This document shows, one piece after another, positions 1 through 64,000 of a DNA stretch of 64,000 nucleotides. Positions within the stretch are counted from its first letter, which is position 1. The number at the start of each line of letters is the position of its first letter. The position numbers and the translations under genes were made by a program. The stretch is from positions 204 to 64,203 of the IMG/VR virus record IMGVR_UViG_3300033076_000117; one strand, 5' to 3'. A model generated the notes under the pieces. It was given only the letters and a program-made list of their open reading frames with translations, was not told where the DNA came from and searched no databases. This DNA is from a virus (taxonomy: Duplodnaviria > Caudoviricetes).

Positions 1-1
1 T

Positions 2-187
2 GCACTGCAAGGACGAGTGCCAACCAAAGTCAGAGGTACAATTCGTAAAGGTGACATGATGGTTAGTGCAGGTAATGGTTATGCTAGACCAAGTAACTCT
101 CCTACAATGGGAACTGTTATAGGTAAAGCATTAGAAAACTTTGATGGCATTGAGGGTGTTATTGAAGTAGCAGTTGGACGACTATAA
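2..187 (+). CDS. 3' end of tail fibre/spike protein with C-terminal intramolecular-chaperone-like domain (partial)
   Basis: Frame 2 reads ALQGRVPTKVRGTIRKGDMMVSAGNG...VIGKALENFDGIEGVIEVAVGRL*, the GRVPxKVxG / GDxxVS / VIGKALE pattern typical of phage fibre C-termini; stop TAA 185-187 overlaps the next ATG. Confidence 0.65.
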   Translation, partial: ALQGRVPTKVRGTIRKGDMMVSAGNGYARPSNSPTMGTVIGKALENFDGIEGVIEVAVGRL

Positions 188-1206
188 TGGCAATGATAAC
201 TATTTCAGTTCAAAGTCTTTTGAACGCCGCACTGTATGATAGTTATACAGTAGATGATTCTACTACAGTCGGTGATTTAATGGATCTAATACAAACTGAG
301 ACAGGGGTTAGTCCTGATTGGTACATTCTATCATATGATAATGTTTCATTAGATGTTCCAGTTGCACCGTTGTCAGATTATAACATTGTGGATGGCTCAG
401 TATTGCGTTCAGGTAATGTAATTGCAACATTAGAAACATTACAAGACAGACAACTTGCTAAATTAAACCTAGCGTCATTAGATAGAGCATACGTAGGAAA
501 TCCAAGCACTGAATACGATATAAATTTACTCCCATCACAATACATTGGTAACGACTCAGTTCCCAACGATCATCCAGATGGATTGATTGAGGGTCGTCCT
601 TGGATCCAAGTAAGTCCTGTTCCTGGACCATTTACTTTAAACTGGTACGGTAATGTATCCAACCCAGTCGCAACAACAGGAACATATTCTACTACACATG
701 GTGGAATAACATTAAATCCTGATTCATATATTGACGTTGGATCAGGCCTAAACGCAGGTCCATTTACAATTATGTTAGATGCCGCACCTGGATTGGGATG
801 GAATGGTAACAGTTGGGATTCTATTATAGGTAATGAGAATTACTTTGCCGGCACTGGCTTTCTTTGCTATATCAGTGGTGGAACAAGCATAAGTGCAGGA
901 CAGCCTAATCAGGCTGCTGAAGGTTCTATATCAGATATTACTGATAATGTCAGACGTTTGTATACCTTTACATACGATGGTACTACAATGTCAATTTATG
1001 AAAACGGTTCTCTTGTAGGTAGCAATGAACCATCATATACAACACCTGATAACAATTTCTACATTGGTAGTAGACACGACAACGGAGGGGGTGTTGGCCC
1101 ATATGATTCACAGGGCGGCACCTATTATGCATTAACTGTTACTTCTACTGCATTAAATGCATCACAAGTACTTGCTGAATATAATGCATGGGCGGCATCA
1201 ATATAA
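187..1206 (+). CDS. Virion-region protein: N-terminal ubiquitin-like domain + C-terminal LamG/concanavalin-like domain
   Basis: aa 3-76 align by eye with ubiquitin (TV..L...IQ..TGV.PD...L.Y....L.....LSDYNI...S.L); C-terminus has LamG-type motifs (LYTFTYDGTTMSIYENG, FYIG, ALNASQVLAEYNA). Confidence 0.65.
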   Translation: MAMITISVQSLLNAALYDSYTVDDSTTVGDLMDLIQTETGVSPDWYILSYDNVSLDVPVAPLSDYNIVDGSVLRSGNVIATLETLQDRQLAKLNLASLDRAYVGNPSTEYDINLLPSQYIGNDSVPNDHPDGLIEGRPWIQVSPVPGPFTLNWYGNVSNPVATTGTYSTTHGGITLNPDSYIDVGSGLNAGPFTIMLDAAPGLGWNGNSWDSIIGNENYFAGTGFLCYISGGTSISAGQPNQAAEGSISDITDNVRRLYTFTYDGTTMSIYENGSLVGSNEPSYTTPDNNFYIGSRHDNGGGVGPYDSQGGTYYALTVTSTALNASQVLAEYNAWAASI

Positions 1207-1217
1207 TTATATTATTG

Positions 1218-1309
1218 ATAAATACATAATAACATTCTCATAGGGAGAATTTATGCAGTACCCCACTGCGTAGCGGCTAGAACCCGCAAACATTTAAAGG
1301 AACAAACAA
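1218..1309 (+). ncRNA. Structured 5' leader (three hairpins), copy 1, after late promoter ATAAATA
   Basis: Stems ATTCTC/GAGAAT (1234-1250), TATGCAGT/ACTGCGTA (1252-1272), GCGG/CCGC (1273-1287); homologous to 2938-3026 with compensatory changes. Confidence 0.7.
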
Positions 1310-2203
1310 ATGGGAAACGCATTAAAGATTAGAAAATATCAAGGTAGCCAGGTCGTAGACCAAGGTTTCCCTAACGATGAAACAACAGATAACGGTTACG
1401 ATGGTAACAATCCAGGTATCGTGGGTGGTATCGATGAGCAAAGCGACCAAATCCGTTGCAGTGCAAGTATTCTTGTAATTGGTAATGGGACAATCTCCGC
1501 AGATTCAACTAGTACAACTATCACTGGAACTGGTACTAACTTCACGACTGATTCACTTAATACTGGAAGTTCACAACTTTGGGTAAGTGATGGTCAAGGT
1601 GGCTACACAAGTCTTGGAACTGTTGATAGTGTTACTAATGATGGTGAATTAGAACTAGCCGCAAACTCAGAATTGGATCTTACAGATAGTGCTTGGTACT
1701 ATACTGCTGTGGGTAACGCTTCTATCGTTCGTCAAAAAGGTTCACGTACATTCTTGGTTGCTATGACAACACAGAACACACAAGATGAATCTATTGCAGC
1801 CGGTCAAGCATACATGATTGCTGACGTAAGTGATACTGATTGGCAAGCACTAGGTGCTGATGCTACCGCCGCACAATATGATATCTTCACTGCAACAGTA
1901 AGTGGTCATGGTCTTGCAACAAATGGTGTTGTATATAACGTAGGTACATGTTTATTAGTTGATGAAACTACTCCTCTACAACCAAACACTATGAGTGTTG
2001 AAATCTATAACGATGGCGACACATACAATGCAAGTCGTTTGAAGAACAAGTTCAGTACGAACTTTGATGAGCCTTATGCAAATGCCAACCCTGGCGTTAC
2101 ATATTCTGCTACATTCTTCAATAATAGTGGTAATACATTACCTAACCCATCGGCTGCAGGTGACTTGGTCTATACTGAAGTTGGTACAGAAAACTGGTGC
2201 TAA
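1310..2203 (+). CDS. Putative virion structural protein (paralogue of 3027..4409)
   Basis: Late promoter and SD upstream; shares MGxxLKI N-terminus, IVRQKG..xLV and PNTM motifs with 3027..4409; G/T/N-rich. Confidence 0.6.
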   Translation: MGNALKIRKYQGSQVVDQGFPNDETTDNGYDGNNPGIVGGIDEQSDQIRCSASILVIGNGTISADSTSTTITGTGTNFTTDSLNTGSSQLWVSDGQGGYTSLGTVDSVTNDGELELAANSELDLTDSAWYYTAVGNASIVRQKGSRTFLVAMTTQNTQDESIAAGQAYMIADVSDTDWQALGADATAAQYDIFTATVSGHGLATNGVVYNVGTCLLVDETTPLQPNTMSVEIYNDGDTYNASRLKNKFSTNFDEPYANANPGVTYSATFFNNSGNTLPNPSAAGDLVYTEVGTENWC

Positions 2204-2220
2204 TCAGTTTCTAACTCAAG

Positions 2221-2243
2221 AAAAAGCGGCGTAAGCCGCTTTT
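2221..2243 (+). terminator. Intrinsic terminator (possibly bidirectional)
   Basis: AAAAAGCGGC-GTAA-GCCGCTTTT directly after the stop of 1310..2203. Confidence 0.8.
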
Positions 2244-2257
2244 CCACTATATACTAT

Positions 2258-2938
2258 ATGATAAAATATAGACACCCTGATACATTAGGACATCTCAAAG
2301 AAGACTGGATTGAAACGTATCGCAGTTTCAGTAACAACAGTTATTACGATCCCAACTACATTCATTTCAGCGACTTAGAAGTTATCAACGATGACAGAGT
2401 TCAGCCCAAAAACTGTGTGCCCATTCATCAACATTGTGATATGGAAATCTTAGGATACATCATCGACGGTCCTTGCTACCACAATGATAACTTACACAAT
2501 TACGGTGAAGTACCTAGCGGATGCGTACAACGTATGAGTAGTGGAACTGGTATTTGGCACACTGAAGGCAATCTATCAGACAAGCCTATTCGTTATCTAC
2601 AGATTTGGCTACGACCCAACAAACATAACTTTCCACCGCAATATGATGTAATGCAGTTTACAAGAGAAGATAAACTAGATAAGTTCTGTCCTATTGCTAG
2701 TAATACAGGCCCTATTCATATCAACAGCGATGCTAAAGTATTTGCTGGGATTTTTACAAAGAATCATGTTGTACATTTAAACACTTCACGTAGATACTAT
2801 GTGTATATAGTTTCAGGATCAGCTACGATCAACGGAGTAGATAGTCCTACACTAGGTGGTTTTGCAATAGAAAACGAAACCACATTGGAAATATCTAATC
2901 CCACTGACTCTGAGATACTCCTTTTCGATCTCCGTTGA
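2258..2938 (+). CDS. Pirin-family cupin (YhhW/quercetinase-like)
   Basis: Pirin motifs H.H.DMEI, GCVQRMSSGTGIWHTE.N, LQIW. Confidence 0.85.
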   Translation: MIKYRHPDTLGHLKEDWIETYRSFSNNSYYDPNYIHFSDLEVINDDRVQPKNCVPIHQHCDMEILGYIIDGPCYHNDNLHNYGEVPSGCVQRMSSGTGIWHTEGNLSDKPIRYLQIWLRPNKHNFPPQYDVMQFTREDKLDKFCPIASNTGPIHINSDAKVFAGIFTKNHVVHLNTSRRYYVYIVSGSATINGVDSPTLGGFAIENETTLEISNPTDSEILLFDLR

Positions 2939-3026
2939 TAAATACAATGTACGCTCACATTCGGTGAGTTTATGCGGTCCCCGCCGCGTAGTGGAATAGA
3001 ACCCACATATCAATAAGGAGAAACAA
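2938..3026 (+). ncRNA. Structured 5' leader (three hairpins), copy 2, after late promoter ATAAATA
   Basis: Stems GCTCAC/GTGAGT (2953-2969), TATGCGGT/GCCGCGTA (2971-2990), GTGG/CCAC (2991-3006); loops CCCC and TAGAAC conserved with copy 1. Confidence 0.7.
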
Positions 3027-4409
3027 ATGGGACGCCCTTTAAAAATCGCAAAGGCTCAAGCAGTCTTAACAATTACAGATACAACAAACGCAACATCTGC
3101 GGTTACTGTATCACAGAATTTAAATACGTTAGTCATTCTACGTGGTATGCAATTTGTTGTTGCATCTGATGTAGGTGGACTTTCAGCCAACACAGTATAC
3201 TGGGTACTAGAAGTTTTAGATGATAACAATTTTACAGTTTCTGCAACATCACCTGATGCAAATAGAACAAGCACACCAGTAACATTGTCAGATACAACAA
3301 GTCAATCTGTGTTAGCATCTGTCAACGTTGTTGATGCATGGTTCAACAATCCAGTAGGTGGCCCAGGATTCCCTACAACTAACGCTAATACATATGGTGT
3401 AGTCGGTGGAAATACAGCAATCGTTGGTCCACAAGTACTATGTGAAGTTGCTTTCAATGTGCCTCAAACAGGTCGTGTATTTGCTGATACAGGTAGCAAC
3501 ATTGTCGCTGGTTATGGTACTGATTTTGCTAACTTAGTAGTTGGTACAAACATATACGCTCTATGGGGTGATGGTACTGGTACACCTATGTTATTAGGTA
3601 CAACAACCTCTACAGCAGGTAATCATACTGTTGCAGTTGCAAACACACAAAACACAGGTAACATCATTGGTACATCAGGTAATGCATTGACACTAGTTGA
3701 AGGTGCCCCAGTTACATTCAGTGCTAACTTAGGTGGTCTAATAACAGGTACTACATATTGGGTATTGAACACTGCTAACGCAACAGCATTTACAGTGTCA
3801 TTAACTCCAGGTGGCGCAGAAGTTGACTTATCTGATGCTACTGGAACACCAACAGCAAGCCAACAACAAGTTGTATTGACTGCGGTTTCAGCAAACAATG
3901 CTACAGGTGTTGATGGTACAGGTGACACTTATACATCTGCTCTACTAGAACAAGGTTATATTGTTCGTCAAAAGGGCAAGACAAAGTATTTGGTACAAGG
4001 TGTAACGTCTGGTATTCTTGGTCCAGTATACACTGCTAACGTTGCGAACGCGGCATTAGAGCCAAATACAATGAACATCATTGCTACATATGCTGACTCA
4101 AGCACTGCTTATGTTGCTAGCTTAAATGACTATCAATCTGAAGTATTCCCTGACCAAGTGGCTGCTGAAGATTTAGTTGTTGGAACAACATATACAATTT
4201 ACAGTACAGGTGACACTAACTGGGCAGAAGTTGGTTCAGCAAGCAACATGACAGGTGTTTCATTCGTTGCAAATGCTTCAGGCTCTGGTACAGGTACTGC
4301 TATTTTAGCAAATGCAAATCCTGATATCATCTCTACGTTCAACACTGCTTATGCGGCTAATACGTATGATGGTCAACCTAACCCAATCGTAACAATCAAC
4401 AACGCATAA
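3027..4409 (+). CDS. Putative virion structural protein (paralogue of 1310..2203)
   Basis: Late promoter, SD AAGGAG; T/G/A/N-rich beta modules; shared IVRQKG motif. Confidence 0.6.
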   Translation: MGRPLKIAKAQAVLTITDTTNATSAVTVSQNLNTLVILRGMQFVVASDVGGLSANTVYWVLEVLDDNNFTVSATSPDANRTSTPVTLSDTTSQSVLASVNVVDAWFNNPVGGPGFPTTNANTYGVVGGNTAIVGPQVLCEVAFNVPQTGRVFADTGSNIVAGYGTDFANLVVGTNIYALWGDGTGTPMLLGTTTSTAGNHTVAVANTQNTGNIIGTSGNALTLVEGAPVTFSANLGGLITGTTYWVLNTANATAFTVSLTPGGAEVDLSDATGTPTASQQQVVLTAVSANNATGVDGTGDTYTSALLEQGYIVRQKGKTKYLVQGVTSGILGPVYTANVANAALEPNTMNIIATYADSSTAYVASLNDYQSEVFPDQVAAEDLVVGTTYTIYSTGDTNWAEVGSASNMTGVSFVANASGSGTGTAILANANPDIISTFNTAYAANTYDGQPNPIVTINNA

Positions 4410-4410
4410 T

Positions 4411-4725
4411 ATGACTACGAAAGCTATTAGAATGCCGACTAAAAAGACAGAAACTGAAGTGGCTGTTCTTCAAGTGCAGGTAGAAAATATCACTAATGAT
4501 ATTAGCGAAATCAAAGCTGATATCAAAGATGTAAACGCCTGCATAGTTAAAAACAATGAAGATACGCACAACTTTTTAAAAGAAATGAAAGAAGCCAGTG
4601 CTAGTGCTCACAAAGCAATGTCCGACAAAATCACCGCGTTAGAAAAATGGCGATGGATGATGATGGGAGCAGGTGTAGTTATAGGCTCACTTGGATTCGA
4701 AACATTGGGCAAGTTGCTCAAGTAA
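4411..4725 (+). CDS. Coiled-coil protein with C-terminal transmembrane helix (holin/XhlA-like?)
   Basis: Heptad pattern aa 15-78, then WRWMMMGAGVVIGSLGF hydrophobic segment. Confidence 0.45.
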   Translation: MTTKAIRMPTKKTETEVAVLQVQVENITNDISEIKADIKDVNACIVKNNEDTHNFLKEMKEASASAHKAMSDKITALEKWRWMMMGAGVVIGSLGFETLGKLLK

Positions 4726-4728
4726 CTA

Positions 4729-4752
4729 AAAAGGACTCTTACGAGTCCTTTT
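4729..4752. terminator. Bidirectional terminator between convergent genes
   Basis: AAAAGGACTC-TTAC-GAGTCCTTTT, with A and T tracts on the two sides. Confidence 0.8.
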
Positions 4753-5152
4753 CTGTTAGTGCTTTTAGTTTTTCTTGTACAACGTCAAAGTTCACTGTAT
4801 TGAATAATCCAGGATGTAATGGTTTAGGATATTGATGATCCCCTACCCAAGCATATCCACAGTGTTCGTAGTTCAATTTAGGTATGAATTCATTATCGAC
4901 TTCACAAAAGAATGTATGATACGTGAATGAGTGATTCACGAACTTCTGAATAGGAACTAGTTTTGCTTTCTTAGGGAAGTATCCGATTTCTTCCTCGCAT
5001 TCACGTTGAATGCCTTCAATCAATGTTTCATCACCCTCAATCTTGCCACCAGGAATCCCCCAGTTGCCTGGGTTCTTACTGTCTGTTCGTAGTAGATATA
5101 AGAAACGTTCTGTATTCTTTGCGTAAAAGAATACGCCTGCTGATTGACTCAT
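4739..5152 (-). CDS. Nudix hydrolase
   Basis: Nudix box GGKIEGDETLIEGIQRECEEEIG. Confidence 0.9.
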   Translation of the reverse strand: MSQSAGVFFYAKNTERFLYLLRTDSKNPGNWGIPGGKIEGDETLIEGIQRECEEEIGYFPKKAKLVPIQKFVNHSFTYHTFFCEVDNEFIPKLNYEHCGYAWVGDHQYPKPLHPGLFNTVNFDVVQEKLKALTEKDS

Positions 5153-5170
5153 ACTATCATTTATCTTAGT

Positions 5171-6544
5171 TTAGATAACGATAGAATAATCTCCCTGGTC
5201 GTACCAGCCCTCATAACTCTTCATCCACACACCATCAGGTGTATATCGATACTGAATGTTTGTGGTCAAGTTAGTAACGTATTCAACTGTTGTAGCTGTT
5301 TCACTATCAAATGAGACAAACCACTCACCTGAATCACCATCATACTCAACGATATCATTTGCACTAGCTACTAATGGGCCCCATGCAGTTGTAGTATCAC
5401 CATCATGCCCCACATTATCAACTAATATATAACGAACTCCTGGAACTGGGCCAGGTAATCCTGCGTTAGGTCCAGAAGTCAATGGGTTTACAACACTATT
5501 GACAGGTGCTAATGTATTTTGTGGCAATGTATCGGTGTCGATGTTATAGATTAGTAATCTATCATCTGTTGGATCGGGAACGATAGTACCAACAATGTCA
5601 GTGTTCATATATGGATTCTGTAACCAAATTTGACTGATGCCAGGACGCAACGTGCCATAGACGTTCAATAACGATGACCAATACAGGTTAGTATCCGGTG
5701 GGTTTGGATAGTTCAAGTCTAAGTTACTTTCGTAGAATGCTTCATCTGCGGGTAGTAACTGTAGTCTATTACCAATCAACAATACTTTGTATCCATAAGG
5801 TGTAATCTTTTGACGAGTACCTAATAGCAAGTCATCATCTTGCATGTCTTGTAATGCTTGACCTTTGTAGATACTTGCAATGACCTTTTCGATAACGCCC
5901 ATCTTCTTTAGTTTAGCGGCTGCGCTGATCCAAATAGGCATATAGAACTTCCATGACATAACATCGATAGGGTTACCAGTACCTTGCGGAATAGTTCTGC
6001 TACTAAAAGTCAATCCATCTTGATAAACAACACTCAATGATGTCCAATCAACAAAGTTGTCAGTAGACTGAATTTCTAATGACGGGTTGAATAGTGTACC
6101 AAGTTGTTCAATCAATTCTAGTTTTTGATTGTAGTTAGTAGTCCAAAAGTCAACGTTGATTCGTAATGTGTATGGAACAGGCATGATACGTTCAACTGTA
6201 AATGCTTGACCCTGAACAGTTTCATAGTTGCCAGTGTCACTATTGAAAGCACGTTGACGAACGTTGATACTTTCAACATACGTAGGATCTTGTGTTCTAC
6301 GTTGGTCGTATTCTAACCCACTGATGTAATACGTAATCAATGGTGCGCTAGGTGTATTACTTGCACTGTTGTTGGCAATGATAGTAGCAGCCTGGCGAGA
6401 ACTATCACCATACATGATAGGTACACGCACAAGAATGTCATTACCGTTAGGGTCTTTGCCCTTAGTGACTTGCCAGTTACTAAAGATTTTTGCAAATTGA
6501 ATTAGAAATCTGCGTATCTGATTGTCGTAGAAAAATTGTGCCAT
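5171..6544 (-). CDS. Tail completion/terminator protein (T4 gp15-like)
   Basis: N-terminus FFYDNQIRRFLIQFAKIFSN and VPIMYG, PVPY, EQL..LFNP motifs resemble gp15-like proteins; structural context. Confidence 0.7.
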   Translation of the reverse strand: MAQFFYDNQIRRFLIQFAKIFSNWQVTKGKDPNGNDILVRVPIMYGDSSRQAATIIANNSASNTPSAPLITYYISGLEYDQRRTQDPTYVESINVRQRAFNSDTGNYETVQGQAFTVERIMPVPYTLRINVDFWTTNYNQKLELIEQLGTLFNPSLEIQSTDNFVDWTSLSVVYQDGLTFSSRTIPQGTGNPIDVMSWKFYMPIWISAAAKLKKMGVIEKVIASIYKGQALQDMQDDDLLLGTRQKITPYGYKVLLIGNRLQLLPADEAFYESNLDLNYPNPPDTNLYWSSLLNVYGTLRPGISQIWLQNPYMNTDIVGTIVPDPTDDRLLIYNIDTDTLPQNTLAPVNSVVNPLTSGPNAGLPGPVPGVRYILVDNVGHDGDTTTAWGPLVASANDIVEYDGDSGEWFVSFDSETATTVEYVTNLTTNIQYRYTPDGVWMKSYEGWYDQGDYSIVI

Positions 6545-6547
6545 GTA

Positions 6548-8260
6548 TTATAAACCAGTGATTGGTGGAATTGGATCTGGGGTAAGAGCCAACATCGTAG
6601 ATAGACCTTGCTTTTGTGGTACATACGTACCATCTGTCAATCTTGTAACGTTATCGTTATTTATGAAGCCTGACAACTGTGATTGATCTTCTAATGTGAA
6701 GCCAGTCTCTGTTCTAACGTTTTCGGAAATTCTAACCCATAACTGACCATCCCAACGATATAGAATCTGTGGGAAATAATCAATGCGTAAGAAGTATTCG
6801 CCTACTTGTGGATTCTGAGGGAAAGCTATGCCTGCACCTGTAGGGAATCCGTTTGGTGCAACAGCAGTGCCAGACAAATAACCTGCACTGTAGCCGAAAC
6901 TTCTTGGACTTGAACGAGCGATATACTGGAAGCGTGGATCGCAATCTGCACGATAATCCATTTGAGGTGTCACTGTACCAGTGAAACCTGCCGCAGTAGG
7001 ATCTTGGTCAGCAGTTGCATATGTATTATCAGCAGTACCATAAGGTCCAGTAATAACGCCCATACTATCAACTGTTAAAATAGTATCACCAACAACTGGA
7101 CCTGAACCAGTGTCAGTCATTAATGCCGCCTGCACACTAACTTGTAATTGTAATGTTGCACCAGCTTGAATTGGTGGCTGACCACCATCGATGGTCATTG
7201 TCCAAATCTTTGCGGCAGCCGCCGCTGGAATACGTATGATAGGACTATCATTGACGTATTGTGTATTAGTCACAATCTCAACTATAGGTGCAGGTGCACC
7301 TGTGTCAGAAGTTGACGCAACAATGTTTATTGGTGGTGCAGGCTGATCGTACTTCTTAGACAATACCCCATTTTCTTCATACTCACCATATGTAGGAACA
7401 ATGTATAGATTGCTTGTATCGTAACCTGACTTAGGCAATAGGCGTTGTGCTTCTTGTAAATTAGCATCATTAATAGCAATATTCTTGTTGTATGTACCAA
7501 GAATATCTTTTAGATTTTGTTCTGTAGTTAGTTTCCAATATGTTGGATCAGGTGGTGTTACGCCAATTGGAACGTCAGTAATAGATTCGTAATTCTTATC
7601 ACCAAAAGTAATAATATATCCTGGTGGATATGTTTTATCTTTTTCCCAATTTCCTAGATAATTGTCAGTATCAATTGGTTGTTGTAATATCTGACTAAAT
7701 TCTTGACTGTCAATTAATGGCTCACACTTAATACGCCATAAATGAGGATACCATGTTTGACTAAAACCTTCTGACGCAAAATTGGCATCAGTAATTTGAT
7801 AGAATCTTTTTAATGCAACAGGGATAGTTTCTTTTAATGGATTATAATCTAGTAAATGAGGTAATTCTAATACATCTCCAACCATTAACTTTCTACCCAC
7901 AATATCAATCATGTCGTTATAATGAACAACAATGAAAATAATATCGTTATTCAGAAACAAGCCAAATTGTGATAAATCAAAGTCTAAATTCTGTACATTA
8001 TAATGACCACGTAATCTATATACGTTTGGATCATATGTTCTATCTCGGTTTTCTAGGAATAATAAATCTTGAATATTCGTAGGATTTAGTGTATCATACT
8101 GCGGTTGAGTATAATCAATACTAGGACCCTGATCTGTAGGACCCAAATACTTGTGAATGTATAAATCCGTGCCGCCAACACGCAATTCTTCTGCTATGGT
8201 TCTATCAAAGAATCGATAATCATTCTGTTTATTTGGGCGGTAAAGCGATAATTTTGGCAT
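6548..8260 (-). CDS. Neck / head-closure protein (T4 gp14-like)
   Basis: Start reassigned to MPKLSLY at 8260, 5 nt below late promoter ATAAATA (8272-8266); LFLENRDR and LSQFG motifs; upstream of the gp15-like gene. Confidence 0.55.
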   Translation of the reverse strand: MPKLSLYRPNKQNDYRFFDRTIAEELRVGGTDLYIHKYLGPTDQGPSIDYTQPQYDTLNPTNIQDLLFLENRDRTYDPNVYRLRGHYNVQNLDFDLSQFGLFLNNDIIFIVVHYNDMIDIVGRKLMVGDVLELPHLLDYNPLKETIPVALKRFYQITDANFASEGFSQTWYPHLWRIKCEPLIDSQEFSQILQQPIDTDNYLGNWEKDKTYPPGYIITFGDKNYESITDVPIGVTPPDPTYWKLTTEQNLKDILGTYNKNIAINDANLQEAQRLLPKSGYDTSNLYIVPTYGEYEENGVLSKKYDQPAPPINIVASTSDTGAPAPIVEIVTNTQYVNDSPIIRIPAAAAAKIWTMTIDGGQPPIQAGATLQLQVSVQAALMTDTGSGPVVGDTILTVDSMGVITGPYGTADNTYATADQDPTAAGFTGTVTPQMDYRADCDPRFQYIARSSPRSFGYSAGYLSGTAVAPNGFPTGAGIAFPQNPQVGEYFLRIDYFPQILYRWDGQLWVRISENVRTETGFTLEDQSQLSGFINNDNVTRLTDGTYVPQKQGLSTMLALTPDPIPPITGL

Positions 8261-8299
8261 ACTCTTATTTATCGGATTTTTGAATACACAAGTACACAG

Positions 8300-8328
8300 T
8301 TGACAACGGTTCAAAGTGGTGTTATAAT
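8300..8328 (+). promoter_or_regulatory. Consensus sigma70 (early) promoter
   Basis: TTGACA (8300-8305), 17 nt, TATAAT (8323-8328), with extended -10 TG. Confidence 0.9.
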
Positions 8329-8356
8329 TGATAAATCACAGTAAAAGGAGTGCCAA

Positions 8357-9523
8357 ATGGCAACACGCAAGCGCAATTCTGAGGATCATAGTCAAGTCAA
8401 AGCAATTAATCCACGTGATCCAGACATACAATATATGGGGTCCGAGCCCCTTTTCGTGCTACAACCTGACACTGACCGCCGAAGTGTAGCACTTGCCCGT
8501 GCATTCAACTGGTATAACCGATTCTGTAGCAAAAAAGATGCTAAGGAACTGTTGTGCCAATTCCTTGACTTTACTGGCCGTCAACCCGAAGCGAAGGCAA
8601 TTCGCCGTGTAGCAGACAATGAAGTTATCAATACATACTGCTGGCTTGCACGTATGAAGCTCCGTGGTCTTGAACTCACTGAGCATGAAGAAGCTACCCT
8701 TGAAAATGAAATTGCACGTTTGATTCGTGCGATTCACAAGCCCGAAGTTGCAGAAGTTGTCGAAACAAAGGTAGAGACAGCATCACGTCCTAACATTCAA
8801 GAAATCTTGCGTGAGAAAGCAAAAGATGCCGCAGGTGAACTTGAGGCAGTGTTTGATTCATTTGTTGAAAACGGTAAAGCAAGTGAAAAGACCATGGATG
8901 TTGTTGCACGTTTCAACGTCATGCCGCAACATATCAGTTTGATTACTGATATTTGGAAGCGCAAACAAACTGAATTTGCAGAACTGCAAGAAGGTAAAGA
9001 CAAACAATTGGTTGAGGGCTATAGTCACCTCACTAAGATTCAGATTCGAAACATTGTCAAATTCATTGAACAAGTTTTGACAGACCTGAATGCTTATATC
9101 AGCGTCAAGAAAGCAAGCAAAGCACCTCGCCAACGTAAGGCAGTGCCTGTTGAGAAGCTGGTTGCTAAACTCAAATACCTCAAAGAATTCAAAGACCCTG
9201 CAAACAAGCTGGATCTGGTTTCTATCAGTCCAGTGAAACTGCATGGTGCCAGTGAAGCGTGGGTATATGACACTGCAAAGCGTAAACTGCATCACTATAT
9301 TGCAGACGAATATAGCAAGACCTTCACTGTGAAAGGTAATACTATTTTAGGTTTTGATACAGGCAAGTCTGAAATCAAAACACTGCGTAAACCCGCAGAA
9401 CAAATCAAAGAAGTCATGGGTAGCAAGCCCGCGGCACGTAAATTCTTTGATTCAATCAAAGCTGTTGCAACTACCCCGAACGGTCGTTTCAACGAAAATC
9501 TAATCATTCTAAAGGCATTCTAA
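8357..9523 (+). CDS. Conserved hypothetical early protein of T4-like phages
   Basis: Long ORF with SD AAGGAG; helical N-terminus and basic C-terminal domain (WVYDT..RKL, VKG.TI.GFD, KTLRKP). Confidence 0.7.
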   Translation: MATRKRNSEDHSQVKAINPRDPDIQYMGSEPLFVLQPDTDRRSVALARAFNWYNRFCSKKDAKELLCQFLDFTGRQPEAKAIRRVADNEVINTYCWLARMKLRGLELTEHEEATLENEIARLIRAIHKPEVAEVVETKVETASRPNIQEILREKAKDAAGELEAVFDSFVENGKASEKTMDVVARFNVMPQHISLITDIWKRKQTEFAELQEGKDKQLVEGYSHLTKIQIRNIVKFIEQVLTDLNAYISVKKASKAPRQRKAVPVEKLVAKLKYLKEFKDPANKLDLVSISPVKLHGASEAWVYDTAKRKLHHYIADEYSKTFTVKGNTILGFDTGKSEIKTLRKPAEQIKEVMGSKPAARKFFDSIKAVATTPNGRFNENLIILKAF

Positions 9524-9936
9524 TGACACAAAAAATCGATCTAAACAAATACCAAGACTTTGTACAAGCTGTAACCAGCGAAGCAAGTAATGATACTACG
9601 GCAATGATTCGCCGACTACAGGAACTTGACAATGAACCTAATCTGAATATCAGTCTATTGATGACTGCCGCAGTTGGGCTAGCAAGTGAGGGCGGCGAGT
9701 TTGACGAGATTGTGAAGAAGATGGTCTTCCAGGGCAAGCCCTTCAATGAAGAAAATCGCTTTCACATGAAGCGTGAACTCGGTGATATCATTTGGTACTG
9801 GATCAATGCTTGTAGGGCACTTGGCTATGACCCTAATGAAGTCATTGCTGAGAACGTAACTAAACTTGAAGCACGATATCCAGGAGGCAGTTTTGATGCG
9901 TTCTATTCGGAAAATCGTAAGGCTGGGGACCTCTAA
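9523..9936 (+). CDS. mazG: MazG-like nucleotide pyrophosphohydrolase
   Basis: GLASEGGEF...KRELGDIIWY acidic motif. Confidence 0.85.
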   Translation: MTQKIDLNKYQDFVQAVTSEASNDTTAMIRRLQELDNEPNLNISLLMTAAVGLASEGGEFDEIVKKMVFQGKPFNEENRFHMKRELGDIIWYWINACRALGYDPNEVIAENVTKLEARYPGGSFDAFYSENRKAGDL

Positions 9937-9940
9937 ACCT

Positions 9941-10165
9941 ATGCATCCCTGGGATGATACTCTGTGGTTGTTCACTCCCGAAGAGTACGAACAACTACCT
10001 GACGGGATTGAATTATACTCAATTATGTCGGGTGACAAACCTGTTGTCAAGGGCAAAGATAATATCGACATGGACACTAGATTCGGTCACATCGCCTATG
10101 GTGTTCATGACCCATGGAATCACCCATTGAAGGACTTGTTTCTGGTTTTCAAAATCAAGCAATGA
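9941..10165 (+). CDS. Hypothetical protein
   Basis: Likely start MHPWDD at 9941 just after the mazG stop; ATGA overlap with next gene. Confidence 0.5.
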   Translation: MHPWDDTLWLFTPEEYEQLPDGIELYSIMSGDKPVVKGKDNIDMDTRFGHIAYGVHDPWNHPLKDLFLVFKIKQ

Positions 10166-10404
10166 ATTTCAATCCTGCTCCCAAGAAGTACCCTACATGG
10201 GCTGACATTCCTAAATGGGAATTCATCGCCAGAAAGATAGAGTATAAGCCTTGGAAGAAATGGTTTGCATGGTATCCTGTCAAAATTCACAGTAAACGAA
10301 CGTGGTTAAAGACAGTATACCGTCGCAAAGTATATAGATATGTTGATACACATGATTGGTCTACTTACGAGTACGGCACAGTATTTGATATATTGAAAGA
10401 CTGA
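10162..10404 (+). CDS. Hypothetical protein (Trp/Lys-rich)
   Basis: Start MNFNP by ATGA coupling; WKKWFAWYPVK motif common in small phage proteins. Confidence 0.55.
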   Translation: MNFNPAPKKYPTWADIPKWEFIARKIEYKPWKKWFAWYPVKIHSKRTWLKTVYRRKVYRYVDTHDWSTYEYGTVFDILKD

Positions 10405-10434
10405 TTACCTGATAAATACTACATTATCAGGTAA
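10405..10434 (+). promoter_or_regulatory. Late promoter embedded in an RBS-sequestering hairpin
   Basis: TTACCTGATAA / TTATCAGGTAA perfect 11-bp inverted repeat; ATAAATA at 10412-10418; AGGT in the 3' arm; ATG at 10440. Confidence 0.7.
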
Positions 10435-10439
10435 CCTTT

Positions 10440-11237
10440 ATGACAATAAGCAACTTAGCAAGTCCTCTATCTACACCGTCAGGTTTGACACTTGACGAAA
10501 TGAAGCAAGCATTGTTTCAGAACATTCGTTATCGTTTGGGTGACGGTATCATTGACTTAGAAGTCGATGCAGAACACTTTGAAGCCGCATACAATTATGC
10601 TATCAAAGTTTACCGTCAACGTGCCCAAAACGCAACAAGCGAATCATATACCTTGATGACTGTTATCAAGGACGTTGACACATACACTTTACCTGCTGAG
10701 TTTATCAACGTTCGTAGTGTTTTTAGACGTACAGTTGGTCTAGAAACAGGTCCAAGCTCAACAAGTTTCGATCCGTTCTCAAGTGCGATTCTAAACACAT
10801 ATCTATTGAACTATAACTGGGCGGGTGGTATGGCAACATACGACTTCTACGCAGGCTATGTTGAACTAGCCGCACGTATGTTCGGTGGTTATGTCATTTA
10901 TACATTTGACCCTGTAACTAAGACACTAAGAATTGTTCGTGACCCTAAAGGTACAGGTGAACGTGTATTGATCTGGGCAGACGTTCAACGTCCTGAAACT
11001 GTATTATTACAAGATCCTGGTGCAGGTGTATGGATTGGTGATTACATATTGGCAAACTTAAAAGTTATCATTGGTGAAGCACGTGAAAAGTTCGGTACTA
11101 TTGCTGGTCCAGGTGGTGGTACAAGTCTAAACGGTACAGCAATGAAAGCTGAGGGCAAAGCCGCAATGGAACAATTGATTGACGAACTCAAGCGTTATGT
11201 TGATTATTCACAGCCACTAACTTGGGTACAAGGCTAA
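10440..11237 (+). CDS. Neck protein (T4 gp13-like head-tail adaptor)
   Basis: IRYRLG..I..LE and G.GG..LNG motifs; late promoter; structural context. Confidence 0.7.
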   Translation: MTISNLASPLSTPSGLTLDEMKQALFQNIRYRLGDGIIDLEVDAEHFEAAYNYAIKVYRQRAQNATSESYTLMTVIKDVDTYTLPAEFINVRSVFRRTVGLETGPSSTSFDPFSSAILNTYLLNYNWAGGMATYDFYAGYVELAARMFGGYVIYTFDPVTKTLRIVRDPKGTGERVLIWADVQRPETVLLQDPGAGVWIGDYILANLKVIIGEAREKFGTIAGPGGGTSLNGTAMKAEGKAAMEQLIDELKRYVDYSQPLTWVQG

Positions 11238-11259
11238 CCTAATAGCTTTTCTTTTTCAC

Positions 11260-11294
11260 ACTCCTGTCATATACTAAGTATCTCTGACAGGAGT
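11260..11294 (+). promoter_or_regulatory. Hairpin sequestering the SD of dNMP kinase, with promoter elements in the loop
   Basis: ACTCCTGTCA / TGACAGGAGT 10-bp inverted repeat; loop holds TATACT and CTAAGTA; AGGAG in the 3' arm. Confidence 0.6.
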
Positions 11295-11300
11295 TTCCAC

Positions 11301-11933
11301 ATGATTATAGGCGTAACCGGCTTTATTGGATCGGGCAAAGACACTGTTGCTGACTATCTTTGCACGTTTCATGGTTTTAAAAGAGTGAGTTTTGCGGCTT
11401 CATTGAAAGACGCAGTGAGTGCAGTTTTCGGTTGGGACCGAGAACTATTAGAAGGCTCTACAAAGACAAGTAGAGAATGGCGTGAGCAAAAAGATGAGTG
11501 GTGGAGTGAACGTTTAGGAATGAACATCACCCCAAGATGGGTTCTACAAGTTTGGGGCACAGAAGTTTGTCGTAATCACTTCCACAAAGATATCTGGGTT
11601 GCAAGCGTAGAAAACAAACTACGACAGACCAAAGATAACATTGTAATTACTGACTGTCGTTTCGCTAATGAAGTTACTGCATTGAAGAATGTAGGAGCAA
11701 TTACGATGCGAGTCAATCGTGGACCATTGCCTGAATGGCACGACGCCGCAGTTAGTTATAACAAAGGGGAGTGGGGCAATATGACATGGTCTATAAGCAA
11801 AGAACGTCTAATACGATTGGGTGTACATGCCAGCGAATACTCAAGTGTCGGCTTAGACTACGACCACTACATTGAGAATGACGGTACGATTGACGATTTG
11901 CACAAGAAGATTCATTCAATTATCAACTTGTAA
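11301..11933 (+). CDS. Deoxynucleoside monophosphate kinase (T4 gp1-like)
   Basis: IIGVTGFIGSGKDT P-loop, SFA..LKD, Q..GTE..R, ITDCRF.NE. Confidence 0.9.
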   Translation: MIIGVTGFIGSGKDTVADYLCTFHGFKRVSFAASLKDAVSAVFGWDRELLEGSTKTSREWREQKDEWWSERLGMNITPRWVLQVWGTEVCRNHFHKDIWVASVENKLRQTKDNIVITDCRFANEVTALKNVGAITMRVNRGPLPEWHDAAVSYNKGEWGNMTWSISKERLIRLGVHASEYSSVGLDYDHYIENDGTIDDLHKKIHSIINL

Positions 11934-12269
11934 GTCGCCACGCTTCCAGTTTACTTCTTTCTTTTTGACTACCTCAACACAGTTCAGGCATATGCTTCTG
12001 AGGTTTGCTGGGGTGCTATTCTCTAAGTTTCCGTCAACGTGAAACACTGTAATCTGACTAGTAAACAAACTTTTAAAGCCACATAAATCACATGTGGCTT
12101 TTTTCTTGTACCCGCTCTTAGACCAGTGACTCTTTCTAGGAGTCAGTTTTTTCTTTTTTCTACCACATTCGTCACAGCAACTACGATAGTGACGCACCCC
12201 TTCACGGATGTAATTCACTGCACTGTAATTCTTATTGCATAGAGGGCAGATAGGTCTGTTCACTGTCAT
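11916..12269 (-). CDS. Zinc-binding HNH endonuclease-like protein
   Basis: CPLC, CDEC, CDLC, HVDGN..N...NL...CLNC; start reassigned to MTVNRP, 4 nt below CTAAATA. Confidence 0.7.
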   Translation of the reverse strand: MTVNRPICPLCNKNYSAVNYIREGVRHYRSCCDECGRKKKKLTPRKSHWSKSGYKKKATCDLCGFKSLFTSQITVFHVDGNLENSTPANLRSICLNCVEVVKKKEVNWKRGDLQVDN

Positions 12270-12390
12270 CTTGTATTTAGCCAAAAACCTTCGAAGGTAC
12301 GCATAACCAGTCTTTTTCCGTTTATTCGATAAATACTTTTATGCATTTTAAGGTGGTAAACCTCATAATTTTACATAAAGGAAAAACAAA

Positions 12391-15300
12391 ATGGCATTAA
12401 CATCACCAGGCGTAGAAGTTACAATCATTGATGAAAGTCAGTATCTTCCAGCCCCAACAAACTCAGTTCCTCTAGTCGTATTAGCTACTGCTCAAAACAA
12501 AGCTAACGCTACTGGAACAGGCGTTGCCGCCGCTACAACGGCTGCAAACGCAGGTAAACTATATCAGGTAACAAGTCAGCGTGATTTGGTAAACTTGTAT
12601 GGTAAGCCGTTCTTCTATTCAACAACAAACGGTACACCTATTCAGGGCTATGAACTGAACGAGTATGGTCTATTGGCTGCTTACTCATTATTGGGTGTAA
12701 CAAATCGTTGTTATGTTCTACGTGCTGATATCGACTTAGCTAGCTTAGTCGGTCAAACTGGTCGTCCAGTTGGTGCACCAGCAGATGGTACTTATTGGTT
12801 GGATACAACTACAAGTACATGGGGTATCTATGAATTCAACAGTTCTACTGGTGACTTCACACAACAAACCCCTATCGTTATTACTGATACGTCTTTAATG
12901 GACAATGGTCTACCTGTACAAAGTATTGGTAGTATCGGTGATTATGCAGTGTATGCGTTGGATATAAACACTCCTCCATTCTCATCACCACGTACATACT
13001 ATCACAAGACTACAACTAATCAATGGACAATTTTAGGATCTTCAGCATGGAGAAGTCACGTTCCAACTATTATTGGAAGTAACTCCCCAACATCATTGAA
13101 CCAAGGTGATACACTAGATATCTCATTGTCAGGTGCTGATCCTTTCACAATTACTGTCCCACTATCACCTAACAACACCGTAACAGGTCTTGCTGATGCG
13201 ATTAATAATTTAGGTTTTGGTTCTATATTTGCCGCAAACGTTGATGGTAGACTTAATATCTACTCTAACCAATTTTGGGTAACAGGTTCTACTACTACAA
13301 ATATTACTATTACTAGTTCTACTGGTACTGTTGTAGAAGATTTGGGTATAACTCAGAATGTTCGTTACAATCAGCCCGTAATACAATATGGAACATATGC
13401 TCAAATGCCATATTGGACTGCATCACAAGCTAACCCTAGACCTACAGGTTCTGTTTGGTTAAAAGTTGGTTCATCTGGTGGTGGTTTGGCTCCAGTAGTA
13501 TCTAAGTATAGTGCGGCTACTGCTTCTTGGATTAAACAACCAGTAGGCTCATATCAATCTGATTGGGCGGCAACAGCACAACTTGACCCAACTGGTGGAC
13601 AAGCTGTTCCTGCTGGAACTATTTACGGTCAATATACATTCAATGGAAGCACAGCTAATAGTCCATATTACCTATGGAAGAGAAGTGCAACTGGTCCTAC
13701 AGTCGTTACGGGTACAGCAACATTCGAAAGTGCAACTGCTCCTGTGTTCAACTCAGGTCCATATAACATGACCATAAATGTTAGCTTGCCAGGTAGTCCT
13801 CATGTATCTTCTCCATATTATTTTATAATTGATGATGGAGCAAGTGTTACTGATTTCATAACTGCGCTATATGGTTCAGGTGTTCCATATGTTAATGCAT
13901 CCGCTGTTGCAGGAACTAATGCTATTCAGCTTACTCACACTGAAGGTGGAGAGATTCTACTAACAGATATCGACCCAAACACTGGTATAAGTTCAGGCTT
14001 GTTAGCAGAAATTGGCATTGTACCTACTGAAACTACAGGTGTAAAGTATGGTCCCGTAGTCAGTACATCATTCTATGATGTACCAGTTTCTTCTACTACA
14101 TCTGCGAGTGGTGCTAACGCAACATTCAATGTTTCAACTCCTGGATACTACAACTTGTTATTGATAAGTGATGGTGGTTCTTTCTATGAAGTTGGTGATC
14201 AAGTTACTCTTTCAGGTGCTGATATGGGTGGACAAGGTCAAGACCTAGTATTAGGTGTAACTAGTGTTGACGGTGGTGGTGCTATTACAGGTGCAACATG
14301 GGTGTCAGGTACAGTAAATACAGCGTACATGGCACAATTAAGTAATTGGCAAGATTTTTCATATACTGCAAATGAAGGAGCTCCTGCTGTTGCACCAGCA
14401 AATAACACAAATTGGTTCTACTCAGTCGTTGATGAAGTAGATATCATGGTTCAAAAGGGTGGTGCATGGATTGGATATCAAAACACTGCGTATGACTCTA
14501 CTGGTCACCCAGCATTTACTGGTGTTAATAATACTGATCCAAATGGTCCAATCATTTCTGCAAGTAAGCCTACTACACAATCTGATGGTACTCCATTAGA
14601 ATATGGTGATTTGTGGATCGATACAAGCGACCTTGAAATGTATCCAGTAATCAGTCGTTGGCAATCAGTTTCTAACGTAGATCAGTGGGTTCTAATCGAT
14701 AACACAGATCAAACATCTACTAATGGTGTTACATTCTTAGATGCACGTTGGGCAACAAATGGCACAACAAGTCCAATTGATGATCCAATACCAACAATTC
14801 AATCATTGTTGACAAGTAATTATCTAGACCTAGATGCACCAAGCCCAAGTCTATATCCACAAGGTATGTTGTTGTTTAACACACGCCGTAGCGGTTACAA
14901 TGTGAAGCAATTCCGTACAAACTATTTCAACAATACTAGTTTCCCTGGTCAATCATTACCAGAGCAAACAAGTGCATGGGTTTCTGTAAGTGGCAATCAA
15001 ACAAATGGTGCACCTTACATGGGTCGTAAGGCACAACGTGCTATGGTTGTTGAATCTCTACGTTCTGTAATTGACACTAACTTGTCAATTCGTGATGAAG
15101 ATAACTACTTCAACTTGATTGCTACACCTAACTATCCTGAATTACAACCTAACATGGTTGTATTGAATGCAGATCGTGGTGAAACAGCGTTTATTATTGG
15201 TGATACACCATTAGGTCTACCTGATAGTGCTACTGATATTCAAGCATGGGCTAACAACGATGCAGGTGCATCAAGCACAGGTGAAGAAGGTCTAGTTACA

Positions 15301-15969
15301 CGTAATACATACTTGGGTCTATTCTATCCAAGTGGTATCGCTAACGACTTAGACGGTAATGAAGTTGTCGTTCCAGCATCACATATGATGCTACGCACAT
15401 TCTTACGTAATGACACAATCGCTTATCCTTGGTTAGCGGCTGCAGGTACACGCCGTGGTAACATTGACAATGCATTGAACATTGGTTATTTGGATCGCAC
15501 AACTGGCGAGTTCCAAGCAATCAAGACACGTATTGGTATCCGCGATGTATTGTATATCAATCAAATCAACCCATTGGTATTCTTCACTGGTGTTGGCTTA
15601 TTGAACTACGGCAACAAGACAAGTTACAACTCTAGCTCTGCATTAGACAGAACTAACGTTGCTCGTCTAGTCAACTATGTCCGTCGTCAATTGACATTGG
15701 CTGCTCGTCCGTTCGTATTCGAACCTAACGATGCATTGACTCGTAATCAAATCGCTGGTGTTGTTCAAACATTGATGGTTGACTTGGTAGCGAAACGCGG
15801 TATTTACGACTACTTGGTAGTTTGTGATGAAAGCAATAACACTCCTGCTCGTATCGACAGAAACGAACTATGGGTTAACGTTGCTATCGAGCCTGTCAAG
15901 GCTGCTGAATTCATCTACATACCGGTTCGTGTTCTAAACACAGGTGAAATCGCAACTCTAAGCAAGTAA
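12391..15969 (+). CDS. gp18: Contractile tail sheath protein
   Basis: LTSPGVEVTIIDES N-terminus; C-terminal VPASHMM, INP, SALDR.NV.RL, FVFEPND..TR, VCDESNNT, IEPVKAAEFIYI. Confidence 0.95.
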   Translation: MALTSPGVEVTIIDESQYLPAPTNSVPLVVLATAQNKANATGTGVAAATTAANAGKLYQVTSQRDLVNLYGKPFFYSTTNGTPIQGYELNEYGLLAAYSLLGVTNRCYVLRADIDLASLVGQTGRPVGAPADGTYWLDTTTSTWGIYEFNSSTGDFTQQTPIVITDTSLMDNGLPVQSIGSIGDYAVYALDINTPPFSSPRTYYHKTTTNQWTILGSSAWRSHVPTIIGSNSPTSLNQGDTLDISLSGADPFTITVPLSPNNTVTGLADAINNLGFGSIFAANVDGRLNIYSNQFWVTGSTTTNITITSSTGTVVEDLGITQNVRYNQPVIQYGTYAQMPYWTASQANPRPTGSVWLKVGSSGGGLAPVVSKYSAATASWIKQPVGSYQSDWAATAQLDPTGGQAVPAGTIYGQYTFNGSTANSPYYLWKRSATGPTVVTGTATFESATAPVFNSGPYNMTINVSLPGSPHVSSPYYFIIDDGASVTDFITALYGSGVPYVNASAVAGTNAIQLTHTEGGEILLTDIDPNTGISSGLLAEIGIVPTETTGVKYGPVVSTSFYDVPVSSTTSASGANATFNVSTPGYYNLLLISDGGSFYEVGDQVTLSGADMGGQGQDLVLGVTSVDGGGAITGATWVSGTVNTAYMAQLSNWQDFSYTANEGAPAVAPANNTNWFYSVVDEVDIMVQKGGAWIGYQNTAYDSTGHPAFTGVNNTDPNGPIISASKPTTQSDGTPLEYGDLWIDTSDLEMYPVISRWQSVSNVDQWVLIDNTDQTSTNGVTFLDARWATNGTTSPIDDPIPTIQSLLTSNYLDLDAPSPSLYPQGMLLFNTRRSGYNVKQFRTNYFNNTSFPGQSLPEQTSAWVSVSGNQTNGAPYMGRKAQRAMVVESLRSVIDTNLSIRDEDNYFNLIATPNYPELQPNMVVLNADRGETAFIIGDTPLGLPDSATDIQAWANNDAGASSTGEEGLVTRNTYLGLFYPSGIANDLDGNEVVVPASHMMLRTFLRNDTIAYPWLAAAGTRRGNIDNALNIGYLDRTTGEFQAIKTRIGIRDVLYINQINPLVFFTGVGLLNYGNKTSYNSSSALDRTNVARLVNYVRRQLTLAARPFVFEPNDALTRNQIAGVVQTLMVDLVAKRGIYDYLVVCDESNNTPARIDRNELWVNVAIEPVKAAEFIYIPVRVLNTGEIATLSK

Positions 15970-15973
15970 GAAA

Positions 15974-15996
15974 ATGGCCCCGAAAGGGGCCATCTT
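15974..15996 (+). terminator. GC hairpin (terminator or processing site) between sheath and tube genes
   Basis: ATGGCCCC-GAAA-GGGGCCAT; weak U tract. Confidence 0.55.
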
Positions 15997-16031
15997 AGAT
16001 AAAGATAAATAAGTATACAGGAGATTAAAAA

Positions 16032-16667
16032 ATGGCAACAGCCTCTCAATCATTGTTCAACATGACCGTCGCTAGCGATAACGCTGGTGGTAACCAAGGT
16101 CTGTTGATGCCCAAATTACAATACCGTTTCAGAGTTAACTTCTTGAATTTCGGTGTTGGTCAGACTATTGAATTAACTAAGCAAGTTGTTGATATCACAC
16201 GTCCACAAGTTAGCTTCGGTGAAATTTCTATTCCAATCTACAACTCAACACTATACCTAGCAGGTCGCCATGAGTGGCAAGCGTTGACAGTAAACATCCG
16301 TGATGACGCACAGGGTCAAGTTTCTAAACTAGTTGGTCAACAACTACAGAAGCAATTAGACTTTGTTGAGCAAGCATCTGCGGCTACTGGTCAAGATTAC
16401 AAGTTCCAAACAAACATCGAAATCTTAGACGGTGGTAACGGTACAGCGGCTCCTCAAGTATTAGAAACTTGGGAAGTTTATGGTTGCTTCTTGCAACAAG
16501 CAAACTACAATAACTTAGCATATAGTGCAAACGAACCAGTTACGATTGCGTTGACAATCCGCTTCGATAACGCTGTTCAAAGCCCTCTATCTTCTGGTGT
16601 TGGTACAAACATCGGTCGTGTACTAGGTGGCTCTACAGTTACTGGTATCGGTTCTACTGCTGGTTAA
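16032..16667 (+). CDS. gp19: Tail tube protein
   Basis: Follows the sheath; YRFRV, RPQVSF, GRHEW..LT..IRDD, ETWE..GCF, LTIRFDNA. Confidence 0.85.
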   Translation: MATASQSLFNMTVASDNAGGNQGLLMPKLQYRFRVNFLNFGVGQTIELTKQVVDITRPQVSFGEISIPIYNSTLYLAGRHEWQALTVNIRDDAQGQVSKLVGQQLQKQLDFVEQASAATGQDYKFQTNIEILDGGNGTAAPQVLETWEVYGCFLQQANYNNLAYSANEPVTIALTIRFDNAVQSPLSSGVGTNIGRVLGGSTVTGIGSTAG

Positions 16668-16680
16668 TTGAGGAAATAGC

Positions 16681-17892
16681 GTGGCTGGATTTTTTCAGAA
16701 TTTACTTACCGACACCGTAAAAGGTTTCTTTGGTAATGAGTATGTAAGAGATTACACTCACGCATCAAAAACGTTTAGGACTAATGCGTATCAGTACAGT
16801 CCTAAACTAAAGTTTCTTTTCCATGTGTACTTTGAAATCAACCCCGCAGCCTATGCTGTGGGTTTGAGCAATAACGTTAACTTTGGACTTGCTGTAAAAA
16901 CAGTTCAACTTCCAAAATACACATTTGATACGCATGTCATGAATCAGTACAATCGTAAACGCATTGTACAAACAAAACTAAAATACGATCCAATCACAAT
17001 TACATTCCACGATGATAACGGTGGGGCAACAGGTAGCCCTACAGCAGGTGGTATTATTCGTAATATGTGGTACAACTATTACACTTATTATTACAAAGAT
17101 GCTACTAAGCCAGTTATCTCCCCTGTAAACAATCAGACAAATAATGGCAAAGGTAATACAGGCGGTGCATCATATAACACACGAAACATCTATGCAAAAG
17201 ATTTGACAGGTGACGTTGATTGGGGATACATTGGTGAAAGTTCTCAACAATCAGGAACTACTAGCCAAGCAAGCCAAGGCATCTCAAAGATTCCTTTCTT
17301 CAAGAACATTCAAATTTATGGTATGAACGAACACAACTTTGTTCAATACACACTTGTAAATCCAATTATTACTAGCTTTGAGCATGACACATACTCTTAT
17401 GCTGAAGGTAGTGGTACGATGGAAAACAGAATGACTATTGATTATGAAACAGTAGTCTATGCTGAAGGTGCTGGTCCAGCACAAAAAGTTCCAGGATTCG
17501 GAAATACTGCAAACTACGATACAACACAAAGTCCTATTGCACGTCCTGGCTCAAATAAAACTATTCTTGGTCAAGGTGGTCTTATCGATGCGGCAACAGG
17601 TGCATTGAACGACTTACCTAATAATCCTCTAGGTGCATTACGTACATTAGGTACTGCATACAATACTTTCAAGAACACTAATTTGAAACAACTTGCTGTG
17701 GGTGAAATAAAAGGTGCTGTAGCAGGTGCAGTAGCGCAACAGTTACCTGGTTCTGTTAGAAGTACATCATACTATCCTGGTTATAATCAATCACCGGCAG
17801 CAACAACTGCAGGTAATGCAGGAACTGGTATGGCTCAAGCCCCAGCTGTCAATAATCCAGGTGGGCCAACAACTGCAGGCAAACAAAACTAA
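16681..17892 (+). CDS. Tube-like baseplate/tail-tube initiator protein
   Basis: Tube-fold motifs (VKTVQLPKY.FDT, YDPITITFHDD, LVNPIITSF.HD, MTIDYE); GTG start. Confidence 0.55.
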   Translation: MAGFFQNLLTDTVKGFFGNEYVRDYTHASKTFRTNAYQYSPKLKFLFHVYFEINPAAYAVGLSNNVNFGLAVKTVQLPKYTFDTHVMNQYNRKRIVQTKLKYDPITITFHDDNGGATGSPTAGGIIRNMWYNYYTYYYKDATKPVISPVNNQTNNGKGNTGGASYNTRNIYAKDLTGDVDWGYIGESSQQSGTTSQASQGISKIPFFKNIQIYGMNEHNFVQYTLVNPIITSFEHDTYSYAEGSGTMENRMTIDYETVVYAEGAGPAQKVPGFGNTANYDTTQSPIARPGSNKTILGQGGLIDAATGALNDLPNNPLGALRTLGTAYNTFKNTNLKQLAVGEIKGAVAGAVAQQLPGSVRSTSYYPGYNQSPAATTAGNAGTGMAQAPAVNNPGGPTTAGKQN

Positions 17893-17918
17893 CGTATAAA
17901 TACTTTACGGAGATTTAT

Positions 17919-18278
17919 ATGGCAAAAATTGTTGACTCACGTTCGTCACTAGATAGAACGATACGAATATTTGATGAATTTTACGGATTTGATTTAGTCA
18001 TTAATGGCAATGATTATGATGTTGTTCGCTCATATTTTGTAGGTGTTTGTGCATCAAAGCAAGTAGCAGAAAATTTTACTGTTTATTTGTTTAGGATAGC
18101 ACAGGAAACACAAATACCAGTAATTGATTTGCTTGAAAACCTAAGAGGTAAAACAAAACTAGAAGTAGATACTACATTAGCTTATTATCTAAATAGCTTC
18201 AAGTCAAAGACTTCACTTTATGGTCTTGGTGCAATACCAAAGCCAAACAATCCCGTAGCTAGAAACATAGTAGTATAA
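17919..18278 (+). CDS. Hypothetical structural-region protein
   Basis: ORF preceded by TATAAATA (17895-17902) and GGAG. Confidence 0.6.
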   Translation: MAKIVDSRSSLDRTIRIFDEFYGFDLVINGNDYDVVRSYFVGVCASKQVAENFTVYLFRIAQETQIPVIDLLENLRGKTKLEVDTTLAYYLNSFKSKTSLYGLGAIPKPNNPVARNIVV

Positions 18279-18279
18279 T

Positions 18280-18711
18280 ATGGCTAAGTGGGCACAGGGC
18301 ACATACGTTCCAAAGAATCCTCAAAAGTATGTAGGTAAACATACTCCCAGATACCGAAGTGGTTGGGAACTAACGTTTATGACGTTCTGTGATAACAATA
18401 ATCATGTATTGTATTGGGCAAGTGAAGCAATTGCTATCCCCTATCGTCATCCACTAACGGGAAAGCCTACTAATTACATTCCTGACTTCTTTGTAGTCTA
18501 TCAAAACAAACGAGGTCAAAAGATTGCTGAAATGGTCGAAATCAAACCCAAGAAGCAAAGTATTGTTGAAAGCAAAGCAAGTGCAAAAGACAAGTTAGTA
18601 GTGGCTGTGAATCACGCAAAGTGGCAAGCCGCATCTGCTTACTGTAAACAACAAGGTTATACGTTCAGAGTAATTACGGAAGATGATTTGTTTTATAATG
18701 GGCGTAAGTAA
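18280..18711 (+). CDS. Head completion nuclease (T4 gp4 / TnsA-like PD-(D/E)xK)
   Basis: P.NP.KY.G, YRS.WE, WASE...IPY, Y.PDF, EIKP, N.AKW.AA. Confidence 0.85.
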   Translation: MAKWAQGTYVPKNPQKYVGKHTPRYRSGWELTFMTFCDNNNHVLYWASEAIAIPYRHPLTGKPTNYIPDFFVVYQNKRGQKIAEMVEIKPKKQSIVESKASAKDKLVVAVNHAKWQAASAYCKQQGYTFRVITEDDLFYNGRK

Positions 18712-18722
18712 ATAAATATCTT

Positions 18723-19205
18723 ATGACCAAAAAATTAGAGCAACTCTTTGAACTTCCACCAGACGAGATCGCTGATCTCGCTAAACCCATTCCACATAAT
18801 GCTGAGTTAGTAACTAAAGAAGCACTCAATAACCTAGAGAAAATCGAAGAGGCACTGCCTGCAGTTCGTGGGTTGGAAATGGCTGATGGTGAGATGGATG
18901 AGTTAGCAAGCCTAGCAACATCAAGCTATAAAGACTTGATGGATTTGGGTATGCAAGTCGATAGTAGATTCAGTGCTGAAATCTTCAATAGTGCTAGTTC
19001 TATGCTAGGACATGCTATTAATGCTAAAACAGCAAAGCTCAATAAAAAGCTGAAAATGATTGAATTACAGCTAAAGAAAGCGTCTTTAGACATGAAACAA
19101 GAGTCTAAATCAGAGCAAATTGAAGCAACTCCATTAGGTGAAGGTCGTGCTTTAGACCGCAATGAACTACTCAAGATGTTGGCAAGTAAAAAAGACCAAG
19201 AATGA
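18723..19205 (+). CDS. Helical hypothetical protein (possible terminase small subunit-like)
   Basis: Leaderless late gene; all-alpha with coiled coil; function is a guess. Confidence 0.4.
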   Translation: MTKKLEQLFELPPDEIADLAKPIPHNAELVTKEALNNLEKIEEALPAVRGLEMADGEMDELASLATSSYKDLMDLGMQVDSRFSAEIFNSASSMLGHAINAKTAKLNKKLKMIELQLKKASLDMKQESKSEQIEATPLGEGRALDRNELLKMLASKKDQE

Positions 19206-19230
19206 TAAATACAGAATACAGGAATAAAAC

Positions 19231-19854
19231 ATGCGAAGCCTCAAACAATACATCGTTGAAAGCGTAAGAACTTACAACTACACAATCAAGATTGCTGGCG
19301 ACATTGATAAGAACTTTATGGACTTATTCAAGTACAATTTGAATAAGTTTGATCCAGTCAAAATCAGTGAACCAGTAACAACCCCTATTCAAAAGTCTCC
19401 ATATGGATTTCCTAATCTAGCAAATCAATCAGTGAACATCATTAAGGCAGAGTTTCGCTATCCAGCAACTGAGCCAATGATTCAACAGATTGCTCAATTG
19501 TTAGGTTACAACGTCAACATGGTTCGTGTTATTGATTCACGTTTTGATGATAGCATCAATAGCGAGTCAGAGGGCTATGCTAACGAGGCAGATCATAATC
19601 CATTGTTGCTACATCCAGAACTAGAAGAACAGCCTGGTGCTAAAGAAGCGGCAAAGGCTTATAGTGATTCGTATCTAAATTCTATTAAGACACAATCAGA
19701 AGGTTCTAAGATTGACATTCCTTACGAAGGTAAGAAAACACCTGATGCGTTTGATCCGTTCAAACCATACTTGGCTAATGATCCAAGAGGTGAAAAGAGT
19801 CCAATGTCAACAATCACTAGACCACCAAAGCCAGCAACTGGCGCAAGAAAATAA
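19231..19854 (+). CDS. Putative head/prohead protein
   Basis: Late promoter 19205-19211; N-terminus MRSLKQYIVE resembles the T4 capsid-targeting sequence. Confidence 0.5.
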   Translation: MRSLKQYIVESVRTYNYTIKIAGDIDKNFMDLFKYNLNKFDPVKISEPVTTPIQKSPYGFPNLANQSVNIIKAEFRYPATEPMIQQIAQLLGYNVNMVRVIDSRFDDSINSESEGYANEADHNPLLLHPELEEQPGAKEAAKAYSDSYLNSIKTQSEGSKIDIPYEGKKTPDAFDPFKPYLANDPRGEKSPMSTITRPPKPATGARK

Positions 19855-19868
19855 TAAAGGAATATAAA

Positions 19869-22088
19869 ATGGATTTCAAAAGTTTATTATCACAACTAGA
19901 CCAGTTGAATGAAGCAACAAAAGAAACAGGTAAAGGTCGTGTTCACACCGCTGACGCAGGTGGTTATGGACGTAAAGACGATGAAGATGATGAGGGCAAG
20001 AAAGTAAAAGCTAATGGCCCTAAAAAGAAGCGTGGCGGTCAAGAGAAGGATGAAGGTCCTAAATTTGATACACCTAAAGGCGATATCTTTGGTCGTACAT
20101 CAGGTACAGCACCAAAAGGTAAGTCAGGTCGTAAAGTCACTCCTATGAAAGACGCTGACAAGGCCGAAAAGAAAGCTGAGAAAAAAGGCTTGAAAGAATA
20201 CTTTGAGTCATTAGACAAAGCATTAAGTGAAGCCGCATTAACTCCTACACAAACATTAGTTCCTGGTTTTCAAGCAGGTGGCAAATCAGCAGAGCCAACA
20301 ATCATTGATATCAAAAACAATCCAGCATTGAAGGCTGCGTTGGACAAGGCTGCTAAAGACAAGCAACTTACTACAGTAAGTATTCCTCAACAAGGCGGTC
20401 AAACAACTCCTGGTCAAACAAAACAGACTTCAGGCTCTATGGGTGCTGACAATCAGCAATCTATGGAAGAAGATGCAGAAGATTACAGTGCTAAAAAAGC
20501 ACGTGCAGGTAAAGACATTGGCAAGCCAGGTAAGAACTTTGACAAGATTGCCAAAGATGCAGGCAAACGCTATGGTTCTAAAGAAGCAGGCAAGCGTGTA
20601 GCTGGTGCTATTCTAGCAAAGCTACGTGGCAAAATGAACGAAGCTGATCTACCAGTTCACGATGGTGATATGGGTGCTGGCTTAGGTGCTGGTCGTAGTC
20701 AAGCAACGTTTGAAGATGCTAAGCCTGACTATATCGATCTAGATAAAGACGGTAACAAAAAAGAAACTATGAAGAAGGCTGCTAAAGATAAAAAGAAAGC
20801 AGTGAAAGAAGGTATGGATACACGAATAAAAGCCGCGCATCACGCAGGTAAATCACATGCGTTATCTAAGCAAAATTATAGTTGCAAGTACGATGACGTT
20901 GAAGAAGCACGTGCTTATCACGATGGCTTCAAAGAAGGTCTAGACGAATGCTATGGTCAAGTTCCTATCGCAGGTATCTCTGTAATGGGTGAAGCTCCAT
21001 CAAGCACAGTCGATGATATGGCAAGTTATGGTGCTCACACACCGTCGTTAGATGAAGAAGAATTTGATGAAGGTAACGCATTCACTGGCGCATTGAATAG
21101 AACACCAACTGGTGGTAAGTTCAGTGTTGGTGGTAAGACATTCACTGACCATTCTTCTCTTGAAGAAGAAGGTGTTTTTGAGTCATGGGATAATCAATTG
21201 AACTCTTTACTAGAAGAATACGGTACAATACAAGAAGGTATGACTGTTTCTATCAGTAAAGGTCAAGAAGGTAGTCCTGATTCAGTAAGTGTTTCAGCAC
21301 AAGACCAAGAAGCAGAACAATTACTAAGCATTATCAAGCAAGCTGGTTTAGGTTTATTTGGTGGTGATGAGCAAACTGTTCAGCCAATGGGTCACGAAGG
21401 TGGTGATGAAATGACAGTTGACGTTGGCGAGCCAGCAGAAATTGGTGCTAACGGTGATGACATTGATGTTGTTGACGACCACGATGGTATGATGGCATTA
21501 ATTAAAAAAGTTACAGGTGGTGCAGGTCAACCTGAAGTAGTTGCTATTGGTGGCGAAGAAGGTCACGAAGAAGGTGACTCTGACGATTACGAAGATGAAG
21601 AAGAACATGAACACGACCACGAAGAAGAAACTGATGAATCAACATGTGAAGGTTGTGGCATGGAAGAATCTGAATGCAGTTGTGACCATGACGATAAAGA
21701 GCAAGTAGACGAAGTTGAGTCTGAAGATCAAATGACTTACGAAGTCGCTGAAGATAATGCTCCTGATTCGGGCGCAGCCGAAGAAGAGGAAGAAATTGAA
21801 GATACTGCTCAAGCAAATAAATCTGCTGCCGAATACGATGCCGCAGAAGATGAAAACAGCCTAAATGAATGGGCTAATGATGCAGGTCAACGAGGTACAG
21901 ATGACTCATTCGAATCAGATATTGATTTCATGGTAAATGCAATTTCTGGTGGTTTGAACAAGCGTAAGCAAACTGGTCAGACAACAATTCCAGTTGTTGC
22001 AAGCCAACTAAATCGCACAGTATCACATGATACAACTGACGTAAACGAATCAATTAGTGATTGGAAGGCGTTAGCAGGTATCAAGTAA
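19869..22088 (+). CDS. Putative internal head / scaffold-like protein (basic N-terminal half, very acidic C-terminal half)
   Basis: Many hydrophobic-x-E sites (LNE, LSE, MNE, VKE, IQE, LNE, VNE); low complexity; D/E tracts. Confidence 0.5.
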   Translation: MDFKSLLSQLDQLNEATKETGKGRVHTADAGGYGRKDDEDDEGKKVKANGPKKKRGGQEKDEGPKFDTPKGDIFGRTSGTAPKGKSGRKVTPMKDADKAEKKAEKKGLKEYFESLDKALSEAALTPTQTLVPGFQAGGKSAEPTIIDIKNNPALKAALDKAAKDKQLTTVSIPQQGGQTTPGQTKQTSGSMGADNQQSMEEDAEDYSAKKARAGKDIGKPGKNFDKIAKDAGKRYGSKEAGKRVAGAILAKLRGKMNEADLPVHDGDMGAGLGAGRSQATFEDAKPDYIDLDKDGNKKETMKKAAKDKKKAVKEGMDTRIKAAHHAGKSHALSKQNYSCKYDDVEEARAYHDGFKEGLDECYGQVPIAGISVMGEAPSSTVDDMASYGAHTPSLDEEEFDEGNAFTGALNRTPTGGKFSVGGKTFTDHSSLEEEGVFESWDNQLNSLLEEYGTIQEGMTVSISKGQEGSPDSVSVSAQDQEAEQLLSIIKQAGLGLFGGDEQTVQPMGHEGGDEMTVDVGEPAEIGANGDDIDVVDDHDGMMALIKKVTGGAGQPEVVAIGGEEGHEEGDSDDYEDEEEHEHDHEEETDESTCEGCGMEESECSCDHDDKEQVDEVESEDQMTYEVAEDNAPDSGAAEEEEEIEDTAQANKSAAEYDAAEDENSLNEWANDAGQRGTDDSFESDIDFMVNAISGGLNKRKQTGQTTIPVVASQLNRTVSHDTTDVNESISDWKALAGIK

Positions 22089-22101
22089 TTGATAAAACTC
22101 T

Positions 22102-22134
22102 AAAAAATGCCCGGCAATAGTCGGGTATTTTTTT
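22102..22134 (+). terminator. Intrinsic terminator
   Basis: ATGCCCGGC-AATA-GTCGGGTAT followed by T tract. Confidence 0.8.
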
Positions 22135-22185
22135 GGACATACCATTTATCTAAAAACGATAAATACTTGATAAGGTGATATAGAT

Positions 22186-25100
22186 ATGGCGCAACAAAAC
22201 ATAGACTTCGGCTCATTCCCTGATGACCCATCAGCGGATTCAATACGAGCCGCGTTTCAAAAGGCAAACACTAATTTCTCAGAGTTATTCAATGTAACGT
22301 CTAACTCATCAGTTACCTCTGTTAATAGAACAGCTGGCTTAGGCATTACAGTTAATGCCCCTACAGGTAATGTTATTGTTAGTGCAAATATTGCTTATGT
22401 AAATTTCAGTTCAACAACATTAAACATTGGTTTAAACCCAAACCCGTCAACTAAATCAGCAACATACGATTCATATTCAAAGACTGTTTATATTGAACTT
22501 CCCAGTACAGTGACTGTTTCAAATATAACTGTTTCTAATAATGCAGTAATCAGTGGTAATCTTTCAGTCGCAGGAAACGCTATTTTAGGGAATTCTGTAA
22601 CAGGTAACTATTTTATTGGAGATGGTAGTTATTTAACAAACCTAACAGGTGGTAATATTGTAGGGGATGTTGCTAATGCTAATTACGCAGCCTATGCTGG
22701 TACTATCACATTAGGTGCTCAACCTAATATCACAAGCACAGGCACGTTAACAAGTGCAAGCGTTTCAGGCAACGCAAACATTGGTAACATTGGCACTGCT
22801 GGGTTAATTACAGCTACAGGTAACGTTACTGCAGGTAACTTAGTAACTGGTGGAGCAATTAGTGCTACTGGTAATGCTAACGTAGGTAATTTAGGAACTA
22901 CAGGTGTTTACGCAACAAGCCTAAGTGCTACAGCTAACGCTAACGTTGGTAATTTGGGTACTGCAGGTCTAATCACTGCAACAGGTAATGTAACAGCAGG
23001 TAATTTAGTAACAAGTGGACTAACAACAACATCAACGTTATCAGCATCTGGTAATGCCAATGTAGGTAACTTAGGCACTTCTGGACTAATTACAGCTACA
23101 GGTAACGTTACAGCAGGTAATTTAATAACTAGTGGCACAATTAGCGCAACAGGAAATGCTAATGTAGGTAATATCGGAGCTACTTCAGGTGTGTTTACCG
23201 ATGTTACAGGTTCGTTAACAACTGCCGCACAGCCTAACATCACAAGTACAGGTACATTAGTATCACTATCTGTATCAGGTAATGCCAACATTGGTAATGT
23301 GGGCGCTACTTTGTTTGTGGGCAACATTAGTGGTACAGGCAATAGCAACGTAGGTAACTTAGGTGTTACAGGTGTATTTGCTACGACATTGAGTGCATCA
23401 GGAAATGCTAACGTAGGCAACTTAGGTGCTACATTGGTTGTTGGTAATATATCAGGAACTGGTAACAGTAACGTAGGTAACTTAGGTGCTACGGGTGTTT
23501 ATGCAACAAGCGTAAGTGCTACTGCTAACGCTAACGTTGGTAATTTGGGTACTGCAGGTCTAATCACTGCAACAGGTAATATTCAATCTAGTAGTTTCTT
23601 AGTAGGTGCCAACCTATCAGTGACAGGTAATGCCAACGTAGGTAATATTGGTGGCAATAACGCATTGTTTGGAAATGTAACAGGTACTTTAACAACTGCG
23701 GCACAACCTAATATTACAAGCACGGGCACTTTAACAACCTTAACAGTTTCTGGTAATGCAAACGTAGGCAATTTATATGCTACAGATGATGTTTATGCTA
23801 ATTTTTACCATGGTAATGGTCATCTATTAACAGGTGTTCAAACAAGCGCAAACTCATTGATTGTTGCACCAAATGATGTTGCAAATTACACAAGTATTGT
23901 TGTAACCAGTGCTAATGCAACCTTCAATATAAACAACACGGCCGCAGTATTAGTAGCAACATCAACTGAACTTACTTCTAATATTAACATCACTACTGCT
24001 ACAAATAAAACAATTACAGGTGGTGTGATTGTAGGTAACATCGCTGGTACTATAACAGCAAACGCAAATGCACAACCAAATATTACTAGTTTAGGACAAC
24101 TAACTGGTCTTTCAGTTAATGGTACTGCAAATTTAGGAAATATAGCTAACGTTAAGATTCTTGGATCTACAGGTTATCTATACAATGATAGCTCAAACGT
24201 ACTAACATATCAGACTGTTATTACTCAAGTTATTCCAGGTACAGCTAATTCAATGTTGTATAGCTCAGGATCAAATACAATTCTAGCAAGTGCTAATATC
24301 AAATTTGATGATCCTAACTTATCAGTTACTGGTAATATAACTGCGACAGGTAACGCAAACATAGGTAATATTGGTAGTGCAGGTCTAATCACTGCTACAG
24401 GTAATATTACTGGTGGTAATTTAATTACTAGTGGTTTAGTAAGTGCTACTGGTAATGGTTCTTTTGGAAATATTTCTGTTCCAGGTACTGCAACAGCAAC
24501 TACTCTATCAGCTACTGGTACGATCATTGGAACATTAGCTACAGGTGCTCAGCCTAATATCACAAGTACTGGTACACTAACATCATTAAGCATATCAGGT
24601 AATGCTAATATCGGTAATATCGGTACTGCAGGTTTAGTTACTGCTACGGGTAACGTTACAGCAGGTAATTTAGTAACAGGCGGTTCGTTATCAGTAACTG
24701 GTAATGCTAATGTAGGTAACATCGGTGCGACATTGTTTGTTGGTAATATATCAGGAACGGGTAACAGCAACGTAGGTAACTTAGGTGCTACTGGAGTTTA
24801 TGCAACATTATTGAGTGCTACTGCAAACGCTAACGTTGGGAACATAGGTGCAACTGGTGTAATCACGGTAACAGGCAATGCTTATGTTGGTAACGTGGTT
24901 ACTACAGGACAAGTTAGTGCTACTGGAAACGGTATCTTTGGTAATGTTTCTGCAACTCTATTCACTGGTAATATCAGTGGTACTGGTAATAGCAACGTGG
25001 GTAACTTAGGTGTCTCGGGACTAATTACTGCAACAGGTAACGTCACAGGCGGCAACGTTATTGGTACATTGTTGACTGGTACATTATCAACTGCGGCACA

Positions 25101-25665
25101 GCCTAATATCACAAGCACAGGTACGTTAACAACATTATCTGTATCAGGAAATGCAAACATAGGAAATATTGGCACAGCAGGTGTCGTTACGGCTACAGGT
25201 AACATTACAGGTGGCAACGTTATTGGTACATTGTTAACTGGTACGTTGTCAACTGCCGCACAGCCTAACGTTACATCTGTGGGTACACTTGCATCTCTAT
25301 CAGTGACAGGTAACGTTACTGGTGGAAATATTATTGCAACTACCTTCGACATTACTGGTGTAACAACGGGTATTACTGCATCAGGCACAACACAAGGTGG
25401 TGCAACAGCGTTGACAAAAGCAATTAACATTGTGTCTACAGTATCAGCAGGTGCTAACGGTGTTGTATTGCCAACAGCAGTAGCAGGTATGTCAGTTTAT
25501 GTTACAAATAACGGATCTACCGCAGTTAACGTATATCCTGCATCAGGCGCCGCAGTTAATGGAGGTGCAACAAATGCCGCATACTCACAGCCTGTAGGTT
25601 CAACAGTTCATTTCATTGCACCTACAACAACACAGTGGTATACTGTGACTGGTACATACGCATAA
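22186..25665 (+). CDS. Repetitive tail fibre / baseplate fibre protein
   Basis: Seven AQPN(I/V)TS.G.L..L.V units, many GNANVGNLG and TATGNVT units; almost no charged residues in the repeat region; late promoter 22159-22165. Confidence 0.75.
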   Translation: MAQQNIDFGSFPDDPSADSIRAAFQKANTNFSELFNVTSNSSVTSVNRTAGLGITVNAPTGNVIVSANIAYVNFSSTTLNIGLNPNPSTKSATYDSYSKTVYIELPSTVTVSNITVSNNAVISGNLSVAGNAILGNSVTGNYFIGDGSYLTNLTGGNIVGDVANANYAAYAGTITLGAQPNITSTGTLTSASVSGNANIGNIGTAGLITATGNVTAGNLVTGGAISATGNANVGNLGTTGVYATSLSATANANVGNLGTAGLITATGNVTAGNLVTSGLTTTSTLSASGNANVGNLGTSGLITATGNVTAGNLITSGTISATGNANVGNIGATSGVFTDVTGSLTTAAQPNITSTGTLVSLSVSGNANIGNVGATLFVGNISGTGNSNVGNLGVTGVFATTLSASGNANVGNLGATLVVGNISGTGNSNVGNLGATGVYATSVSATANANVGNLGTAGLITATGNIQSSSFLVGANLSVTGNANVGNIGGNNALFGNVTGTLTTAAQPNITSTGTLTTLTVSGNANVGNLYATDDVYANFYHGNGHLLTGVQTSANSLIVAPNDVANYTSIVVTSANATFNINNTAAVLVATSTELTSNINITTATNKTITGGVIVGNIAGTITANANAQPNITSLGQLTGLSVNGTANLGNIANVKILGSTGYLYNDSSNVLTYQTVITQVIPGTANSMLYSSGSNTILASANIKFDDPNLSVTGNITATGNANIGNIGSAGLITATGNITGGNLITSGLVSATGNGSFGNISVPGTATATTLSATGTIIGTLATGAQPNITSTGTLTSLSISGNANIGNIGTAGLVTATGNVTAGNLVTGGSLSVTGNANVGNIGATLFVGNISGTGNSNVGNLGATGVYATLLSATANANVGNIGATGVITVTGNAYVGNVVTTGQVSATGNGIFGNVSATLFTGNISGTGNSNVGNLGVSGLITATGNVTGGNVIGTLLTGTLSTAAQPNITSTGTLTTLSVSGNANIGNIGTAGVVTATGNITGGNVIGTLLTGTLSTAAQPNVTSVGTLASLSVTGNVTGGNIIATTFDITGVTTGITASGTTQGGATALTKAINIVSTVSAGANGVVLPTAVAGMSVYVTNNGSTAVNVYPASGAAVNGGATNAAYSQPVGSTVHFIAPTTTQWYTVTGTYA
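22933..23580 (+). repeat. Identical 57-bp direct repeat inside the fibre gene
   Basis: GCTAACGCTAACGTTGGTAATTTGGGTACTGCAGGTCTAATCACTGCAACAGGTAAT at 22933-22989 and 23524-23580. Confidence 0.85.
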
Positions 25666-25677
25666 TAGGGGATAAGA

Positions 25678-26307
25678 ATGCAAGTAACACTAGAATTATT
25701 ACAACATATGTGTCCAAAGACAAAACTTTCTGTATTAGAGGGTTATGTTGAGCCATTGAACACTGTCGCAGAATATTATGAAATGACAGCGAACCCAGCA
25801 AGATTAGCAGGGTTCTTGTCGCAAACTGCACACGAATCAGGTGGCTTTAATTTCATTAAAGAAAATTTGAACTATAGTGCTAAAGGTCTAATGACAACAT
25901 TCAAAAAGTATTTCCCTACAGAAGATTTAGCAAAGCAGTATGAACGTAAACCTGAGAAGATTGCTAATCGTGTTTATGCTAATCGCATGGGCAACGGACC
26001 AGAAGAATCAGGTGATGGATATCGTTTCTGTGGTCGTGGATTGATTCAATTAACAGGTCGTCAGAACTATACAAAATTAGCAGAAGATTTGGGAATCAGC
26101 GTTGAAGAAACTGCACAATACTTAGAGACACCTAATGGCGCTGTATCAAGTGCAGGCTGGTTTTGGGATAACAACAACTTGAATAGCTATTGTGATAAGA
26201 ATGATTTTATCACGTTAACAAAACGTATCAATGGTGGTACTATTGGTTTAGCAGATAGACAGCATCACTTTGATGAAGCAATGCACTTTCTAACAAGACA
26301 GGGATAA
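25678..26307 (+). CDS. Glycoside hydrolase family 19 lysozyme (endolysin or baseplate muramidase)
   Basis: FLSQTAHESGGF, ENLNYS, RGRG-type CGRGLIQLTGR.NY, WFW, TKRINGG..GL.DR. Confidence 0.9.
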   Translation: MQVTLELLQHMCPKTKLSVLEGYVEPLNTVAEYYEMTANPARLAGFLSQTAHESGGFNFIKENLNYSAKGLMTTFKKYFPTEDLAKQYERKPEKIANRVYANRMGNGPEESGDGYRFCGRGLIQLTGRQNYTKLAEDLGISVEETAQYLETPNGAVSSAGWFWDNNNLNSYCDKNDFITLTKRINGGTIGLADRQHHFDEAMHFLTRQG

Positions 26308-26308
26308 T

Positions 26309-28786
26309 ATGGCACAACCTGTATGGATCACTACTGCGGGCTCAATAGGAAATTACCCTGCATTGTTTTCAATGAGTTTTCAATTGGAAGCAGAACCTGT
26401 ACTACCAGCAACAACGATAACGTATACGTTGTTGAGTGGGTCATTACCACCAGGTATAACAATGGATTCAACTGGTTTAATAACTGGAACACCTTCACTA
26501 GTAACTCAATTAACTACATCATCTTTTGCTGTAAGAGTGACAGATAATTTAGGTAACATTCGTGACCGTACATTTTCTATGCAAATTTCAGGTTCTGCCA
26601 TACCAGCATTCACTACGCCACCTGGATTAATAAGCTCAATTTTAGATAGTACATGGATTGATTTACCTATAACATTTTCAAACCCCGATTCTTCTAATCC
26701 AGTAATTATTCAAGTCAAAGAAGGTGAGTTGCCACCAGGATTAGAGATTGATATTTTAGGTGTAATCAGAGGTTATGCAAAACCACCAACAGTTACTGTT
26801 AACAGACCTTTAATAACTACATTGGCCTCTGCAACAAGTAGTGCGACTAATGAAATAACAGTTCTGTCAACATCAGGATTTTCTGTAGGTAGGCCTATCA
26901 TTTTCACAGGAACTGTATTTGGTAATATCGTTTCTGGACAGACTTATTATATTAAGTCAATATCTTCTAATAATACAATTACTATTACTTCAACACAAGG
27001 TGGCTTAGTTCAATTACTAGGTGACGGTGTAGGTTCAATGACAGTTACGTTACCATCAGTTTCAACTGGACAACCTATTATAAGAACATACAGTTTTACA
27101 TTAGAAATAACTAGTCCATTGGGTGGAAATACTGCCTCATATTCTATAACAGTGATTAACCAAAACACTCCTGTTAATCAAGGTGGTCCTGGAAGACTCC
27201 CAAACACTAGAATACCTACTTTATTAAATACTAGACCTTTAACGTATAACTTAAACGACAGCGACCCCTACTATGGATATTATTCACTGCCACCTGTAGC
27301 ACCGTCAACTCCTGCGTCTTTAGGTAAATTTCAAAGCGGGGAATTTTTTGCATTCAAAATGATAGGATATGATTTTGATAGCAACCCATTACAATATAGT
27401 TTTAGTGGATTACCTAGTTTCTTAACAGGTGATGTTAATACAGGATGGATAACAGGTACTCCTACATTAGCAACTGCTAGTATCAGTAGTTATAGTTTTA
27501 GTGTTAGTGTGTTTAAGGCAGATGCTCCTCAATATGCAACACCTTATTTTAACTTTGTAATGGATGTACAAAAAGATATTACTGGAAAAATTGTTTGGAG
27601 TTCTGGTAACAATCTTGGAACGATCCTCAATGGTAATATCAGTACATTGTTTGTCCGAGCAATTAGTGATGTTCCTCTATCTTATAGAATAACTTCAGGA
27701 TCGTTGCCACCTAATTTAGTTTTGTCAACATCAGGAGAAATAATAGGCAGAGTTGCAGACCAACCTACTAGTACACTGTTAGAACAAAATTCAACGACTG
27801 AATACACATTTACTGTTCAAGCATATTCTACAAAATATACATCAGTGAGTTCATCTAAAACATTTACAGTTACTGTTCTACAAGAATTCACTCAGCCAAC
27901 TGATATTCTTTATATCAAAGCAACACCACCTCTTAATGATAGAGTGTTGTTAGATTCATTATTAAACAACGATACAATTATTCCACCTGAAATGATATAT
28001 CGCCCAGAGGATCAATACTTTGGAAAAGCGTCAAGTGTAATATATGAACACGCTTATGGAATATATGCAAGCGACATTCAACAGTACCTAGACGCTGTAC
28101 AAAGAAATCACTATTGGAGAAATATCACACTTGGTGAGATAAAAACTGCAATTGCCAAGAATGATGCAGGTGAAGTTATTTACGAAGTAGTATATAGTGA
28201 AATAATTGACAACTTAGTAAATCCAAAAGGAGTTAGTATCAGTGAGCAAATTTACTGGCCTAGATTTATTGATTTAGGATTAGGTCCTTGGTATACAAGT
28301 AGCACATCAATAAAGACTAGTTGGGAAGAGCAATTAGGTCAGCAATATTATACAAGTTTAACACCTGGATATGCACGTGTATTATATCCAAACAGTTTGT
28401 CAAACATGCGTAATCGTGTAGCGCAGACACTAGGACAAGAGTACAATAGTAAGTTGTTACCACAGTGGATGACTAGCCAACAGGAAAATGGTAGTACACT
28501 AGGTTACACTGCGGCTTGGGTAATATGCTATACAAAACCTGGATTCAGTCAGACAGTTAAAAACAACATCGAGACATTGCTACCATTCACTTTGAATCAG
28601 ATTAATTTTGAACTTGATAGATTCAGTGTAGATAAGAGCGCAACATATAATTACGATAGCGCAGGTGATCCTCCTGCTTGGGATTCATTACCAAGTGCAA
28701 CACCAGCACCTGATCCACTAGACAGTCAAGATTTTTATGTATTGTTCCCGAGAAAAACTATTTTACCGAACAAAACACAATACTAA
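26309..28786 (+). CDS. Baseplate wedge protein with putative Ig (He_PIG) repeats
   Basis: Repeated SGSLPPG/N..L..SG.I.G.P units; between fibre and other structural genes. Confidence 0.6.
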   Translation: MAQPVWITTAGSIGNYPALFSMSFQLEAEPVLPATTITYTLLSGSLPPGITMDSTGLITGTPSLVTQLTTSSFAVRVTDNLGNIRDRTFSMQISGSAIPAFTTPPGLISSILDSTWIDLPITFSNPDSSNPVIIQVKEGELPPGLEIDILGVIRGYAKPPTVTVNRPLITTLASATSSATNEITVLSTSGFSVGRPIIFTGTVFGNIVSGQTYYIKSISSNNTITITSTQGGLVQLLGDGVGSMTVTLPSVSTGQPIIRTYSFTLEITSPLGGNTASYSITVINQNTPVNQGGPGRLPNTRIPTLLNTRPLTYNLNDSDPYYGYYSLPPVAPSTPASLGKFQSGEFFAFKMIGYDFDSNPLQYSFSGLPSFLTGDVNTGWITGTPTLATASISSYSFSVSVFKADAPQYATPYFNFVMDVQKDITGKIVWSSGNNLGTILNGNISTLFVRAISDVPLSYRITSGSLPPNLVLSTSGEIIGRVADQPTSTLLEQNSTTEYTFTVQAYSTKYTSVSSSKTFTVTVLQEFTQPTDILYIKATPPLNDRVLLDSLLNNDTIIPPEMIYRPEDQYFGKASSVIYEHAYGIYASDIQQYLDAVQRNHYWRNITLGEIKTAIAKNDAGEVIYEVVYSEIIDNLVNPKGVSISEQIYWPRFIDLGLGPWYTSSTSIKTSWEEQLGQQYYTSLTPGYARVLYPNSLSNMRNRVAQTLGQEYNSKLLPQWMTSQQENGSTLGYTAAWVICYTKPGFSQTVKNNIETLLPFTLNQINFELDRFSVDKSATYNYDSAGDPPAWDSLPSATPAPDPLDSQDFYVLFPRKTILPNKTQY

Positions 28787-28808
28787 ATATTAGATACGGA
28801 ATTAATAT

Positions 28809-30095
28809 ATGAGTCAAATAAACACAAGCGGAATCAATGTAAATTATCCAGTACCTGGTATCAACCAAAGCTCACAGGGCTTTCGTGATAATTTTGCGGC
28901 GATCAAAACAAACTTAGACACTGGTTATAATGAACTTACTGACCTACAAAACAAAGTAGTTTTGAAGGCGGCATTGAACGGTACCACATTAAACAATGAC
29001 ATGGCTAATACACTTATTAGCAATGCATCTACACGTGGTTTCAGAGCAACAACATATAATTTAGGTAATGCTATTTCTGGCATTGCAACAGTTAATGCTA
29101 GCTTAGGTGATGTACAGTATGGTACAATCGTAGGTAACACAACACTACAGTTTACTGGATGGAGTCCAACTGGTACACAGAGCAGTGTTCAAGTAGATTT
29201 CAATATAGGTAATACATCTGCGGTAATCACTTTACCTGCAGAAGTTCAATTAGTAAATGCCTTTGGTGCAGAAACACTAGAAAACTATTCAAATGTAGGC
29301 GGTCTAGCCACATTGACTATACCTAATGGCGTTGAAGCAGTGACATACAATTTCAGCACCATTGATTGCGGTAATAGCATTGCTGTCACACCAATCAATA
29401 GACCAAGACAATCTACACAAATTCAACAACGTTCTATTACACCAACTGGATTGCCAGGAGATGTTGCGGGAACAGTATCAGTTGATCCAGCAGTATATCA
29501 ATTGCCAATTGCTAATACAAACTCCGCAGATTATTTTACGACAACTGGTAATACAGCACAGCTATTCACAGACATGCCAATCGTCTTTACAGGCACAAGC
29601 ATGGAAGCAAACATTACAATAGGAACAACATACTATGTACGTAACGTAGTTTCTAGTAATACATTTACTGTGTGTTCTTCTATTGGTGGTGCAAACGTAA
29701 ACTTAGCAGGCAATAGTAGTCCTACTAGTGCTATGAATGGTAATCCTGTTACTTACATGTATGTCTGTACAAATACATATGATTCTACCATGTATACTAA
29801 GACAGTGAGTGCAACTTACGATACAGGAAATATCACATTAAACAATACAAACTCATTAGAAGTTAATGCGCCTATTGTATTTGAAGGTGATGTGGTCGGT
29901 GGATTATCTGCAGGAACTATATATTACATAAAGACTATAGGTTCCGGTGGAAACATTACTATCAGTCAGTCTAGAACCAGTGGTGTCGCTGGTACTGTCG
30001 TAACTCTTGCTAACGCAACTCCAACAACTGATTGCAATGCAATTGCGTTTATTGGGAATGATATTTGGAAAAAGATTCCATTGACTTCTTGGTAA
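28809..30095 (+). CDS. Putative virion structural protein
   Basis: Late promoter CTAAATA 28783-28789; YPVPG...SSQGFRDNF N-terminus; two beta modules shared with 3027 and 26309. Confidence 0.55.
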   Translation: MSQINTSGINVNYPVPGINQSSQGFRDNFAAIKTNLDTGYNELTDLQNKVVLKAALNGTTLNNDMANTLISNASTRGFRATTYNLGNAISGIATVNASLGDVQYGTIVGNTTLQFTGWSPTGTQSSVQVDFNIGNTSAVITLPAEVQLVNAFGAETLENYSNVGGLATLTIPNGVEAVTYNFSTIDCGNSIAVTPINRPRQSTQIQQRSITPTGLPGDVAGTVSVDPAVYQLPIANTNSADYFTTTGNTAQLFTDMPIVFTGTSMEANITIGTTYYVRNVVSSNTFTVCSSIGGANVNLAGNSSPTSAMNGNPVTYMYVCTNTYDSTMYTKTVSATYDTGNITLNNTNSLEVNAPIVFEGDVVGGLSAGTIYYIKTIGSGGNITISQSRTSGVAGTVVTLANATPTTDCNAIAFIGNDIWKKIPLTSW

Positions 30096-30108
30096 ATAAA
30101 TACCTTCG

Positions 30109-30354
30109 ATGGAACACCCTTTTGTAACTGGATTGTCTGAAAAGTCTTTAGAAGAACTTCAGACAACCATGTCTAATCTAACCACTAAACTGCATTTTGC
30201 ATATAGAATGCAGAACGGTCCAATGATTCACCAACTTACTATGGTACTTGAAAACTACAAGAACGAGTACAATAAGAAAATGGATGAAATGATTAAAAAG
30301 CAAAATATTCAAGGAGCCATCAAAGTACGCAAAGAGGGCGAAATTGATAGCTAG
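30109..30354 (+). CDS. Hypothetical helical protein
   Basis: Leaderless late gene, ATAAATA 6 nt upstream. Confidence 0.6.
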   Translation: MEHPFVTGLSEKSLEELQTTMSNLTTKLHFAYRMQNGPMIHQLTMVLENYKNEYNKKMDEMIKKQNIQGAIKVRKEGEIDS

Positions 30355-30943
30355 AATTAGACGTAATTTTGATTTTTTAGCAAGTATATACCACGAGAAT
30401 GAAACCCGTGTCGTATCGGTAAATATGTTGGCATATTTTGACTTGTACGATATAAACCCAGACGACCAATTAATCGCACTAGAACGCATCAAGTTCATAG
30501 TTTCAGATTGTCTTGAAAATTCTGTATTCATTGAGGACTCTGAGAAGAAAGCGATTGACCAGTTTCGTGCATTAGGTATAAGAACTTGCACACTGCCAGA
30601 AGAACCTTATGACCAGATTATTGCGTTAGCAATCTTTAACAAGATAAACGCAGTTACTGAAGGTAAAATGGTTCTAACAAATCTTATCTTCAAAGCAAGT
30701 GGAAGCGATGAAGTTGAATATTGTTTTGATAACGAAGAAGAACATCAGTTGTTCATGTCCAAAACTGATTGGTGGAACGAGTCCAGCACACGCATAGACA
30801 ATCATAAACCAAATAAAAAGGAAAAGATTGTTAATATCAAAAAAGCTAAAACAGATTGGGCAGAGGTAGAACTATGCTGGTCTACACCACATAAGCCTGA
30901 AACATCAGAAATTATTTTCACATTAGAAACCGAAAAGAGTTGA
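30344..30943 (+). CDS. Hypothetical protein
   Basis: TTG start with GAGGG upstream; 199 aa ORF filling the gap. Confidence 0.55.
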   Translation: MIARIRRNFDFLASIYHENETRVVSVNMLAYFDLYDINPDDQLIALERIKFIVSDCLENSVFIEDSEKKAIDQFRALGIRTCTLPEEPYDQIIALAIFNKINAVTEGKMVLTNLIFKASGSDEVEYCFDNEEEHQLFMSKTDWWNESSTRIDNHKPNKKEKIVNIKKAKTDWAEVELCWSTPHKPETSEIIFTLETEKS

Positions 30944-30969
30944 TTTTTACTCAACTTATGTAGTATACT
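30940..30969 (+). promoter_or_regulatory. sigma70-like promoter
   Basis: TTGATT, 18 nt, TATACT; ATG 6 nt downstream. Confidence 0.55.
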
Positions 30970-30975
30970 CATTAA

Positions 30976-31482
30976 ATGAGAACTGACGTTTACGGTCAAC
31001 AGATTTATGACGAGATGGAATTATGCTTGCTGTACTTGCAAGATCCAACTCGCATAATGAAAAAGGTTTTGGTGAACAATCCCAGCAAGTTTGATGAAGT
31101 ACTAGAACTTGAAAACAAACCTGAACTAATTAAATATGAACCATTTAATTGCTCTGTTAAAGAATTTGACAAGGCAATGCAATCGGTTTGGTTAATGCCT
31201 GAAAAATATTATGACTTTGACGTTGCCCAATACGTGTTAGACCAATGTAGGTCAGATGCAGAACTACAACGTGCGGGTCAAGAACTTCTCATGTTCCAAG
31301 AACGAGGTATGTTTACACTATTGCAATATCTAAAATATTTGGTAGATACAATGCGTGAAAATAACATACTTTGGGGAGTGGGTCGTGGATCAAGTGTAGC
31401 AAGTTTTGTATTGTTTTTGCTGGGAGTACACAAAATAAATAGTTTATATTATGACTTGTCAATAGACGAGTTTTTGAAATAA
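30976..31482 (+). CDS. Stand-alone fragment of DNA polymerase III alpha subunit (DnaE-like)
   Basis: R...EL, LVDTMRENNILWGVGRGSSVASFVLFLLGV...SI.EFL; ends before the catalytic PDIDxD motif. Confidence 0.75.
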   Translation: MRTDVYGQQIYDEMELCLLYLQDPTRIMKKVLVNNPSKFDEVLELENKPELIKYEPFNCSVKEFDKAMQSVWLMPEKYYDFDVAQYVLDQCRSDAELQRAGQELLMFQERGMFTLLQYLKYLVDTMRENNILWGVGRGSSVASFVLFLLGVHKINSLYYDLSIDEFLK

Positions 31483-31492
31483 GGAGAAAATT

Positions 31493-31837
31493 ATGGCAAA
31501 TTATCGTTCAGCAATGGGAAAAACAGTTGATATGGATGCGTTAGCCGCAAAGAATGAGCATGTTCGTGCAGTAGGGAACATGAGTGTAAACGCACGTGGT
31601 GATACCATCGATAGTTATGGTAGAGTTATTAAGCCTGTAAATGAAAAGGTCACTCAGTCATATGCAAAGACTGTGGGCAATAAGACTGCACAAGCACAAC
31701 GACCAGCGACCCCTGCAAAAACTCAACCACCTAAACCACAAATCAAAGAAGAATTGACCGAAGCTGAGAAAGATTTGGAAGATTCATTTGATGATGATTT
31801 AGAAGTTGAAGCAATCAAAGCAAAAGAAGGAAAGTAA
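31493..31837 (+). CDS. Hypothetical protein
   Basis: SD AAGGAG; YRSA.GK.VDM..L, AVGNM.VNARGD motif. Confidence 0.65.
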   Translation: MANYRSAMGKTVDMDALAAKNEHVRAVGNMSVNARGDTIDSYGRVIKPVNEKVTQSYAKTVGNKTAQAQRPATPAKTQPPKPQIKEELTEAEKDLEDSFDDDLEVEAIKAKEGK

Positions 31838-32214
31838 TGAGCGAGTATAGTAAACCAGCATTTAGCCCTACAAAAGTAGAAAAACTAAAGTTCATGCACG
31901 ACAACATTGTTGTTTCGGACATGCACTTTGATGAACGTATCAGTAAAGGTGGTATCGTTCTATTGGACGATGACAAGAAAAGTTCTGGTATTCGTCCACG
32001 TTGGGCAAAGATTTATGGTTTGGGTCCTGATGTGAAGGACCCAGAATTACAAATTGGTAAGTACATTCTTATCAGTCACGGCCGTTGGACACGTGGTATC
32101 ACAGTTGAAACACCAGAGGGCAAAGTCACGTTGCGTAAAGTAGATCCTAATGATATACTACTGATATCGGATGAGCCGATGCAAGACGAAACAATGAGTG
32201 ATAAGGTATACTAA
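31837..32214 (+). CDS. groES: GroES-like co-chaperonin
   Basis: ERISKGGIVL mobile loop, A.I..LGP, G.YIL, L..V...DILL. Confidence 0.75.
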   Translation: MSEYSKPAFSPTKVEKLKFMHDNIVVSDMHFDERISKGGIVLLDDDKKSSGIRPRWAKIYGLGPDVKDPELQIGKYILISHGRWTRGITVETPEGKVTLRKVDPNDILLISDEPMQDETMSDKVY

Positions 32215-32540
32215 TGATTAAATGGTTTTATAGATGGTTGGGTAACAAGATTAACCAAGCAAATTCAGTTGAAGAAGCAGAGCCTTCAGGCTTGATAATT
32301 GGCAATACTAATCGCCCAAAGCCTGTGCGCCGATCAGTTGCAGTCAGAGAAAGTGATGACCTCAGTACAGAGCCAATCACTTTCAAAATGTTCAAAGCTA
32401 GCGGTGGTTGGGCAATTGAATTTAGACAATATGATAACAGAAATGATAGAGTAGATACTAATCTGTATGTTGTCAATGACGAACAAGAACTTGGCAAGCA
32501 TATCTCACAAATCATTACTATGGAAGCATTGAAGCGATGA
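32214..32540 (+). CDS. Hypothetical protein
   Basis: Translationally coupled ORF. Confidence 0.55.
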   Translation: MIKWFYRWLGNKINQANSVEEAEPSGLIIGNTNRPKPVRRSVAVRESDDLSTEPITFKMFKASGGWAIEFRQYDNRNDRVDTNLYVVNDEQELGKHISQIITMEALKR

Positions 32541-33463
32541 AGAATCAATTATGGGTTGAAAAGTATCGCCCTAAAACAGTAGAAGAATATGTATTCACTG
32601 ACGAGCGCCTGAAACAGCAAGTAACAGGTTGGGTCAAAGAAGAAATGATCCCGCACTTGTTGTTTAGTGGTGATCCTGGTACTGGCAAGACAACTCTTGC
32701 TAAAGTATTGATTCATGACCTGGGCATTGAAGAATACGATGTGTTGCAAATCAATGCATCACGTGAACGTCAGATTGACTTAGTTCGTGACCGTCTAATG
32801 TCATTTGCTCAAACTATGCCTTTTGGTAAGTTCAAAGTTGTATTGCTGGATGAAGCCGATTCATTGCCTCATTTGACACAAGCCGCACTACGTACTGATA
32901 TGGAAACATATTCAACGTCTGTACGTTTCATCTTGACTTGTAACTATCCAGAGAAAATTATCCCTGCGATTCGTGAGAGTCGTTGTCATCACGTTCATAT
33001 CAGCAAACCTGATAAGACTGAGTTCACTGCAAGAGCCGCGACAGTATTGGTTACTGAAGGTGTTGAGTTTGATTTGGATACACTAGACAGTTATGTTCGT
33101 GCATCTTATCCAGACTTGCGTAAATGTTTGAATCAACTGCAAGTCAATAGCACAACTGGCAAGCTAATTCCCGCACAAACTATGGGTTCCAGCGAGAATG
33201 AACTATTGCTTGAAGCTACTAACTTATTCAAAGCTGGTAAGATATTAGAAGGCAGACAGCAACTGATGCAGTATATCGCACTCTATCCTACAAAGATTGA
33301 GGATGTGTATCGTTGGATGTATGACAATTTAGACTTGTGGGGCAACTCACAAGAAAAGAAAGATGCGAGTATCATTACTATTCGCAATGGCCTAGCAAAT
33401 CTGACATTAGTTGGAATTCCTGAAATCAGTATGGCCGCAACACTAGTGGAGTTAACAAGTTGA
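32537..33463 (+). CDS. Clamp loader AAA+ subunit (T4 gp44 / RFC-like)
   Basis: LWVEKYRP, Walker A GDPGTGKT, INAS, Walker B LLDEAD, SRC, DLRK. Confidence 0.92.
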   Translation: MKNQLWVEKYRPKTVEEYVFTDERLKQQVTGWVKEEMIPHLLFSGDPGTGKTTLAKVLIHDLGIEEYDVLQINASRERQIDLVRDRLMSFAQTMPFGKFKVVLLDEADSLPHLTQAALRTDMETYSTSVRFILTCNYPEKIIPAIRESRCHHVHISKPDKTEFTARAATVLVTEGVEFDLDTLDSYVRASYPDLRKCLNQLQVNSTTGKLIPAQTMGSSENELLLEATNLFKAGKILEGRQQLMQYIALYPTKIEDVYRWMYDNLDLWGNSQEKKDASIITIRNGLANLTLVGIPEISMAATLVELTS

Positions 33464-33738
33464 GATATCTATTAATTACGTTTTTACGAAAGCCTGGCGG
33501 TCAAATTGATGAACAAGTAGCAGTAGCTAAGAAAGTAAAGCCAGCAGATTTACAGACATGTAACGTTATCATTGACTATGCTGATAAGAAGGTTACTAAG
33601 TGTGTTATTGAAGGCAAAGTAGTTGACACATCTTTTGAAAAGATGCATGAGTATTATACTCAAGTCTATCCTAATTTGATTACTCAACTAGAAAAAGAAG
33701 CACAGATTACAAAACAAGAAAAACCTAATGCAGTTTGA
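33460..33738 (+). CDS. Hypothetical protein
   Basis: TTG start coupled to the clamp-loader stop. Confidence 0.6.
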   Translation: MRYLLITFLRKPGGQIDEQVAVAKKVKPADLQTCNVIIDYADKKVTKCVIEGKVVDTSFEKMHEYYTQVYPNLITQLEKEAQITKQEKPNAV

Positions 33739-34627
33739 AATAAACTTCACGAATGGGTTGAGTTTACTTTATCAATTAGAAGATTCGCCCATTGCAAAAC
33801 AATGGGCTGACCTTATTGTACAGCGTAATGTTACTGAATGCTGTAAAATAAATCATTTTATGGGTTGGAAAACTCCTGAAATGATACAAGAAAAAATCAA
33901 TAGGTTATATGAACTAGCAGATTACATTAATACGTTTGCTCCAGAGAAAGTCATAAAACATGAAATAAATGACGATACATGGAGAAAAGCATTACAGATT
34001 ATGCATGTTCATTTCCCTGAAATGAAAAATGATCCTAAGTATATGGGAGCATGGCCAAGTCTAACTGAATACAACGATATAATTCACTGGCTAGAATCTA
34101 TTTTTATCAAAGGTAACACAGATTCAGGTCTGCTTAGACTAACATTAGACTTTAACAAAACCATATTTGAATTCTACCCACTACCTGATTCAGCGTTTGA
34201 ACACTATACACCTTTCTTTGATTTTGGAAGTCTTTGTTTACATTACACACATGTGGGTCGGCATGCATACGAATTGTTCTCTGTAAACGATTTTGAAACT
34301 CCAAAAGAACAATTTGTACCACAAAGAACCTTCAATGCTTCAACCAGGTTGTCATTTTTTGATAATTTTTATAGCACTAAACAAAAACAAGACTTATTGA
34401 TGGCTCGATGGAATAAATTCTATATTGATAGGGGAGGAAAAGAGTTTTGGGGAATAGATATCAATGATCCAAAAATAGCATTTGGATATTGTAAACTTGG
34501 TCAACTAATTGACATAAAAGAAAACAGTGTTTCGTTGAGTATACCAACTACACCAAGTGAATTGCATGATTTTAGGTCTAAACTTATACAGACCAAAGTA
34601 ATTGATTGGAATATAAAAGGGGCTTAA
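33728..34627 (+). CDS. Hypothetical protein
   Basis: 299 aa ORF ending in the terminator. Confidence 0.6.
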   Translation: MQFEINFTNGLSLLYQLEDSPIAKQWADLIVQRNVTECCKINHFMGWKTPEMIQEKINRLYELADYINTFAPEKVIKHEINDDTWRKALQIMHVHFPEMKNDPKYMGAWPSLTEYNDIIHWLESIFIKGNTDSGLLRLTLDFNKTIFEFYPLPDSAFEHYTPFFDFGSLCLHYTHVGRHAYELFSVNDFETPKEQFVPQRTFNASTRLSFFDNFYSTKQKQDLLMARWNKFYIDRGGKEFWGIDINDPKIAFGYCKLGQLIDIKENSVSLSIPTTPSELHDFRSKLIQTKVIDWNIKGA

Positions 34628-34639
34628 AGCCCCTTTTTT
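34615..34639. terminator. Bidirectional terminator
   Basis: AAAAGGGGC-TTAAA-GCCCCTTTTTT between convergent genes. Confidence 0.85.
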
Positions 34640-35420
34640 ATGCATACATCTTTAAGATGTGTTCAATGATACGATGACGTTGAATGTCTTTCATATCGAA
34701 CTTGCAAGACGCCATGCCTGGAATCACCCCCTTTCCACCATCTAGCTTACTTAGTAAGTCTAGGAGCCCATTCTCAGGCGTGCGTCTATCTGTCTGTTCT
34801 ACGTCACCAGTGATGACAATCTTGCTACCGATTCCGATGCGTGTCATAATCATTTTTAACTGGCTTGGAGTAGCGTTTTGAGCTTCATCAAGCACAATCC
34901 AACTATTCTTAAAGTTGCGACCTCTACAGAATGCTAACGGTGCAATTTCAATAATTTGCTCCTCTAACATGTCTGCGATTTCCTTAGTTGAATAATACTC
35001 TCGTAATACATCTAACAATGGTCTAGTCCAAGGTTCCATCTTTTGATTGATATCACCTGGTAAGAACCCATGTTTTTCATCATCGACACCGACTGCAGGT
35101 CTAGTTAAAATGATCCTGTCGCACTCACCGTTTCGCATTGCTTTGATAGCGGCTTGCATGGCTAGATACGTTTTCCCTGTCCCTGCTGGTCCCGAAACCA
35201 CGACTATATCTGTCTTCTCGTCAAGTAGTGCTAAAATATATTTTTCTTGATTAATGGATTTGGGGATGAGTTCTACGGGTTTGCGTACTCTTGGCTTCTG
35301 AGTTACTTGTGTGAAATCGATTGTCTTTGATTCATTCGTGTAGAATGTTTTACCTTCTTTTTTACTGTGTGAAAAACGTGTGTCTGTTGTACGTAATGCG
35401 CTAGTTTTTCTTTTGCTCAA
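34638..35420 (-). CDS. phoH: PhoH-family ATPase
   Basis: GPAGTGKTYLA, LTRPAV, GFLPGD, IEIAPLAF.RGR, DEAQN, GD..Q.D; TTG start with AGGAGA SD. Confidence 0.93.
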   Translation of the reverse strand: MSKRKTSALRTTDTRFSHSKKEGKTFYTNESKTIDFTQVTQKPRVRKPVELIPKSINQEKYILALLDEKTDIVVVSGPAGTGKTYLAMQAAIKAMRNGECDRIILTRPAVGVDDEKHGFLPGDINQKMEPWTRPLLDVLREYYSTKEIADMLEEQIIEIAPLAFCRGRNFKNSWIVLDEAQNATPSQLKMIMTRIGIGSKIVITGDVEQTDRRTPENGLLDLLSKLDGGKGVIPGMASCKFDMKDIQRHRIIEHILKMYA

Positions 35421-35589
35421 AATACTTCTCCTTTGTAAGAGCATGAGTTCTCATAACACTCAAGTTTATTTAAGGTCAATAAAACCACATATAGTAGCAT
35501 ACTTTTAACACAATCTTTTAGTATAAATATTAGGCTAACCCCGGAACTTTTCAAAAGTTGTATTCAATCAGAAAAAGATAAATACAACT

Positions 35590-36207
35590 ATGATTAAAAC
35601 TGCCGACAAATTCTTTGACGATGTTGATTACGTCAGCATTATAGACACTATCAAGGGTATCTTTACCAGTGATGGTTCAATGGCTGTCCTACTTGACTTT
35701 GAGCGAGTATTGGACGAGGCTGATCTTTATGCCTACAAAAACTGGGAACTAGGTGAATTAGTTCAAGGTCCAGTTGTAAAGCGATATACAGTAGGTTGCA
35801 TGTTCATGTGGCCATACAAACTTATGCCCGATCCACGTGGATCTAAGCGTCTACTAAGTCTAGGTTGCGACCTACAGTGGAAAAAGACAAAGATTCGTGT
35901 CCCTGTAGAAGTTGAAGATTATGATGACTTCCAACCTGGTACTCGATATCCTAAAATGAAAGAGCGTGAGATTTGGTTAGTATACATTGAAATGCCTAAA
36001 GATTTAATGGATGATATCCGTGAAGGTTCTGTTGACTTGGCAGGACAAGAAGTTGACTTAAATGACCTAGATGAGGCATATGATGATGATTTAGAGTCAG
36101 AAGATCAGGATGGTTCTGAGGAGGGCGGTGACACTCAGCAACAAACTCCTGAAATGGGCGGTAACATGGAAGATTCTAATATGCCTCCACCACAGGGGAC
36201 AATGTAA
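35590..36207 (+). CDS. Conserved hypothetical late protein
   Basis: Exact TATAAATA at 35522-35529 and ATAAATA at 35578-35584; leaderless. Confidence 0.65.
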   Translation: MIKTADKFFDDVDYVSIIDTIKGIFTSDGSMAVLLDFERVLDEADLYAYKNWELGELVQGPVVKRYTVGCMFMWPYKLMPDPRGSKRLLSLGCDLQWKKTKIRVPVEVEDYDDFQPGTRYPKMKEREIWLVYIEMPKDLMDDIREGSVDLAGQEVDLNDLDEAYDDDLESEDQDGSEEGGDTQQQTPEMGGNMEDSNMPPPQGTM

Positions 36208-36749
36208 TGAACATCCTAAATGAAGGTCTTAATTACCATGACTTAGAAGGTATCGTTGACCCTAAGGTAAGTGTTGATGAATACTCTGCACAGATGGGCA
36301 AAGACAGCGATATCGTTACTGTAGCATTTACAGTTAGTAATAAGCAAGCAGGTGAAGATTTAAGTGACTGGTTTGAGCGTGGTTATGACTGGGTGTTAGA
36401 TGCACAAGTTAGTGATGGTGAAGTTAGTCCAGGCAAGTATCTAGTGTTCGTTGAATTCTATCGTAGAAACTCTGTGCCAGCTAAAATCATTGAAATGTTA
36501 GATGATTTGAAAACTCTAACCGATAGAGATACTAGCGAATACAAAATCAAAGTTGATGGTAAATTGTATTCAGCAAAAGAAGAATTACTAAAAGAAGTTA
36601 TCGTTACTTCTCCACATCAATACAAAGTTGAAGTCGAAGAAGAAGATGAATTGAATGAGATGCGTACTGTTGCAGGACTAGATACTGTAAAGTTGCATGA
36701 AAAACAAGACGAAGATATAAGAGCATTAAAATCGATAGCGGGGTTATAA
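36207..36749 (+). CDS. Putative head-associated protein
   Basis: N-terminus MNILNE|G; C-terminal LNEMR..AGL motif like that of 19869 (WKALAGI). Confidence 0.5.
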   Translation: MNILNEGLNYHDLEGIVDPKVSVDEYSAQMGKDSDIVTVAFTVSNKQAGEDLSDWFERGYDWVLDAQVSDGEVSPGKYLVFVEFYRRNSVPAKIIEMLDDLKTLTDRDTSEYKIKVDGKLYSAKEELLKEVIVTSPHQYKVEVEEEDELNEMRTVAGLDTVKLHEKQDEDIRALKSIAGL

Positions 36750-36750
36750 A

Positions 36751-37341
36751 ATGCCACAAACATTACTAGCAAGAAAATCAGGACCACAAGATAATGCAAT
36801 TGCAACCGATGATGACCATCACGAAGCATTAGCAAGTGATCCACAAGTATCTGCTTTCCCTCAGGGAAGTGCATTTGGGAGTACAAATGGATTCGGGAAT
36901 ACAACGAATGGCGCAACAGCATTTGGCGCGCCGAGCACAGGCGGATTCGGAGCATCTAATAGCTTTGGATCACCAACAGCAACAACAGGGTTCGGACAAT
37001 CCGGAGCGATGGCTCAACAACCCCAACAAAATCTCACAGCCGCGGGTAGTAATGCCGCGCAGGGAGCAGATGTATTAGTAGCTAACGATAATACAGATTG
37101 GATCAACAAGAAATGGCGTCCTGCAATGGGATGGGTTTACATGGCAACATGTACAGCAGACTTTGTTATTTTCCCAGTTCTTTGGTCTGTATTACAAGCA
37201 CTAAGCAAAGGTAACGTTACAAGTCAATGGCAACCATTGACATTACAAGGTGCAGGATTGTATCACATTGCAATGGGTGCAGTTCTAGGTATCGCCGCGT
37301 ATGGCCGTACAAAAGAGAAGATTGAAGGCGCCGCCAAATAA
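36751..37341 (+). CDS. 3TM-holin-like membrane protein with FG-rich disordered N-terminus
   Basis: WRPAMGWVY motif and two to three hydrophobic segments; six xFG repeats at aa ~41-82. Confidence 0.6.
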   Translation: MPQTLLARKSGPQDNAIATDDDHHEALASDPQVSAFPQGSAFGSTNGFGNTTNGATAFGAPSTGGFGASNSFGSPTATTGFGQSGAMAQQPQQNLTAAGSNAAQGADVLVANDNTDWINKKWRPAMGWVYMATCTADFVIFPVLWSVLQALSKGNVTSQWQPLTLQGAGLYHIAMGAVLGIAAYGRTKEKIEGAAK

Positions 37342-37344
37342 TTG

Positions 37345-37373
37345 TTGACACAGAATTAGTTCTGTGTTATACT
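37345..37373 (+). promoter_or_regulatory. sigma70 promoter with palindromic spacer
   Basis: TTGACA, 17 nt, TATACT; ACACAGAA-TTAG-TTCTGTGT (37348-37367). Confidence 0.8.
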
Positions 37374-37379
37374 CAATGA

Positions 37380-38174
37380 ATGGACCATTACCAAACACTG
37401 GGTGTAGCTAAAACGGCTACCCCAGACGAAATCAAAAAAGCATATCGCAAATTGGCAAGCCAACATCACCCAGACAAGGGTGGCGATACCGCTACATTTC
37501 AGAAAATCCAAACAGCATACGATACATTGTCTGATCCACAAAAGCGTCAGCAATATGACAATCCCATGCCACAAGGAAGTCCATTTCATGGATTTAGTGG
37601 CAATGATGGGTTCAATGCATTTAACGGATTCAACTTTGATGAAATATTTGGGCAAGTCTTTAGACAACACTCACAGAGACAGCCTCAAGCATTTAGAACA
37701 TCCCTTGTAATCTCATTACAACAAAGTTATAATGGTGACCAAATGCCATTAAGACTTCAAACACCCACAGGAACGCATGTAGTCAATATCGATATTCCCA
37801 AAGGTGTAGAATCTGGCTCACAACTTAGGTTCGATAATCTTATTCCTGGATCAGGATTGATTGTTGAATTTAGAGTTCAATCAGATTTAAAATTTGAGCG
37901 CAGGGGACACGATTTATATTGTAATCAGCAAGTATCAGTTTTTGATTTAGTTGTAGGAGGAAGTTTCGAATTTACAACTATCTCAGGCAAGACACTAGAA
38001 GTAAGAATTCCACCAAAGACACAACCATTTATGCACCTAAAGATTGGTGGAGAGGGTATGCCCATTTATAATAGTGGTCAATACGGAGACCAAATTATCT
38101 TGCTAAAACCATACATACCTGATAATATTGACACTGAAATAGTAGATGCTATTTTGCGTTCCAAATCTAAGTAA
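37380..38174 (+). CDS. dnaJ: DnaJ/CbpA-type J-domain co-chaperone (no zinc finger)
   Basis: [28 protein letters not shown] linker, C-terminal FERRGHDLY domain. Confidence 0.92.
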
Positions 38175-38186
38175 CTAAAGGAAATT

Positions 38187-40460
38187 ATGACAAACTCACC
38201 CGAAATTGAAAGCATTATTGAGCAAGCAATTGTTTGTGCTAAAGAACGCAAGCACGAATATGTAACAGTTGAACACTTGCTACATGCATTGATTACACAT
38301 ACTCCATTCAAAAAGTGTTTAGACAGTTTTGGTGTAGAAGCTGAATTGATGGCACAAGAAGTGGCTGCATATCTCGACAGCCTACACGCTATTGAAGCAC
38401 AAGATAAATCTGTTGAGGTTCAACCTCGCAAAACAAACGCACTTGAAAGAACAATGAACCGTAGCGTGACGCAGGTTCTATTCACTGGTCGTAGACAAGT
38501 TACAACAATCGACTTGTATCTTTCTATCGCAAGCGAAGGTAACAGTCATGCACATTACTTCCTCTTGAAGTATGGCGTCAACAAACAAGAATTTGTACAG
38601 CACTGGCAAAAGACTTACAAGGGTGCTGAATACACAGCTAAACTTACAGACGGTCAAGCTGATGAAATCCTTGAAGAATACACAACTAACCTCAGCGAAC
38701 TTGCACGACAAGGTAAACTTGAGCCATTGATTGGTCGTAGTAAAGAACTTGATGAAATCGTTAATGTTCTCGCTAAACGCTATAAAGCAAACGTGTTGAT
38801 GGTTGGTGATCCAGGTGTAGGTAAGACTGCAATTGCTGAAGGTCTTGCTCAAGTTATCTTGGATGGCAGTGCTCCTGAATTCATTCATGGCTATGACGTA
38901 TATAGCCTCGAAGTTGCAGGCTTGCTTGCAGGTAGCAAGTATCGAGGTGACTTTGAAGAAAAGGTCAAACTTGTCATTGATGCATTGAATTCTAAAAAGA
39001 AAGCAATCTTGTTCATTGACGAAGCACACACTATGAAGGGTTCTGGTAGCTCTACAGGTGGTAGTATCGACTTTGCGAATATGATTAAGCCCGCAATTAC
39101 TAAGGGTACACTGAAAGTTATTGCAAGTACAACATGGGAAGAATTCTACGAGTCCTTCGAAAAGGATCGTGCATTGATGCGTAGATTCTATAAAGTCTCT
39201 ATTGACGAACCAAGTCAAGAATCTACTATTCGTATTCTCAAGGGTTTGAGTTCACGCCTAAATGAATTCCACGAAGTAGAGATTACAGACGAAGCAATCA
39301 ATGCCGCAGTTGAAAGCTCTGCACGTTATATTCACGACCGTAAAAATCCTGACAAGAGTATTGACTTGTTGGATGCGGCATGCGCCCGTCAGAAAGTTGA
39401 TGGCAAAAAAGGCGTTCAGATTGATAAAGATATGATTTATCAACAAGTTGAACGTTTTACAGGAGTTCCAGCTGACAAACTTAATGGTGACAGCATGGAT
39501 CGTATCCAAACATTAGAAGTTAACGTTAAAGGTAAGTTGTATGGTCAGGATGAGACTGTAGATCAGGTTCTTGAACGTGTTTATGTCAGTTTCGCTGGTA
39601 TCGGTAACGAGAATAAGCCTACTGCTAGTTTCTTGTTCTTGGGACCAACAGGTACAGGTAAAACAGAACTGGCTAAGTTGTTGAGTAAAAATCTCGACAT
39701 GCCATTGCTCAAGTATGATATGTCAGAATATGGCGAAAAGCATTCTGTATCTAGTTTGATCGGTCCGCCTCCTGGTTATGTTGGCTTTAATGACAGTCAA
39801 GTTAGCGGTGGGCGCCTAATCAACGACTTGAGCAAGAATCCTCACAGCATCTTGTTGTTCGATGAAGTTGAGAAAGCACACCCTGATATTTTCAACATCT
39901 TCTTACAGATGTTAGATGAAGGTCGTATCACTGGTAGTAACGGTAAAGAAGTCAATTGTAAGAACACAATCATTATCATGACTAGTAACTTGGGCGCAAG
40001 TGATAGTGAACGTAATCAGATTGGTTTCGGCAGTCAAGAAAAGACGGGTGAAGATGAAAAGGCATTGCGTGAATTCTTCAAGCCTGAATTCCGTAATCGT
40101 TTGGATCTTGTTTGTAAGTTCAAGAAACTTGATATGCTTGCAATCAAGAAGATTGTTGTCAAATTCGCTGAGGACTTGAAGAAGTCATTAGTTGACAAAC
40201 ACAACATTACTCTTGTGTTGTCTGAGCCTGTTATCGAACACTTGGCAGAAGAAGGTTACGATAAGAAGATGGGCGCACGTCCTCTAGCACGTAAGATTGA
40301 CGAGTTGGTTCGTGTGCCACTATCTAAGAAGATTCTGTTTGAGCGCATCAAAAATAGTGTAATCACTGCTAAGATGGGTGAGAGTGGTATCGAATTTGAA
40401 GTAGCACAAAAACTAACAGCATCGGTGGGTGAAAATGGGATTATTGAAGTCAGTCAATGA
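38187..40460 (+). CDS. clpA: ClpA-type AAA+ unfoldase
   Basis: N-domain HEYVTVEHLL; Walker A GDPGVGKT and GPTGTGKT; DEAH and DEVEKAH; IGF loop (RNQIGFG); MGARPL. Confidence 0.9.
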   Translation: MTNSPEIESIIEQAIVCAKERKHEYVTVEHLLHALITHTPFKKCLDSFGVEAELMAQEVAAYLDSLHAIEAQDKSVEVQPRKTNALERTMNRSVTQVLFTGRRQVTTIDLYLSIASEGNSHAHYFLLKYGVNKQEFVQHWQKTYKGAEYTAKLTDGQADEILEEYTTNLSELARQGKLEPLIGRSKELDEIVNVLAKRYKANVLMVGDPGVGKTAIAEGLAQVILDGSAPEFIHGYDVYSLEVAGLLAGSKYRGDFEEKVKLVIDALNSKKKAILFIDEAHTMKGSGSSTGGSIDFANMIKPAITKGTLKVIASTTWEEFYESFEKDRALMRRFYKVSIDEPSQESTIRILKGLSSRLNEFHEVEITDEAINAAVESSARYIHDRKNPDKSIDLLDAACARQKVDGKKGVQIDKDMIYQQVERFTGVPADKLNGDSMDRIQTLEVNVKGKLYGQDETVDQVLERVYVSFAGIGNENKPTASFLFLGPTGTGKTELAKLLSKNLDMPLLKYDMSEYGEKHSVSSLIGPPPGYVGFNDSQVSGGRLINDLSKNPHSILLFDEVEKAHPDIFNIFLQMLDEGRITGSNGKEVNCKNTIIIMTSNLGASDSERNQIGFGSQEKTGEDEKALREFFKPEFRNRLDLVCKFKKLDMLAIKKIVVKFAEDLKKSLVDKHNITLVLSEPVIEHLAEEGYDKKMGARPLARKIDELVRVPLSKKILFERIKNSVITAKMGESGIEFEVAQKLTASVGENGIIEVSQ

Positions 40461-41160
40461 TGTACCAGGTATAGATTATTACGAGTACCGTGATGGTCTA
40501 TACTACAACAGCCATGAATATCGCATGAGGGTTTCAATCCCTTGTGTGAGATACGTATGGTGGTGTAAAACTCCTGAAGATTTAGATAAGAAGATTGCAG
40601 GCGAGACACCTAGGTATGGAAGTATCAAGAAAGTAGATTTACAGGACGTCATAGATAATCAGGAAGCGTTAAAAATTCTTATCAAGCTACAGAAAACTAG
40701 AAAGAAAGACAAAGTGGTTAGTCTAAGAATTGAAGGTGAAACTGTTGCTATCTTTAGCAATGACTTGAGTAAGCTACAATCAATTGCTCAAGAACTTGGT
40801 ACTAAGTATACCCCTAATTACACGCAAGTCCAAACTAGTCAATATGCTGGAATCAAACACTTTGTTGATGAACCTAAACACAAATATCGTGTATATTTGA
40901 AGTCTAAGCGTGTAGAGGATAGTTTCTTAGCAGAATTGAAATCTACTCTTGACCGTCAACCTGGTTTATTTCCTAGTAACGCATTACAGCGTTGGATGAG
41001 CCGTGATCCAAAACGATGGGGAATCTGGCACTTTAGGTGGACTAGTGCGGCTCATTTCATTGACTATGATGATGAATCTACACTGAGTTACCTAGCACTA
41101 ATGCACGGAGAAATACTGGGTAAAAAGTACAAACTAGAAAAGCGCCCAGATACAATCTAA
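40435..41160 (+). CDS. Hypothetical protein
   Basis: 242 aa ORF overlapping the clpA end. Confidence 0.6.
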   Translation: MGLLKSVNDVPGIDYYEYRDGLYYNSHEYRMRVSIPCVRYVWWCKTPEDLDKKIAGETPRYGSIKKVDLQDVIDNQEALKILIKLQKTRKKDKVVSLRIEGETVAIFSNDLSKLQSIAQELGTKYTPNYTQVQTSQYAGIKHFVDEPKHKYRVYLKSKRVEDSFLAELKSTLDRQPGLFPSNALQRWMSRDPKRWGIWHFRWTSAAHFIDYDDESTLSYLALMHGEILGKKYKLEKRPDTI

Positions 41161-41165
41161 AATGA

Positions 41166-41193
41166 TAAATACTCTAATAAAATGGAGTATTTA
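41166..41193 (+). promoter_or_regulatory. Late promoter embedded in an RBS-sequestering hairpin
   Basis: TAAATACTC / GAGTATTTA 9-bp stem; ATAAATA 41165-41171; GGAG 41184-41187; ATG 41196. Confidence 0.7.
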
Positions 41194-41195
41194 CC

Positions 41196-41363
41196 ATGGC
41201 AAAGATTGTCGAAGATGTACTAGTCATCAAATTCAGTAAAATCGTTAAGGACAGTGAGTCAGAAACTTCTGGCATCGCTGGTTCCGATGTTCAACAAGCA
41301 TTAGAACAAGTCGCACAAGAATTAGTTGGCGACTCCGTTGTCGTTGAGGTCGTTCGAGCATGA
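41196..41363 (+). CDS. Small hypothetical late protein (55 aa, missing from the ORF track)
   Basis: MAKIVEDVLVIKFSKIVKD...ELVGDSVVVEVVRA*; SD GGAG; ATGA overlap with the next gene. Confidence 0.75.
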   Translation: MAKIVEDVLVIKFSKIVKDSESETSGIAGSDVQQALEQVAQELVGDSVVVEVVRA

Positions 41364-41752
41364 GCCAAACAACAACATTAGTATTGTTACCTCAAACTAC
41401 ATGGCAAGGTAATGTCTACGCTAACCTACAAGTATATGATGTTGTTGGTGAAAAGAAGCCAGCGGCTGCTTACTACTTAGGTAATAGAGACTTACAAACA
41501 GTCAACGTAAACTTGGCAGGTGTTACAGGTAACATCTTCATTCAAGCGTCATTAGCAACTACACCAACAGACATTGACTGGTTCAATGTTCACGAAATTG
41601 AAGCAAACGCAGGTGATCCTGCTAATTCAATTGGTAACCTAAACGCATACACAAACTCAGCAATAAACATCGAGGGTAACTTTGTATGGATGAGAGCATT
41701 CGTACAAGACTTCTCTGGTGGTATAATTCAATTCATCAAACTAAGCTACTAA
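41360..41752 (+). CDS. Small beta-rich putative structural protein
   Basis: IQASLA..P...DWF and NIEGNFVWMRA motifs; late operon. Confidence 0.55.
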   Translation: MSQTTTLVLLPQTTWQGNVYANLQVYDVVGEKKPAAAYYLGNRDLQTVNVNLAGVTGNIFIQASLATTPTDIDWFNVHEIEANAGDPANSIGNLNAYTNSAINIEGNFVWMRAFVQDFSGGIIQFIKLSY

Positions 41753-41753
41753 A

Positions 41754-44700
41754 ATGAAAATAAGTGCGATTCTATCTGAAGGCCGTAAAGTTGTATTAGA
41801 GGGCGGCAACTTAGCTATTGGCGGTGAACAAGCCGAACACCTCGACCTAAAGGTAACTAATCGCAGTGTAATGGTACCTATTCTAAATAAACTATTGAAC
41901 TCAATCAATAGTGAGTTTCAAAAACAATATAAACAACCATTATGGAACCCTGCATTACTAAAGAGTGGGCAGTTTCTAAGTGGATCTAGCCTACACTTCT
42001 TCAACGTTCAAGGTATTGATGACGAAACATTCGTAGCAAAGAAACCAACAGTGGGTGACATTGATACAATGGTCAACAAAGAACTAGAAGGCGAGTTGGC
42101 TACATTTTTGACACAGAATCAAGGCAAGATTATAGGCAACGGTAAACTAGTAGGATATCAGCGTGGTAATGAACAGTTTTCTAGTCTATGGGCACTGACT
42201 GACGTACCAGTAAAAGTTCAGATTGACTTAGAATTCGTACAGTTTGACAAAGGTGGTATGCCAACTGATTGGGCACGTTTCAGTCACAGTAGTTCATGGG
42301 ACGATTTACAAGCAGGCGTCAAAGGCGTATTTCACAAGTGGTTGATTCAATCACTAGCCGCACTAACAAAGCGTGACTTCTTATTACGCAAGATGGTTGG
42401 TCGTGGTAAACTACGTAAAGAAGAAGACGTTCCAACAACAGACAACATGTTTAGTTTCGCTGTCTCTAGTAAAGAAGGTGGTGGATTACGTGCTAAGTAT
42501 GAGCCTGTATTAGATGACAATGGACAGCCATTAGTAAAAGATGGATTGCCTGTTATGACTGCGGCACCTACAGCAGGATACTCACAAGACATTGGTGAGA
42601 TATTCACTAAGTTGTTTGGTGAGCGTTTGAATCCTAAGAAACTAAAACAAATACAAAACAAGTTCTGGTCATTCACTGGCTTAGTTGACTTAGTAAAGAC
42701 TATGTTGACTCCAGAAGAACAAGGCAAAGTAGTTACACAGTTCTTAGAAAAGACAATTGGTCCTGGCGCACAGGGCATGTACAAGAACAACCCTGATAAA
42801 GATATTAAAGAAAAGACAACAGCAATCAACTATCTATTGAATGCTGTTGGCATGAAGCCACCTGCAAACTATAATCAAATGTTGCAGACATATAGACAGA
42901 ATTACAAAATGACAGATGAATCAACTAGTCAAGTTGATCCTAATAGAACAAAATTGGCGACAAAAGCCAAAGCGGCGATTGCTGAAGCACCTAATTACAA
43001 GCGTAAAGGTATACAACATATATACAACCCCGGCTCAAGTGTAGAAATAAATGATATCGATTTCATAGAGATGTGTAAAGAAATCGCAGCCGACGGTGGT
43101 AAGTTAGAGAATGCTCCAATCAATCTAAAAGTAGACGGTGCTGGTATTCGTTTCGGAAAAGACGAACAAGGTAGACCATTCTTTATGACCTCTAAGGTTA
43201 CGGAACCTAAATACATTGACAACTACGGTGATTTTGAAGCATTTGGTCGTAGTCAAGGCCAAGATGAACAGCGTTTAGCATTCACTAAAAACTATGACGA
43301 GGCACTAAAGACTATTGTTACTGGTGACTTTATGAAAGCAATTCCTCCTGATACAATCGTTCAGGCAGAAATGTTGTTCAACCCAATGGCAAACAAAGAA
43401 CAAGACGGCTATCGTTTTGTCAACATCCCTTATGATCCTAAGAAATTAGGTTCAGTAATGACATTAGTTCCATTCAGTGTTCGTCAATATAGTACAGGTG
43501 AACAAAGACCTGATAGTCAAAAGATTCGTCAACAACTTATCAAAGATTCTACAAAGCAAATCAAGATGGTAGACAACCACTTGAAACATGGCGGTATTGA
43601 TGTAAGCAAGATTGTGAACCCTATTGCTAAGAATGGTGATAAGTTGGCAGCGGCTATAAAGACACGTGGCATGACTCCTGAGAAACAGAAAGCAATGGAG
43701 ATTGTTTCTAATGCTAAGAAGTCTTTGAGCGAAGCAATTTACAATGCCCCTATCAATGGTAAAGATGAGTTGGGAAGCAACATTGAAGGTCTTGTAGTCA
43801 ACTTACCTAGCGGCAGACTAGTCAAAGTTACAAGCCCTGAAATGAAACAAAAGATGGCTGCTAAAATGGCGGCTAACAAGAAGCCAACGACAGGTGGCAA
43901 TCGTAATCGCCCAGCAGTTGTAACTATCGGTAGTTTCGTTGGACACAGAGGTCACGAACAATTAATAAATCAAACTATTGCTACTGCAAAACAGATGAAT
44001 GGAGATCCATACATCTTTGTTAGCCCAGTAGTTGGTCCAGATGATCCTATTCCACCAGATGTAAAACTACAAACTCTACGTAAACTATATCCACAATACG
44101 CTGACAACATTCAAACTTGGAATGCTGAAGGCTCACCAATGAAGAAGATTGAAAAAGAACTCGTTCTTCCAGCAAACAGTCCATACAATAAGATTGTATT
44201 GTTAGTGGGTGATGACCGTTACGAAGGCATGAAGAAGTGGATGGATAGTCTAGAAAAGCGTATGAAAGATCCAGTTGCACTTGCTAAGTACGGCGGAACA
44301 CAGAATCAAGTTGACTTTGAAACTGTTCGTACAGAACGTGATCCAAGTAAAGGTGGTACTGGTATTAGCTTTACTCAGTTGCGTAACAAACTAGCAGATC
44401 CTAATGCTAGTGAGCAAGATAAACTAAATTTCTGGATGCAAGCATTTGATGGTCAGAAATTAGGTCCACAATGGATCAAACATTTGATGGATGTTACTGC
44501 ACAGAACATGGGCTTGAAACAACAGCAAATCAAAGAGTTTATTGAGCGTGTAAAGCCATTGTTGCCTACTGCATCAGAAGAACAAAAAGCTAGAATCTAT
44601 GAAATGTTAAGTAGGTACAAGTCTCAATTAGTTGAGGGTTTTGGTACTGGTTATCCAGAAACATACGAAGAAGAAAACGGTCCATTCCAACACAAAGGTG

Positions 44701-45095
44701 GATATCGTATCACTGATATGACAACCGAAGAGCATGTTCATACTGCGCCAACAATGGCTGGATACAGAACATACAAGCCAAGACATGTTCCAAGTCAAGT
44801 AGAATTGGATGCAGAAGATGAAACTTTGGGTGAAAAGATGGATCCTGAGTTAGCACAGATTATGGCGTATGCTCAACAACATTATCCAAGTTCAACATCT
44901 AAACAAGAAGCGTTTATGAAATTCGTACAACGTTCATTAAAGCATTCTAAAGAAGATGATATGGAACAGAACGATGAAATTATGAGCATAAAGAAAGCCA
45001 TAAATGATTTGGCACATGAACATTTGGAAATCAAACGTGCTATCAATGATTTACACAATGTTACCGAAAACTCTGATTATCTAGAGGAAAAATAA
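41754..45095 (+). CDS. Multi-domain protein: Pol-beta-like NTase + ligase-like KxDG domain + HxGH cytidyltransferase
   Basis: GDID (42054-42065), KVDG (43128-43139), EGLVV (43785-43799), GHRGH (43941-43955); N-terminus MKISAILSE. Confidence 0.65.
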   Translation: MKISAILSEGRKVVLEGGNLAIGGEQAEHLDLKVTNRSVMVPILNKLLNSINSEFQKQYKQPLWNPALLKSGQFLSGSSLHFFNVQGIDDETFVAKKPTVGDIDTMVNKELEGELATFLTQNQGKIIGNGKLVGYQRGNEQFSSLWALTDVPVKVQIDLEFVQFDKGGMPTDWARFSHSSSWDDLQAGVKGVFHKWLIQSLAALTKRDFLLRKMVGRGKLRKEEDVPTTDNMFSFAVSSKEGGGLRAKYEPVLDDNGQPLVKDGLPVMTAAPTAGYSQDIGEIFTKLFGERLNPKKLKQIQNKFWSFTGLVDLVKTMLTPEEQGKVVTQFLEKTIGPGAQGMYKNNPDKDIKEKTTAINYLLNAVGMKPPANYNQMLQTYRQNYKMTDESTSQVDPNRTKLATKAKAAIAEAPNYKRKGIQHIYNPGSSVEINDIDFIEMCKEIAADGGKLENAPINLKVDGAGIRFGKDEQGRPFFMTSKVTEPKYIDNYGDFEAFGRSQGQDEQRLAFTKNYDEALKTIVTGDFMKAIPPDTIVQAEMLFNPMANKEQDGYRFVNIPYDPKKLGSVMTLVPFSVRQYSTGEQRPDSQKIRQQLIKDSTKQIKMVDNHLKHGGIDVSKIVNPIAKNGDKLAAAIKTRGMTPEKQKAMEIVSNAKKSLSEAIYNAPINGKDELGSNIEGLVVNLPSGRLVKVTSPEMKQKMAAKMAANKKPTTGGNRNRPAVVTIGSFVGHRGHEQLINQTIATAKQMNGDPYIFVSPVVGPDDPIPPDVKLQTLRKLYPQYADNIQTWNAEGSPMKKIEKELVLPANSPYNKIVLLVGDDRYEGMKKWMDSLEKRMKDPVALAKYGGTQNQVDFETVRTERDPSKGGTGISFTQLRNKLADPNASEQDKLNFWMQAFDGQKLGPQWIKHLMDVTAQNMGLKQQQIKEFIERVKPLLPTASEEQKARIYEMLSRYKSQLVEGFGTGYPETYEEENGPFQHKGGYRITDMTTEEHVHTAPTMAGYRTYKPRHVPSQVELDAEDETLGEKMDPELAQIMAYAQQHYPSSTSKQEAFMKFVQRSLKHSKEDDMEQNDEIMSIKKAINDLAHEHLEIKRAINDLHNVTENSDYLEEK

Positions 45096-45146
45096 TTTAA
45101 CAAGCTCTATGCCGTGTAAATAATTCTATCTTATCAAGAGGAATTT

Positions 45147-46064
45147 ATGGCAAGAGCAAAAAAATCTGAAACACAAGCAGCCGCACAACAAGTGGCTGCC
45201 CAAGCAGTACCAGAAACTACTACAGTTCAACAAGATGGGCAACAAGCCCCACAACAAGGTCAAGTTCAAGTAAACGTTGACTATCTACGTACTACCCGAG
45301 TACATATTGCTATGCCATGTTATGGCGGCATGTTGACAGAATCTACATTCATGTCATTTATCAAGTGGGCTAATACAGCCCGTCAACTTGGTATCGACTG
45401 GACGCTAGAAACAATGGTCAATGAATCATTGATTAGTCGTGCTAGAAACACACTAACTGCTAAATTCTTGGACATGCCTGAGGCAACGCACTTGTTCTTT
45501 GTTGACGCAGACATTGGTTGGGAACCATGGCACTTACTAGTACTACTGAACCGTGACGTTGACGTTATCGGTGGATTGTATCCAATGAAGACAATGCCAA
45601 TCAAGTGGGTTGTTAACGGCTTTGAGGGTGCAGAAACTGGACCAGATGGCCTACAAGAAGTATCTAAAGCAGGTACAGGTTTCTTACTAATCAAGAAACA
45701 TGTATTTGAAAAGATGAAGTCACATCCTGCTGTCAAGCAGTATAAGAACGACATTGGTTTAGATCCTAAGTTTGACCAACACTTAAAAACTTATTTCGAC
45801 ACAGCAGTTCGCCAGAATCGTTATTACAGTGAAGACTGGACATTCTGTGAAAACTGGCGTGATCTAGGCGGTAAGATTTGGATGGATACACGTGTATTAT
45901 TGCGTCACAGCGGTAGCTATGTATTCTGTATGGAAAATCAGCAACACTTGTTGAACACAATTGGTCCTATGTATGTACAGGAACAACAACAGAAGGCAAA
46001 AGCAGAGGCGGCCCAGCAAATAAAGCCTGGACCAGACGGAAACGTCACTCTCAATATTACCTAA
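45147..46064 (+). CDS. GT-A fold glycosyltransferase with Gln-rich N-terminus
   Basis: IAMPCYGG, SLISRARN, HLFFVDAD (DxD), GTGFLLIK..VFEKM, SED..FC..W. Confidence 0.75.
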   Translation: MARAKKSETQAAAQQVAAQAVPETTTVQQDGQQAPQQGQVQVNVDYLRTTRVHIAMPCYGGMLTESTFMSFIKWANTARQLGIDWTLETMVNESLISRARNTLTAKFLDMPEATHLFFVDADIGWEPWHLLVLLNRDVDVIGGLYPMKTMPIKWVVNGFEGAETGPDGLQEVSKAGTGFLLIKKHVFEKMKSHPAVKQYKNDIGLDPKFDQHLKTYFDTAVRQNRYYSEDWTFCENWRDLGGKIWMDTRVLLRHSGSYVFCMENQQHLLNTIGPMYVQEQQQKAKAEAAQQIKPGPDGNVTLNIT

Positions 46065-46068
46065 AACA

Positions 46069-46088
46069 GGCCCCGAAAGGGGCTTTTT
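46069..46088 (+). terminator. Intrinsic terminator
   Basis: GGCCCC-GAAA-GGGGCT-TTTT. Confidence 0.8.
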
Positions 46089-46109
46089 AGTTGATGCGCT
46101 AAATACATT

Positions 46110-48146
46110 ATGGACCTCAAAGAATTAGAATCATTCAAACTAGGTGATGCTGTAAAGTTTCACGACAAACTGAACCCAAAACTGTGGCATGGTCAACACC
46201 TACAGCCCGAAGTAAAGAAGCAATTACTAGTGATTGCGGAAGATTTCCTACAAGAGTTAGGCATCAGTGGATTGAACGTAAAAGACATTACAGTATCCGG
46301 TAGTAACGCCGCATACAGTTACACACCACACAGTGATTTAGACTTACATATCTTGGTAGATATGAGTAAACTACCAAATGATGACGTTTACCAAGAACTA
46401 TTCACTGCCAAGAAAACATTGTATAATGACAGCCATGATATTAGTATTCATGGGGTACCAGTAGAATTGTATGTACAGGACAGTAATCAACCTGTTGTCA
46501 GTCTAGGCGAATATAGCTTAATGAATGACAAGTGGTTGCGTATTCCTACAAAACGTAGAGCAAATTTTGACCAAACAGCTAGTAAGTCCAAGTACGAGAA
46601 ACTAGCAAAAGTCATTGATTACGCACTACAATCTGATGACTTACATAAAGTCATGGATGTATTAAAGACTATCAAGCGTTATCGTCAAGCAGGATTAGAT
46701 AAAGGTGGTGAGTTTGGACCAGAGAATCTAGCATTTAAAGCATTGCGCCACCAAGGGTACATTACGAAGTTATATGCGTTGCGTGATAAGTTACATAGCG
46801 ATACATTGACAATTGAGAATATGTATCAGAATCCTGAGTTGGACAAGCCAACTAAGAATGTCAGTCAGATTGCTAAAGACCACGATGTTGAAAAATTAGA
46901 AGTCTTGTTACAGTTGATAAAAGGTGTCAAAGTAGAAAAAGAACATACTAGCGTAGGTAGCGTTGCTAGAGAAATCGCACTAGATCATTTAGACGAAAAC
47001 CCACGTTATTATGATGAATTAGCAAAAGTAGGATTAGAAGAAGATAGTGAATCTGAAATTCACAACTACGAAAAGCTAGACAAGATATTGAATAAACTAT
47101 GTGAAATGGTTGTCAAGGGTCAAAAGTCTGACAAAGACTATGGCATGGTTGCCGCTTGTGTATTAGATCCAGATAACAATATAGTAGCTGGTTTGAACAT
47201 GCCTGGTAAGAATGGCAAAAGAATTCATGCCGAGCGTGTTGCTGTAGAGAAATATGAAAAGAAATATGGCGAAGTTCCTGAGGGTAGTATTGTAATCACT
47301 ACACTAAGTCCTTGCAATGAATCTGACGATGAAACTGCTGAAGATAGAGAAGGTGAAAGCTGTACTGATTACTTGAACATTAAGGGCATCAAGAAAGTCT
47401 ATTGCGGATATATTGATCCTACACAAGACAATGACCAACGTCAGTTCAATTTGATGGAAACTAGCAATAAAGAGATACGTGAAGAATGTAAGAAATTTGC
47501 CGACACTTTCTTGGATACAGAAGATTTGACTGAATCATTCGACCAACCCTATCCTATGAAGTGGGAAAGCAGTGGTTATGGTGATGTGGATGCATTGGCA
47601 AGATTACCAGATGGTAGTCCACTAAGTATCATGTTCAACCAGCAACAAGGTGATGATGGCGAAGAAACAGTGCAGGTTGAATTCTATAGAAACAACAGTC
47701 AGGAAGTCACAGGTGAAGGTGACGCACAAAGAATATTTGCTACTGTGTTAGCCGCCATTCAGAAATATATAAAGAAATATAAACCCCTACGCTTGACATT
47801 CTCCGCTAGTAAAGACAACTGGGCAAAGCAACAACAGAATAGTGAAAGTCGTGCTAGTTTATACGATAGGCTGGTTCAGCGTTATAGTAAGTCTTGGGGC
47901 TATAGAGCATTTAGAGCAGATAACGGTGACTTGGTTATCTATGAATTGAATAGAATAAACAAGAATATGTCTGAATCCTCATCAGGATACATTCCAAGCA
48001 ATGCTGAAAAAGACGATCCACGCTATAAAACAGCACTAACAGTAGATATCAAGCCTGATACAATGATGAAAAACGCTAAGAAATTAGGGTCTAAAATCAG
48101 TCGTGCAGGTATCCCTCCAACATTGAAGGCAAGTGGTAAGTTCTGA
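46110..48146 (+). CDS. Modular protein: nucleotidyltransferase + DUF5661-like + Zn-dependent deaminase + unknown modules
   Basis: SGS...SDLDLH; GVKVEKEH...IALDHL; HAE...PC...C; modules separated by LEE, LTE, MSE. Confidence 0.65.
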   Translation: MDLKELESFKLGDAVKFHDKLNPKLWHGQHLQPEVKKQLLVIAEDFLQELGISGLNVKDITVSGSNAAYSYTPHSDLDLHILVDMSKLPNDDVYQELFTAKKTLYNDSHDISIHGVPVELYVQDSNQPVVSLGEYSLMNDKWLRIPTKRRANFDQTASKSKYEKLAKVIDYALQSDDLHKVMDVLKTIKRYRQAGLDKGGEFGPENLAFKALRHQGYITKLYALRDKLHSDTLTIENMYQNPELDKPTKNVSQIAKDHDVEKLEVLLQLIKGVKVEKEHTSVGSVAREIALDHLDENPRYYDELAKVGLEEDSESEIHNYEKLDKILNKLCEMVVKGQKSDKDYGMVAACVLDPDNNIVAGLNMPGKNGKRIHAERVAVEKYEKKYGEVPEGSIVITTLSPCNESDDETAEDREGESCTDYLNIKGIKKVYCGYIDPTQDNDQRQFNLMETSNKEIREECKKFADTFLDTEDLTESFDQPYPMKWESSGYGDVDALARLPDGSPLSIMFNQQQGDDGEETVQVEFYRNNSQEVTGEGDAQRIFATVLAAIQKYIKKYKPLRLTFSASKDNWAKQQQNSESRASLYDRLVQRYSKSWGYRAFRADNGDLVIYELNRINKNMSESSSGYIPSNAEKDDPRYKTALTVDIKPDTMMKNAKKLGSKISRAGIPPTLKASGKF

Positions 48147-48191
48147 TTAGTATAGTATTTGATAAATACAATATTAGTTTGGAATTTTACT

Positions 48192-48809
48192 ATGCGCTTT
48201 AAAGAAATATCAGAAAGTACCGTAGCAGGAGCAATTGCTCCTGTAGAATCCGCTGGTTTTGTGAAAATGAAAACCCGTGGTCCAGTAGTTTACGGTGACA
48301 CAACACCTCAAGACCTTGTAAAGAAAAAGAAAAAGGGCCAGTACTCTAATTCTATCGCTGAGGGTAAACAAGTTGACGAAGCAAAACTTGAAGAAGAAGA
48401 TATTATCGTTATTCCAGGTCACAGTGGAAAGCGTAAAACAGGTTTTGTACCAAGAGGTCAAAGTCGTGTAGACCACGAAGTTGAAATGGCACGTAGCGAC
48501 TTGCTAGCAACACTAAAAAATGCTAAAGCATTGTATGAACTACTAGAGCATCGTAGCGAAGAAGAAGGTCTAGAAGGCTGGGTACAAGAAAAGATTATCA
48601 AAGCAAGCGACTACCTAAACGCTGTAAAAGAATACTATGACGAAAAGAGTGTTCAACAAGAAGGTGCCAAAGTAGACCGCATGGTAAAGCACATTGAAAA
48701 GTCTGAACGTAAACTAGGTAAGTCAAAAGACGAAGCAGAAAACATCGCATGGGCAACAGCTAACAAGCGTGGCATGTTAGACAACAAGAACAAGAAAAAG
48801 GGCAAATAA
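48192..48809 (+). CDS. Putative internal head protein
   Basis: Late promoter 48162-48168; start MRFKEISE; internal IAE, VDE, LEE sites. Confidence 0.55.
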   Translation: MRFKEISESTVAGAIAPVESAGFVKMKTRGPVVYGDTTPQDLVKKKKKGQYSNSIAEGKQVDEAKLEEEDIIVIPGHSGKRKTGFVPRGQSRVDHEVEMARSDLLATLKNAKALYELLEHRSEEEGLEGWVQEKIIKASDYLNAVKEYYDEKSVQQEGAKVDRMVKHIEKSERKLGKSKDEAENIAWATANKRGMLDNKNKKKGK

Positions 48810-50848
48810 TGAGCAACATCCTAAGAGGTTTGACCCTAAACGAAGGTTTGTACGATGAACTCAAAGCAGAAGGTGATCGTAAGATAGCCGCTATCAAAGC
48901 CAACCCAGAAGCATACAGCAAACAGTATGGTATTCCATTAGACCATAAACACTTCATTGGTGCTGTATTAGTTGCTATGGATCGTGAAGAACAACGTGAA
49001 AAACAAATCAAACGTGACGCTGATAACAAAGCACGTTATGATGCAAGTAGACAGCAACAACTAGCACAAGATAAAGAAAACATTGACCAATTGAAAGCAC
49101 AATTGGCACAATTAGAAGCACAATTTGATCCTAGTTATGAATACAGTGATGACTATACATTCTGGAATAAACAGAAAGATATCGGTGGTCAGATTCGTGC
49201 GTTGAAAAAGCGTATCAGTGATGTTGAAGGTCAACAACTTGATGAACTAAGTCCACAAACACTAGCAAGTTACAAAAAGAAAGCTGGTGCTGATGCTACT
49301 GCCGCAGACAAGCGTGGCGACTTTGCTAGAGGTAACAAACGTATGAGTGGTATCATGCAGGCTACTCGTAAAGAATTTGACAACGATACCAAACGATCTA
49401 ACGCAAGGTCACAAATCAAGACAGATGACAACTTACGAGCATACTACGCACAGCGCAAACAAGAAAAGCAGGATGTTGAAGAAGTTAGCCGTCGTGGAAT
49501 ACTAAAAGGCCTTGCGGCAGCAGGTGCATCAGCTATTGCTCCAGCATTTGCCAAAGGTGGCGGCGGAGGTGGCCGAGGAGGCGGTGGTGGCAGAGCATCA
49601 GGTGGTGGGAGAACAACTGTAGGTCGTGGACCACAAAGTGCATCACATGTTAGTGACGCACCACATAGCACATTTCACCCAGGCTCTCCGTTCTATCCAG
49701 TAGTAGGAGGTCACGGTGGTGGCACACATACTGCTAATGATGCTGACAAGAAAGAATACATCAAGTTCTTAACAAGTTATGCTAATGCTATTCGTGCAGG
49801 TAAGATGACTCCTGAAATGCGTAAGTGGTTGACACAGCACCCTGAAGTCATTGAGGACTTGAAGCGTGGCAAGTATGGACTAACTATGGGTCAACTAAAC
49901 GCAGACTTGGTAGACATTGAATCTCGCAAGAATTATCACTTGATGCGTGAAGGTTCTGACGAACCTAATCTTTCAAAAATGTCAGTTGATGAACTCAAAC
50001 AACATATTGAGGAATTGACCAACTCCGCATCAGAATTCTTTGGTATAGAACGATCATATATCAATATGGATATTGCTAAGGCTAAGGCAATGCTACGCAG
50101 AAAATTAAAGCAAGGTGTGGCGGAAGACGATGCCGGCGATGTTGAACAGCGTATGATTGCTAAAATAGAAAAAGAAAAACAACGTTTAGCAAAACTAAAG
50201 CAGACTGATCCAGAAGCATACAAGCGTGAAATGGCTAAGCGTGAAGCAGACCGAGCAAGAATGCCAGCAGTATCTACATTTGAAGAACAAAATGTAGCGG
50301 AAGATAAGGTAAGTCAGTTACACAAAGCGTGGGACAAGGCATTAAAGACAAAGCCAGTTAGTCCACAACAGCAACAGCGTAACCGTGAGCGTTGGGCACA
50401 GCGTCAAGCAGAAAAAGAACAAGGAAGCAAAGATATGAAAATCGATGAACTAGCAATCAATGAAGATTGGCAAAAAGTCAACAAGAAGGATAAGACTGAT
50501 GGTATGAGTAGCAAAGCAGTCAAAGCATATCGCCGTGAGAATCCAGGTTCTAAATTAAAGACTGCGGTAACTACAAAACCCAGTAAACTAAAGAAAGGTT
50601 CTAAAGCCGCGAAGCGCCGCAAATCTTTCTGCGCTAGAATGAGTGGCATGAAGAAAGCACATGCTAATGCTAAGACTAAACGAGATCCAGATAGCCCAAT
50701 CAATAAGGCATTGCGCCGTTGGAACTGTGAGTCCATTGAGCAAATGGAACAGTTAGTAATGATTGCTGAACAGAAAATTGCTGAAGCAAAAAATGCTAAA
50801 CAACAGGCTGCTATAGCAATTGCTAAGAAAGCCGCAAAAAAGGGTTAA
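48809..50848 (+). CDS. Modular putative internal head polyprotein with internal Tat-like signal and DUF6321-like C-terminal module
   Basis: Modules after LNE, LDE, VEE, MRE, VAE, INE, IAE; VSRRGILKGLAAAGASAIAPAFA; RRKSFCARM...ALRRWNC. Confidence 0.55.
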   Translation: MSNILRGLTLNEGLYDELKAEGDRKIAAIKANPEAYSKQYGIPLDHKHFIGAVLVAMDREEQREKQIKRDADNKARYDASRQQQLAQDKENIDQLKAQLAQLEAQFDPSYEYSDDYTFWNKQKDIGGQIRALKKRISDVEGQQLDELSPQTLASYKKKAGADATAADKRGDFARGNKRMSGIMQATRKEFDNDTKRSNARSQIKTDDNLRAYYAQRKQEKQDVEEVSRRGILKGLAAAGASAIAPAFAKGGGGGGRGGGGGRASGGGRTTVGRGPQSASHVSDAPHSTFHPGSPFYPVVGGHGGGTHTANDADKKEYIKFLTSYANAIRAGKMTPEMRKWLTQHPEVIEDLKRGKYGLTMGQLNADLVDIESRKNYHLMREGSDEPNLSKMSVDELKQHIEELTNSASEFFGIERSYINMDIAKAKAMLRRKLKQGVAEDDAGDVEQRMIAKIEKEKQRLAKLKQTDPEAYKREMAKREADRARMPAVSTFEEQNVAEDKVSQLHKAWDKALKTKPVSPQQQQRNRERWAQRQAEKEQGSKDMKIDELAINEDWQKVNKKDKTDGMSSKAVKAYRRENPGSKLKTAVTTKPSKLKKGSKAAKRRKSFCARMSGMKKAHANAKTKRDPDSPINKALRRWNCESIEQMEQLVMIAEQKIAEAKNAKQQAAIAIAKKAAKKG

Positions 50849-50897
50849 ATATGAAAGATTATGATTTCTATTGGAACCTAAAAGGATACCCTCGATA

Positions 50898-51338
50898 ATG
50901 TTGTCAGATAACTTAAAAGTATTATTAGCAAGTACTCAATCATTTGCTATCAAAACACAGAACTTTCACTGGAATGTAGAAGGTAGTAACTTTCCACAGT
51001 ATCATGAATTCTTTGACACAATGTATGGTGATGTATCAGATACTATCGACAAGATTGCTGAGTATATCCGTATTCTTGGTCATTACACACCAGGTAGTCT
51101 AACTCGCTATAGTGAGTTGTCTATCATTCAGGATCAAACAAAAATCCCACGTGCTGAATTGATGTTTGTAGAATCTTATCAAGACTGTGAAGCAATGATT
51201 CAGTTAGTCACTAGTATGTTTGACGAAGCTACTAACGAACGTCAGCAAGGTATTGCTAACTATATGGCAGAACTACAAGATTTATATGCTAAGAAAGCAT
51301 GGTTCATTCGCAGTATTCTAAAGAAAGAACGTGAATGA
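50898..51338 (+). CDS. dps: Dps/ferritin-like protein
   Basis: NFHWNVEG..F..YHEFF, D.IAEYIR.LG, W.IRS; start at MLSDN. Confidence 0.88.
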   Translation: MLSDNLKVLLASTQSFAIKTQNFHWNVEGSNFPQYHEFFDTMYGDVSDTIDKIAEYIRILGHYTPGSLTRYSELSIIQDQTKIPRAELMFVESYQDCEAMIQLVTSMFDEATNERQQGIANYMAELQDLYAKKAWFIRSILKKERE

Positions 51339-51889
51339 GAGATATCATAGAGTTACTTGAAGATAAGTCAAAGCCGAAAGACGTTGAAATTATCCAGTTG
51401 AACTTCATTGAGCGTGAGGTTTCTCCTGTTATGAGTAAAGAAACTCTAGACTTACACTATGGTAAGTTAGCACACGGTTACGCAGAACGATATAACAAGA
51501 ACGAAGGCGACAAAGACTTCAACTATGCAGGGGTATTCTTGCATAACATGTTGTTCACTCAGTATAGAGAAGTAAGAAACAACAATAAGCCAAACGGTCC
51601 TATGGAAGGTTTCATCAACAAACATTTTAGTTCATATGATGATATGAAAACTAAGTTCGAAGAAGAAGCAATGAAGATTCAAGGCAGTGGTTGGATATAC
51701 TTAGCAGAAGATGGATCAATCAAAACAATCAAGAACCACGAAGTACGCAACGACATACTATTATTGATTGACTGGTGGGAACATGCTTTTATATTAGACT
51801 ATGGCAGTGATAAGAAAAAGTATTTAAAAGAACAGTGGAAGATCATAAACTGGAACGTTATAAATACTCGATGGGGTAAGAGTTTATGA
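51335..51889 (+). CDS. sod: Fe/Mn superoxide dismutase with CTS-like N-terminus
   Basis: LHY, LHN, QGSGW, IDWWEHA..LDY keep the four metal ligands (H, H, D, H). Confidence 0.85.
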   Translation: MRDIIELLEDKSKPKDVEIIQLNFIEREVSPVMSKETLDLHYGKLAHGYAERYNKNEGDKDFNYAGVFLHNMLFTQYREVRNNNKPNGPMEGFINKHFSSYDDMKTKFEEEAMKIQGSGWIYLAEDGSIKTIKNHEVRNDILLLIDWWEHAFILDYGSDKKKYLKEQWKIINWNVINTRWGKSL

Positions 51890-53331
51890 GAGCAAATGAG
51901 TTCATCACTGAAATATTTCAACCTGGTAAGAAGAACTGGGAATGGCTACGCCGTGGTAGTGAAGAGGCAACCGCACAATTTAAAGTTGGCGATAGAGAAT
52001 ATCGTTGGGATGCATTTACTCAAAGAGCAAATGATAAAAAGTGGGAAGTACAATTTCGTTTGATACGACAACGTACTGATCCTGATGGATTAGACTTGTT
52101 TGGAAAAACAGGTACAGGTAATTCAGCAGAAGTATTATCTACAGCAGTAGATATCACACGTTCATTTATCAAAGAATACGGTCTAGACAAAGTAGAAGAA
52201 ATTACGTTCAACGCAAAAGAAGATAGTCGTATTGGCTTATACGCTAAGATGATAAAGCGTTTATTACCTGATTGGGACTTGTATCAAAAATACAGCAAAG
52301 ACATGGGAATGGAATATCATTTGACTGACCGCCGAGCATATGATAAGCCTGAAAACAAACTAAGCGAAGAAGCTAAAGCCGCCAAGTATAACGGCTTGAT
52401 GATGAAGTACGCATTCAATGACAATGCTTTGATACTAAAAGCATTTACAAAAGAGGGCCCAATAGCTTACGTTAAGTTTGTTAAAGAAGATAAAGAATTA
52501 TATCCACAGGATTTATGGACACATGATGACTATCGCAATCGTGGTATTGCTAAGTCAATGTATGATTACCTAAAGAGTGAAGGTTATGTAATCAATAGAA
52601 GTCATGACCAAACTAAAGCTGGTGCAGGATTCTGGGATAAACATCGCGGTGAAGATGCTTATGTTTGGGAAGAAGAAGTCATTGATGAAATGCCACTACC
52701 AGCTGATTGGGACCCTCAACAGTTTCATCAACCAAGCACAAGTTTCAAATCAAGATTACAGTACGCATTAGACCGTGCGGCAAAGTTAGGTACAGGTTCA
52801 AGTCGTGTTGCTACTACAATCGAATATCAAGGTCGTCCTACTGTATTGAAGATTGCTAAGAATCAAAAAGGTCTAGCACAGAATTCAGTAGAAGCAAGTA
52901 TATTAGATGATGGATATGCTAGTCAGATGGGCATATTAATTCCGTTAATTGACTACGATGAACAGAATCGTGAACCAAGTTGGATTCACACTGAGATGGC
53001 TACAAAAGCAAGTGATAAGAAACTTGCTAATATGATGGGTGTTGATAATCTCAGTCAACTTGTAAACATGGCATGGGCTATTACAGGTAAAAAGAAATAT
53101 CTAGGAACATACCAACAGTATGTTGATTACCTACAACAAAAAGGTAAAACTGACCAAGAAATTGAAACAGCAAGTGACTACGCAAACAAACTAGCAGAGT
53201 TGAATAGTTCATTCGATGTTGAGTTGGGCGACTTTACTAGAGCGGCTAACTGGGGTATATATCAAGGGCAACCAGTTATCATTGATGTTGGTTTCAACAG
53301 CAACGTATTAAATCAATATTATAAGAGATGA
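51886..53331 (+). CDS. Modular protein: unknown module + GNAT acetyltransferase + protein-kinase-like domain
   Basis: MRANEFITE; YRNRGIAKSMY (acetyl-CoA motif A); LGTGSSR, VLKIAK, GDFTRAANWG, IIDVG. Confidence 0.65.
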   Translation: MRANEFITEIFQPGKKNWEWLRRGSEEATAQFKVGDREYRWDAFTQRANDKKWEVQFRLIRQRTDPDGLDLFGKTGTGNSAEVLSTAVDITRSFIKEYGLDKVEEITFNAKEDSRIGLYAKMIKRLLPDWDLYQKYSKDMGMEYHLTDRRAYDKPENKLSEEAKAAKYNGLMMKYAFNDNALILKAFTKEGPIAYVKFVKEDKELYPQDLWTHDDYRNRGIAKSMYDYLKSEGYVINRSHDQTKAGAGFWDKHRGEDAYVWEEEVIDEMPLPADWDPQQFHQPSTSFKSRLQYALDRAAKLGTGSSRVATTIEYQGRPTVLKIAKNQKGLAQNSVEASILDDGYASQMGILIPLIDYDEQNREPSWIHTEMATKASDKKLANMMGVDNLSQLVNMAWAITGKKKYLGTYQQYVDYLQQKGKTDQEIETASDYANKLAELNSSFDVELGDFTRAANWGIYQGQPVIIDVGFNSNVLNQYYKR

Positions 53332-53972
53332 GAGCCACAGAATTTATAAGTGAAGATATATCACGAAGAGGCTTTCTAGGGGGTCTTGCTGGTATGGCTG
53401 CAGGTTCAGCAATGGGCAAGCAAATGCCACAACAAAAACCCGTTGAAGAACCACCAAACTTACTAAGCAATAATCCAGCTAACGAAACTACATTATTGAA
53501 AACTGCTAAGAAGGCAGGCATGAAGGGTCCTGAACTAGCACAGTTCATGGCACAAACAAAGCATGAATCTTGGGACTTTGAACGACTAAAAGAAAAGCCA
53601 CAACCTGGTGTCAAAGATTATTACAATAAGAAATACGACATTCGTTATAGCCCAAGAACAGCAAAGATATTAGGGAACAAACATCCAGGTGATGGTCACA
53701 AATATCATGGTCGTGGTTTTATACAATTGACAGGTCGTGATAACTATCGTATGGCAGGACAAGCATTGGGCATTGATTTGTTAAATCATCCTGAATTAGC
53801 TAGTAAGCCAGACGTTGCCGCACAAATTGCTGTATGGTATTGGAATACAAGAGTAAAGCCTAGCATACATAATTTTGCTGATACAAGGGCTGTCACACAA
53901 AAGATCAATCCAGCTGCCAAAGGCTTAGAAAACAGACACGAAAATTTTAAAGACTACATGAGAATAATATGA
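53328..53972 (+). CDS. GH19 lysozyme with CTS-like leader followed by Tat signal
   Basis: MRATEFISE|DISRRGFLGGLAGMAAGSAMG; AQFMAQTKHES, YHGRGFIQLTGRDNY, WYW, T.KIN. Confidence 0.85.
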   Translation: MRATEFISEDISRRGFLGGLAGMAAGSAMGKQMPQQKPVEEPPNLLSNNPANETTLLKTAKKAGMKGPELAQFMAQTKHESWDFERLKEKPQPGVKDYYNKKYDIRYSPRTAKILGNKHPGDGHKYHGRGFIQLTGRDNYRMAGQALGIDLLNHPELASKPDVAAQIAVWYWNTRVKPSIHNFADTRAVTQKINPAAKGLENRHENFKDYMRII

Positions 53973-54790
53973 AAAGAATAATAACAATACTCACACTGAC
54001 ACTAGCTACATTATCAGCAAACGCATGGACACAACGTGCTCCGTTTCCAGTTCAGCAATGTCAAAAACATGCCCCTTATGGCTTCCCTAATACAACTAAT
54101 GTACAGCCATTATGCCAGCAAGCATATCTAGTAGGATACGATGCATCTGCTAAATTACCTAAATTCGTAACCTATGAACTACTACCTCAAAACGCTCTCG
54201 GCTGCTTCCCTCGTACTAATGCTTTCGTTGCTAATCAATATGTTCAGAATGGCCCCACTCCCGACGATTACACAGGTACTGGATTCGATAAAGGACATGC
54301 CGCACCCGACGGTGACTTATCATGGGATCAACAAGTAGAGTATGAATCATTCTTGATGACTAACATGTTCCCTCAACGTGGTTCATTGAATCGTGGTATT
54401 TGGAAACTATTAGAAACAAGTGTACGTGGTTGGGCAGTGCAAAAGAATCAAAGCTATACAATTTACGTTGGCGCACTATACAATGGTACTGAGAAGAAGA
54501 TCGGTAAGGGAGTTATTGTACCTACAGGATATTACAAGATTGTAATCAACAATGTAACTAAAGAAGTCGCTGGTTGGGGATTCCCGCACGTTGATCCTTA
54601 TCCTAACTTAGGAAATGACTTGACTAAGTTTCGTGTTCCTCTAGCACAGATTCAACAAGCCGCAGGAGTACAATATGCATTCCCTCAAGGTGCAGTTGAA
54701 CTACAGCCTGGAAAAGAATGGACTGTCGATTTTGGAGCACTCACAAACGCAAAGCGCACTAAATGTGGCGCAAACGCATCAGCAGATTGA
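53969..54790 (+). CDS. DNA/RNA non-specific endonuclease (NucA/EndA family) with Sec signal peptide
   Basis: MKRIITILTLTLATLSANA; DKGHAAP, SFLMTNMFPQ...LNRGIW..LE...R, VPTGYYKIV. Confidence 0.9.
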   Translation: MKRIITILTLTLATLSANAWTQRAPFPVQQCQKHAPYGFPNTTNVQPLCQQAYLVGYDASAKLPKFVTYELLPQNALGCFPRTNAFVANQYVQNGPTPDDYTGTGFDKGHAAPDGDLSWDQQVEYESFLMTNMFPQRGSLNRGIWKLLETSVRGWAVQKNQSYTIYVGALYNGTEKKIGKGVIVPTGYYKIVINNVTKEVAGWGFPHVDPYPNLGNDLTKFRVPLAQIQQAAGVQYAFPQGAVELQPGKEWTVDFGALTNAKRTKCGANASAD

Positions 54791-54817
54791 TAAATACATA
54801 ATAACAAGGAGTTAGCC

Positions 54818-55093
54818 ATGGCAACTACACACGAAATTACTTCAGATTTAGCCGAATTCAAAAATTGGGATGAATGGATGGAATCAAATCCAGATGTTTC
54901 TCCTGAAGAATTAGCTCAATACAAAGAAACTAATGTTCCTGGTAAAGAAGCAGAACATAGTGAAAAGTTTTTCAACAGATACGTTGAATGGGTTAAAGAT
55001 CAAAAAATTAACCACACACAGATTTTTACCGATGAAGCAGGTAAAGTAACTACTGATAACGTAACGCACGAAAATATTGATGAGATTCTCTGA
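54818..55093 (+). CDS. Hypothetical acidic protein
   Basis: Late promoter 54790-54796; SD AAGGAG. Confidence 0.6.
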   Translation: MATTHEITSDLAEFKNWDEWMESNPDVSPEELAQYKETNVPGKEAEHSEKFFNRYVEWVKDQKINHTQIFTDEAGKVTTDNVTHENIDEIL

Positions 55094-55658
55094 TATTCTT
55101 ACTGAGTCTGCCGCCAGCGAACTAGCACAAAAATTGCCTAGTTTGAAGAAGCACGACTACAATACCATTGACAAACTTGTAAGAGTGGTTGCAAATAAGC
55201 ACAAGATTTCCAGCCACGCACTAAACAACTTGTTCGTCACTAAGTTTCATCAAACACCTGATAAATGGATCAAAGGTAAGTTAGATGAAACTGATACAAG
55301 TGACCTAGATATACAAGATGAAGTAGACAAGTTTGCTCAATGGACAGCAAGACGTTTGCATCTCAAAACAATACCAAAAATTGAACTAAGCTACGATACA
55401 CAAGAAGCCCAAGATGGACACCATACTGGTCGTCACACTGAGGGTACTAATGAAGTTTGGGTATACGCAAAGAATCGTAATTTGGTAGATATTCTTAGAA
55501 CCGTTTTTCATGAATTGGTACACTGCCGTCAAAGTGAATTGGGTATGATAAAACCAGGTGACAGTTATCCTGGTAGTCCAATTGAAGTTATGGCAGACAT
55601 GTTGGCTGGCAAATACATGAAAATTTACGGCGAACAACACCATCACATCTTTCAATAA
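55080..55658 (+). CDS. Zincin-like metallopeptidase with CTS-like N-terminus
   Basis: MRFSDILTE; RTVFHELVHCRQ (HExxH) and downstream E..A. Confidence 0.65.
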   Translation: MRFSDILTESAASELAQKLPSLKKHDYNTIDKLVRVVANKHKISSHALNNLFVTKFHQTPDKWIKGKLDETDTSDLDIQDEVDKFAQWTARRLHLKTIPKIELSYDTQEAQDGHHTGRHTEGTNEVWVYAKNRNLVDILRTVFHELVHCRQSELGMIKPGDSYPGSPIEVMADMLAGKYMKIYGEQHHHIFQ

Positions 55659-55666
55659 TCATTGAC

Positions 55667-55685
55667 TTGTGCTATACTAGCACAA
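55667..55685 (+). promoter_or_regulatory. Extended -10 promoter centred on an 8-bp palindrome
   Basis: TG-C-TATACT (55670-55678); TTGTGCTA-TAC-TAGCACAA (55667-55685); ATG at 55685. Confidence 0.6.
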
Positions 55686-56275
55686 TGCTTAAACTGTTAG
55701 TACCATTACCCAAAAAGATCACTGTCGCATGTAGCGGTGGTGTTGATAGTATGGCTGTCGTTGATTTTCTCAGACGAAAGCACGATGTAACTATTGCATA
55801 CTTCCATCATGGAACTAAACATGGCAGTCATGCTAGACAGTTTATTGCTAATTATTGCGTAGACAAAAATCTACCCATGATGTATGGGCACTGCCGCACT
55901 GAAAAAGATCCAAAAGAATCGCAAGAAGAATATTGGCGCAGAGAACGCTATGACTTTTTAAGTGGGATTGGTCCAGTCATCACAGCACATCATTTGGATG
56001 ACTGTGTTGAAACATACATTTGGTCAGCACTTCACGGTACACCAAAAGTAATTCCACTCACACGCAATAACGTACTAAGACCATTTCTAACTACACGCAA
56101 AGAAGAATTCAAATCTTGGTGCATTAGGCATGATGTACCCTGGATCGAAGACGAATCAAACCAAGACACCAAATACATGCGTAACTATGTACGTAACGTA
56201 TTGATGCCACAAGCATTGCATGTCAACCCAGGCTTGCATACTTTGGTGAAAAAGATTGTTGAAAAACAACAGTAA
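55685..56275 (+). CDS. tilS: tRNA(Ile)-lysidine synthetase, catalytic domain only
   Basis: PP-loop ACSGGVDS, R..RY.FL, TAHHLDD..ET, RPFL, W.EDESN....Y.RN..R. Confidence 0.88.
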   Translation: MLKLLVPLPKKITVACSGGVDSMAVVDFLRRKHDVTIAYFHHGTKHGSHARQFIANYCVDKNLPMMYGHCRTEKDPKESQEEYWRRERYDFLSGIGPVITAHHLDDCVETYIWSALHGTPKVIPLTRNNVLRPFLTTRKEEFKSWCIRHDVPWIEDESNQDTKYMRNYVRNVLMPQALHVNPGLHTLVKKIVEKQQ

Positions 56276-56307
56276 TACATATATAATACATTTCTAAAGG
56301 AGAATCT

Positions 56308-56574
56308 ATGTCAGATTACAATCGCACTTTCAATAACGAAGCTAAAATCAAACTAACTCAGTTGGTCAATGAGGGTATGGCAACCCTACATGAAATCGAT
56401 GCACTCAATGGTGGCTTGAATGACACTATCAAAGCAGTTGCAGAAGAATTGGAGATCAAGGCTTCTACATTAAAGAAAGCAATCAAAATTGCACACAAAG
56501 CAAGTCTAGGTCAGACTAACAAAGACCACGATGAACTCAATACTATTCTGGAGACAGTTGGTAAGACTCTATGA
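56308..56574 (+). CDS. Small helical DNA-binding protein (T4 DsbA/GapR-like?)
   Basis: Coiled helices then LKKAIKIAHK; directly upstream of the polymerase. Confidence 0.4.
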   Translation: MSDYNRTFNNEAKIKLTQLVNEGMATLHEIDALNGGLNDTIKAVAEELEIKASTLKKAIKIAHKASLGQTNKDHDELNTILETVGKTL

Positions 56575-59288
56575 GTTACGTTGATGCTATTCATAGCAGG
56601 GATGAGGATCGCATCTACGTAGTTGAACGTGGTACTGACGGCAAACGTCACTACAAAGAATTCCCTGCGAATTACACATTCTATTACACTGATCCTAAAG
56701 GCAAGTTTCGCAGTATCTATGGCGAACCTTTGTCTAGATTCAGCACACGTAAGCGTACTGAGTTTGAAAAGGAACGTAGAATCCATGCAGGTAAAACATT
56801 GTATGAAAGCGATGTAAACGTCATCTTTCGTTGCCTCAGTGACAACTATCTAAAAGTTGATGCGCCTAAACTTCATACATGTTTCTTTGACATTGAAGTA
56901 GACTTTGACCCTGACAAGGGCTTCAGTCCTACTGATGACCCATTCAATCCAGTTACAGCTATTTCAATGTATCTGGATTGGCAAGACACACTTGTAACAT
57001 TGTGTGTTCCACCTAAGCACATGAGTCCTGAAACTGCACAAGAAATTGTTAGCAAGTTTGAGAACTGCATCCTATTCGATAATGAGAAAGATATGTTTGA
57101 TACATTCTTTGCTCTTATCGAAGATGCTGATGTGTTGACTGGTTGGAACTCAGAGGGCTATGATATTCCCTACATGGTCAATCGTGTTACACGTGTTATG
57201 TCAAAAGATGACACACGCAAATTCTGCTTGCTTGGACAACTTCCTAAGCCTAGAGAATACGAACGATTCGGTAAATCAGAAATGACTTACGACTTGGTCG
57301 GTCGCATTCACATGGACTATTTGCAGTTGTACAAAAAGTATAACTATGAATCACGCCATAGCTATAAGCTCGACTCTATTGGTGAAATGGAAGTCGGAGA
57401 GAACAAAACACAATATGAAGGTACTCTTGACCAATTATATAACAAAGACTGGCCTAAGTTTTTGGAATACAACAGACAAGATACTATGTTGTTGGTCAAG
57501 ATCCACAACAAGCTAAAATTCTTAGACCTAGCAAATGCGCTAGCACATGAGAATACAGTGTTATTACCCACTGTTATGGGTTCAGTTGCTATGATTGAAA
57601 TGGCAATCTACAACGAAGCTCATGAAAGAGGTTTGATAGTTCCAGACAAAAAGCGAAAGGATGATAAGAATGAAGATATACAACAAGCGGCAGGTGCCTA
57701 TGTTGCTACGCCCAAAAAAGGAATGCACGAATGGGTCGGAGCAGTCGATATCAACTCGCTCTATCCCTCGGCTATTCGAGCACTCAACATGGCCCCAGAG
57801 ACCATCGTTGCTCAAGTCAGACAAGACCTAACTAACAAGTACATGAAAGACCGTGGACTAGAACTTGCGAAACAAAAGAAGTTCTATCAAGACGGTGATG
57901 ATGGCGAAACAGGTTCTATTCTATGGGAAGGATTGTTTGGTGCATTAGAGTACACAGCAATCATGAACCAAGAACGCGGTACAATATTAACTGTTGACTA
58001 TGAAGATGGTCGCAGTGTACAAATGAGTGCGGCAGAAATCTGGAAGATGGTCTTTGACAGTCACAAGCCATATATCTTATCAGCGAATGGTACAATCTTT
58101 ACATATGAGAAAGAGGGTGTAATTCCTGGATTGTTGTCTAGATGGTACAGTGAACGTAAGAGTATTCAAAAGCAAGTAAAAGAAGCAACAAACGATGCTG
58201 ACCGTGAATATTACGATAAGCGTCAGTTGGTTCGTAAGATTCTTTTGAACTCTGCATACGGCGCACTGTTGAATGAACATTGCCGTTTCTATGACAAGCG
58301 TATTGGTCAGTCAGTTACATTGAGTGGTCGTCAGATTGTGAAACACATGATGAGCCAGATCAACTTGGTTGTAGCAGGTGAATATACTCATACTGGTCCT
58401 TCTATCGTTTATGGCGATACTGACAGTTGCTATTTCAGTGCTTATCCTGTTTACAAAGAACAGATTGATAAGGGTGAATTAGAGTGGAACAAAGACGCAT
58501 GTATTCAAATCTATGATGCTATTGCAGAAGAAGCGAATGCAAGTTTCCCAGCATTCATGGAGAAAGCATTTCATGCACCTCGCAAGAACGGCGAAATTAT
58601 CAAAGCTGGTCGAGAACTAATTGGTGATCGTGCTATCTTTATTGTGAAGAAACGCTATGCTATCAATATCTTTGATAAAGAAGGTAAGCGTAAAGATAAA
58701 GACGGTAAATTAGGTGATATCAAGGCTATGGGTCTTGACTTGAAACGTGCTGATACTCCGAAATATGTACAAGAATTCTTGATGAACTTACTGAGCATGG
58801 TTATTCAGCAAGGTAAGAATCGTGATGAAGTCATTGAAGAAGTCAAGCGTTTCAAGCGTTACATGTCAGAGCAAGACAGTTGGACTAAAGGTTCGCCTAA
58901 GGGTGTGAACAAACTCACATACTATGCTGACCAAGAAAAGAACAGCAAGACAGGTAAAGCAAACATGCCTGGTCACGTTCGTGCGGCATTGAACTATAAC
59001 TATCTACGCAAAGTACACAACGACCAATATTCCATGAAGATTGTCGATGGTATGAAAGTAGTTGTTTGTAAACTCAAGCCAAACGCACTAGGCTTTACAA
59101 GCGTTGCGTATCCTACTGATGAACTTAGATTGCCTGATTGGTTCTGTCAGTTACCATTCGATGATGCGGCAATGGAACAAACTCTAGTTGACAAGAAGGT
59201 TGATAACTTACTAGGCGTATTAGATTGGGACATTCGTAGCAATACTGATGTAGCAAGCACGTTTGATGATTTATTCACATTCGGTTAA
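56571..59288 (+). CDS. Family B DNA polymerase with 3'-5' exonuclease
   Basis: FFDIEV, WNS..YDIPY, DINSLYPS, KILLNSAYG, YGDTDS, KKRY. Confidence 0.97.
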   Translation: MSYVDAIHSRDEDRIYVVERGTDGKRHYKEFPANYTFYYTDPKGKFRSIYGEPLSRFSTRKRTEFEKERRIHAGKTLYESDVNVIFRCLSDNYLKVDAPKLHTCFFDIEVDFDPDKGFSPTDDPFNPVTAISMYLDWQDTLVTLCVPPKHMSPETAQEIVSKFENCILFDNEKDMFDTFFALIEDADVLTGWNSEGYDIPYMVNRVTRVMSKDDTRKFCLLGQLPKPREYERFGKSEMTYDLVGRIHMDYLQLYKKYNYESRHSYKLDSIGEMEVGENKTQYEGTLDQLYNKDWPKFLEYNRQDTMLLVKIHNKLKFLDLANALAHENTVLLPTVMGSVAMIEMAIYNEAHERGLIVPDKKRKDDKNEDIQQAAGAYVATPKKGMHEWVGAVDINSLYPSAIRALNMAPETIVAQVRQDLTNKYMKDRGLELAKQKKFYQDGDDGETGSILWEGLFGALEYTAIMNQERGTILTVDYEDGRSVQMSAAEIWKMVFDSHKPYILSANGTIFTYEKEGVIPGLLSRWYSERKSIQKQVKEATNDADREYYDKRQLVRKILLNSAYGALLNEHCRFYDKRIGQSVTLSGRQIVKHMMSQINLVVAGEYTHTGPSIVYGDTDSCYFSAYPVYKEQIDKGELEWNKDACIQIYDAIAEEANASFPAFMEKAFHAPRKNGEIIKAGRELIGDRAIFIVKKRYAINIFDKEGKRKDKDGKLGDIKAMGLDLKRADTPKYVQEFLMNLLSMVIQQGKNRDEVIEEVKRFKRYMSEQDSWTKGSPKGVNKLTYYADQEKNSKTGKANMPGHVRAALNYNYLRKVHNDQYSMKIVDGMKVVVCKLKPNALGFTSVAYPTDELRLPDWFCQLPFDDAAMEQTLVDKKVDNLLGVLDWDIRSNTDVASTFDDLFTFG

Positions 59289-59295
59289 ACTGGTG

Positions 59296-59324
59296 TTGAC
59301 TTTAGCATTATATACCATCATAAT
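59296..59324 (+). promoter_or_regulatory. sigma70-like promoter, plus late element CTAAATA at 59340-59346
   Basis: TTGACT, 17 nt, CATAAT. Confidence 0.6.
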
Positions 59325-59367
59325 ACACACTATAACTACCTAAATAGTAGTAACACAAAGGAAAAAC

Positions 59368-60099
59368 ATGAAAGATTATTTACAGGATTTGATTACACAC
59401 GTTTATGGCTTAGGCGAAGTTGACTTGATTAAAGTCACTGGCACAGACCAAGAAACACAAATCAATGCGTTAGCAGAAAACAAGTCTGTTGTCGTAAGCG
59501 GTACATTCAAGAACCCTAATGCAGAGTTTATTGGTGTCTTTGGTATGCCTAACTTAGGTAAACTCAAGACTATTCTTGGTTTCGATGACTATGACAACGA
59601 AGCAAAGATTACTATCACTAAGAAAAATCGTGATGGTGTTGATTCTCCTGATGCAATTCACTTTGAAACAAAGACTGGTAACTTTGTCAACGACTATCGC
59701 CTAATGAGCAAAGCAATCGTTGAAGAAAAAATCAAGTCTGTGTTGTTCAAAGATCCAGCTTGGAACATTGAGTTTGAACCTACTATCGCAGGCATTCAAC
59801 GTCTAAAGCGTCAGTCATTAGCTAACAGCGAAGAAATTCACTTTACACTTACAACAAGCAATGGTGATCTAAAGAGTAACTTTGGTGACCCATCTACTCA
59901 CAGTGGTAACTGTGTATTTCACGCAGGCGTCAATGGTACATTGACTAAGACATGGAATTGGCCTGTCAAAGTGTTCTTAGCTATTATGGATATGCCTGGT
60001 GATAAGAAGATTCGTATCAGCGATGCTGGTGCAACTGAAATCACTGTCGATAGTGGCATTGCTACATATCGTTATCTATTGCCTGCTCAGACAAAATGA
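59368..60099 (+). CDS. Putative DNA sliding clamp (gp45-like)
   Basis: Size, alternating beta/alpha pattern with internal two-domain symmetry, position after PolB, clamp loader present. Confidence 0.5.
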   Translation: MKDYLQDLITHVYGLGEVDLIKVTGTDQETQINALAENKSVVVSGTFKNPNAEFIGVFGMPNLGKLKTILGFDDYDNEAKITITKKNRDGVDSPDAIHFETKTGNFVNDYRLMSKAIVEEKIKSVLFKDPAWNIEFEPTIAGIQRLKRQSLANSEEIHFTLTTSNGDLKSNFGDPSTHSGNCVFHAGVNGTLTKTWNWPVKVFLAIMDMPGDKKIRISDAGATEITVDSGIATYRYLLPAQTK

Positions 60100-60485
60100 T
60101 TGACTATGTAGTCGGTGGCGAGTACCTTACTGTTACTAGTAACAAAGGTGCTACGCCTTATATCAATATGAACAGCCAGACACCAATGGTAGGTACACTT
60201 GCATATGACAATGGTAGTCATCAGCTTAAAGTCTATGATGGTAATACTTGGATGACCGTTGGTGGCGGCAGTGCTACTGTGAATTTGACTGGGCAAGCGA
60301 TCAGCATACTCAAGTGGGCTGAAAAGAAAATGCAGGAAGAAAAAGAACTGCTTGCATTGGCTGAGAAACATCCTACTATCAAAAGTTTAGTCGATGAAAT
60401 GAACGCAAGTGTATTTGACTATCAGCGTAAGATTGATATGGTCAAGGTTCTAATAAAAGAAGAAGAAAAAATTGCAACAAGTTAA
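60096..60485 (+). CDS. Hypothetical protein
   Basis: Beta N-terminus (VYDGNTW) and coiled-coil C-terminus. Confidence 0.55.
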   Translation: MIDYVVGGEYLTVTSNKGATPYINMNSQTPMVGTLAYDNGSHQLKVYDGNTWMTVGGGSATVNLTGQAISILKWAEKKMQEEKELLALAEKHPTIKSLVDEMNASVFDYQRKIDMVKVLIKEEEKIATS

Positions 60486-62049
60486 TCTTTCAAATCAGCA
60501 AAAGCCAGACTGGGCACTGTTCTTACCCGCAGTGTCTAGTTTTTATATTTCTGGTCTAGGCAAACAACGTAAAGGTGAGCCTTATTTTGACCAAGCACGT
60601 ATACCTGCCGCATTCAACGGTGATGTTGAGAAACTAAACTTTCTAAATAGCAAAGAAGGTCTATACACTTACAAGTGGGGTCTATACTCTGCAGGTCATG
60701 CTAACTTAGATACTACGGTTGATGATCCTAGCGAATCTATCATTCGTGAACGTGAAGAAGGCACATTCATGTTGGGTGACTCGGGCGGTTTCCAGATTCT
60801 AAAATGTCAATGGCCTGCTGATTGGAAAGATCCTAACTGTCCACGTGCTATGGCAAAGCGTAAAGCTGTATTGAATTGGATGGACACCTACATGGATTAT
60901 GGTATGTGTTTGGATATACCTTCACAGTCATTAACTACTTTTCATATCAAAGATCCAAAAACTGGTAAATCAGCACATGGTATCAGCACAATCGAAGAAG
61001 CGATTGCGGCAACTCATATCAACAACGAATACTTTATCCAAAATCGTAATGGCAAGTGTAAGTTCCTAAATGTTATGCAGGGATTGAATCACGGCCAAAG
61101 TGATGCCTGGTATCAGGAAATGAAAAAGTATTGCGATCCAAATATCTATCCAGATAAGCATTTCAATGGTTGGGCGTTTGGTGGTCAAACTAAAGTTGAT
61201 ATTGAACTGTTACTAAAGCGTTTGGTCAATATTATCCATGATGGTTTACTACAAGAAGGTAAACATGACCTAATTCACTGTCTAGGTGTATCTATTTTGG
61301 AATATGCTATCTTGTTTACTGATATCAAGAAAGCTATTCGTAAGTATCACAATCCAAACTTAGAAATTACATTTGACTGTGCTAGTCCATTCTTTAGTGC
61401 GGCTAAAGGTCTAGCATACTTCAATAACAGTTTCGAGCATGACAAGAAATGGTCATACAGTATGGAGAAAACTGCTGAAGGTAAACATTATGGTGTGCCT
61501 CAATTAGGTGCTCTAGGCGGTGACCAACGTAAGTATAGTGATGCATGTAAGCAAGATGGTATTCATACCACATTTACAGACAGTCCTGTTACCGACTTAT
61601 TGGTTATGAAAGACGTTTGCTATCGTGGCAAAGGCTTTATCAATCAACAAGACCGTGAAACTAAGACAAGTTGGGACACACTGAGCTATACACTCATTCA
61701 AAGCCATAATGTATATCAGCACATTGCCGCTGTACAAGAGGCTAATCGTAAGTATGAACAAGGCATTATGCCTAAAATGGTTATGAACAAGTTTGATGAC
61801 CATCATTTTGGTGATATCATTGATGAAATCTTTAGTCTAAAAGATAGACAAAAGAGTTTAGATTTGATAGAATCTCATAAGAGTTTCTGGACACAGATGC
61901 AATCTGGTAGTATGGGCATCAGTGGTAAGAAAACAGTGAACGCTATGACAATGTTTGACCAATTATTCGAAGTTCAAAACACTGAACCAGAAACGATTGA
62001 GGACTTTGAAGATAGCGATGAAGCAATCAACGAAGTATTAGAGGACTAA
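60472..62049 (+). CDS. TGT-fold transglycosylase (DpdA-like, 7-deazaguanine insertion)
   Basis: MLGDSGGFQ, GMCLDIP, LNVMQG, GWAFGG, IHCLG, TFDCASP. Confidence 0.75.
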   Translation: MQQVNLSNQQKPDWALFLPAVSSFYISGLGKQRKGEPYFDQARIPAAFNGDVEKLNFLNSKEGLYTYKWGLYSAGHANLDTTVDDPSESIIREREEGTFMLGDSGGFQILKCQWPADWKDPNCPRAMAKRKAVLNWMDTYMDYGMCLDIPSQSLTTFHIKDPKTGKSAHGISTIEEAIAATHINNEYFIQNRNGKCKFLNVMQGLNHGQSDAWYQEMKKYCDPNIYPDKHFNGWAFGGQTKVDIELLLKRLVNIIHDGLLQEGKHDLIHCLGVSILEYAILFTDIKKAIRKYHNPNLEITFDCASPFFSAAKGLAYFNNSFEHDKKWSYSMEKTAEGKHYGVPQLGALGGDQRKYSDACKQDGIHTTFTDSPVTDLLVMKDVCYRGKGFINQQDRETKTSWDTLSYTLIQSHNVYQHIAAVQEANRKYEQGIMPKMVMNKFDDHHFGDIIDEIFSLKDRQKSLDLIESHKSFWTQMQSGSMGISGKKTVNAMTMFDQLFEVQNTEPETIEDFEDSDEAINEVLED

Positions 62050-62050
62050 T

Positions 62051-62263
62051 ATGCCATATACAAATCGTATAAAAACTTTGGAAGAATCACATCGTTTAGT
62101 TGAGAATCAATTGTTCCAATTAGAGAAGTCAGGCAGTACAGATTCTGATAAAATACAGAAACTGCGTGAAGCAAAAGACAAATATTTGAGTGAACTAAGA
62201 GTTATGCGTAGGGCTCAATGGGATCATGACCACAACACAGTAGACTTTGGAGATGACCGATGA
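62051..62263 (+). CDS. Small coiled-coil protein (YdcH-like)
   Basis: L.ESHR.VE..L...EK...L...K..Y..EL pattern. Confidence 0.5.
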   Translation: MPYTNRIKTLEESHRLVENQLFQLEKSGSTDSDKIQKLREAKDKYLSELRVMRRAQWDHDHNTVDFGDDR

Positions 62264-62715
62264 ACGAACAACGTGAACAAGCACTGGCTGAACAACGTCA
62301 GCGAATTAAAGATAAAGCGGTACGCACTATTTTTGTAACCTTTCAAAAAGAAGGCATTCATATGTACCCGGCGGCGGCAACTGATCCTGCACTTAAAACA
62401 GGAGACATGTATGACGTTAGCTTTTTAGGAACTCCACATCGTCACATCTTTCACTTTGAAGTGACGATTGAAGTATTTCACAACGACAGGGATATTGAAT
62501 TCATTCAATTTAAACGCTGGCTAGAAAATCTCTATGCTGGTGGTACACTTGAACTGAATTACAAGTCGTGTGAAATGATTAGCGATGACCTCTATGAGCA
62601 AATTGCTACTCGCTATCCCGACCGTAACATCGTTATTCGTGTATCAGAAGATAACGAAAACGGTGCAACTATCGTGTATAACACACATCAACCTTATCAA
62701 TCACTCGCTATTTAA
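62260..62715 (+). CDS. QueD-like T-fold protein
   Basis: HRHIFH, RDIEF, SCE, VSEDNENGA; adjacent to the TGT-fold gene. Confidence 0.6.
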   Translation: MNEQREQALAEQRQRIKDKAVRTIFVTFQKEGIHMYPAAATDPALKTGDMYDVSFLGTPHRHIFHFEVTIEVFHNDRDIEFIQFKRWLENLYAGGTLELNYKSCEMISDDLYEQIATRYPDRNIVIRVSEDNENGATIVYNTHQPYQSLAI

Positions 62716-62728
62716 AGGAATTATCAAA

Positions 62729-62935
62729 ATGGCAAAGCAACATTATCAATCTAATCCTAAAGTTCGTCAGATTTTCGAAGACCTCGAAAGCTACTTGGAA
62801 TTCTGTCAAGACTTTGGATATAAGTGGGATGAATCAACATTGTATGATATGCGTGTATTCTCATATCGTCAATTTCAAAAACATGTAGCTGGTAAGTCAG
62901 CTAAAAATAACTGGGACGAGGCAGTTTCTCGATGA
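62729..62935 (+). CDS. Hypothetical protein
   Basis: Start MAKQHY with AAAGGA SD; the ORF-track extension overlaps the QueD-like gene. Confidence 0.6.
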   Translation: MAKQHYQSNPKVRQIFEDLESYLEFCQDFGYKWDESTLYDMRVFSYRQFQKHVAGKSAKNNWDEAVSR

Positions 62936-63693
62936 AAATTGTATTAGTCACTGGGGGTTTTGACCCTATTCATTCAGGGCATATTGCTTACTTCAAAGCC
63001 GCTAAACAATTAGGCGACTTGTTGTTTGTTGGTCTGAATAGTGACGAATGGCTGACTCGTAAGAAGGGTCAGCCTTTTATGCCCTATAAAGAGCGAACAG
63101 CTATCGTTCATGCATTACATGATGTAGATGGTATCGTTGGATTCAATGACGATGACAATAGTAGCAAGCAAGCTATTATCAACATTCGCAAAGCATATCC
63201 TGACGATGAAATCATCTTTGCTAACGGTGGTGACCGTACTAAAGATAACATTCCAGAAATGGATGTAGCAGATGATAATGTATCATTTGTATTTGGTGTG
63301 GGTGGTGAAGACAAGGCTAACTCTAGTTCTTGGATTCTACAAGAATGGAAAGCTCCTAAGACAGAACGACAGTGGGGTTACTATCGTGTGTTGCATGAAG
63401 TACCTGGCTGTAAAGTTAAAGAACTTACAGTAGAACCTGGCAAGAGTTTGAGTATGCAAAAGCATTTCAAACGCAGTGAGTTTTGGTTAGTTACTGAGGG
63501 CAGATGTGACCTCAATAGCATGATGGGTAATGGTTACAAGTTGCCTGTCAAAACACTCACAACACATGCTAACACTTTTATTCCAGTAGGTGATTGGCAT
63601 CAACTTACAAATCCATATGATGTACCATGTCGTATCGTAGAGATTCAATATGGTGAAGAATGTGTGGAAGAAGACATCCTACGAAGGGAATAA
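62932..63693 (+). CDS. Cytidyltransferase (HxGH) fused to mannose-6-phosphate isomerase-type cupin
   Basis: TGGFDPIHSGH, GLNSD.WL.RKKG, ANGGDR; R.WG.Y.VL, KELTV.PG.SLSMQKH..RSE.W, VEIQYG...EEDI.R. Confidence 0.85.
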   Translation: MKIVLVTGGFDPIHSGHIAYFKAAKQLGDLLFVGLNSDEWLTRKKGQPFMPYKERTAIVHALHDVDGIVGFNDDDNSSKQAIINIRKAYPDDEIIFANGGDRTKDNIPEMDVADDNVSFVFGVGGEDKANSSSWILQEWKAPKTERQWGYYRVLHEVPGCKVKELTVEPGKSLSMQKHFKRSEFWLVTEGRCDLNSMMGNGYKLPVKTLTTHANTFIPVGDWHQLTNPYDVPCRIVEIQYGEECVEEDILRRE

Positions 63694-63694
63694 A

Positions 63695-63985
63695 ATGGCA
63701 AAAGCAAAATGGCCCAAAGTAACAGTAGGTACTCACCTAACTGTTACTGAACATGAAGATGGTCGCACTGAATTAGTTTGGGATGACGAAGCATTATTGC
63801 GAGAAGTCCGAGAAGCACTAGCAAGTGTAACACCTGCTAGTAAAAAATCTAAGAAGTTCAATTTCAGTGAACCAAAAGAGATTGTGAACAAAGACGGAAG
63901 TAAATCACTAGAAGTCAGAGTAACAAAAAAGACTGTTGCTAAAAAGGCTCCAGCAAAGAAAACAACTAAAGGAAAAACAAAATGA
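63695..63985 (+). CDS. Hypothetical protein with Lys-rich tail
   Basis: Start MAKAKW; C-terminal KKTVAKKAPAKK. Confidence 0.55.
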   Translation: MAKAKWPKVTVGTHLTVTEHEDGRTELVWDDEALLREVREALASVTPASKKSKKFNFSEPKEIVNKDGSKSLEVRVTKKTVAKKAPAKKTTKGKTK

Positions 63986-64000
63986 GCGCACATGACGATA
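63982..64000 (+). CDS. 5' start of next gene (truncated by window edge)
   Basis: AAAGGA SD then ATGAGCGCACATGAC. Confidence 0.5.

Follow-up and report, generated by a model that had tools for sequence, protein, structure and literature searches.

The window analysed here, a stretch of 64,000 nucleotides from a tailed-phage record in IMG/VR (IMGVR_UViG_3300033076_000117), begins within a fibre gene, which is followed immediately by the open reading frame at 187-1206 on the plus strand (P0001, 339 aa; Table 1). The two genes share nucleotides: on direct reading of the sequence, the ATG of P0001 (187-189) overlaps the TAA of the fibre ORF (185-187). P0001 consists, in order, of a ubiquitin-like domain (Ubl), a helix/hairpin element, a flexible linker and a head of the LamG type. 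Based on the analyses below, we conclude that it is a protein of modular build, encoded in a structural operon of an uncultured T4-like jumbo myovirus.

A first-pass annotation, made from the sequence alone, had noted similarity to ubiquitin in a peptide that corresponds to aa 4-73 of P0001. The AF2 model of the whole protein has a pTM of just 0.59, and the domains were also analysed separately.

Table 1 Features at the start of the window and the evidence for each
Feature	Position	Strand	Basis
3' end of upstream fibre gene	2..187	+	C-terminal 61 aa in window; 129 aa on contig
TAATG stop/start overlap, fibre gene/Ubl gene (translational coupling)	185..189	+	Direct reading
Whole ORF P0001	187..1206	+	339 aa; Pfam, AF2, homologue searches
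Ubiquitin-family beta-grasp domain, aa 1-77	187..417	+	Pfam PF00240, family profile, AF2 + Foldseek + VIA-align
Second module half, aa 78-140	418..606	+	AF2 pLDDT 87-98; conservation in 153 unique sequences
Flexible linker, module to head, aa 135-149	589..633	+	AF2 pLDDT <50 at aa 135-145
Concanavalin-A-like (LamG) beta-sandwich head, aa 150-339	634..1203	+	Laminin_G_3 match; Foldseek
rep460, 460-aa Gly/Thr/Ala-rich repeat protein	3027..4409	+	Conserved downstream neighbour (synteny)
104-aa membrane protein	4411-4725		PHROG/Pfam assignments
NUDIX	4739-5152	-	PHROG/Pfam assignments
gp15-like sheath stabiliser	5171-6544	-	PHROG/Pfam assignments

The N-terminal domain belongs to the ubiquitin family

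The proposal of a ubiquitin-like domain at the N-terminus of P0001 is borne out by Pfam, by a family profile and by structure prediction. With the Pfam ubiquitin model (PF00240, gathering cut-off 25.4 bits), the isolated residues 1-88 give a significant match over aa 20-73 (28.6 bits, E 1.2e-6). Residues 1-140 score above the cut-off (27.3 bits) and the whole protein slightly below it (25.0 bits), and a six-frame search of the contig again exceeds it (28 bits). The cut-off was reached by none of 14 control prokaryote genomes. Compared as a single sequence with mono-ubiquitin, P0001 is a weak match (E~0.5); the local alignment score amounts to 8.7 standard deviations over 1000 shuffles. A profile built from 67 family sequences matches mono-ubiquitin residues 1-67 with E~4e-11 (46 bits), and 41 of the 67 members match the Pfam ubiquitin family at E<=1e-3, the top score being 46.8 bits.

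Identity between the window Ubl and ubiquitin is 35% across 51 columns, below the level of about 60% seen for proteins of the BfUbb type. Two other family members are nearer to ubiquitin and thereby link the family to ubiquitin proper: P0120, with 43% identity, and P0160, with 61% identity and E 3.8e-15 against mono-ubiquitin. P0160, known from one 839-bp contig at 1.5x coverage, aligns with P0001 across the entire module (36% identity, E 2e-17), and its closeness to ubiquitin points to eukaryote-type ubiquitin as the likely source of the family.

Structure prediction agrees. The AF2 model of aa 1-140 has a pLDDT of 95 and a pTM of 0.84, and within it the Ubl has strands at 3-9, 17-23, 46-50 and 72-77, a helix at 28-39 and a 3-10 helix at 62-65. 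This is the beta-beta-alpha-beta-beta-(3-10)-beta topology of a beta-grasp fold, which superposes on ubiquitin. Among PDB entries, Foldseek ranks ubiquitin and its variants first (rmsd 1.0-1.5 A, target TM 0.85-0.94, 26-31% identity), and VIA-align pairs the Ubl model with ubiquitin over 74 residues (Z 14.1, rmsd 1.2 A). Of the sequence features first pointed out, the match to ubiquitin at core positions stands; the exact LSDYNI string is present in P0001 but is not a feature of the family, in which the consensus reads TLASYGI. Thus, we conclude that aa 1-77 form a true ubiquitin-family domain descended from ubiquitin proper and not a generic beta-grasp, and that its sequence is nearest to eukaryotic ubiquitin, not to the Ubls of bacterial Bil/Bub systems.

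An undescribed helix/hairpin element completes a module of about 140 residues

The Ubl runs on into a further 63 residues that comprise a helix (85-103), a beta-hairpin (117-126) and a terminal PDGLxxGRPW motif, with GRPW at aa 136-139 (nt 592-603). In the model of aa 1-140 the two halves are predicted to pack as one compact unit. They are also similarly conserved, with mean top-residue frequencies of 61% for the Ubl and 66% for the second half. Across 153 unique sequences, the near-invariant residues are N77, Q89, K92, L93, R100, L115, L133, R137, P138 and W139, and the loop between the first two strands of the Ubl (VQSLLN) is about 95% conserved.

No known family matches aa 78-140. Taken from the model of aa 1-140, this half has no PDB match by Foldseek or VIA-align, its matches in BFVD are only to members of the same family, and the ESM Atlas holds nothing convincing (scores <0.8, TM <0.5).

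A database clustered at 90% identity contains 64 homologues of P0001, and about 250 representatives of 50% clusters match at E<=0.001, a number that includes forms lacking the Ubl and some eukaryotic polyubiquitin-like proteins. Uncultured tailed phages encode at least 150 distinct proteins that contain the ubiquitin-derived domain. In about 55 of 150 listed representatives the second half stands at the N-terminus without a Ubl. These Ubl-less variants sit at the same locus as the full module, which shows that some phages can do without the Ubl. Small proteins encoded upstream of them were checked as possible split-off Ubls and are not Ubls. The commonest form of the family is the bare module of 137-147 aa: of 63 unique loci, 32 code for nothing beyond it. 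The five larger related records that we examined have one copy of the module each.

Deposited genomes gave no relatives. Searches by tblastn of 50,697 phage genomes with the whole of P0001 and with the N-terminal module (to E<=1) returned no significant match, and no relative emerged from a pattern scan that covered 185,579 prokaryote species genomes. Synechococcus phage S-T4 has a 104-aa protein at the corresponding position, but it is unrelated to the module. We conclude that the module family is so far undescribed for tailed phages.

The module carries exchangeable heads

The first-pass annotation had also placed a LamG-like domain after a linker, in agreement with our results. Laminin_G_3 (PF13385) matches aa 213-328 at 27.9 bits, above its cut-off of 27.6, and the AF2 head is a jelly-roll beta-sandwich that Foldseek matches with probability 1.0 to lectin-like domains, pentraxin, CBM40 and CBM66 (E 1e-7 to 1e-6). 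The model thus suggests a sugar-binding type of domain, and the head is a candidate for glycan binding. In a sister member of the family (P0057) the LamG head is 36% identical to the C-terminal tip of S-PM2p176, a protein of 1058 aa annotated as a virion structural protein; the window's own head has no significant tblastn match in the 50,697 deposited phage genomes, S-PM2p176 included.

Across the family, the N-terminal module is conserved and the C-terminal Pfam families differ, with the locus constant within each lineage. The same module carries LamG, PA14/GLEYA, ILEI, Gly-rich (Gly_rich_2) or PKD plus LamG heads, or none. The LamG domain is therefore an optional addition, about half of the homologues being the bare 140-aa module, and the existence of this headless form shows that the core function is something other than displaying a head. 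Neither the optional nature of the LamG domain nor the descent from ubiquitin proper had been part of the first-pass annotation.

The module gene lies in structural operons of two lineages

As the first-pass annotation stated, a fibre gene lies directly upstream of P0001. Full-length homologues of its product, P0065 (867 aa) and P0066 (772 aa), are fibres with Ala/Gly/Asn-rich repeats (772-867 aa). Pfam matches are weak (Peptidase_G2 IMC, E 2.7e-4; Mtd_N, 0.038), and a sequence search of the PDB with the full-length fibre found nothing. The C-terminal domain of the fibre, which is probably a generic, cleaved domain resembling an intramolecular chaperone, is common to more than 4500 proteins, the best-listed matches having 75-94% identity. 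We considered this domain as a specific partner of the module and set it aside: such a role is unlikely for a domain shared by so many fibres and of so generic a chaperone-type appearance. One relative from lineage A, described below (G003, locus L023), lacks it.

Two arrangements were found. In lineage A, to which the window belongs, the order is fibre, module, rep460, transmembrane protein, NUDIX (minus strand) and gp15 (minus strand). Of 13 unique loci, 11 have a gap of -1 or 0 between the fibre stop and the module start, and the synteny of rep460 and the genes that follow is kept in three related loci (L002-L004) and in about 20 IMG/VR loci. In lineage B the order is sm87, module, p549 and large terminase; here gaps of -1 to 3 separate the module from either neighbour. 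The p549 protein matches phrog_1645 ('virion structural protein') and shares 37% identity with proteins of Synechococcus phages that are annotated as virion structural and are encoded beside gp13-gp15 and terminase genes. The neighbours thus differ between the lineages; in both, the module gene is tightly packed in operons of late structural genes.

A position directly 3' of a fibre gene, with translational coupling, is typical of fibre-assembly factors. The module could accordingly be an assembly chaperone or checkpoint protein that is absent from the mature virion, in the manner of lambda gpI or T4 gp38/Tfa: it would bind the nascent fibre or a neighbour, with the Ubl masking or licensing the docking helix before being released or removed. 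The small, headless 140-aa protein that is commonest in the family would suit such a factor, and there is a precedent in lambda, in which the N-terminal Ubl of gpI is cut by gpK as an assembly checkpoint (PMC12908700, PMC1779556). Four observations argue in the other direction. Neither the window nor the complete relatives yielded a JAB-type peptidase (PF14464), no Gly is conserved where the Ubl ends, and the lineage B gene is not beside a fibre gene. Moreover, lectin-like adhesin domains (PA14/GLEYA, LamG) are present in half of the family and would be hard to explain on a protein that is thrown away. We regard a chaperone role as unlikely.

The Ubl lacks the features of covalent conjugation

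The C-terminal Gly-Gly of ubiquitin is missing, as was noted at the outset. Residues 73-77 read LRSGN, and the window Ubl continues as ...VLRSGNVIATL into the helix. Only one of 153 family members has Gly-Gly, position 76 is not conserved among them, and no Gly is conserved at the end of the Ubl. The Ubl also has no Lys, and P0001 has a single one in 339 residues, whereas the median Lys content across the window is 6.4%. Lys is just as scarce in the window's other fibre-like ORFs, so the bias looks compositional. Searches for Prok-JAB (PF14464) and ThiF/E1 (PF00899) gave no match on the window's contig or in five related records, two of which are 100% complete by CheckV (~357-360 kb); these two families made up the search for conjugation enzymes. 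The Ubl therefore stands without a Gly-Gly tail, without conserved acceptor lysines and without an E1 or JAB found in the phage.

These results bear on the suggestion that the domain is a decoy for E1/E2/JAB enzymes. A counter-defence protein of this kind would block the E1, E2 or DUB of a host Bil/Bub-type system non-covalently, or pre-occupy the site of modification on the tail. Bil systems do conjugate a Ubl onto the central tail fibre of phages (10.1101/2023.09.04.556158; 10.1101/2023.09.26.559546). A protein with one Lys, and none in its Ubl, would itself be a poor substrate, and the conservation of VQSLLN points to a conserved interface. Without Gly-Gly, however, the Ubl could not engage an E1 as a substrate mimic, and the scarcity of Lys is shared with the fibre-like ORFs mentioned above. 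The existence of Ubl-less variants at the same locus and the absence of Prok-JAB and ThiF matches also leave the decoy unsupported. In addition, the Ubl is fused to a helix/hairpin and to lectin heads in late structural operons rather than encoded among early anti-defence genes, and it resembles eukaryotic ubiquitin, not the Bil/Bub proteins. We see only a very slim chance that the domain is a decoy or shield.

A proposed role as a docking module of the virion

The reading that we consider best, and to which we give an even chance of being right, is that the module is a non-covalent docking or adaptor element of the virion that displays a glycan-binding head. Through translational coupling to the fibre gene, the module would be made in step with its structural neighbours. 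It would then attach to the virion, with the fibre or a neck-proximal structure as the most likely site. The flexible linker that follows GRPW would carry the head, and LamG would face outward as an accessory adhesin for glycans of the host surface. The ubiquitin fold would serve as a rigid scaffold for protein-protein interaction, or as a cap for the helix/hairpin element, and not as a tag. The first-pass annotation had offered a structural beta-grasp adaptor as its other suggestion, which fits the compact 140-aa module (pTM 0.84), the coupled structural operons and the interchangeable lectin-like heads.

The Ubl might instead be the receptor-binding or host-binding element, with the module rather than the optional head contacting the host. 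BfUbb is likewise of the eukaryote type, lacks Gly-Gly and works through non-covalent binding (PMC3352274, PMC11467351). In the phage family, the VQSLLN loop at the surface hardly varies, and the bare module is the commonest form. A receptor binder would be expected to vary with the host, yet here the module is conserved and the heads are variable, and Ubl-less variants exist. We judge direct host binding by the Ubl to be very unlikely.

A bolder version of the docking model is that aquatic jumbo and T4-like phages acquired a ubiquitin gene of the eukaryote type and made of it a Lys-poor, non-conjugatable docking cap, which, in addition to being structural, might blunt Bil/Bub-type defences or exploit a ubiquitin-binding protein of the host surface. 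This is quite improbable in our estimation; if true, it would be the first use of ubiquitin mimicry by a phage at the virion.

Significance and comparison with known systems

Ubiquitin proper is regarded as a eukaryotic hallmark. Judged from sequence comparison, a gene transfer from eukaryotes to phages is likely, and P0160, at 61% identity, has the look of an intermediate. If the role proposed here is right, the family would be a second, independent case, besides lambda gpI, of the ubiquitin fold in the building of phage particles. A compact, portable module that ends in GRPW and carries interchangeable lectin-like heads is relevant to the evolution of host range and possibly to display engineering. 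The value of the result lies in a well-defined, testable family, with a function that we infer, rather than in a proven mechanism.

The T2/S16-type gp38 adhesins, T5 pb10 and T4 Hoc are modular receptor-binding or decoration proteins, in which the attachment domain is conserved and the distal heads are exchanged. The P0001 family shares with such modular phage adhesins a conserved module, a flexible linker, interchangeable domains of the carbohydrate-binding type and a recombination-prone locus beside fibre or structural genes. It differs in its ubiquitin fold and undescribed helix/hairpin element and in being often headless. The BilABCD and Bub systems likewise involve ubiquitin-like beta-grasp proteins and phage tail fibres. 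Their Ubls are host proteins that have a terminal Gly, undergo activation by E1/E2 and are trimmed by a DUB, whereas none of this was seen for P0001 (PF00899 and PF14464 searched).

The gpI protein of lambda and T1 (TAPI; Pfam Lambda_tail_I) has an N-terminal Ubl that is cleaved by the adjacent gpK, which combines JAB and NlpC/P60 (PMC1779556, PMC12908700). Like P0001, gpI is a structural or assembly protein of the tail region with a beta-grasp Ubl at its N-terminus, and its gene is part of the tail gene cluster. Its Ubl is ThiS/MoaD-like, with a conserved terminal Gly followed by a Gly-rich linker, whereas that of P0001 belongs to PF00240, lacks a terminal Gly and leads straight into a helix. 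A Pfam scan of P0001 gave no match to Lambda_tail_I or ThiS at E<=1, the best match being ubiquitin proper. The JAB peptidase gpK is adjacent to gpI, whereas no JAB (PF14464) was found with P0001. Finally, gpI comes from siphoviruses, and the P0001 family from uncultured aquatic myoviruses.

BfUbb of Bacteroides fragilis is 63% identical to human ubiquitin and acts by non-covalent binding (PMC3352274, PMC6194340, PMC11467351). A SusCD outer-membrane transporter recognises it, and its partner in the periplasm is a PPIase. BfUbb and the P0001 family are both homologues of ubiquitin proper outside eukaryotes, and both lack a functional Gly-Gly terminus. As made by the bacterium, BfUbb is an antibacterial protein of 76 aa that is free and secreted, whereas in the phage proteins the domain is fused to a helix/hairpin and, in many members, also to a lectin head. 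The window copy is also far more diverged (35% over 51 columns, compared with 63% for BfUbb). The Ubl of lambda gpI and BfUbb were already known; what is new is a ubiquitin-derived domain, joined to an undescribed helix/hairpin element, in the structural operons of phages.

The N-terminal domain of P0001 is a ubiquitin-family domain

The first-pass annotation had read the N-terminus of the 339-aa protein P0001 as ubiquitin-like. This observation is confirmed, and its support exceeds what a reading of the sequence could show. The Pfam ubiquitin model matches aa 20-73 with 28.6 bits for the isolated domain and 25.0 bits for the whole protein, above and below the cut-off of 25.4 bits, respectively; this cut-off was reached in 0 of 14 control prokaryote genomes. 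P0001 alone matches mono-ubiquitin weakly (E~0.5), its low E-values against polyubiquitin come from summed repeats, and the exact LSDYNI of its ubiquitin-like domain (Ubl) is no general feature among relatives. A profile built from 67 relatives matches residues 1-67 of mono-ubiquitin with E~4e-11, and 41 of the 67 match Pfam ubiquitin one by one. In local alignment to ubiquitin, P0001 scores 8.7 sd above shuffles. In an AlphaFold2 model of aa 1-140 (pLDDT 95, pTM 0.84), Foldseek superposes aa 1-77 on ubiquitin at 1.0-1.5 Å (identity 26-31%), and VIA-align of the modelled domain gives a Z of 14.1, which bears out the proposed fold.

Two relatives show that the Ubl of P0001 descends from ubiquitin proper and not from a ThiS/MoaD-type beta-grasp protein. 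P0160, known from a single low-coverage contig of 839 bp, is 61% identical to ubiquitin (39/64 columns) and alone matches mono-ubiquitin with E 3.8e-15. It retains the VQSLL loop peculiar to the family as well as the helix/hairpin element downstream, its alignment with P0001 spans the whole module, and its gene has neighbours in the order usual for the family. The second relative, P0120, is 43% identical to ubiquitin. Given how little ubiquitin varies among eukaryotes, the domain was most likely captured from one of them or from one of their viruses.

The Ubl has lost conjugation features

The Ubl of P0001 is not a conjugation tag. Past strand 5 it reads LRSGN and the chain goes on into a helix; of 153 unique family sequences, one has Gly-Gly in this region, in agreement with the original remark that this terminus is missing. 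The only ubiquitin lysine position conserved in the family is K27 (HMMER alignment), where the window has Met, and the window's Ubl contains zero lysines. Prok-JAB and ThiF/E1 genes were not found in the window's contig or in five related records (two rated 100% complete, 357-360 kb).

That P0001 shields against Ubl-conjugation systems of the host, or acts as a decoy for them (decoy being one of the two roles initially proposed), is very improbable. Its extreme poverty in lysine (1 in 339 aa, the invariant K92, versus a window median of 6.4%) lends the decoy a little weight, but this depletion is not peculiar to it: other fibre-like ORFs are about as poor, including a 1159-aa ORF (0.6% K, 0.2% R) and the 460-aa repeat protein rep460 (1.1% K). 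The absence of Gly-Gly, and of Prok-JAB/E1 in the records searched, also speaks against a decoy, while the other proposed role, a structural beta-grasp adaptor, fits the compact module, swappable heads and structural operon described below.

The conserved unit is a 140-aa module with optional heads

The Ubl is only part of the real unit, a module of 140 aa. Residues 78-140 of P0001 (helix 85-103, hairpin 117-126, motif PDGLxxGRPW) are conserved to the same degree as the Ubl, with Q89, K92, L93, R100, L115, L133, R137, P138 and W139 conserved at 99-100% in the 153 sequences, and the two parts form a single compact body in the model. In structure and family searches, aa 78-140 had no counterpart among known folds or families.

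When 1.84 billion representatives were searched exhaustively, about 250 proteins matched at E<=0.001. Among the 150 matches listed, about 70 (our own count) carry the whole module, about 55 are Ubl-less with the helix/hairpin element at the very start, and some 20 are eukaryotic polyubiquitin-like and match the Ubl only. In rare architectures the complete module forms the C-terminal end of a beta-helix-like protein (P0073) or lies internally, ahead of LamG (P0176). P0186 begins with the MAANGISTL opening of the element, followed by ~190 unrelated residues and then the element's remainder, so that a domain is inserted at the exact point where the Ubl normally ends. Each of five larger related records checked has one module copy. 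Searches of 50,697 deposited phage genomes and of 185,579 prokaryote species genomes did not find the module, and its sole occurrences in BFVD are four uncharacterised entries labelled 'uncultured Caudovirales phage'.

After GRPW, P0001 continues through a low-confidence linker (aa 135-145) into a ConA-like sandwich, matching the linker and LamG-like domain first described. LamG is one among several optional heads: relatives carry PA14+GLEYA, ILEI, a Gly-rich domain or PKD+LamG on the same module, and of 63 unique loci, drawn from IMG/VR and other assemblies, 32 encode just the bare module (137-147 aa) as a complete ORF. The head of P0057, a sister member, shares 36% identity with the C-terminal tip of S-PM2p176, which has 1058 aa and is annotated as a virion structural protein of a cultured cyanophage; the window's own LamG head has no match of this kind in deposited phage genomes.

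Genomic setting

The window is nearly the whole of a 64,203-bp IMG/VR viral contig (completeness estimate 18%) and encodes a T4-like contractile-tail structural module. Its gp15-like protein is 32-34% identical to counterparts in the jumbo phages Atu_ph07, Phosso and PA5oct.

Features of the window and their positions
Feature	Position	Strand	Remark
Upstream fibre, 3' end	2-187		contig L001:1-390
P0001, 339 aa	187-1206	+	Ubl at its start
Gly/Thr-rich repeat protein, 297 aa	1310-2203		between Ubl gene and rep460
Pirin-like bicupin	2258-2938		between Ubl gene and rep460; Pirin E 1.4e-20, Pirin_C_2 E 5.7e-14
rep460	3027-4409	+	460-aa repeat protein
gp15-like sheath stabiliser	5171-6544	-	
gp13-like neck protein	10440-11237		
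Tail sheath	12391-15969		
Tail tube	16681-17892		
Fibre-like ORF, 1159 aa	22186-25665		
Lysine-rich ORF, 679 aa	48809-50848		

Module loci show two recurrent gene orders. Lineage A, that of the window, runs fibre, module, 460-aa repeat protein, small membrane protein, NUDIX (minus strand) and gp15 (minus strand). The module start overlaps or abuts the fibre stop at 11 of 13 unique loci, and the P0001 ATG shares one base with the preceding TAA (TAATG), in keeping with the fibre gene first noted directly upstream. Lineage B runs methyltransferase, two small conserved proteins, module, p549 and large terminase, with gaps of -1 to 3 bases on either side of the module. p549 has a match in a PHROG made up of virion structural proteins, and it shares 37% identity with proteins of Synechococcus phages annotated as virion structural; in these phages its counterpart lies between the terminase subunits, beside gp13-gp15. 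Judged by the known T4 gene order, both settings probably match the part of the T4 map that runs from neck/whisker to terminase.

Several neighbouring genes were also recorded. The 297-aa repeat protein and the bicupin are both absent from the syntenic relatives L002-L004, so 1310-2938 looks like an auxiliary gene inserted into the fibre region. At its C-terminus (~130-170 aa) the upstream fibre has a domain shared by >4500 environmental phage fibres that differ greatly in length (75-94% identity among the best listed). The domain's match to Peptidase_G2 (IMC) is weak, and it is probably a chaperone/trimerisation cassette of fibres, highly conserved and undescribed. Over its last ~95 residues, the 679-aa ORF shares 51% identity with the end of a hypothetical protein (499 aa) that Synechococcus phage S-T4 encodes between its small and large terminase genes. 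The small lineage-B proteins, always 5' of the module (L006:8541-8819, L011:307-570, L008:3127-3426), matched no family. One (~92 aa) has a DMKRLAGI motif and a C-terminal PEWFKLWF, and the other (~87-110 aa) begins MRATEFIRGLLDLID; DMxRLAGI recurs in the two of them and in a neighbour of 119 aa in L009. A lineage-B phage, represented by L008 (a 107.6-kb IMG/VR contig) and a 120.7-kb relative, carries the family member that is most abundant (52-member cluster). It also encodes ribosomal protein S21, GroES, GroEL, Hsp70, Hsp20 and ClpS, as well as a fatty-acid desaturase and an isocitrate-lyase/PEP-mutase-like enzyme. In the phage of P0120, the module lies immediately 5' of a giant fibre-like gene: a 2474-aa protein starts 4 bases on, followed by a DUF285-repeat protein (L095:848-8272).

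Proposed function and comparison with known systems

The Ubl is ubiquitin-derived and non-conjugatable, the module is compact and conserved, its heads are swappable on a flexible linker, and the operon is tightly coupled with structural genes. We give an even chance to a reading in which the module would dock non-covalently onto a virion component, the Ubl would give the helix/hairpin a cap or a rigid scaffold for interaction, and the LamG head would be displayed as an accessory adhesin for glycans. A role in assembly as chaperone or checkpoint, on the model of lambda gpI, is unlikely, given heads of adhesin type and no peptidase in the contig and five related records searched for Prok-JAB.

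Our literature search found no description of a phage family carrying the module. What stands out is a domain of ubiquitin-proper ancestry in tailed phages and a module that is sharply delimited and open to testing. In lambda and T1, gpI/TAPI carries a ThiS/MoaD-like Ubl with a Gly end that is removed by the JAB peptidase gpK (PMC1779556, PMC12908700). The P0001 Ubl is likewise N-terminal, and gpI is encoded in the tail operon, but P0001 has none of these defining features, neither the ThiS/MoaD-like Ubl nor the Gly end nor JAB cleavage. Bil systems put host Ubls onto phage tail fibres (10.1101/2023.09.04.556158, 10.1101/2023.09.26.559546) and their Ubls share with P0001 the fold alone. The known case of a eukaryote-type ubiquitin among prokaryotes is BfUbb of Bacteroides fragilis (PMC3352274, PMC6194340, PMC11467351). 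Gly-Gly is absent in both and BfUbb works through binding; that the P0001 Ubl itself binds the host as BfUbb does we consider very improbable. Unlike P0001, BfUbb is a free secreted protein.

Follow-up and report, generated by a model that had tools for sequence, protein, structure and literature searches.

In a stretch of viral DNA of 64,000 nucleotides, referred to here as the window, two genes for diverged proteins are each preceded by a leader that folds into three hairpins. This arrangement raises two questions: which kind of RNA the leaders belong to, and what they do for the genes that follow them. The first has a plain answer: both leaders are bona fide copies of a known RNA family, freshwater-2, and do not form a new RNA class. 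With regard to the second, the analysis suggests a modest lead, namely a mechanism that would work through pairing between the loop of the second hairpin (P2) and the start codon.

Identity of the Leaders

When the window was compared with Rfam by cmscan, copy 1 (1234–1312; like all features below, on the plus strand) matched RF02980, the freshwater-2 model, with 70.3 bits, and copy 2 (2953–3029) with 59.3 bits. Both matches cover model positions 1–84 of 84 without truncation, and both exceed the curated gathering score of 49.9 bits; the covariance-model E-values for the 64-kb window are 1e-8 and 2e-6, respectively. A preliminary description of this locus had proposed this very comparison as a check and had itself found no match to a known riboswitch or ribozyme. 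By the criterion set in that description, full-length membership in RF02980 takes away the novelty of the leaders and leaves the case for a function as it was. No third copy was found in the window by the covariance model down to an E-value of 0.5, and no Rfam riboswitch family matched either leader even at an E-value of 10. When aligned to the consensus, both copies have the defining features of the family, that is, the three hairpins, the P2 strands UUAUGCNG / CNGCGUA, the UAGAAC loop, AAGGAG and AUG. In the window, the 3′ part of the model corresponds to an A-rich linker, the AAGGAG and the AUG that opens ORFs of 297 and 460 aa.

Freshwater-2 presumably occurs in metagenomic DNA, aquatic or freshwater, whose origin is unclassified, and we know of no host organism, mechanism or experiment for it. 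The motif is said to originate in the comparative screen by which Weinberg et al. described 224 motifs in 2017. In its main text, that article (PMC5737381) does not mention freshwater-2, and a full-text literature search on "freshwater-2" returned just unrelated water-quality papers. The type given in Rfam is Cis-reg only. The window copies show no structural difference from the Rfam model; the pairing between loop and start codon proposed below is absent from its consensus structure line. Four points may be added to the RF02980 entry: its origin in phages, the T4-type late promoter immediately ahead of it, the one protein family that it precedes and, as a proposal, a pseudoknot that the P2 loop would form with the start codon.

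Structure and Covariation

The elements of both leaders can be read in the sequence. In copy 1, a T4-type late promoter box, GATAAATA (1217–1224), is followed by P1 (ATTCTC / GAGAAT, 1234–1239 / 1245–1250), P2 (TATGCAGT / ACTGCGTA, 1252–1259 / 1265–1272, loop ACCCC) and P3 (GCGG / CCGC, 1273–1276 / 1284–1287, loop CTAGAAC), and then by a Shine-Dalgarno (SD) sequence within the A-rich linker (about 1297–1301) and the AUG (1310–1312). In copy 2, the same T4-type box (2937–2944) overlaps the TGA stop codon (2936–2938) of a pirin-like ORF and precedes P1 (GCTCAC / GTGAGT, 2953–2958 / 2964–2969), P2 (TATGCGGT / GCCGCGTA, 2971–2978 / 2983–2990, loop CCCC), P3 (GTGG / CCAC, 2991–2994 / 3003–3006, loop AATAGAAC), the SD AAGGAG (3015–3020) and the AUG (3027–3029). 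The two look-alike three-hairpin leaders behind late promoters, each leading to an SD and an ATG, are all present as the preliminary description had reported, and both the MFE and the centroid structures from RNAfold consist of exactly these hairpins in either copy. Taken singly, the sequences have modest folding z-scores (−2.3 and −1.6). The case against chance rests on comparison and not on folding energy, that is, on the full-length covariance-model matches and on covarying swaps among relatives.

Relatives were gathered from viral contigs by sequence patterns that fixed the P3 loop as UAGAAC; a first scan gave 121 copies, and the comparison set holds 144 non-redundant ones. Across these 144 relatives, P2 is paired in 99.7% and P3 in 95.4%. 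P2 measures 7–8 bp and is near-invariant in sequence; its variable pair is GC in 71, AU in 35, UA in 32 and unpaired in 1 among 140 distinct relatives. P3 has 4 bp, all of which vary on both sides, and its UAGAAC loop is near-invariant, though it was fixed by the search patterns. The least conserved part is P1, which 14 of the 144 copies lack. The covariation score is 0.418; shuffles reach 0.102 and slid controls no more than 0.058. Two compensatory swaps had been noted earlier between the window copies, one in P2 and one in P3, and both fall at positions that covary across the 140 distinct relatives. In addition, the pair counts agree with the earlier view, in which the leader is a conserved, structured RNA that acts in cis, covaries genuinely and has conserved loops.

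The invariant P3 loop UAGAAC is a part of the conserved structure for which the pseudoknot proposed below does not account. A GUUC just 5′ of P1 was tried as its partner and rejected; it occurs in one subgroup and is absent from the window copies. Another element that only a subgroup has, AUYGGACUNCU, stands after P3 and ahead of the SD and is absent from this window.

Phage Origin and Late Transcription

The source record is an IMG/VR virus fragment that is about 18% complete. Genes in the window include those for a T4 gp15-like tail sheath stabiliser, the tail sheath, the tail tube, a neck adaptor, a family B DNA polymerase and a clamp loader. Judged by this gene content, the source of the window is an uncultured T4-like giant myovirus. 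Two relatives that are about 91% complete (318 and 328 kb) have one RNA and one gene of the downstream family each. Among the phages in GenBank (50,697 records), no DNA match to window positions 1–6000 was found, and tblastn against them gave no match to P0002, the product of gene 2, or to a family member of 149 aa. A search of 185,579 species genomes of the cellular set returned 18 pattern matches, 16 of them chance matches without a covariance-model match; the two true copies both lie on T4-like phage contigs that had been binned into MAGs.

The leaders are closely tied to a late promoter. In the window, both start some 8–10 nt 3′ of the T4-type box, and in 143 of the 144 family copies a NNTAAATA box lies no more than 70 nt upstream, compared with 3.2% of random 70-nt stretches. 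In the family, P1 usually starts 8–9 nt past the box. As expected of late units, a TATAAATA-like box is the sole promoter element of both window copies and stands a few bases before the predicted transcript start. The same type of box is found ahead of many other ORFs in the window, where it mostly leaves leaders of 16–24 nt, compared with 82–85 nt for the freshwater-2 leaders. With the transcription start predicted from the box, each freshwater-2 copy would make up the entire 5′ UTR of a late mRNA. Downstream of gene 1, a terminator-like hairpin, GCGGC-GTAA-GCCGC followed by TTTT, can be read directly at 2226–2243, just under the T-run rule of the terminator scan; this hairpin would close the first one-gene late transcription unit. 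An orphan Rfam family would in this way be given a place: late mRNAs of T4 type in uncultured giant myoviruses, where it would form the whole 5′ leader and always precede genes of one abundant, unnamed protein family.

Proteins Encoded Downstream

Gene 1 (1310–2203) is an ORF for P0001, a protein of 297 aa that starts with MGNALKI. It belongs to the MGRP family, with a diverged N-terminus, and has homologues behind other freshwater-2 copies; one of these (L101) shares 44% identity over its full length. Gene 2 (3027–4409) encodes P0002, of 460 aa, whose N-terminus is MGRPLKIAKAQ. Its metagenome relatives and an AlphaFold model (pLDDT 76) present it as an abundant and well-conserved hypothetical phage protein of all-beta type. 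These relatives number more than 1900 metagenome protein clusters, all of them unnamed, with 62–85% identity among the best 120. In BFVD, P0002 matches proteins from the fibres and baseplates of T4-like phages of aquatic habitats, with E-values down to 2.7e-11 and low TM-scores. The earlier statement that genes 1 and 2 are diverged paralogues is borne out by BLASTP, which aligns their products with 31% identity over 99 residues (E-value of 6e-7).

The downstream gene is of one uncharacterised family in all 144 copies, and its product typically starts with M-(G/A)-R-P-(L/I)-(K/N). Such an ORF, starting with M-G/A-R-P, was found behind 121 of the 121 first-scan copies, and the codons at this start vary synonymously, which shows that selection acts on the protein. 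In BLAST, 110 products still fall into a single cluster when their first 15 residues are left off. Several members are MAK, MAT or MAH variants that lack R-P and keep the RNA. P0001 likewise lacks the R-P of the motif, yet it retains a high-scoring RNA, which speaks against any need for the RNA and the N-terminal peptide to go together.

Little was learned from databases of known proteins. Pfam has no family for P0001, P0002 or ten relatives, and PHROG gave weak matches only, each to part of a fibre, baseplate or head-closure protein. For two models, Foldseek found nothing in the PDB at an E-value of 0.001 or better. VIA-align gave generic Tudor/SH3 barrels with a best Z of 4.7 for a short family member, which is modelled as two small SH3/Tudor-like barrels. 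Matches in the ESM Atlas were to unnamed viral clusters only. Late promoters, neck and tail genes nearby and a weak structural likeness to proteins of phage fibres and baseplates make it plausible that genes 1 and 2 are virion genes, and the MGRP family as a whole is probably one of virion accessory proteins.

Complementarity of the P2 Loop to the Start Codon

In copy 1, the P2 loop has CCCA at its 3′ edge (1262–1265), which could pair with the UGGG at 1311–1314 in a duplex of −5.9 kcal/mol. In copy 2, the corresponding CCCG (2980–2983) could pair with the UGGG at 3028–3031 (−5.7 kcal/mol). The UGGG target is formed by nucleotides 2–3 of the AUG and nucleotides 1–2 of the second codon. A1265 is common to the strand proposed for copy 1 and to the eighth pair of P2.

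Pairing of this kind is suggested by covariation between the loop and codon 2. The loop has GCC in 16 of the 37 copies with GCA as codon 2, which were selected solely by their AUGGC start, versus 0 of the 97 copies with GGN. When copies are clustered at 90% masked identity, the counts become 10 and 11 versus 0 and 47 (Fisher p = 1.2e-6). A compensated case is seen when L153, which belongs to the protein subfamily of window gene 2 and combines the loop UAAGCCA with AUGGCA, is set beside L021, which combines UAACCCA with AUGGGA. The combination of loop GCCA with GCA as codon 2 occurs in L058 and L128 as well. Moreover, the best complement of the loop, sought from P3 to +9, begins at 0 to +5 of the AUG in 111 of the 144 copies, and the pairing strand lies directly next to the 3′ arm of P2, which is a requirement of H-type pseudoknots. 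These sequence comparisons support a putative pseudoknot of this type in which the P2 loop would pair with the start codon. Its helix would be short (3–4 bp), about half of the AUGGC lineages have no compensating change in the loop, and a few loops are without any CC.

The second codons seen are only those for Gly and Ala. Among the matches listed, AUG-H.. starts gave 2 doubtful copies and were chance matches otherwise, and AUGG-W.. starts gave no copies, the matches listed being chance matches. Two further pairings were tried and rejected. An extension of the helix is not seen, as the third base of the Gly codon shows no covariation with the loop base 5′ of CCC, and pairing of the P2 loop with the SD does not fit loops that are CCC-rich and not CUCC. 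Such pairing of loop and start codon offers a concrete mechanism that is cheap to test, and natural compensatory mutants for it exist.

A Putative Translational Operator

We consider it reasonably likely that freshwater-2 is a translational operator of late mRNAs with a stabilising hairpin at its 5′ terminus. Transcription would start a few bases past the GATAAATA box and thereby place P1 at the extreme 5′ end of the message, where this hairpin may protect the mRNA. P2, P3, the A-rich linker, the strong SD and the AUG of the MGRP-family gene would follow. The CCCA or CCCG at the 3′ end of the P2 loop would then pair with UGGG, giving an H-type pseudoknot stacked on P2 that covers the start codon and leaves the SD free. 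In effect, the operator would set initiation on late messages, probably by repressing or timing it, presumably with lower translation as a result. Candidates for a factor that locks or opens the knot are the product of the gene itself and another late protein. The proposed structure includes or abuts the initiation codon and is backed by compensatory change between the P2 loop and UGG(G/C). An autoregulatory protein-binding site had already been suggested in the preliminary description; a protein-binding or translational operator is still a candidate, made more concrete by the putative contact of P2 loop and start codon. There is here a hint that late structural genes may be under translational control in a phage group without a cultured member.

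Alternative Explanations

The likeness of the leaders could be left from a gene duplication that took the upstream region along, without any function. The downstream genes are paralogous, and all copies precede homologous genes, so that common ancestry of gene and leader is certain. Nevertheless, the proteins are at 31% identity over a fragment only, whereas column identity between the two leaders is 81%; stem changes are compensatory across the 140 distinct relatives, and the loops are invariant. Lack of function is contradicted by the covariation counts, unless those counts are an artefact of relatedness, and we regard it as extremely improbable. It is also known that 5′-terminal stem-loops stabilise bacterial mRNAs. 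By virtue of this protective effect, the leader could be a pure stabiliser or expression cassette whose 5′ hairpins guard an abundant late message from 5′-end-dependent decay, with a non-regulatory complementarity between loop and start. P1 begins 2–4 nt past the expected transcription start in most copies, and the strong SD and A-rich spacer are as in highly expressed genes. By contrast, the hairpin on which protection would depend is the least conserved and is absent from 14 of 144 copies, a near-invariant P2 sequence and P3 loop are not needed by a simple protective hairpin, and a pairing constraint is needed to explain why the loop and codon 2 change in a compensatory way. A role in stabilisation and nothing else is, on this evidence, unlikely.

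The ligand sensor that the preliminary description had also suggested would be a riboswitch: a small aptamer with a pseudoknot, comparable to preQ1-II, SAM-II or glutamine-II, that conceals the initiation region when folded with its ligand bound. Several stems in a compact RNA, conserved nucleotides in the loops, a putative pseudoknot that extends into the translation initiation region and a mere Cis-reg typing in Rfam would suit it. However, all 144 copies precede one late, structural-looking phage family that lacks Pfam domains and has no metabolic or transport role, which is not the gene association of a riboswitch. Late promoters already time expression, the conserved nucleotides are in hairpin loops and stems and not in a junction pocket, and the Rfam search up to an E-value of 10 matched no riboswitch; this reading is thus very unlikely. 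A more specific version of the translational operator favoured above is an autogenous one, in which the MGRP protein, through its basic N-terminus or its SH3/Tudor/KOW-like barrels, would bind its own P2 and P3 loops and lock the pseudoknot when unassembled, as in gp32 and S15. In its favour are the strict one-to-one link between RNA and gene family, precedents of the gp32 type (PMC3014915) and the restriction of family-wide conserved features to the N-terminal M-G/A-R-P-L/I-K/N-K stretch and an I-V-x-Q-x-G strand. The barrels of the short member are, moreover, of a fold class that includes RNA binders (best Z only 4.7). Nevertheless, this fold match is generic, the conserved N-terminus could equally serve as an anchor for virion assembly, and the RNA is still there with the MGNALKI protein and with the MAK, MAT and MAH variants without R-P. 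Autogenous control may be entertained as an improbable refinement. Rather doubtful, too, is the idea that a late virion-accessory family senses its own unassembled surplus through the P2 and P3 loops and locks a 4-bp pseudoknot on its own AUG. If true, this would be a phage-wide counterpart, for structural proteins, of the gp32 and S15 circuits, with promoter, leader and N-terminus as a portable module.

Comparison with Known Leader RNAs

In preQ1-II, SAM-II and glutamine-II/Downstream-peptide RNAs, a pseudoknot sequesters the ribosome-binding site, and the genes are linked to the ligand. Freshwater-2 would resemble them in that a hairpin loop pairs with the initiation region as an H-type pseudoknot. 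It differs in that these riboswitches match their own Rfam models, whereas freshwater-2 matches none of them and precedes structural-type phage genes. In the "entrapment" mechanism of rpsO, a knot forms in the initiation region, the SD is accessible and the start codon is constrained. The same combination of an initiation-region pseudoknot, a free SD and a constrained start codon would be found in freshwater-2 if a protein stabilises its knot, although rpsO is a bacterial gene for a ribosomal protein (S15) and its sequence is unrelated to freshwater-2.

Leader pseudoknots for translational autocontrol are present in T4 gene 32 as well as in E. coli rpsO (PMC3014915). In T4, T2 and RB69, the gene 32 pseudoknot is 67 nt upstream of the AUG and nucleates cooperative binding of gp32 over an unstructured ribosome-binding site (PMC3014915). 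The gene 32 leader shares with the structure proposed for freshwater-2 a T4-type phage, an H-type pseudoknot with coaxially stacked stems and control at translation initiation. In contrast, the pseudoknot strand of freshwater-2 would be the start codon itself, and there is no sequence similarity and another gene family. Finally, RNA structures are also found at the initiation regions of late transcripts of T4 genes e and 25, which come from TATAAATA promoters (PMC3014915). Freshwater-2 is like these in having structure at the initiation regions of T4-type late transcripts; theirs are single, local, gene-specific hairpins, whereas freshwater-2 would be a module of three hairpins plus a pseudoknot that recurs across a large and diverse gene family.

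Family membership and structure of the two leaders

Both leaders lie on the + strand, within positions 1217–3029 of the window, and both match the Rfam family RF02980, "freshwater-2 RNA", which is of the type Cis-reg (cmscan, Rfam 15). Copy 1 scores 70.3 bits and copy 2 scores 59.3 bits, both above the gathering score of 49.9, and the alignment spans all 84 model positions in each case. No other Rfam family scored near either copy in cmscan, and a third copy was not found in the 64-kb window, even at E 0.5. Thus, the preliminary description, in which the element could not be matched to a known riboswitch or ribozyme, is answered; as it had itself allowed, such a match removes the novelty and leaves the question of function. 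The two leaders are a real, selected RNA structure belonging to a catalogued family, and their value lies in their context and in a testable start-codon pseudoknot rather than in novelty.

As read from the sequence, a late promoter box, GATAAATA (1217–1224 in copy 1; 2937–2944 in copy 2), is followed by the hairpins P1 (1234–1250; 2953–2969), P2 (1252–1272; 2971–2990) and P3 (1273–1287; 2991–3006), and then by an A-rich linker with a Shine–Dalgarno sequence (SD) and the AUG (1310; 3027). The minimum free energy and centroid folds given by RNAfold contain exactly these hairpins in both copies, with modest folding z-scores (−2.3 and −1.6); every detail of the duplicated arrangement first described is confirmed. 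The leaders are 85 nt (copy 1) and 82 nt (copy 2) long, and 81% of their alignment columns are common to both. P1 starts 8–10 nt past the late box and is expected to lie within a few bases of the transcript start. The proteins encoded downstream are, as had been noted, diverged: P0001 (gene 1, 297 aa) and P0002 (gene 2, 460 aa) share 31% identity over 99 residues only (E 6e-7).

A terminator-like hairpin, read from the sequence, lies between the two units (2226–2243, +). A pirin-like bicupin ORF (2258–2938, +; Pfam Pirin, E 1.4e-20, and Pirin_C_2, E 5.7e-14) also sits between them. As an auxiliary gene it is unusual for the structural region of a T4-like phage, and its TGA stop overlaps the late promoter box of copy 2. 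Directly 5′ of copy 1 is a 339-aa ORF (187–1206, +) whose N-terminus has a ubiquitin-like match (PF00240; E 1.6e-5, 25.0 bits, slightly below the cut-off of 25.4) and whose C-terminus carries a Laminin_G_3/ConA-like lectin domain (27.9 bits).

Relatives of the RNA and selection on the hairpins

A scan of IMG/VR with a pattern for the conserved core matched more than 119 contigs, and two further scans led to a non-redundant set of 144 copies. A NNTAAATA box is present within 70 nt upstream in 143 of the 144, as against 3.2% of random stretches; P1 starts most often 8–9 nt past this box and is absent from 14 copies. All 121 copies of the first scan are followed by an ORF beginning M-G/A-R-P-L/I-K/N (the MGRP family), whose N-terminus is conserved as protein, since its codons vary synonymously (CGU, CGC, AGA; CCN). 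These ORFs encode 116–512 aa, and BLAST places 110 of them in a single cluster, even with the first 15 residues removed. Two relatives (318 and 328 kb), each with a completeness of about 91%, carry one RNA and one family gene apiece. The leader is, in effect, the conserved 5′ end of a late message, linked one-to-one to one gene family.

Among GenBank phages, neither matching DNA nor matching proteins were found. In 185,579 species genomes there were only two true copies, one in a Haliscomenobacter sp. MAG (L248, 148-kb contig) and one in a Legionellales MAG (L245, 42-kb contig). Both contigs also encode a T4 gp15 homologue and are thus phage contigs binned into MAGs, a placement that is possibly a hint of the host or plain contamination. 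Many loci outside the window (e.g., L008, L003 and L019) form a subgroup with an extra conserved AUYGGACUNCU between P3 and the SD, and in another subgroup P1 is extended or compound (GUCAGAUAGUGUGCCGCAAGGCGGAC).

In the 144-sequence alignment (A4), P2 is 99.7% paired, and its sole variable pair (GC in 71 copies, AU in 35, UA in 32) is the position at which the two window copies differ. P3 is 95.4% paired; both sides change in all four of its pairs, and its arms come in more than 30 combinations. Covariation scored 0.418, compared with 0.102 in shuffles and at most 0.058 with slid partners. The compensatory changes proposed for P2 and P3 from the two copies recur as covariation across the set, and, judged by sequence comparison, the structure of P2 and P3 is under selection.

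Proposed pairing of the P2 loop with the start codon

In almost every copy, the P2 loop finishes with CCCA, CCCG or CCA immediately 5′ of the 3′ arm, and this end is complementary to the UGGG of AUG-GGN. On the + strand of the window, CCCA 1262–1265 would pair with UGGG 1311–1314 in copy 1 (about −5.9 kcal/mol), and CCCG 2980–2983 with UGGG 3028–3031 in copy 2 (about −5.7 kcal/mol). The loop strand abuts the P2 3′ arm, as in an H-type pseudoknot, with a connecting loop that is long because P3 and the linker lie inside it. The helix is short, and no extension beyond it was found when tested. When the stretch from P3 to +9 is searched for the sequence that best complements the loop, that sequence begins 0 to +5 of the AUG in 111 of the 144 copies.

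A scan that chose copies by an AUGGC start only, leaving the loop unconstrained, bears on this pairing. The loop contains GCC in 16 of 37 AUGGCA copies, compared with none of 97 AUGGGN copies. The loop and codon 2 were then masked and the copies grouped at 90% identity; clusters with and without a GCC loop numbered 10 and 11 for AUGGCA against 0 and 47 for AUGGGN (Fisher p = 1.2e-6, or 1.8e-4 when grouped at 85%). For instance, locus L153, whose product (MARPLKIAKAQAVLT) is of the same subfamily as that of window gene 2, has the loop UAAGCCA with AUGGCA, and its relatives have UAACCCA with AUGGGA. About half of the lineages with Ala at codon 2 are without a compensating loop change. Six of ten AUGGCU copies, all of one clade (L141, L162, L166, L175, L193 and L201), have AGCAA in the P2 loop, which in full reads A(A/C)AGCAA; here AGC matches codon 2, GCU, one base off the usual CCCA:UGGG register. 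By comparison, then, the leader has three hairpins that covary or are conserved, and one loop that pairs to the start codon.

The downstream proteins

Homologues of P0002 fill more than 1900 metagenomic clusters, none of them named, on contigs as long as 364 kb; identity to P0002 is 62–85% among the best 120. Its model is a string of beta domains (pLDDT 76) with no clear PDB match, and its BFVD matches are fibre, long-tail-fibre and baseplate proteins of aquatic T4-like phages (E down to 2.7e-11, with low TM-scores). A 149-aa family member is confidently modeled as two small SH3/Tudor-like barrels (pLDDT 85), for which the best fold match (Z 4.7) is generic. The P0001 and P0002 genes adjoin neck genes (gp15-like, adaptor), a position at which T4 has wac. 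Given these fibre and baseplate matches, the generic barrel fold and the neck-gene neighbourhood, it is a reasonable guess that both are virion accessory proteins. A beta domain of P0002 (residues ~174–279) recurs in two other large ORFs (26309–28786 and 28809–30095, +), both of which lack the MGRP N-terminus and the RNA; the family shares modules with other phage structural proteins.

Possible mode of action

The pseudoknot may make it harder to position the AUG in the P site of the 30S subunit, and the strong SD would stay free while the AUG is held; the 5′-terminal P1, for its part, may protect the message. Such hindrance of the AUG with a free SD would liken freshwater-2 to the rpsO/S15 operator, and the gene 32 leader (PMC3014915) may offer a looser likeness to the pseudoknot. 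Good candidate sites for contact with a protein are the P3 loop, which is invariant, and the conserved stem of P2; autogenous control, with the product of the gene as candidate regulator of its own leader, is attractive. Nevertheless, a strict link between peptide and RNA is at odds with the diverged N-terminus of the copy 1 product (MGNALKI). A ligand sensor had also been suggested; because of the gene content, a metabolite-sensing leader is unlikely.

Phage and late-promoter setting

The window, a 64-kb fragment that is about 18% complete, belongs to an IMG/VR virus record. Among its products are a T4 gp15-like tail sheath stabiliser, a tail sheath of 1192 aa, a tail tube and a neck adaptor, as well as a clamp loader and a DNA polymerase of family B, and its source is an uncultured T4-like giant myovirus. 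TAAATA is rarer than expected in it (45 observed versus 68 ± 8 in shuffles), and on the + strand it lies mostly 16–24 nt 5′ of ORF starts with an SD. T4-type late promoters are TATAAATA (PMC3014915), and this placement fits them as expected, mapping late promoters with minimal leaders. Compared with such minimal leaders, the 85 and 82 nt of the freshwater-2 leaders make the motif a specific insertion.

The leader of the tail-sheath gene (12328–12393, +), at 55 nt, is also unusually long for a late leader and has its own hairpin (AGGUGGUAAACCU). Its 5′ UUUAUGCA resembles the P2 5′ arm and its 3′ end, AUAAAGGAAAAACAAAAUGGCA, closely resembles the freshwater-2 3′ tail; it gave no score with the freshwater-2 covariance model, and may be a degenerate or unrelated leader. 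The window also encodes a 757-aa homologue of an AAA+ "ATP-dependent protease" (38187–40460, +; phrog_4871, E 1.6e-236).

What the first reader, a model, noticed from the sequence alone, without database searches (positions are those of the whole stretch)
41754..55658. Island of late genes sharing a T4 capsid-targeting-like N-terminus: a probable injected enzyme cargo
Seen N-termini: MKISAILSE (41754), MDLKELE (46110), MRFKEISE (48192), MSNILRGLTLNE (48809), MRDIIELLE (51335), MRANEFITE (51886), MRATEFISE (53328), MRFSDILTE (55080); also MRSLKQYIVE (19231), MDFKSLLSQLDQLNE (19869) and MNILNE (36207). Late promoters sit at 41165, 46099, 48162 and 54790. Known: T4 IPs and Alt are packaged through such leaders and injected with the DNA. 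Inferred: this phage injects NTases, a ligase-like domain, a deaminase, SOD, a GNAT, a kinase, a lysozyme and a metallopeptidase, a much broader takeover or anti-defence toolkit than T4's.
Basis: partly seen in the sequence, partly recalled or inferred. Interest (0 to 1): 0.8.

Follow-up and report, generated by a model that had tools for sequence, protein, structure and literature searches.

The report
T4-type capsid-targeting leaders on enzyme polyproteins
A fragment of an uncultured giant T4-like phage encodes late enzymes and multi-enzyme polyproteins that start with, and are subdivided by, the short signal that phage T4 uses to load proteins into its head and trim them, which suggests a much larger injected protein cargo than T4's; loading and injection are not yet shown.

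Summary
Six island genes (41754, 48192, 51335, 51886, 53328, 55080) and 19231 start with a conserved 8-10-residue leader, M-[RK]-x-x-[ED]-hydrophobic-hydrophobic-x-E, close to T4 IPII/IPIII MKTYQEFIAE. Two listed leaders (46110, 36207) fail in orthologues; 48809 and 19869 are uncertain.

The window is about 18% of an uncultured T4-superfamily jumbo myovirus. Island genes sit behind the same ATAAATA box as the virion genes.

New here: the same hydrophobic-x-Glu motif marks internal module boundaries. Across 150 cluster representatives, the three modules of the 481-aa protein are shuffled. Each is preceded by Glu at P1 (37/37 and 108/115) and L/I/V at P3, whether N-terminal or internal. This is the T4 gp21 site, L/I-x-E. 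In relatives, the Tat-signal plus GH19 module lies inside polyproteins directly after such a junction, so it needs cleavage to work.

A gp21-type (S77) protease is present in 4/4 environmental relatives and in the 5 cultured phages checked, four of which clearly carry leader genes. The conserved HExxH protein is absent from those five.

Best reading (about 0.6): T4-style head targeting plus prohead-protease cutting of an enzyme cargo. Packaging and injection are inferred, not shown. New variant of a known kind. The scan's other notes on this theme come from this same window only.

The parts
41166..41171 (+). Late-promoter-like TAAATA box heading the 41196-41360-41754 operon. Equivalent boxes at 45117, 46100, 48163, 50846, 51861 and 54791.
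   Evidence: 19 of 33 plus-strand boxes lie 8-35 nt upstream of starts (0.9 expected). The same box heads virion genes 10440, 16032, 17919, 19231, 22186, 28809 and 35590.
41754..45095 (+). 1113-aa polyprotein. Leader aa 1-9 (41754-41780), second site aa 10-16 (41781-41801), Pol-beta-NTase-like module aa 17-385, junction MTDE aa 386-389 (42909-42920), unassigned middle part, then a cytidylyltransferase-like module from about aa 715.
   Evidence: 120 shorter homologues carry varied leaders that all end ...E|GGN, a few start directly at GGN, and 62 end at query residue 385; phrog_3041. NTase lead.
46110..48146 (+). 678-aa polyprotein: NTase-like, DUF5661, zinc deaminase, module A, tail. No validated N-terminal leader. 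Internal junction EDLTE aa 471-475 (47520-47534) lies before module A.
   Evidence: domains; residue 7 is D/N/H/A in orthologues; module A is always preceded by hydrophobic-x-E.
48192..48809 (+). 205-aa protein of unknown function with an 8-aa leader (48192-48215). The true start is the ATG at 48192, not the TTG at 48159.
   Evidence: orthologues start MKINQI..E followed by a conserved T/S-T-x-G-x-[IV]-A. Box at 48163.
48809..50848 (+). 679-aa modular protein. Possible 12-aa leader (48809-48844). Junction QDVEE aa 221-225 (49469-49483) is followed by an internal Tat-like signal aa 226-248 (49484-49552). Junction ELAINE aa 547-552 (50447-50464) lies before DUF6321.
   Evidence: TAT_signal 19.0 bits, below cut-off; DUF6321. 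(P0181 has ...VNE|DWQKVN before the same module)..
51335..51889 (+). Fe/Mn superoxide dismutase with a 9-aa leader (51335-51361) inside an N-terminal extension of about 17 aa.
   Evidence: Sod_Fe_C 1.3e-23. (leader kept in two orthologues).
51886..53331 (+). 481-aa polyprotein. Leader aa 1-9 (51886-51912), module A, junction aa 157-161 (52354-52368), GNAT module B, junction aa 264-268 (52675-52689), kinase-fold module C.
   Evidence: module shuffling; P1 Glu and P3 L/I/V. (pLDDT below 50 at 1-5 and 255-269). (tandem GNAT and protein-kinase folds).
53328..53972 (+). Leader aa 1-9 (53328-53354), then a Tat-type signal aa 10-30 (53355-53417), then a GH19 muramidase/chitinase domain.
   Evidence: in 13 relatives the Tat+GH19 module is internal; 8 of them show a ...[VLG]-x-E or ..VDE junction ending in Glu, and 5 have Ala-Asp there instead.
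55080..55658 (+). 192-aa protein. Leader aa 1-9 (55080-55106), a helical N-half, and a zincin-like C-half with HExxH at aa 144-148 (55509-55523).
   Evidence: 1,493 homologues at about 70% identity; E9, H144, E145 and H148 invariant in the alignment. (Wss1/SprT, YbeY and minigluzincin folds, Z up to 8.8).
19231..19854 (+). 207-aa protein in the neck/tail-side virion cluster with a conserved 10-aa leader (19231-19260). Outside the island.
   Evidence: M-[RK]-S-L-K-x-Y-[IL]-x-E|S in 3 genomes. Own TAAATA box at 19206.
45147..46064 (+). Late island genes without a leader, so not cargo by this criterion: glycosyltransferase-like 45147-46064; Dps/ferritin 50898-51338; Sec-signal NucA-type nuclease 53969-54790; 91-aa ORF 54818-55093.

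Best explanation
The island is a late-expressed, fast-changing set of accessory genes in an uncultured T4-superfamily jumbo myovirus.

Proposed mechanism:
1. Most of its products begin with a T4-type capsid targeting sequence: 8-12 residues ending in hydrophobic-x-Glu, with an aromatic residue at P4. This leader would bind the scaffolding core and carry the protein into the prohead.
2. The phage's gp21-type (Peptidase S77) prohead protease then cuts after the Glu. This removes the leader and also cuts at identical hydrophobic-x-Glu junctions between modules, so one targeted polyprotein yields several separate enzymes inside the head.
3. The enzymes leave with the DNA at the next infection.
4. 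In two proteins the cut would expose a Tat signal, which would send that module on to the periplasm.

Shown: the motif, its peptide-level conservation, its position at shuffled module boundaries and in flexible linkers, late-type promoters, and the protease in relatives.

Inferred: cleavage, encapsidation, injection and Tat export.
For: 1. Similarity to T4. T4 IPII/IPIII start MKTYQEFIAE, gp24 starts MAKINELLRE, and gp23 has ..FLTE before its mature start. The window has MRANEFITE, MRATEFISE and MRFSDILTE. PMC9026906 states that gp21 cuts after L/I-x-E and that ten IPIII residues suffice for targeting, with targeting determinants at residues 4 and 7 and processing determinants at 8 and 10.

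2. Junction rule. Modules A, B and C of the 481-aa protein recur in many architectures. P1 is Glu in 37/37 (A) and 108/115 (C). P3 is L/I/V in 37/37 and 108/115. This holds at N-termini and internally, whatever lies upstream.

3. Targeting residue. P4 is Phe in 21/23 N-terminal leaders of module A but never in the 14 internal junctions. This fits T4, where that position serves targeting rather than cleavage.

4. Standalone relatives. NTase-like homologues end exactly before the window protein's MTDE junction and carry leaders ending ..E|GGN. One reads MIKTYQQFLLE.

5. Internal Tat signals sit immediately after junction Glu residues.

6. Junctions fall in low-confidence linkers between well-folded domains.

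7. Protease distribution. S77 protease is in 4/4 environmental relatives and in the 5 cultured phages checked. Four of these clearly carry leader genes: XacN1, Xoo-sp13, SCTP-2 and Slicko01. The fifth, PA5oct, has mainly gp150. Relatives' capsid protein has ..QLLAE|S at the position of the T4 gp23 cut.

8. Portability. Leaders occur on at least 8 unrelated families near the 55080 gene in 80 loci.

9. Late promoters. Late-type boxes head island and virion genes. They precede 69/143 leader ORFs in relatives, against 1/143 controls.

10. PA5oct gp150 starts MKINDIITE, follows the portal gene and is flagged as detected by virion MS in its record.
Against: - No virion proteome or N-terminal sequencing exists for this clade.
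- The window's own contig is about 18% complete and lacks the head module and the protease.
- In PA5oct two other leader-like regex hits are not flagged as virion proteins, although those hits may be chance.
- XacN1's virion-packed chitinase has no such leader.
- A Tat-exported GH19 would make simple sense as a late endolysin with no packaging at all.
- The 46110 polyprotein has internal junctions but no validated N-terminal leader.
- The motif definitions were made after seeing the data.
- The junction residues could be partly inherited with each module.
Confidence: 0.6

Rival explanations
1. Processing without packaging. The hydrophobic-x-Glu sites are cut in the cytoplasm of the infected cell, by the conserved HExxH zincin-like protein (55080) or another protease. 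Polyproteins are then just a compact way to make several late enzymes. The Tat-GH19 module would be the exported endolysin.
For: The 55080 family is very conserved (about 70% identity over 1,493 hits). It has a zincin-like fold with an invariant HExxH. Iyer et al. 2017 predict such MPTase domains process polyvalent proteins. A Tat-exported lysin fits late lysis.
Against: The five cultured phages checked, four of them clear carriers of the leader/junction (XacN1, Xoo-sp13, SCTP-2, Slicko01), have no 55080 homologue but all have S77. The site matches the known gp21 specificity, and the leaders match T4 CTS residues beyond the cut site. 55080 itself carries the leader.
Confidence: 0.15
2. No cleavage. 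The leader and the junction residues are a conserved N-terminal cap, a translation-start feature, or a linker inherited with each module.
For: Glu and hydrophobic residues are common in helices. The loose motif M-x(2-14)-[LI]-x-E also occurs in 13 of 54 non-island proteins.
Against: Only P1 and P3 are fixed, while P2 and P4 vary. The leader replaces the internal junction residues in standalone forms. Conservation is at peptide level, not nucleotide level. Internal Tat signals would have no function without a cut. The junctions are disordered linkers.
Confidence: 0.07
3. The leader is a recognition tag for the phage's ClpA-like unfoldase (38187-40460) working with ClpP, giving timed turnover or unfolding of these proteins.
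For: A ClpA-like AAA+ protein with an IGF-type loop and a DnaJ homologue lie just upstream of the island. XacN1 and PA5oct encode ClpP near leader-type genes.
Against: A degron does not explain conserved internal junctions or the Tat signals placed after them. The ClpA/DnaJ operon has a sigma-70-type early promoter, whereas the island is late.
Confidence: 0.04

Closest known systems
T4 capsid targeting sequences of IPI/IPII/IPIII and Alt, processed by the gp21 prohead protease (Mullaney and Black 1996; reviewed in PMC9026906 and PMC3012670)
   Same: A short N-terminal leader ending in L/I-x-Glu with an aromatic residue at P4. It sits on otherwise unrelated late proteins. The lineage encodes an S77 protease. 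Capsid and scaffold proteins carry the same type of site.
   Different: Here the leader is 8-12 residues long and sits on enzymes (SOD, GNAT/kinase-fold, NTase-like, GH19, zincin-like). The same site also subdivides polyproteins whose modules are shuffled across more than a thousand environmental relatives. Tat signals follow some sites. No experimental proof exists.
Ejection and inner-body proteins of phiKZ, 201phi2-1 and SPN3US, cut by gp175/gp245-type proteases (PMC5694885, PMC10052503)
   Same: Giant phages package many proteins. Multiple cuts are made after Glu, and propeptides are thought to target proteins to the prohead.
   Different: Those proteases use S/A/G-x-E sites, and the propeptides are often longer than 100 residues. 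Here P3 is L/I/V (T4 type), leaders are about 9 residues, and the phage belongs to the T4 superfamily, not the phiKZ group.
Polyvalent proteins of phages and conjugative elements (Iyer et al. 2017, PMC5512222)
   Same: Unrelated enzymatic domains (Pol-beta NTase, peptidase, lysozyme and others) are strung in one polypeptide among late genes. They are predicted to be delivered with the DNA and released by proteolysis.
   Different: That work predicts autoprocessing by fused MPTase domains. It does not describe a conserved junction motif or a T4-type leader. Here the zincin-like domain is a separate, leader-bearing protein, and the junction matches the prohead protease.
Phage P1 Dar anti-restriction cargo (PMC9024508)
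   Same: Head-internal accessory proteins are loaded by N-terminal determinants and injected.
   Different: It is an unrelated phage lineage with different loading hierarchy and signals.

Membership tests
T4-type CTS / gp21 (Peptidase S77) substrate | N-terminal propeptide of about 10-20 residues ending in L/I-x-Glu | tested here: met
   Met for 41754, 48192, 51335, 51886, 53328, 55080 and 19231. Not met for 46110 and 36207.
T4-type CTS / gp21 (Peptidase S77) substrate | A targeting determinant upstream of the cut site (aromatic residue at the position of IPIII F7) | tested here: met
   Phe at P4 in 21/23 N-terminal leaders of module A and in 0/14 internal junctions. T4 determinants are taken from PMC9026906.
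T4-type CTS / gp21 (Peptidase S77) substrate | The same genome encodes an S77 prohead protease | tested here: inconclusive
   None in the 64-kb contig, which is about 18% complete. Present above cut-off in 4/4 environmental relatives and in the 5 cultured phages checked.
T4-type CTS / gp21 (Peptidase S77) substrate | Head shell and core proteins of the lineage carry the same cleavage motif | tested here: met
   relatives' capsid protein has ..QLLAE|S where T4 gp23 has ..FLTE|A. The scaffold and protease N-termini carry several hydrophobic-x-E sites.
T4-type CTS / gp21 (Peptidase S77) substrate | Late co-expression with head genes | tested here: met
   Promoter-box positions only. No expression data.
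T4-type CTS / gp21 (Peptidase S77) substrate | The protein is present in virions with its leader removed, and the leader is sufficient to package a foreign protein | not testable with these tools
   Needs virion mass spectrometry and reporter fusions.
phiKZ-type propeptide (S/A/G-x-E) | A small residue at P3 | tested here: not met
   P3 is L/I/V in 37/37 and 108/115 junctions.
Polyvalent proteins (Iyer et al. 2017) | Two or more unrelated effector or enzyme domains in one polypeptide, encoded among late or virion genes | tested here: met
Polyvalent proteins (Iyer et al. 2017) | An associated zincin-like MPTase domain | tested here: inconclusive
   It is a separate gene (55080), not fused. HExxH is invariant. 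Fold match to Wss1 has Z 8.8, rmsd 3.8 over 101 residues, which is middling.
Twin-arginine (Tat) signal peptide | S/T-R-R-x-F-L motif, hydrophobic region and an A-x-A type cleavage site at an N-terminus | tested here: inconclusive
   The motif is visible at aa 10-30 of 53328 and aa 226-248 of 48809. Pfam TAT_signal scores 17.1 and 19.0 bits, below the 22.7 cut-off. It becomes N-terminal only after the proposed cut.

The most novel reading that the evidence does not exclude
An abundant clade of uncultured giant T4-like phages loads its head with strings of freely shuffled enzyme modules. One N-terminal targeting leader carries each polyprotein, and the prohead protease cuts it into separate enzymes at a universal hydrophobic-x-Glu junction. 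Some modules carry Tat signals that become functional only after that cut. Proteins injected into the cytoplasm of the next host would then be re-exported to its periplasm.
Probability: 0.3. Interest if true: 0.85.

Novelty: new variant of a known kind. Interest (0 to 1): 0.7.

Why it matters
T4's capsid targeting sequence has been treated as a T-even speciality serving a few small internal proteins and Alt.

If this reading holds, the same two-part signal (target, then cut) is a general cargo-loading grammar across the T4 superfamily, jumbo phages included. The short motif could then be used to read the injected early-acting proteome of thousands of uncultured phages directly from sequence.

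It would also explain how polyvalent proteins are resolved into working enzymes. It gives a simple junction rule for finding module boundaries. It suggests natural leaders for packaging foreign proteins into phage heads.

The Tat signals unmasked by cleavage would be a new route for phage proteins to reach the periplasm.

Tried and rejected
- Megablast of the island against 50,697 phage records found nothing. The clade is uncultured.
- Sequence searches of PDB with the 1113-aa and 481-aa proteins found nothing.
- Pfam on sub-segments gave only sub-threshold hits, so the 'ligase-like' domain is unconfirmed.
- The exact T4 late promoter TATAAATA is not enriched (3 copies against 5.25 expected). 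Only the positional test of the TAAATA core is significant.
- The loose regex M-x(2-14)-[LI]-x-E is not discriminating: 8/12 island proteins against 13/54 others. An internal regex scan for junctions is also non-specific.
- My first degenerate DNA pattern used a wrong code for Glu/Asp. It was repeated correctly.
- Seeking proteomic support in cultured phages gave little. XacN1's virion chitinase has no leader. In PA5oct only gp150 is flagged as MS-detected. The Atu_ph07 hit could not be mapped to that paper's protein list.
- A literature search for the leader strings returned only irrelevant word matches. No paper describing this junction rule was found.
- Recent duplication or an RNA element as the cause of leader similarity is rejected, because of the synonymous differences.


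Full report
WHAT THE WINDOW IS

The window is all but 203 bases of a 64,203-bp viral contig, rated about 18% complete. Its family-B DNA polymerase is 46-48% identical to those of the jumbo phages Atu_ph07 and Phosso. Its 1192-aa sheath matches Atu_ph07, Phosso and PA5oct. It also encodes T4-type tube, gp4-like head-completion, gp15-like and clamp-loader proteins. It is therefore a fragment of an uncultured T4-superfamily jumbo myovirus. No cultured phage matches the island at DNA level.

One island protein (55080) alone has 1,493 homologues at about 70% identity, on contigs up to 363 kb. The clade is large and environmental.

THE OBSERVATION

- A tight motif, [FILMV][ILVF][STA]E, occurs 15 times in 20,660 residues. 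Four of those are at residues 6-9 of island proteins 41754, 51886, 53328 and 55080.
- The near-identical leaders of 51886 and 53328 differ at synonymous positions, so the peptide is what is conserved.
- Orthologues confirm a conserved terminal Glu for 41754, 48192, 51335, 51886, 53328, 55080 and 19231.
- They do not confirm 46110, where the Glu is D/N/H/A in orthologues, or 36207.
- 48809 and 19869 are kept in one orthologue each.

The promoter boxes are real. Of 33 plus-strand TAAATA copies, 19 lie 8-35 nt upstream of starts, against 0.9 expected. They head both virion genes and island genes. The island lies between a sigma-70-type early operon (DnaJ and a ClpA-like protein, promoter at 37345) and another at 56259 that heads the replication genes. 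No leader sits on an early or replication gene.

WHAT THE LEADER RESEMBLES

T4 IPII and IPIII both begin MKTYQEFIAE. T4 gp24 begins MAKINELLRE, gp22 begins MLKEQLIAE, and gp23 has ..FLTE before its mature start.

PMC9026906 states the following:
- gp21 cuts after L/I-x-E.
- The first ten residues of IPIII suffice for head targeting.
- Residues 4 and 7 matter for targeting, and residues 8 and 10 for processing.
- The CTS may be a general way for T4-like phages to load varied proteins.

The window's MRANEFITE, MRATEFISE and MRFSDILTE align with this one residue shorter.

THE KEY NEW RESULT: THE SAME SITE DIVIDES POLYPROTEINS

A full-library search with the 481-aa protein (51886) gave 1,769 hits. 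Its three parts behave as independent modules: A (about 10-157), B (a GNAT, about 162-255) and C (269-481). They occur alone, in other orders, and fused to other domains.

I mapped the residues before each module start:
- Module A: P1 is Glu in 37/37, and P3 is L/I/V in 37/37.
- Module C: P1 is Glu in 108/115, and P3 is L/I/V in 108/115.
- The rule holds equally for N-terminal copies (leader of the MRAxEFIxE type) and internal copies (such as ..EEVLDE), whatever lies upstream.
- P2 and P4 vary internally.
- P4 is Phe in 21/23 N-terminal leaders of module A and in none of its 14 internal junctions. This is what T4 genetics predicts if P4 serves targeting and P3 and P1 serve cutting.

Cultured phages show the same pattern:
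- XacN1 ORF170 and Xoo-sp13 gene 166 are standalone C modules with a leader ending ..FLSE or ..FLTE directly before the conserved PLPxDWD start. The window protein has ..VIDE there.
- Slicko01 has five tandem leader genes, the last being a C module.
- SCTP-2 has seven paralogues with MK[IV]NDILxE-type leaders next to the terminase gene.

Other island proteins follow the same rule.
- 41754: the N-terminal domain belongs to a family of proteins of about 365 aa. Their leaders vary in length but always end ..E|GGN, and one reads MIKTYQQFLLE. A few start directly at GGN. Of the homologues, 62 end at the window protein's residue 385, immediately before its MTDE junction.
- 55080: orthologues keep E9 invariant. 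A subgroup has the leader MRATEFITE, then a Gly-rich insert, then a second ..VNE site in register with the usual one.
- Tat-plus-GH19 module of 53328: this is the strongest case. It is internal in 13 relatives' larger proteins. Eight of these show a junction ending in Glu immediately before it, and five have Ala-Asp at that position. The window's 48809 protein has a second Tat-like signal at aa 226-248, straight after ..DVEE. An internal Tat signal has no function unless a cut makes it N-terminal.

In the AlphaFold model of the 481-aa protein, the only long low-confidence segments are residues 1-5 and the 255-269 junction. These lie between confidently folded domains.

WHICH PROTEASE

A Peptidase_S77 (gp21) homologue is above cut-off in all four long environmental relatives. 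It is also above cut-off in XacN1, Xoo-sp13, SCTP-2, PA5oct and Slicko01.

In two relatives fetched whole, the capsid protein has ..QLLAE|S at the position of the T4 gp23 cut. The scaffold, core and protease N-termini are rich in hydrophobic-x-E sites.

The alternative is the conserved HExxH protein 55080. It has a zincin-like fold: Wss1 Z 8.8, with YbeY and minigluzincins close behind, all middling scores. It resembles the MPTase domains that Iyer et al. proposed process polyvalent proteins. However, it has no homologue in any of the five cultured phages checked, four of which clearly carry leader genes. It also carries the leader itself. The site therefore tracks S77, not the HExxH protein.

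HOW WIDESPREAD

- In 80 IMG/VR loci around 55080 homologues, the nine-residue pattern is about 7-fold enriched after Met. It heads at least eight unrelated protein families.
- Of 143 leader ORFs, 69 have a TAAATA box within 40 nt, against 1/143 random controls.
- Genome-wide, the strict pattern marks 4 of 254 and about 9 of 641 ORFs in two relatives. None is a replication protein.
- The region between the ClpA-like gene and the polymerase gene differs in content between relatives, and the same modules are re-partitioned among genes.

WHAT THE MODULES ARE

Supported by profile or fold:
- Fe/Mn SOD.
- GH19.
- Zinc deaminase with DUF5661.
- DUF6321.
- Dps, and a NucA-type nuclease with a Sec signal (neither has a leader).
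- Cytidylyltransferase-like.
- Tandem GNAT plus a protein-kinase-like fold.
- Zincin-like HExxH.

Leads only: Pol-beta NTase for the first domain of 41754 and for the first domain of 46110 (sub-threshold). Not confirmed: the 'ligase-like' part of 41754.

LIMITS

Nothing here shows that these proteins are in virions or are injected.
- The only proteomic link is PA5oct gp150. It is a head-module protein that starts MKINDIITE and is flagged as MS-detected in its record.
- Two other PA5oct regex hits are not flagged, and the reversed-pattern control also gave hits.
- A Tat-exported GH19 would also make sense as an ordinary late endolysin.
- The motif definitions were made after seeing the data.
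- The window's own head genes are missing.

VERDICT

- Observation: largely confirmed, with two of eleven leaders rejected and two uncertain.
- Interpretation: partly supported. A T4-type targeting-and-cleavage signal is well supported. An injected enzyme cargo is the most economical reading but is untested.
- I found no paper describing this junction rule or leader in jumbo T4-like phages.
- I rate it a new variant of a known kind.

Noticed in passing
window 37380-40460: A DnaJ homologue and a 757-aa ClpA-like double-AAA+ protein with an IGF-type ClpP-docking loop sit behind a near-consensus sigma-70 promoter (37345-37373), directly upstream of the late island. Early phage chaperones might refold injected cargo. 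This is speculation.
   Followed up: partly
window 19869-22088: A 739-aa protein that is extremely charged and of low complexity, with a Cys cluster, lies in the virion gene block. In relative G001 its homologue (953 aa) contains a 47-residue stretch 89% identical to the C-terminus of island protein 48192. It too appears modular and may be a head-internal protein.
   Followed up: partly
window 25678-26307: A second GH19 gene without leader or signal lies inside the tail/baseplate block. It is either the tail-associated lysozyme or the true endolysin. This leaves the role of the Tat-GH19 (53328) open.
   Followed up: no
window 53969-54790: A NucA-type non-specific endonuclease with a classical Sec signal peptide sits in the same late operon. 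It is presumably periplasmic or secreted and is conserved at 78% identity in a relative.
   Followed up: no
L100-L126 (G003, IMG/VR contig of 524,565 bp): The contig is rated 100% complete, yet it carries two diverged copies of the same gene block (polymerase, clamp, island genes) at 1-38 kb and 503-524 kb. It is probably two related genomes joined, or long diverged terminal repeats.
   Followed up: partly
L147 (Salicola phage SCTP-2, genes 213-219) and L148 (Alishewanella phage Slicko01, 50-3603): These cultured phages carry tandem arrays of paralogues that all start with T4-CTS-like leaders (MK[IV]NDILxE and MKIxxLYE types). They are candidate internal-protein loci that could be tested at the bench.
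   Followed up: partly
window 46100-46105, 35579-35584, 18709-18718, 30093-30102: At some genes the TAAATA box lies only 10-16 nt before the ATG. This implies leaderless or very short-leader late mRNAs, in contrast to the class at 25-30 nt.
   Followed up: no
window 55667-56275: A PP-loop ATPase (SGGVDS motif) has no PHROG match. It lies between the island and the replication operon and is conserved at 77% identity in a relative.
   Followed up: no
model m9857c3bd8b21, residues 1-75 of the 55080 protein: The helical N-half gives weak structural matches to phage ejection-protein assemblies: cyanophage A4 pre-ejectosome Z 6.9, DEV gp72:gp73 Z 5.6, PhiM1 ejectosome Z 5.1. For helical segments these scores may be chance.
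   Followed up: no
L150 (PA5oct 180349-181020): The PA5oct record flags its ClpP homologue as detected in virions by ESI-MS/MS.
   Followed up: no
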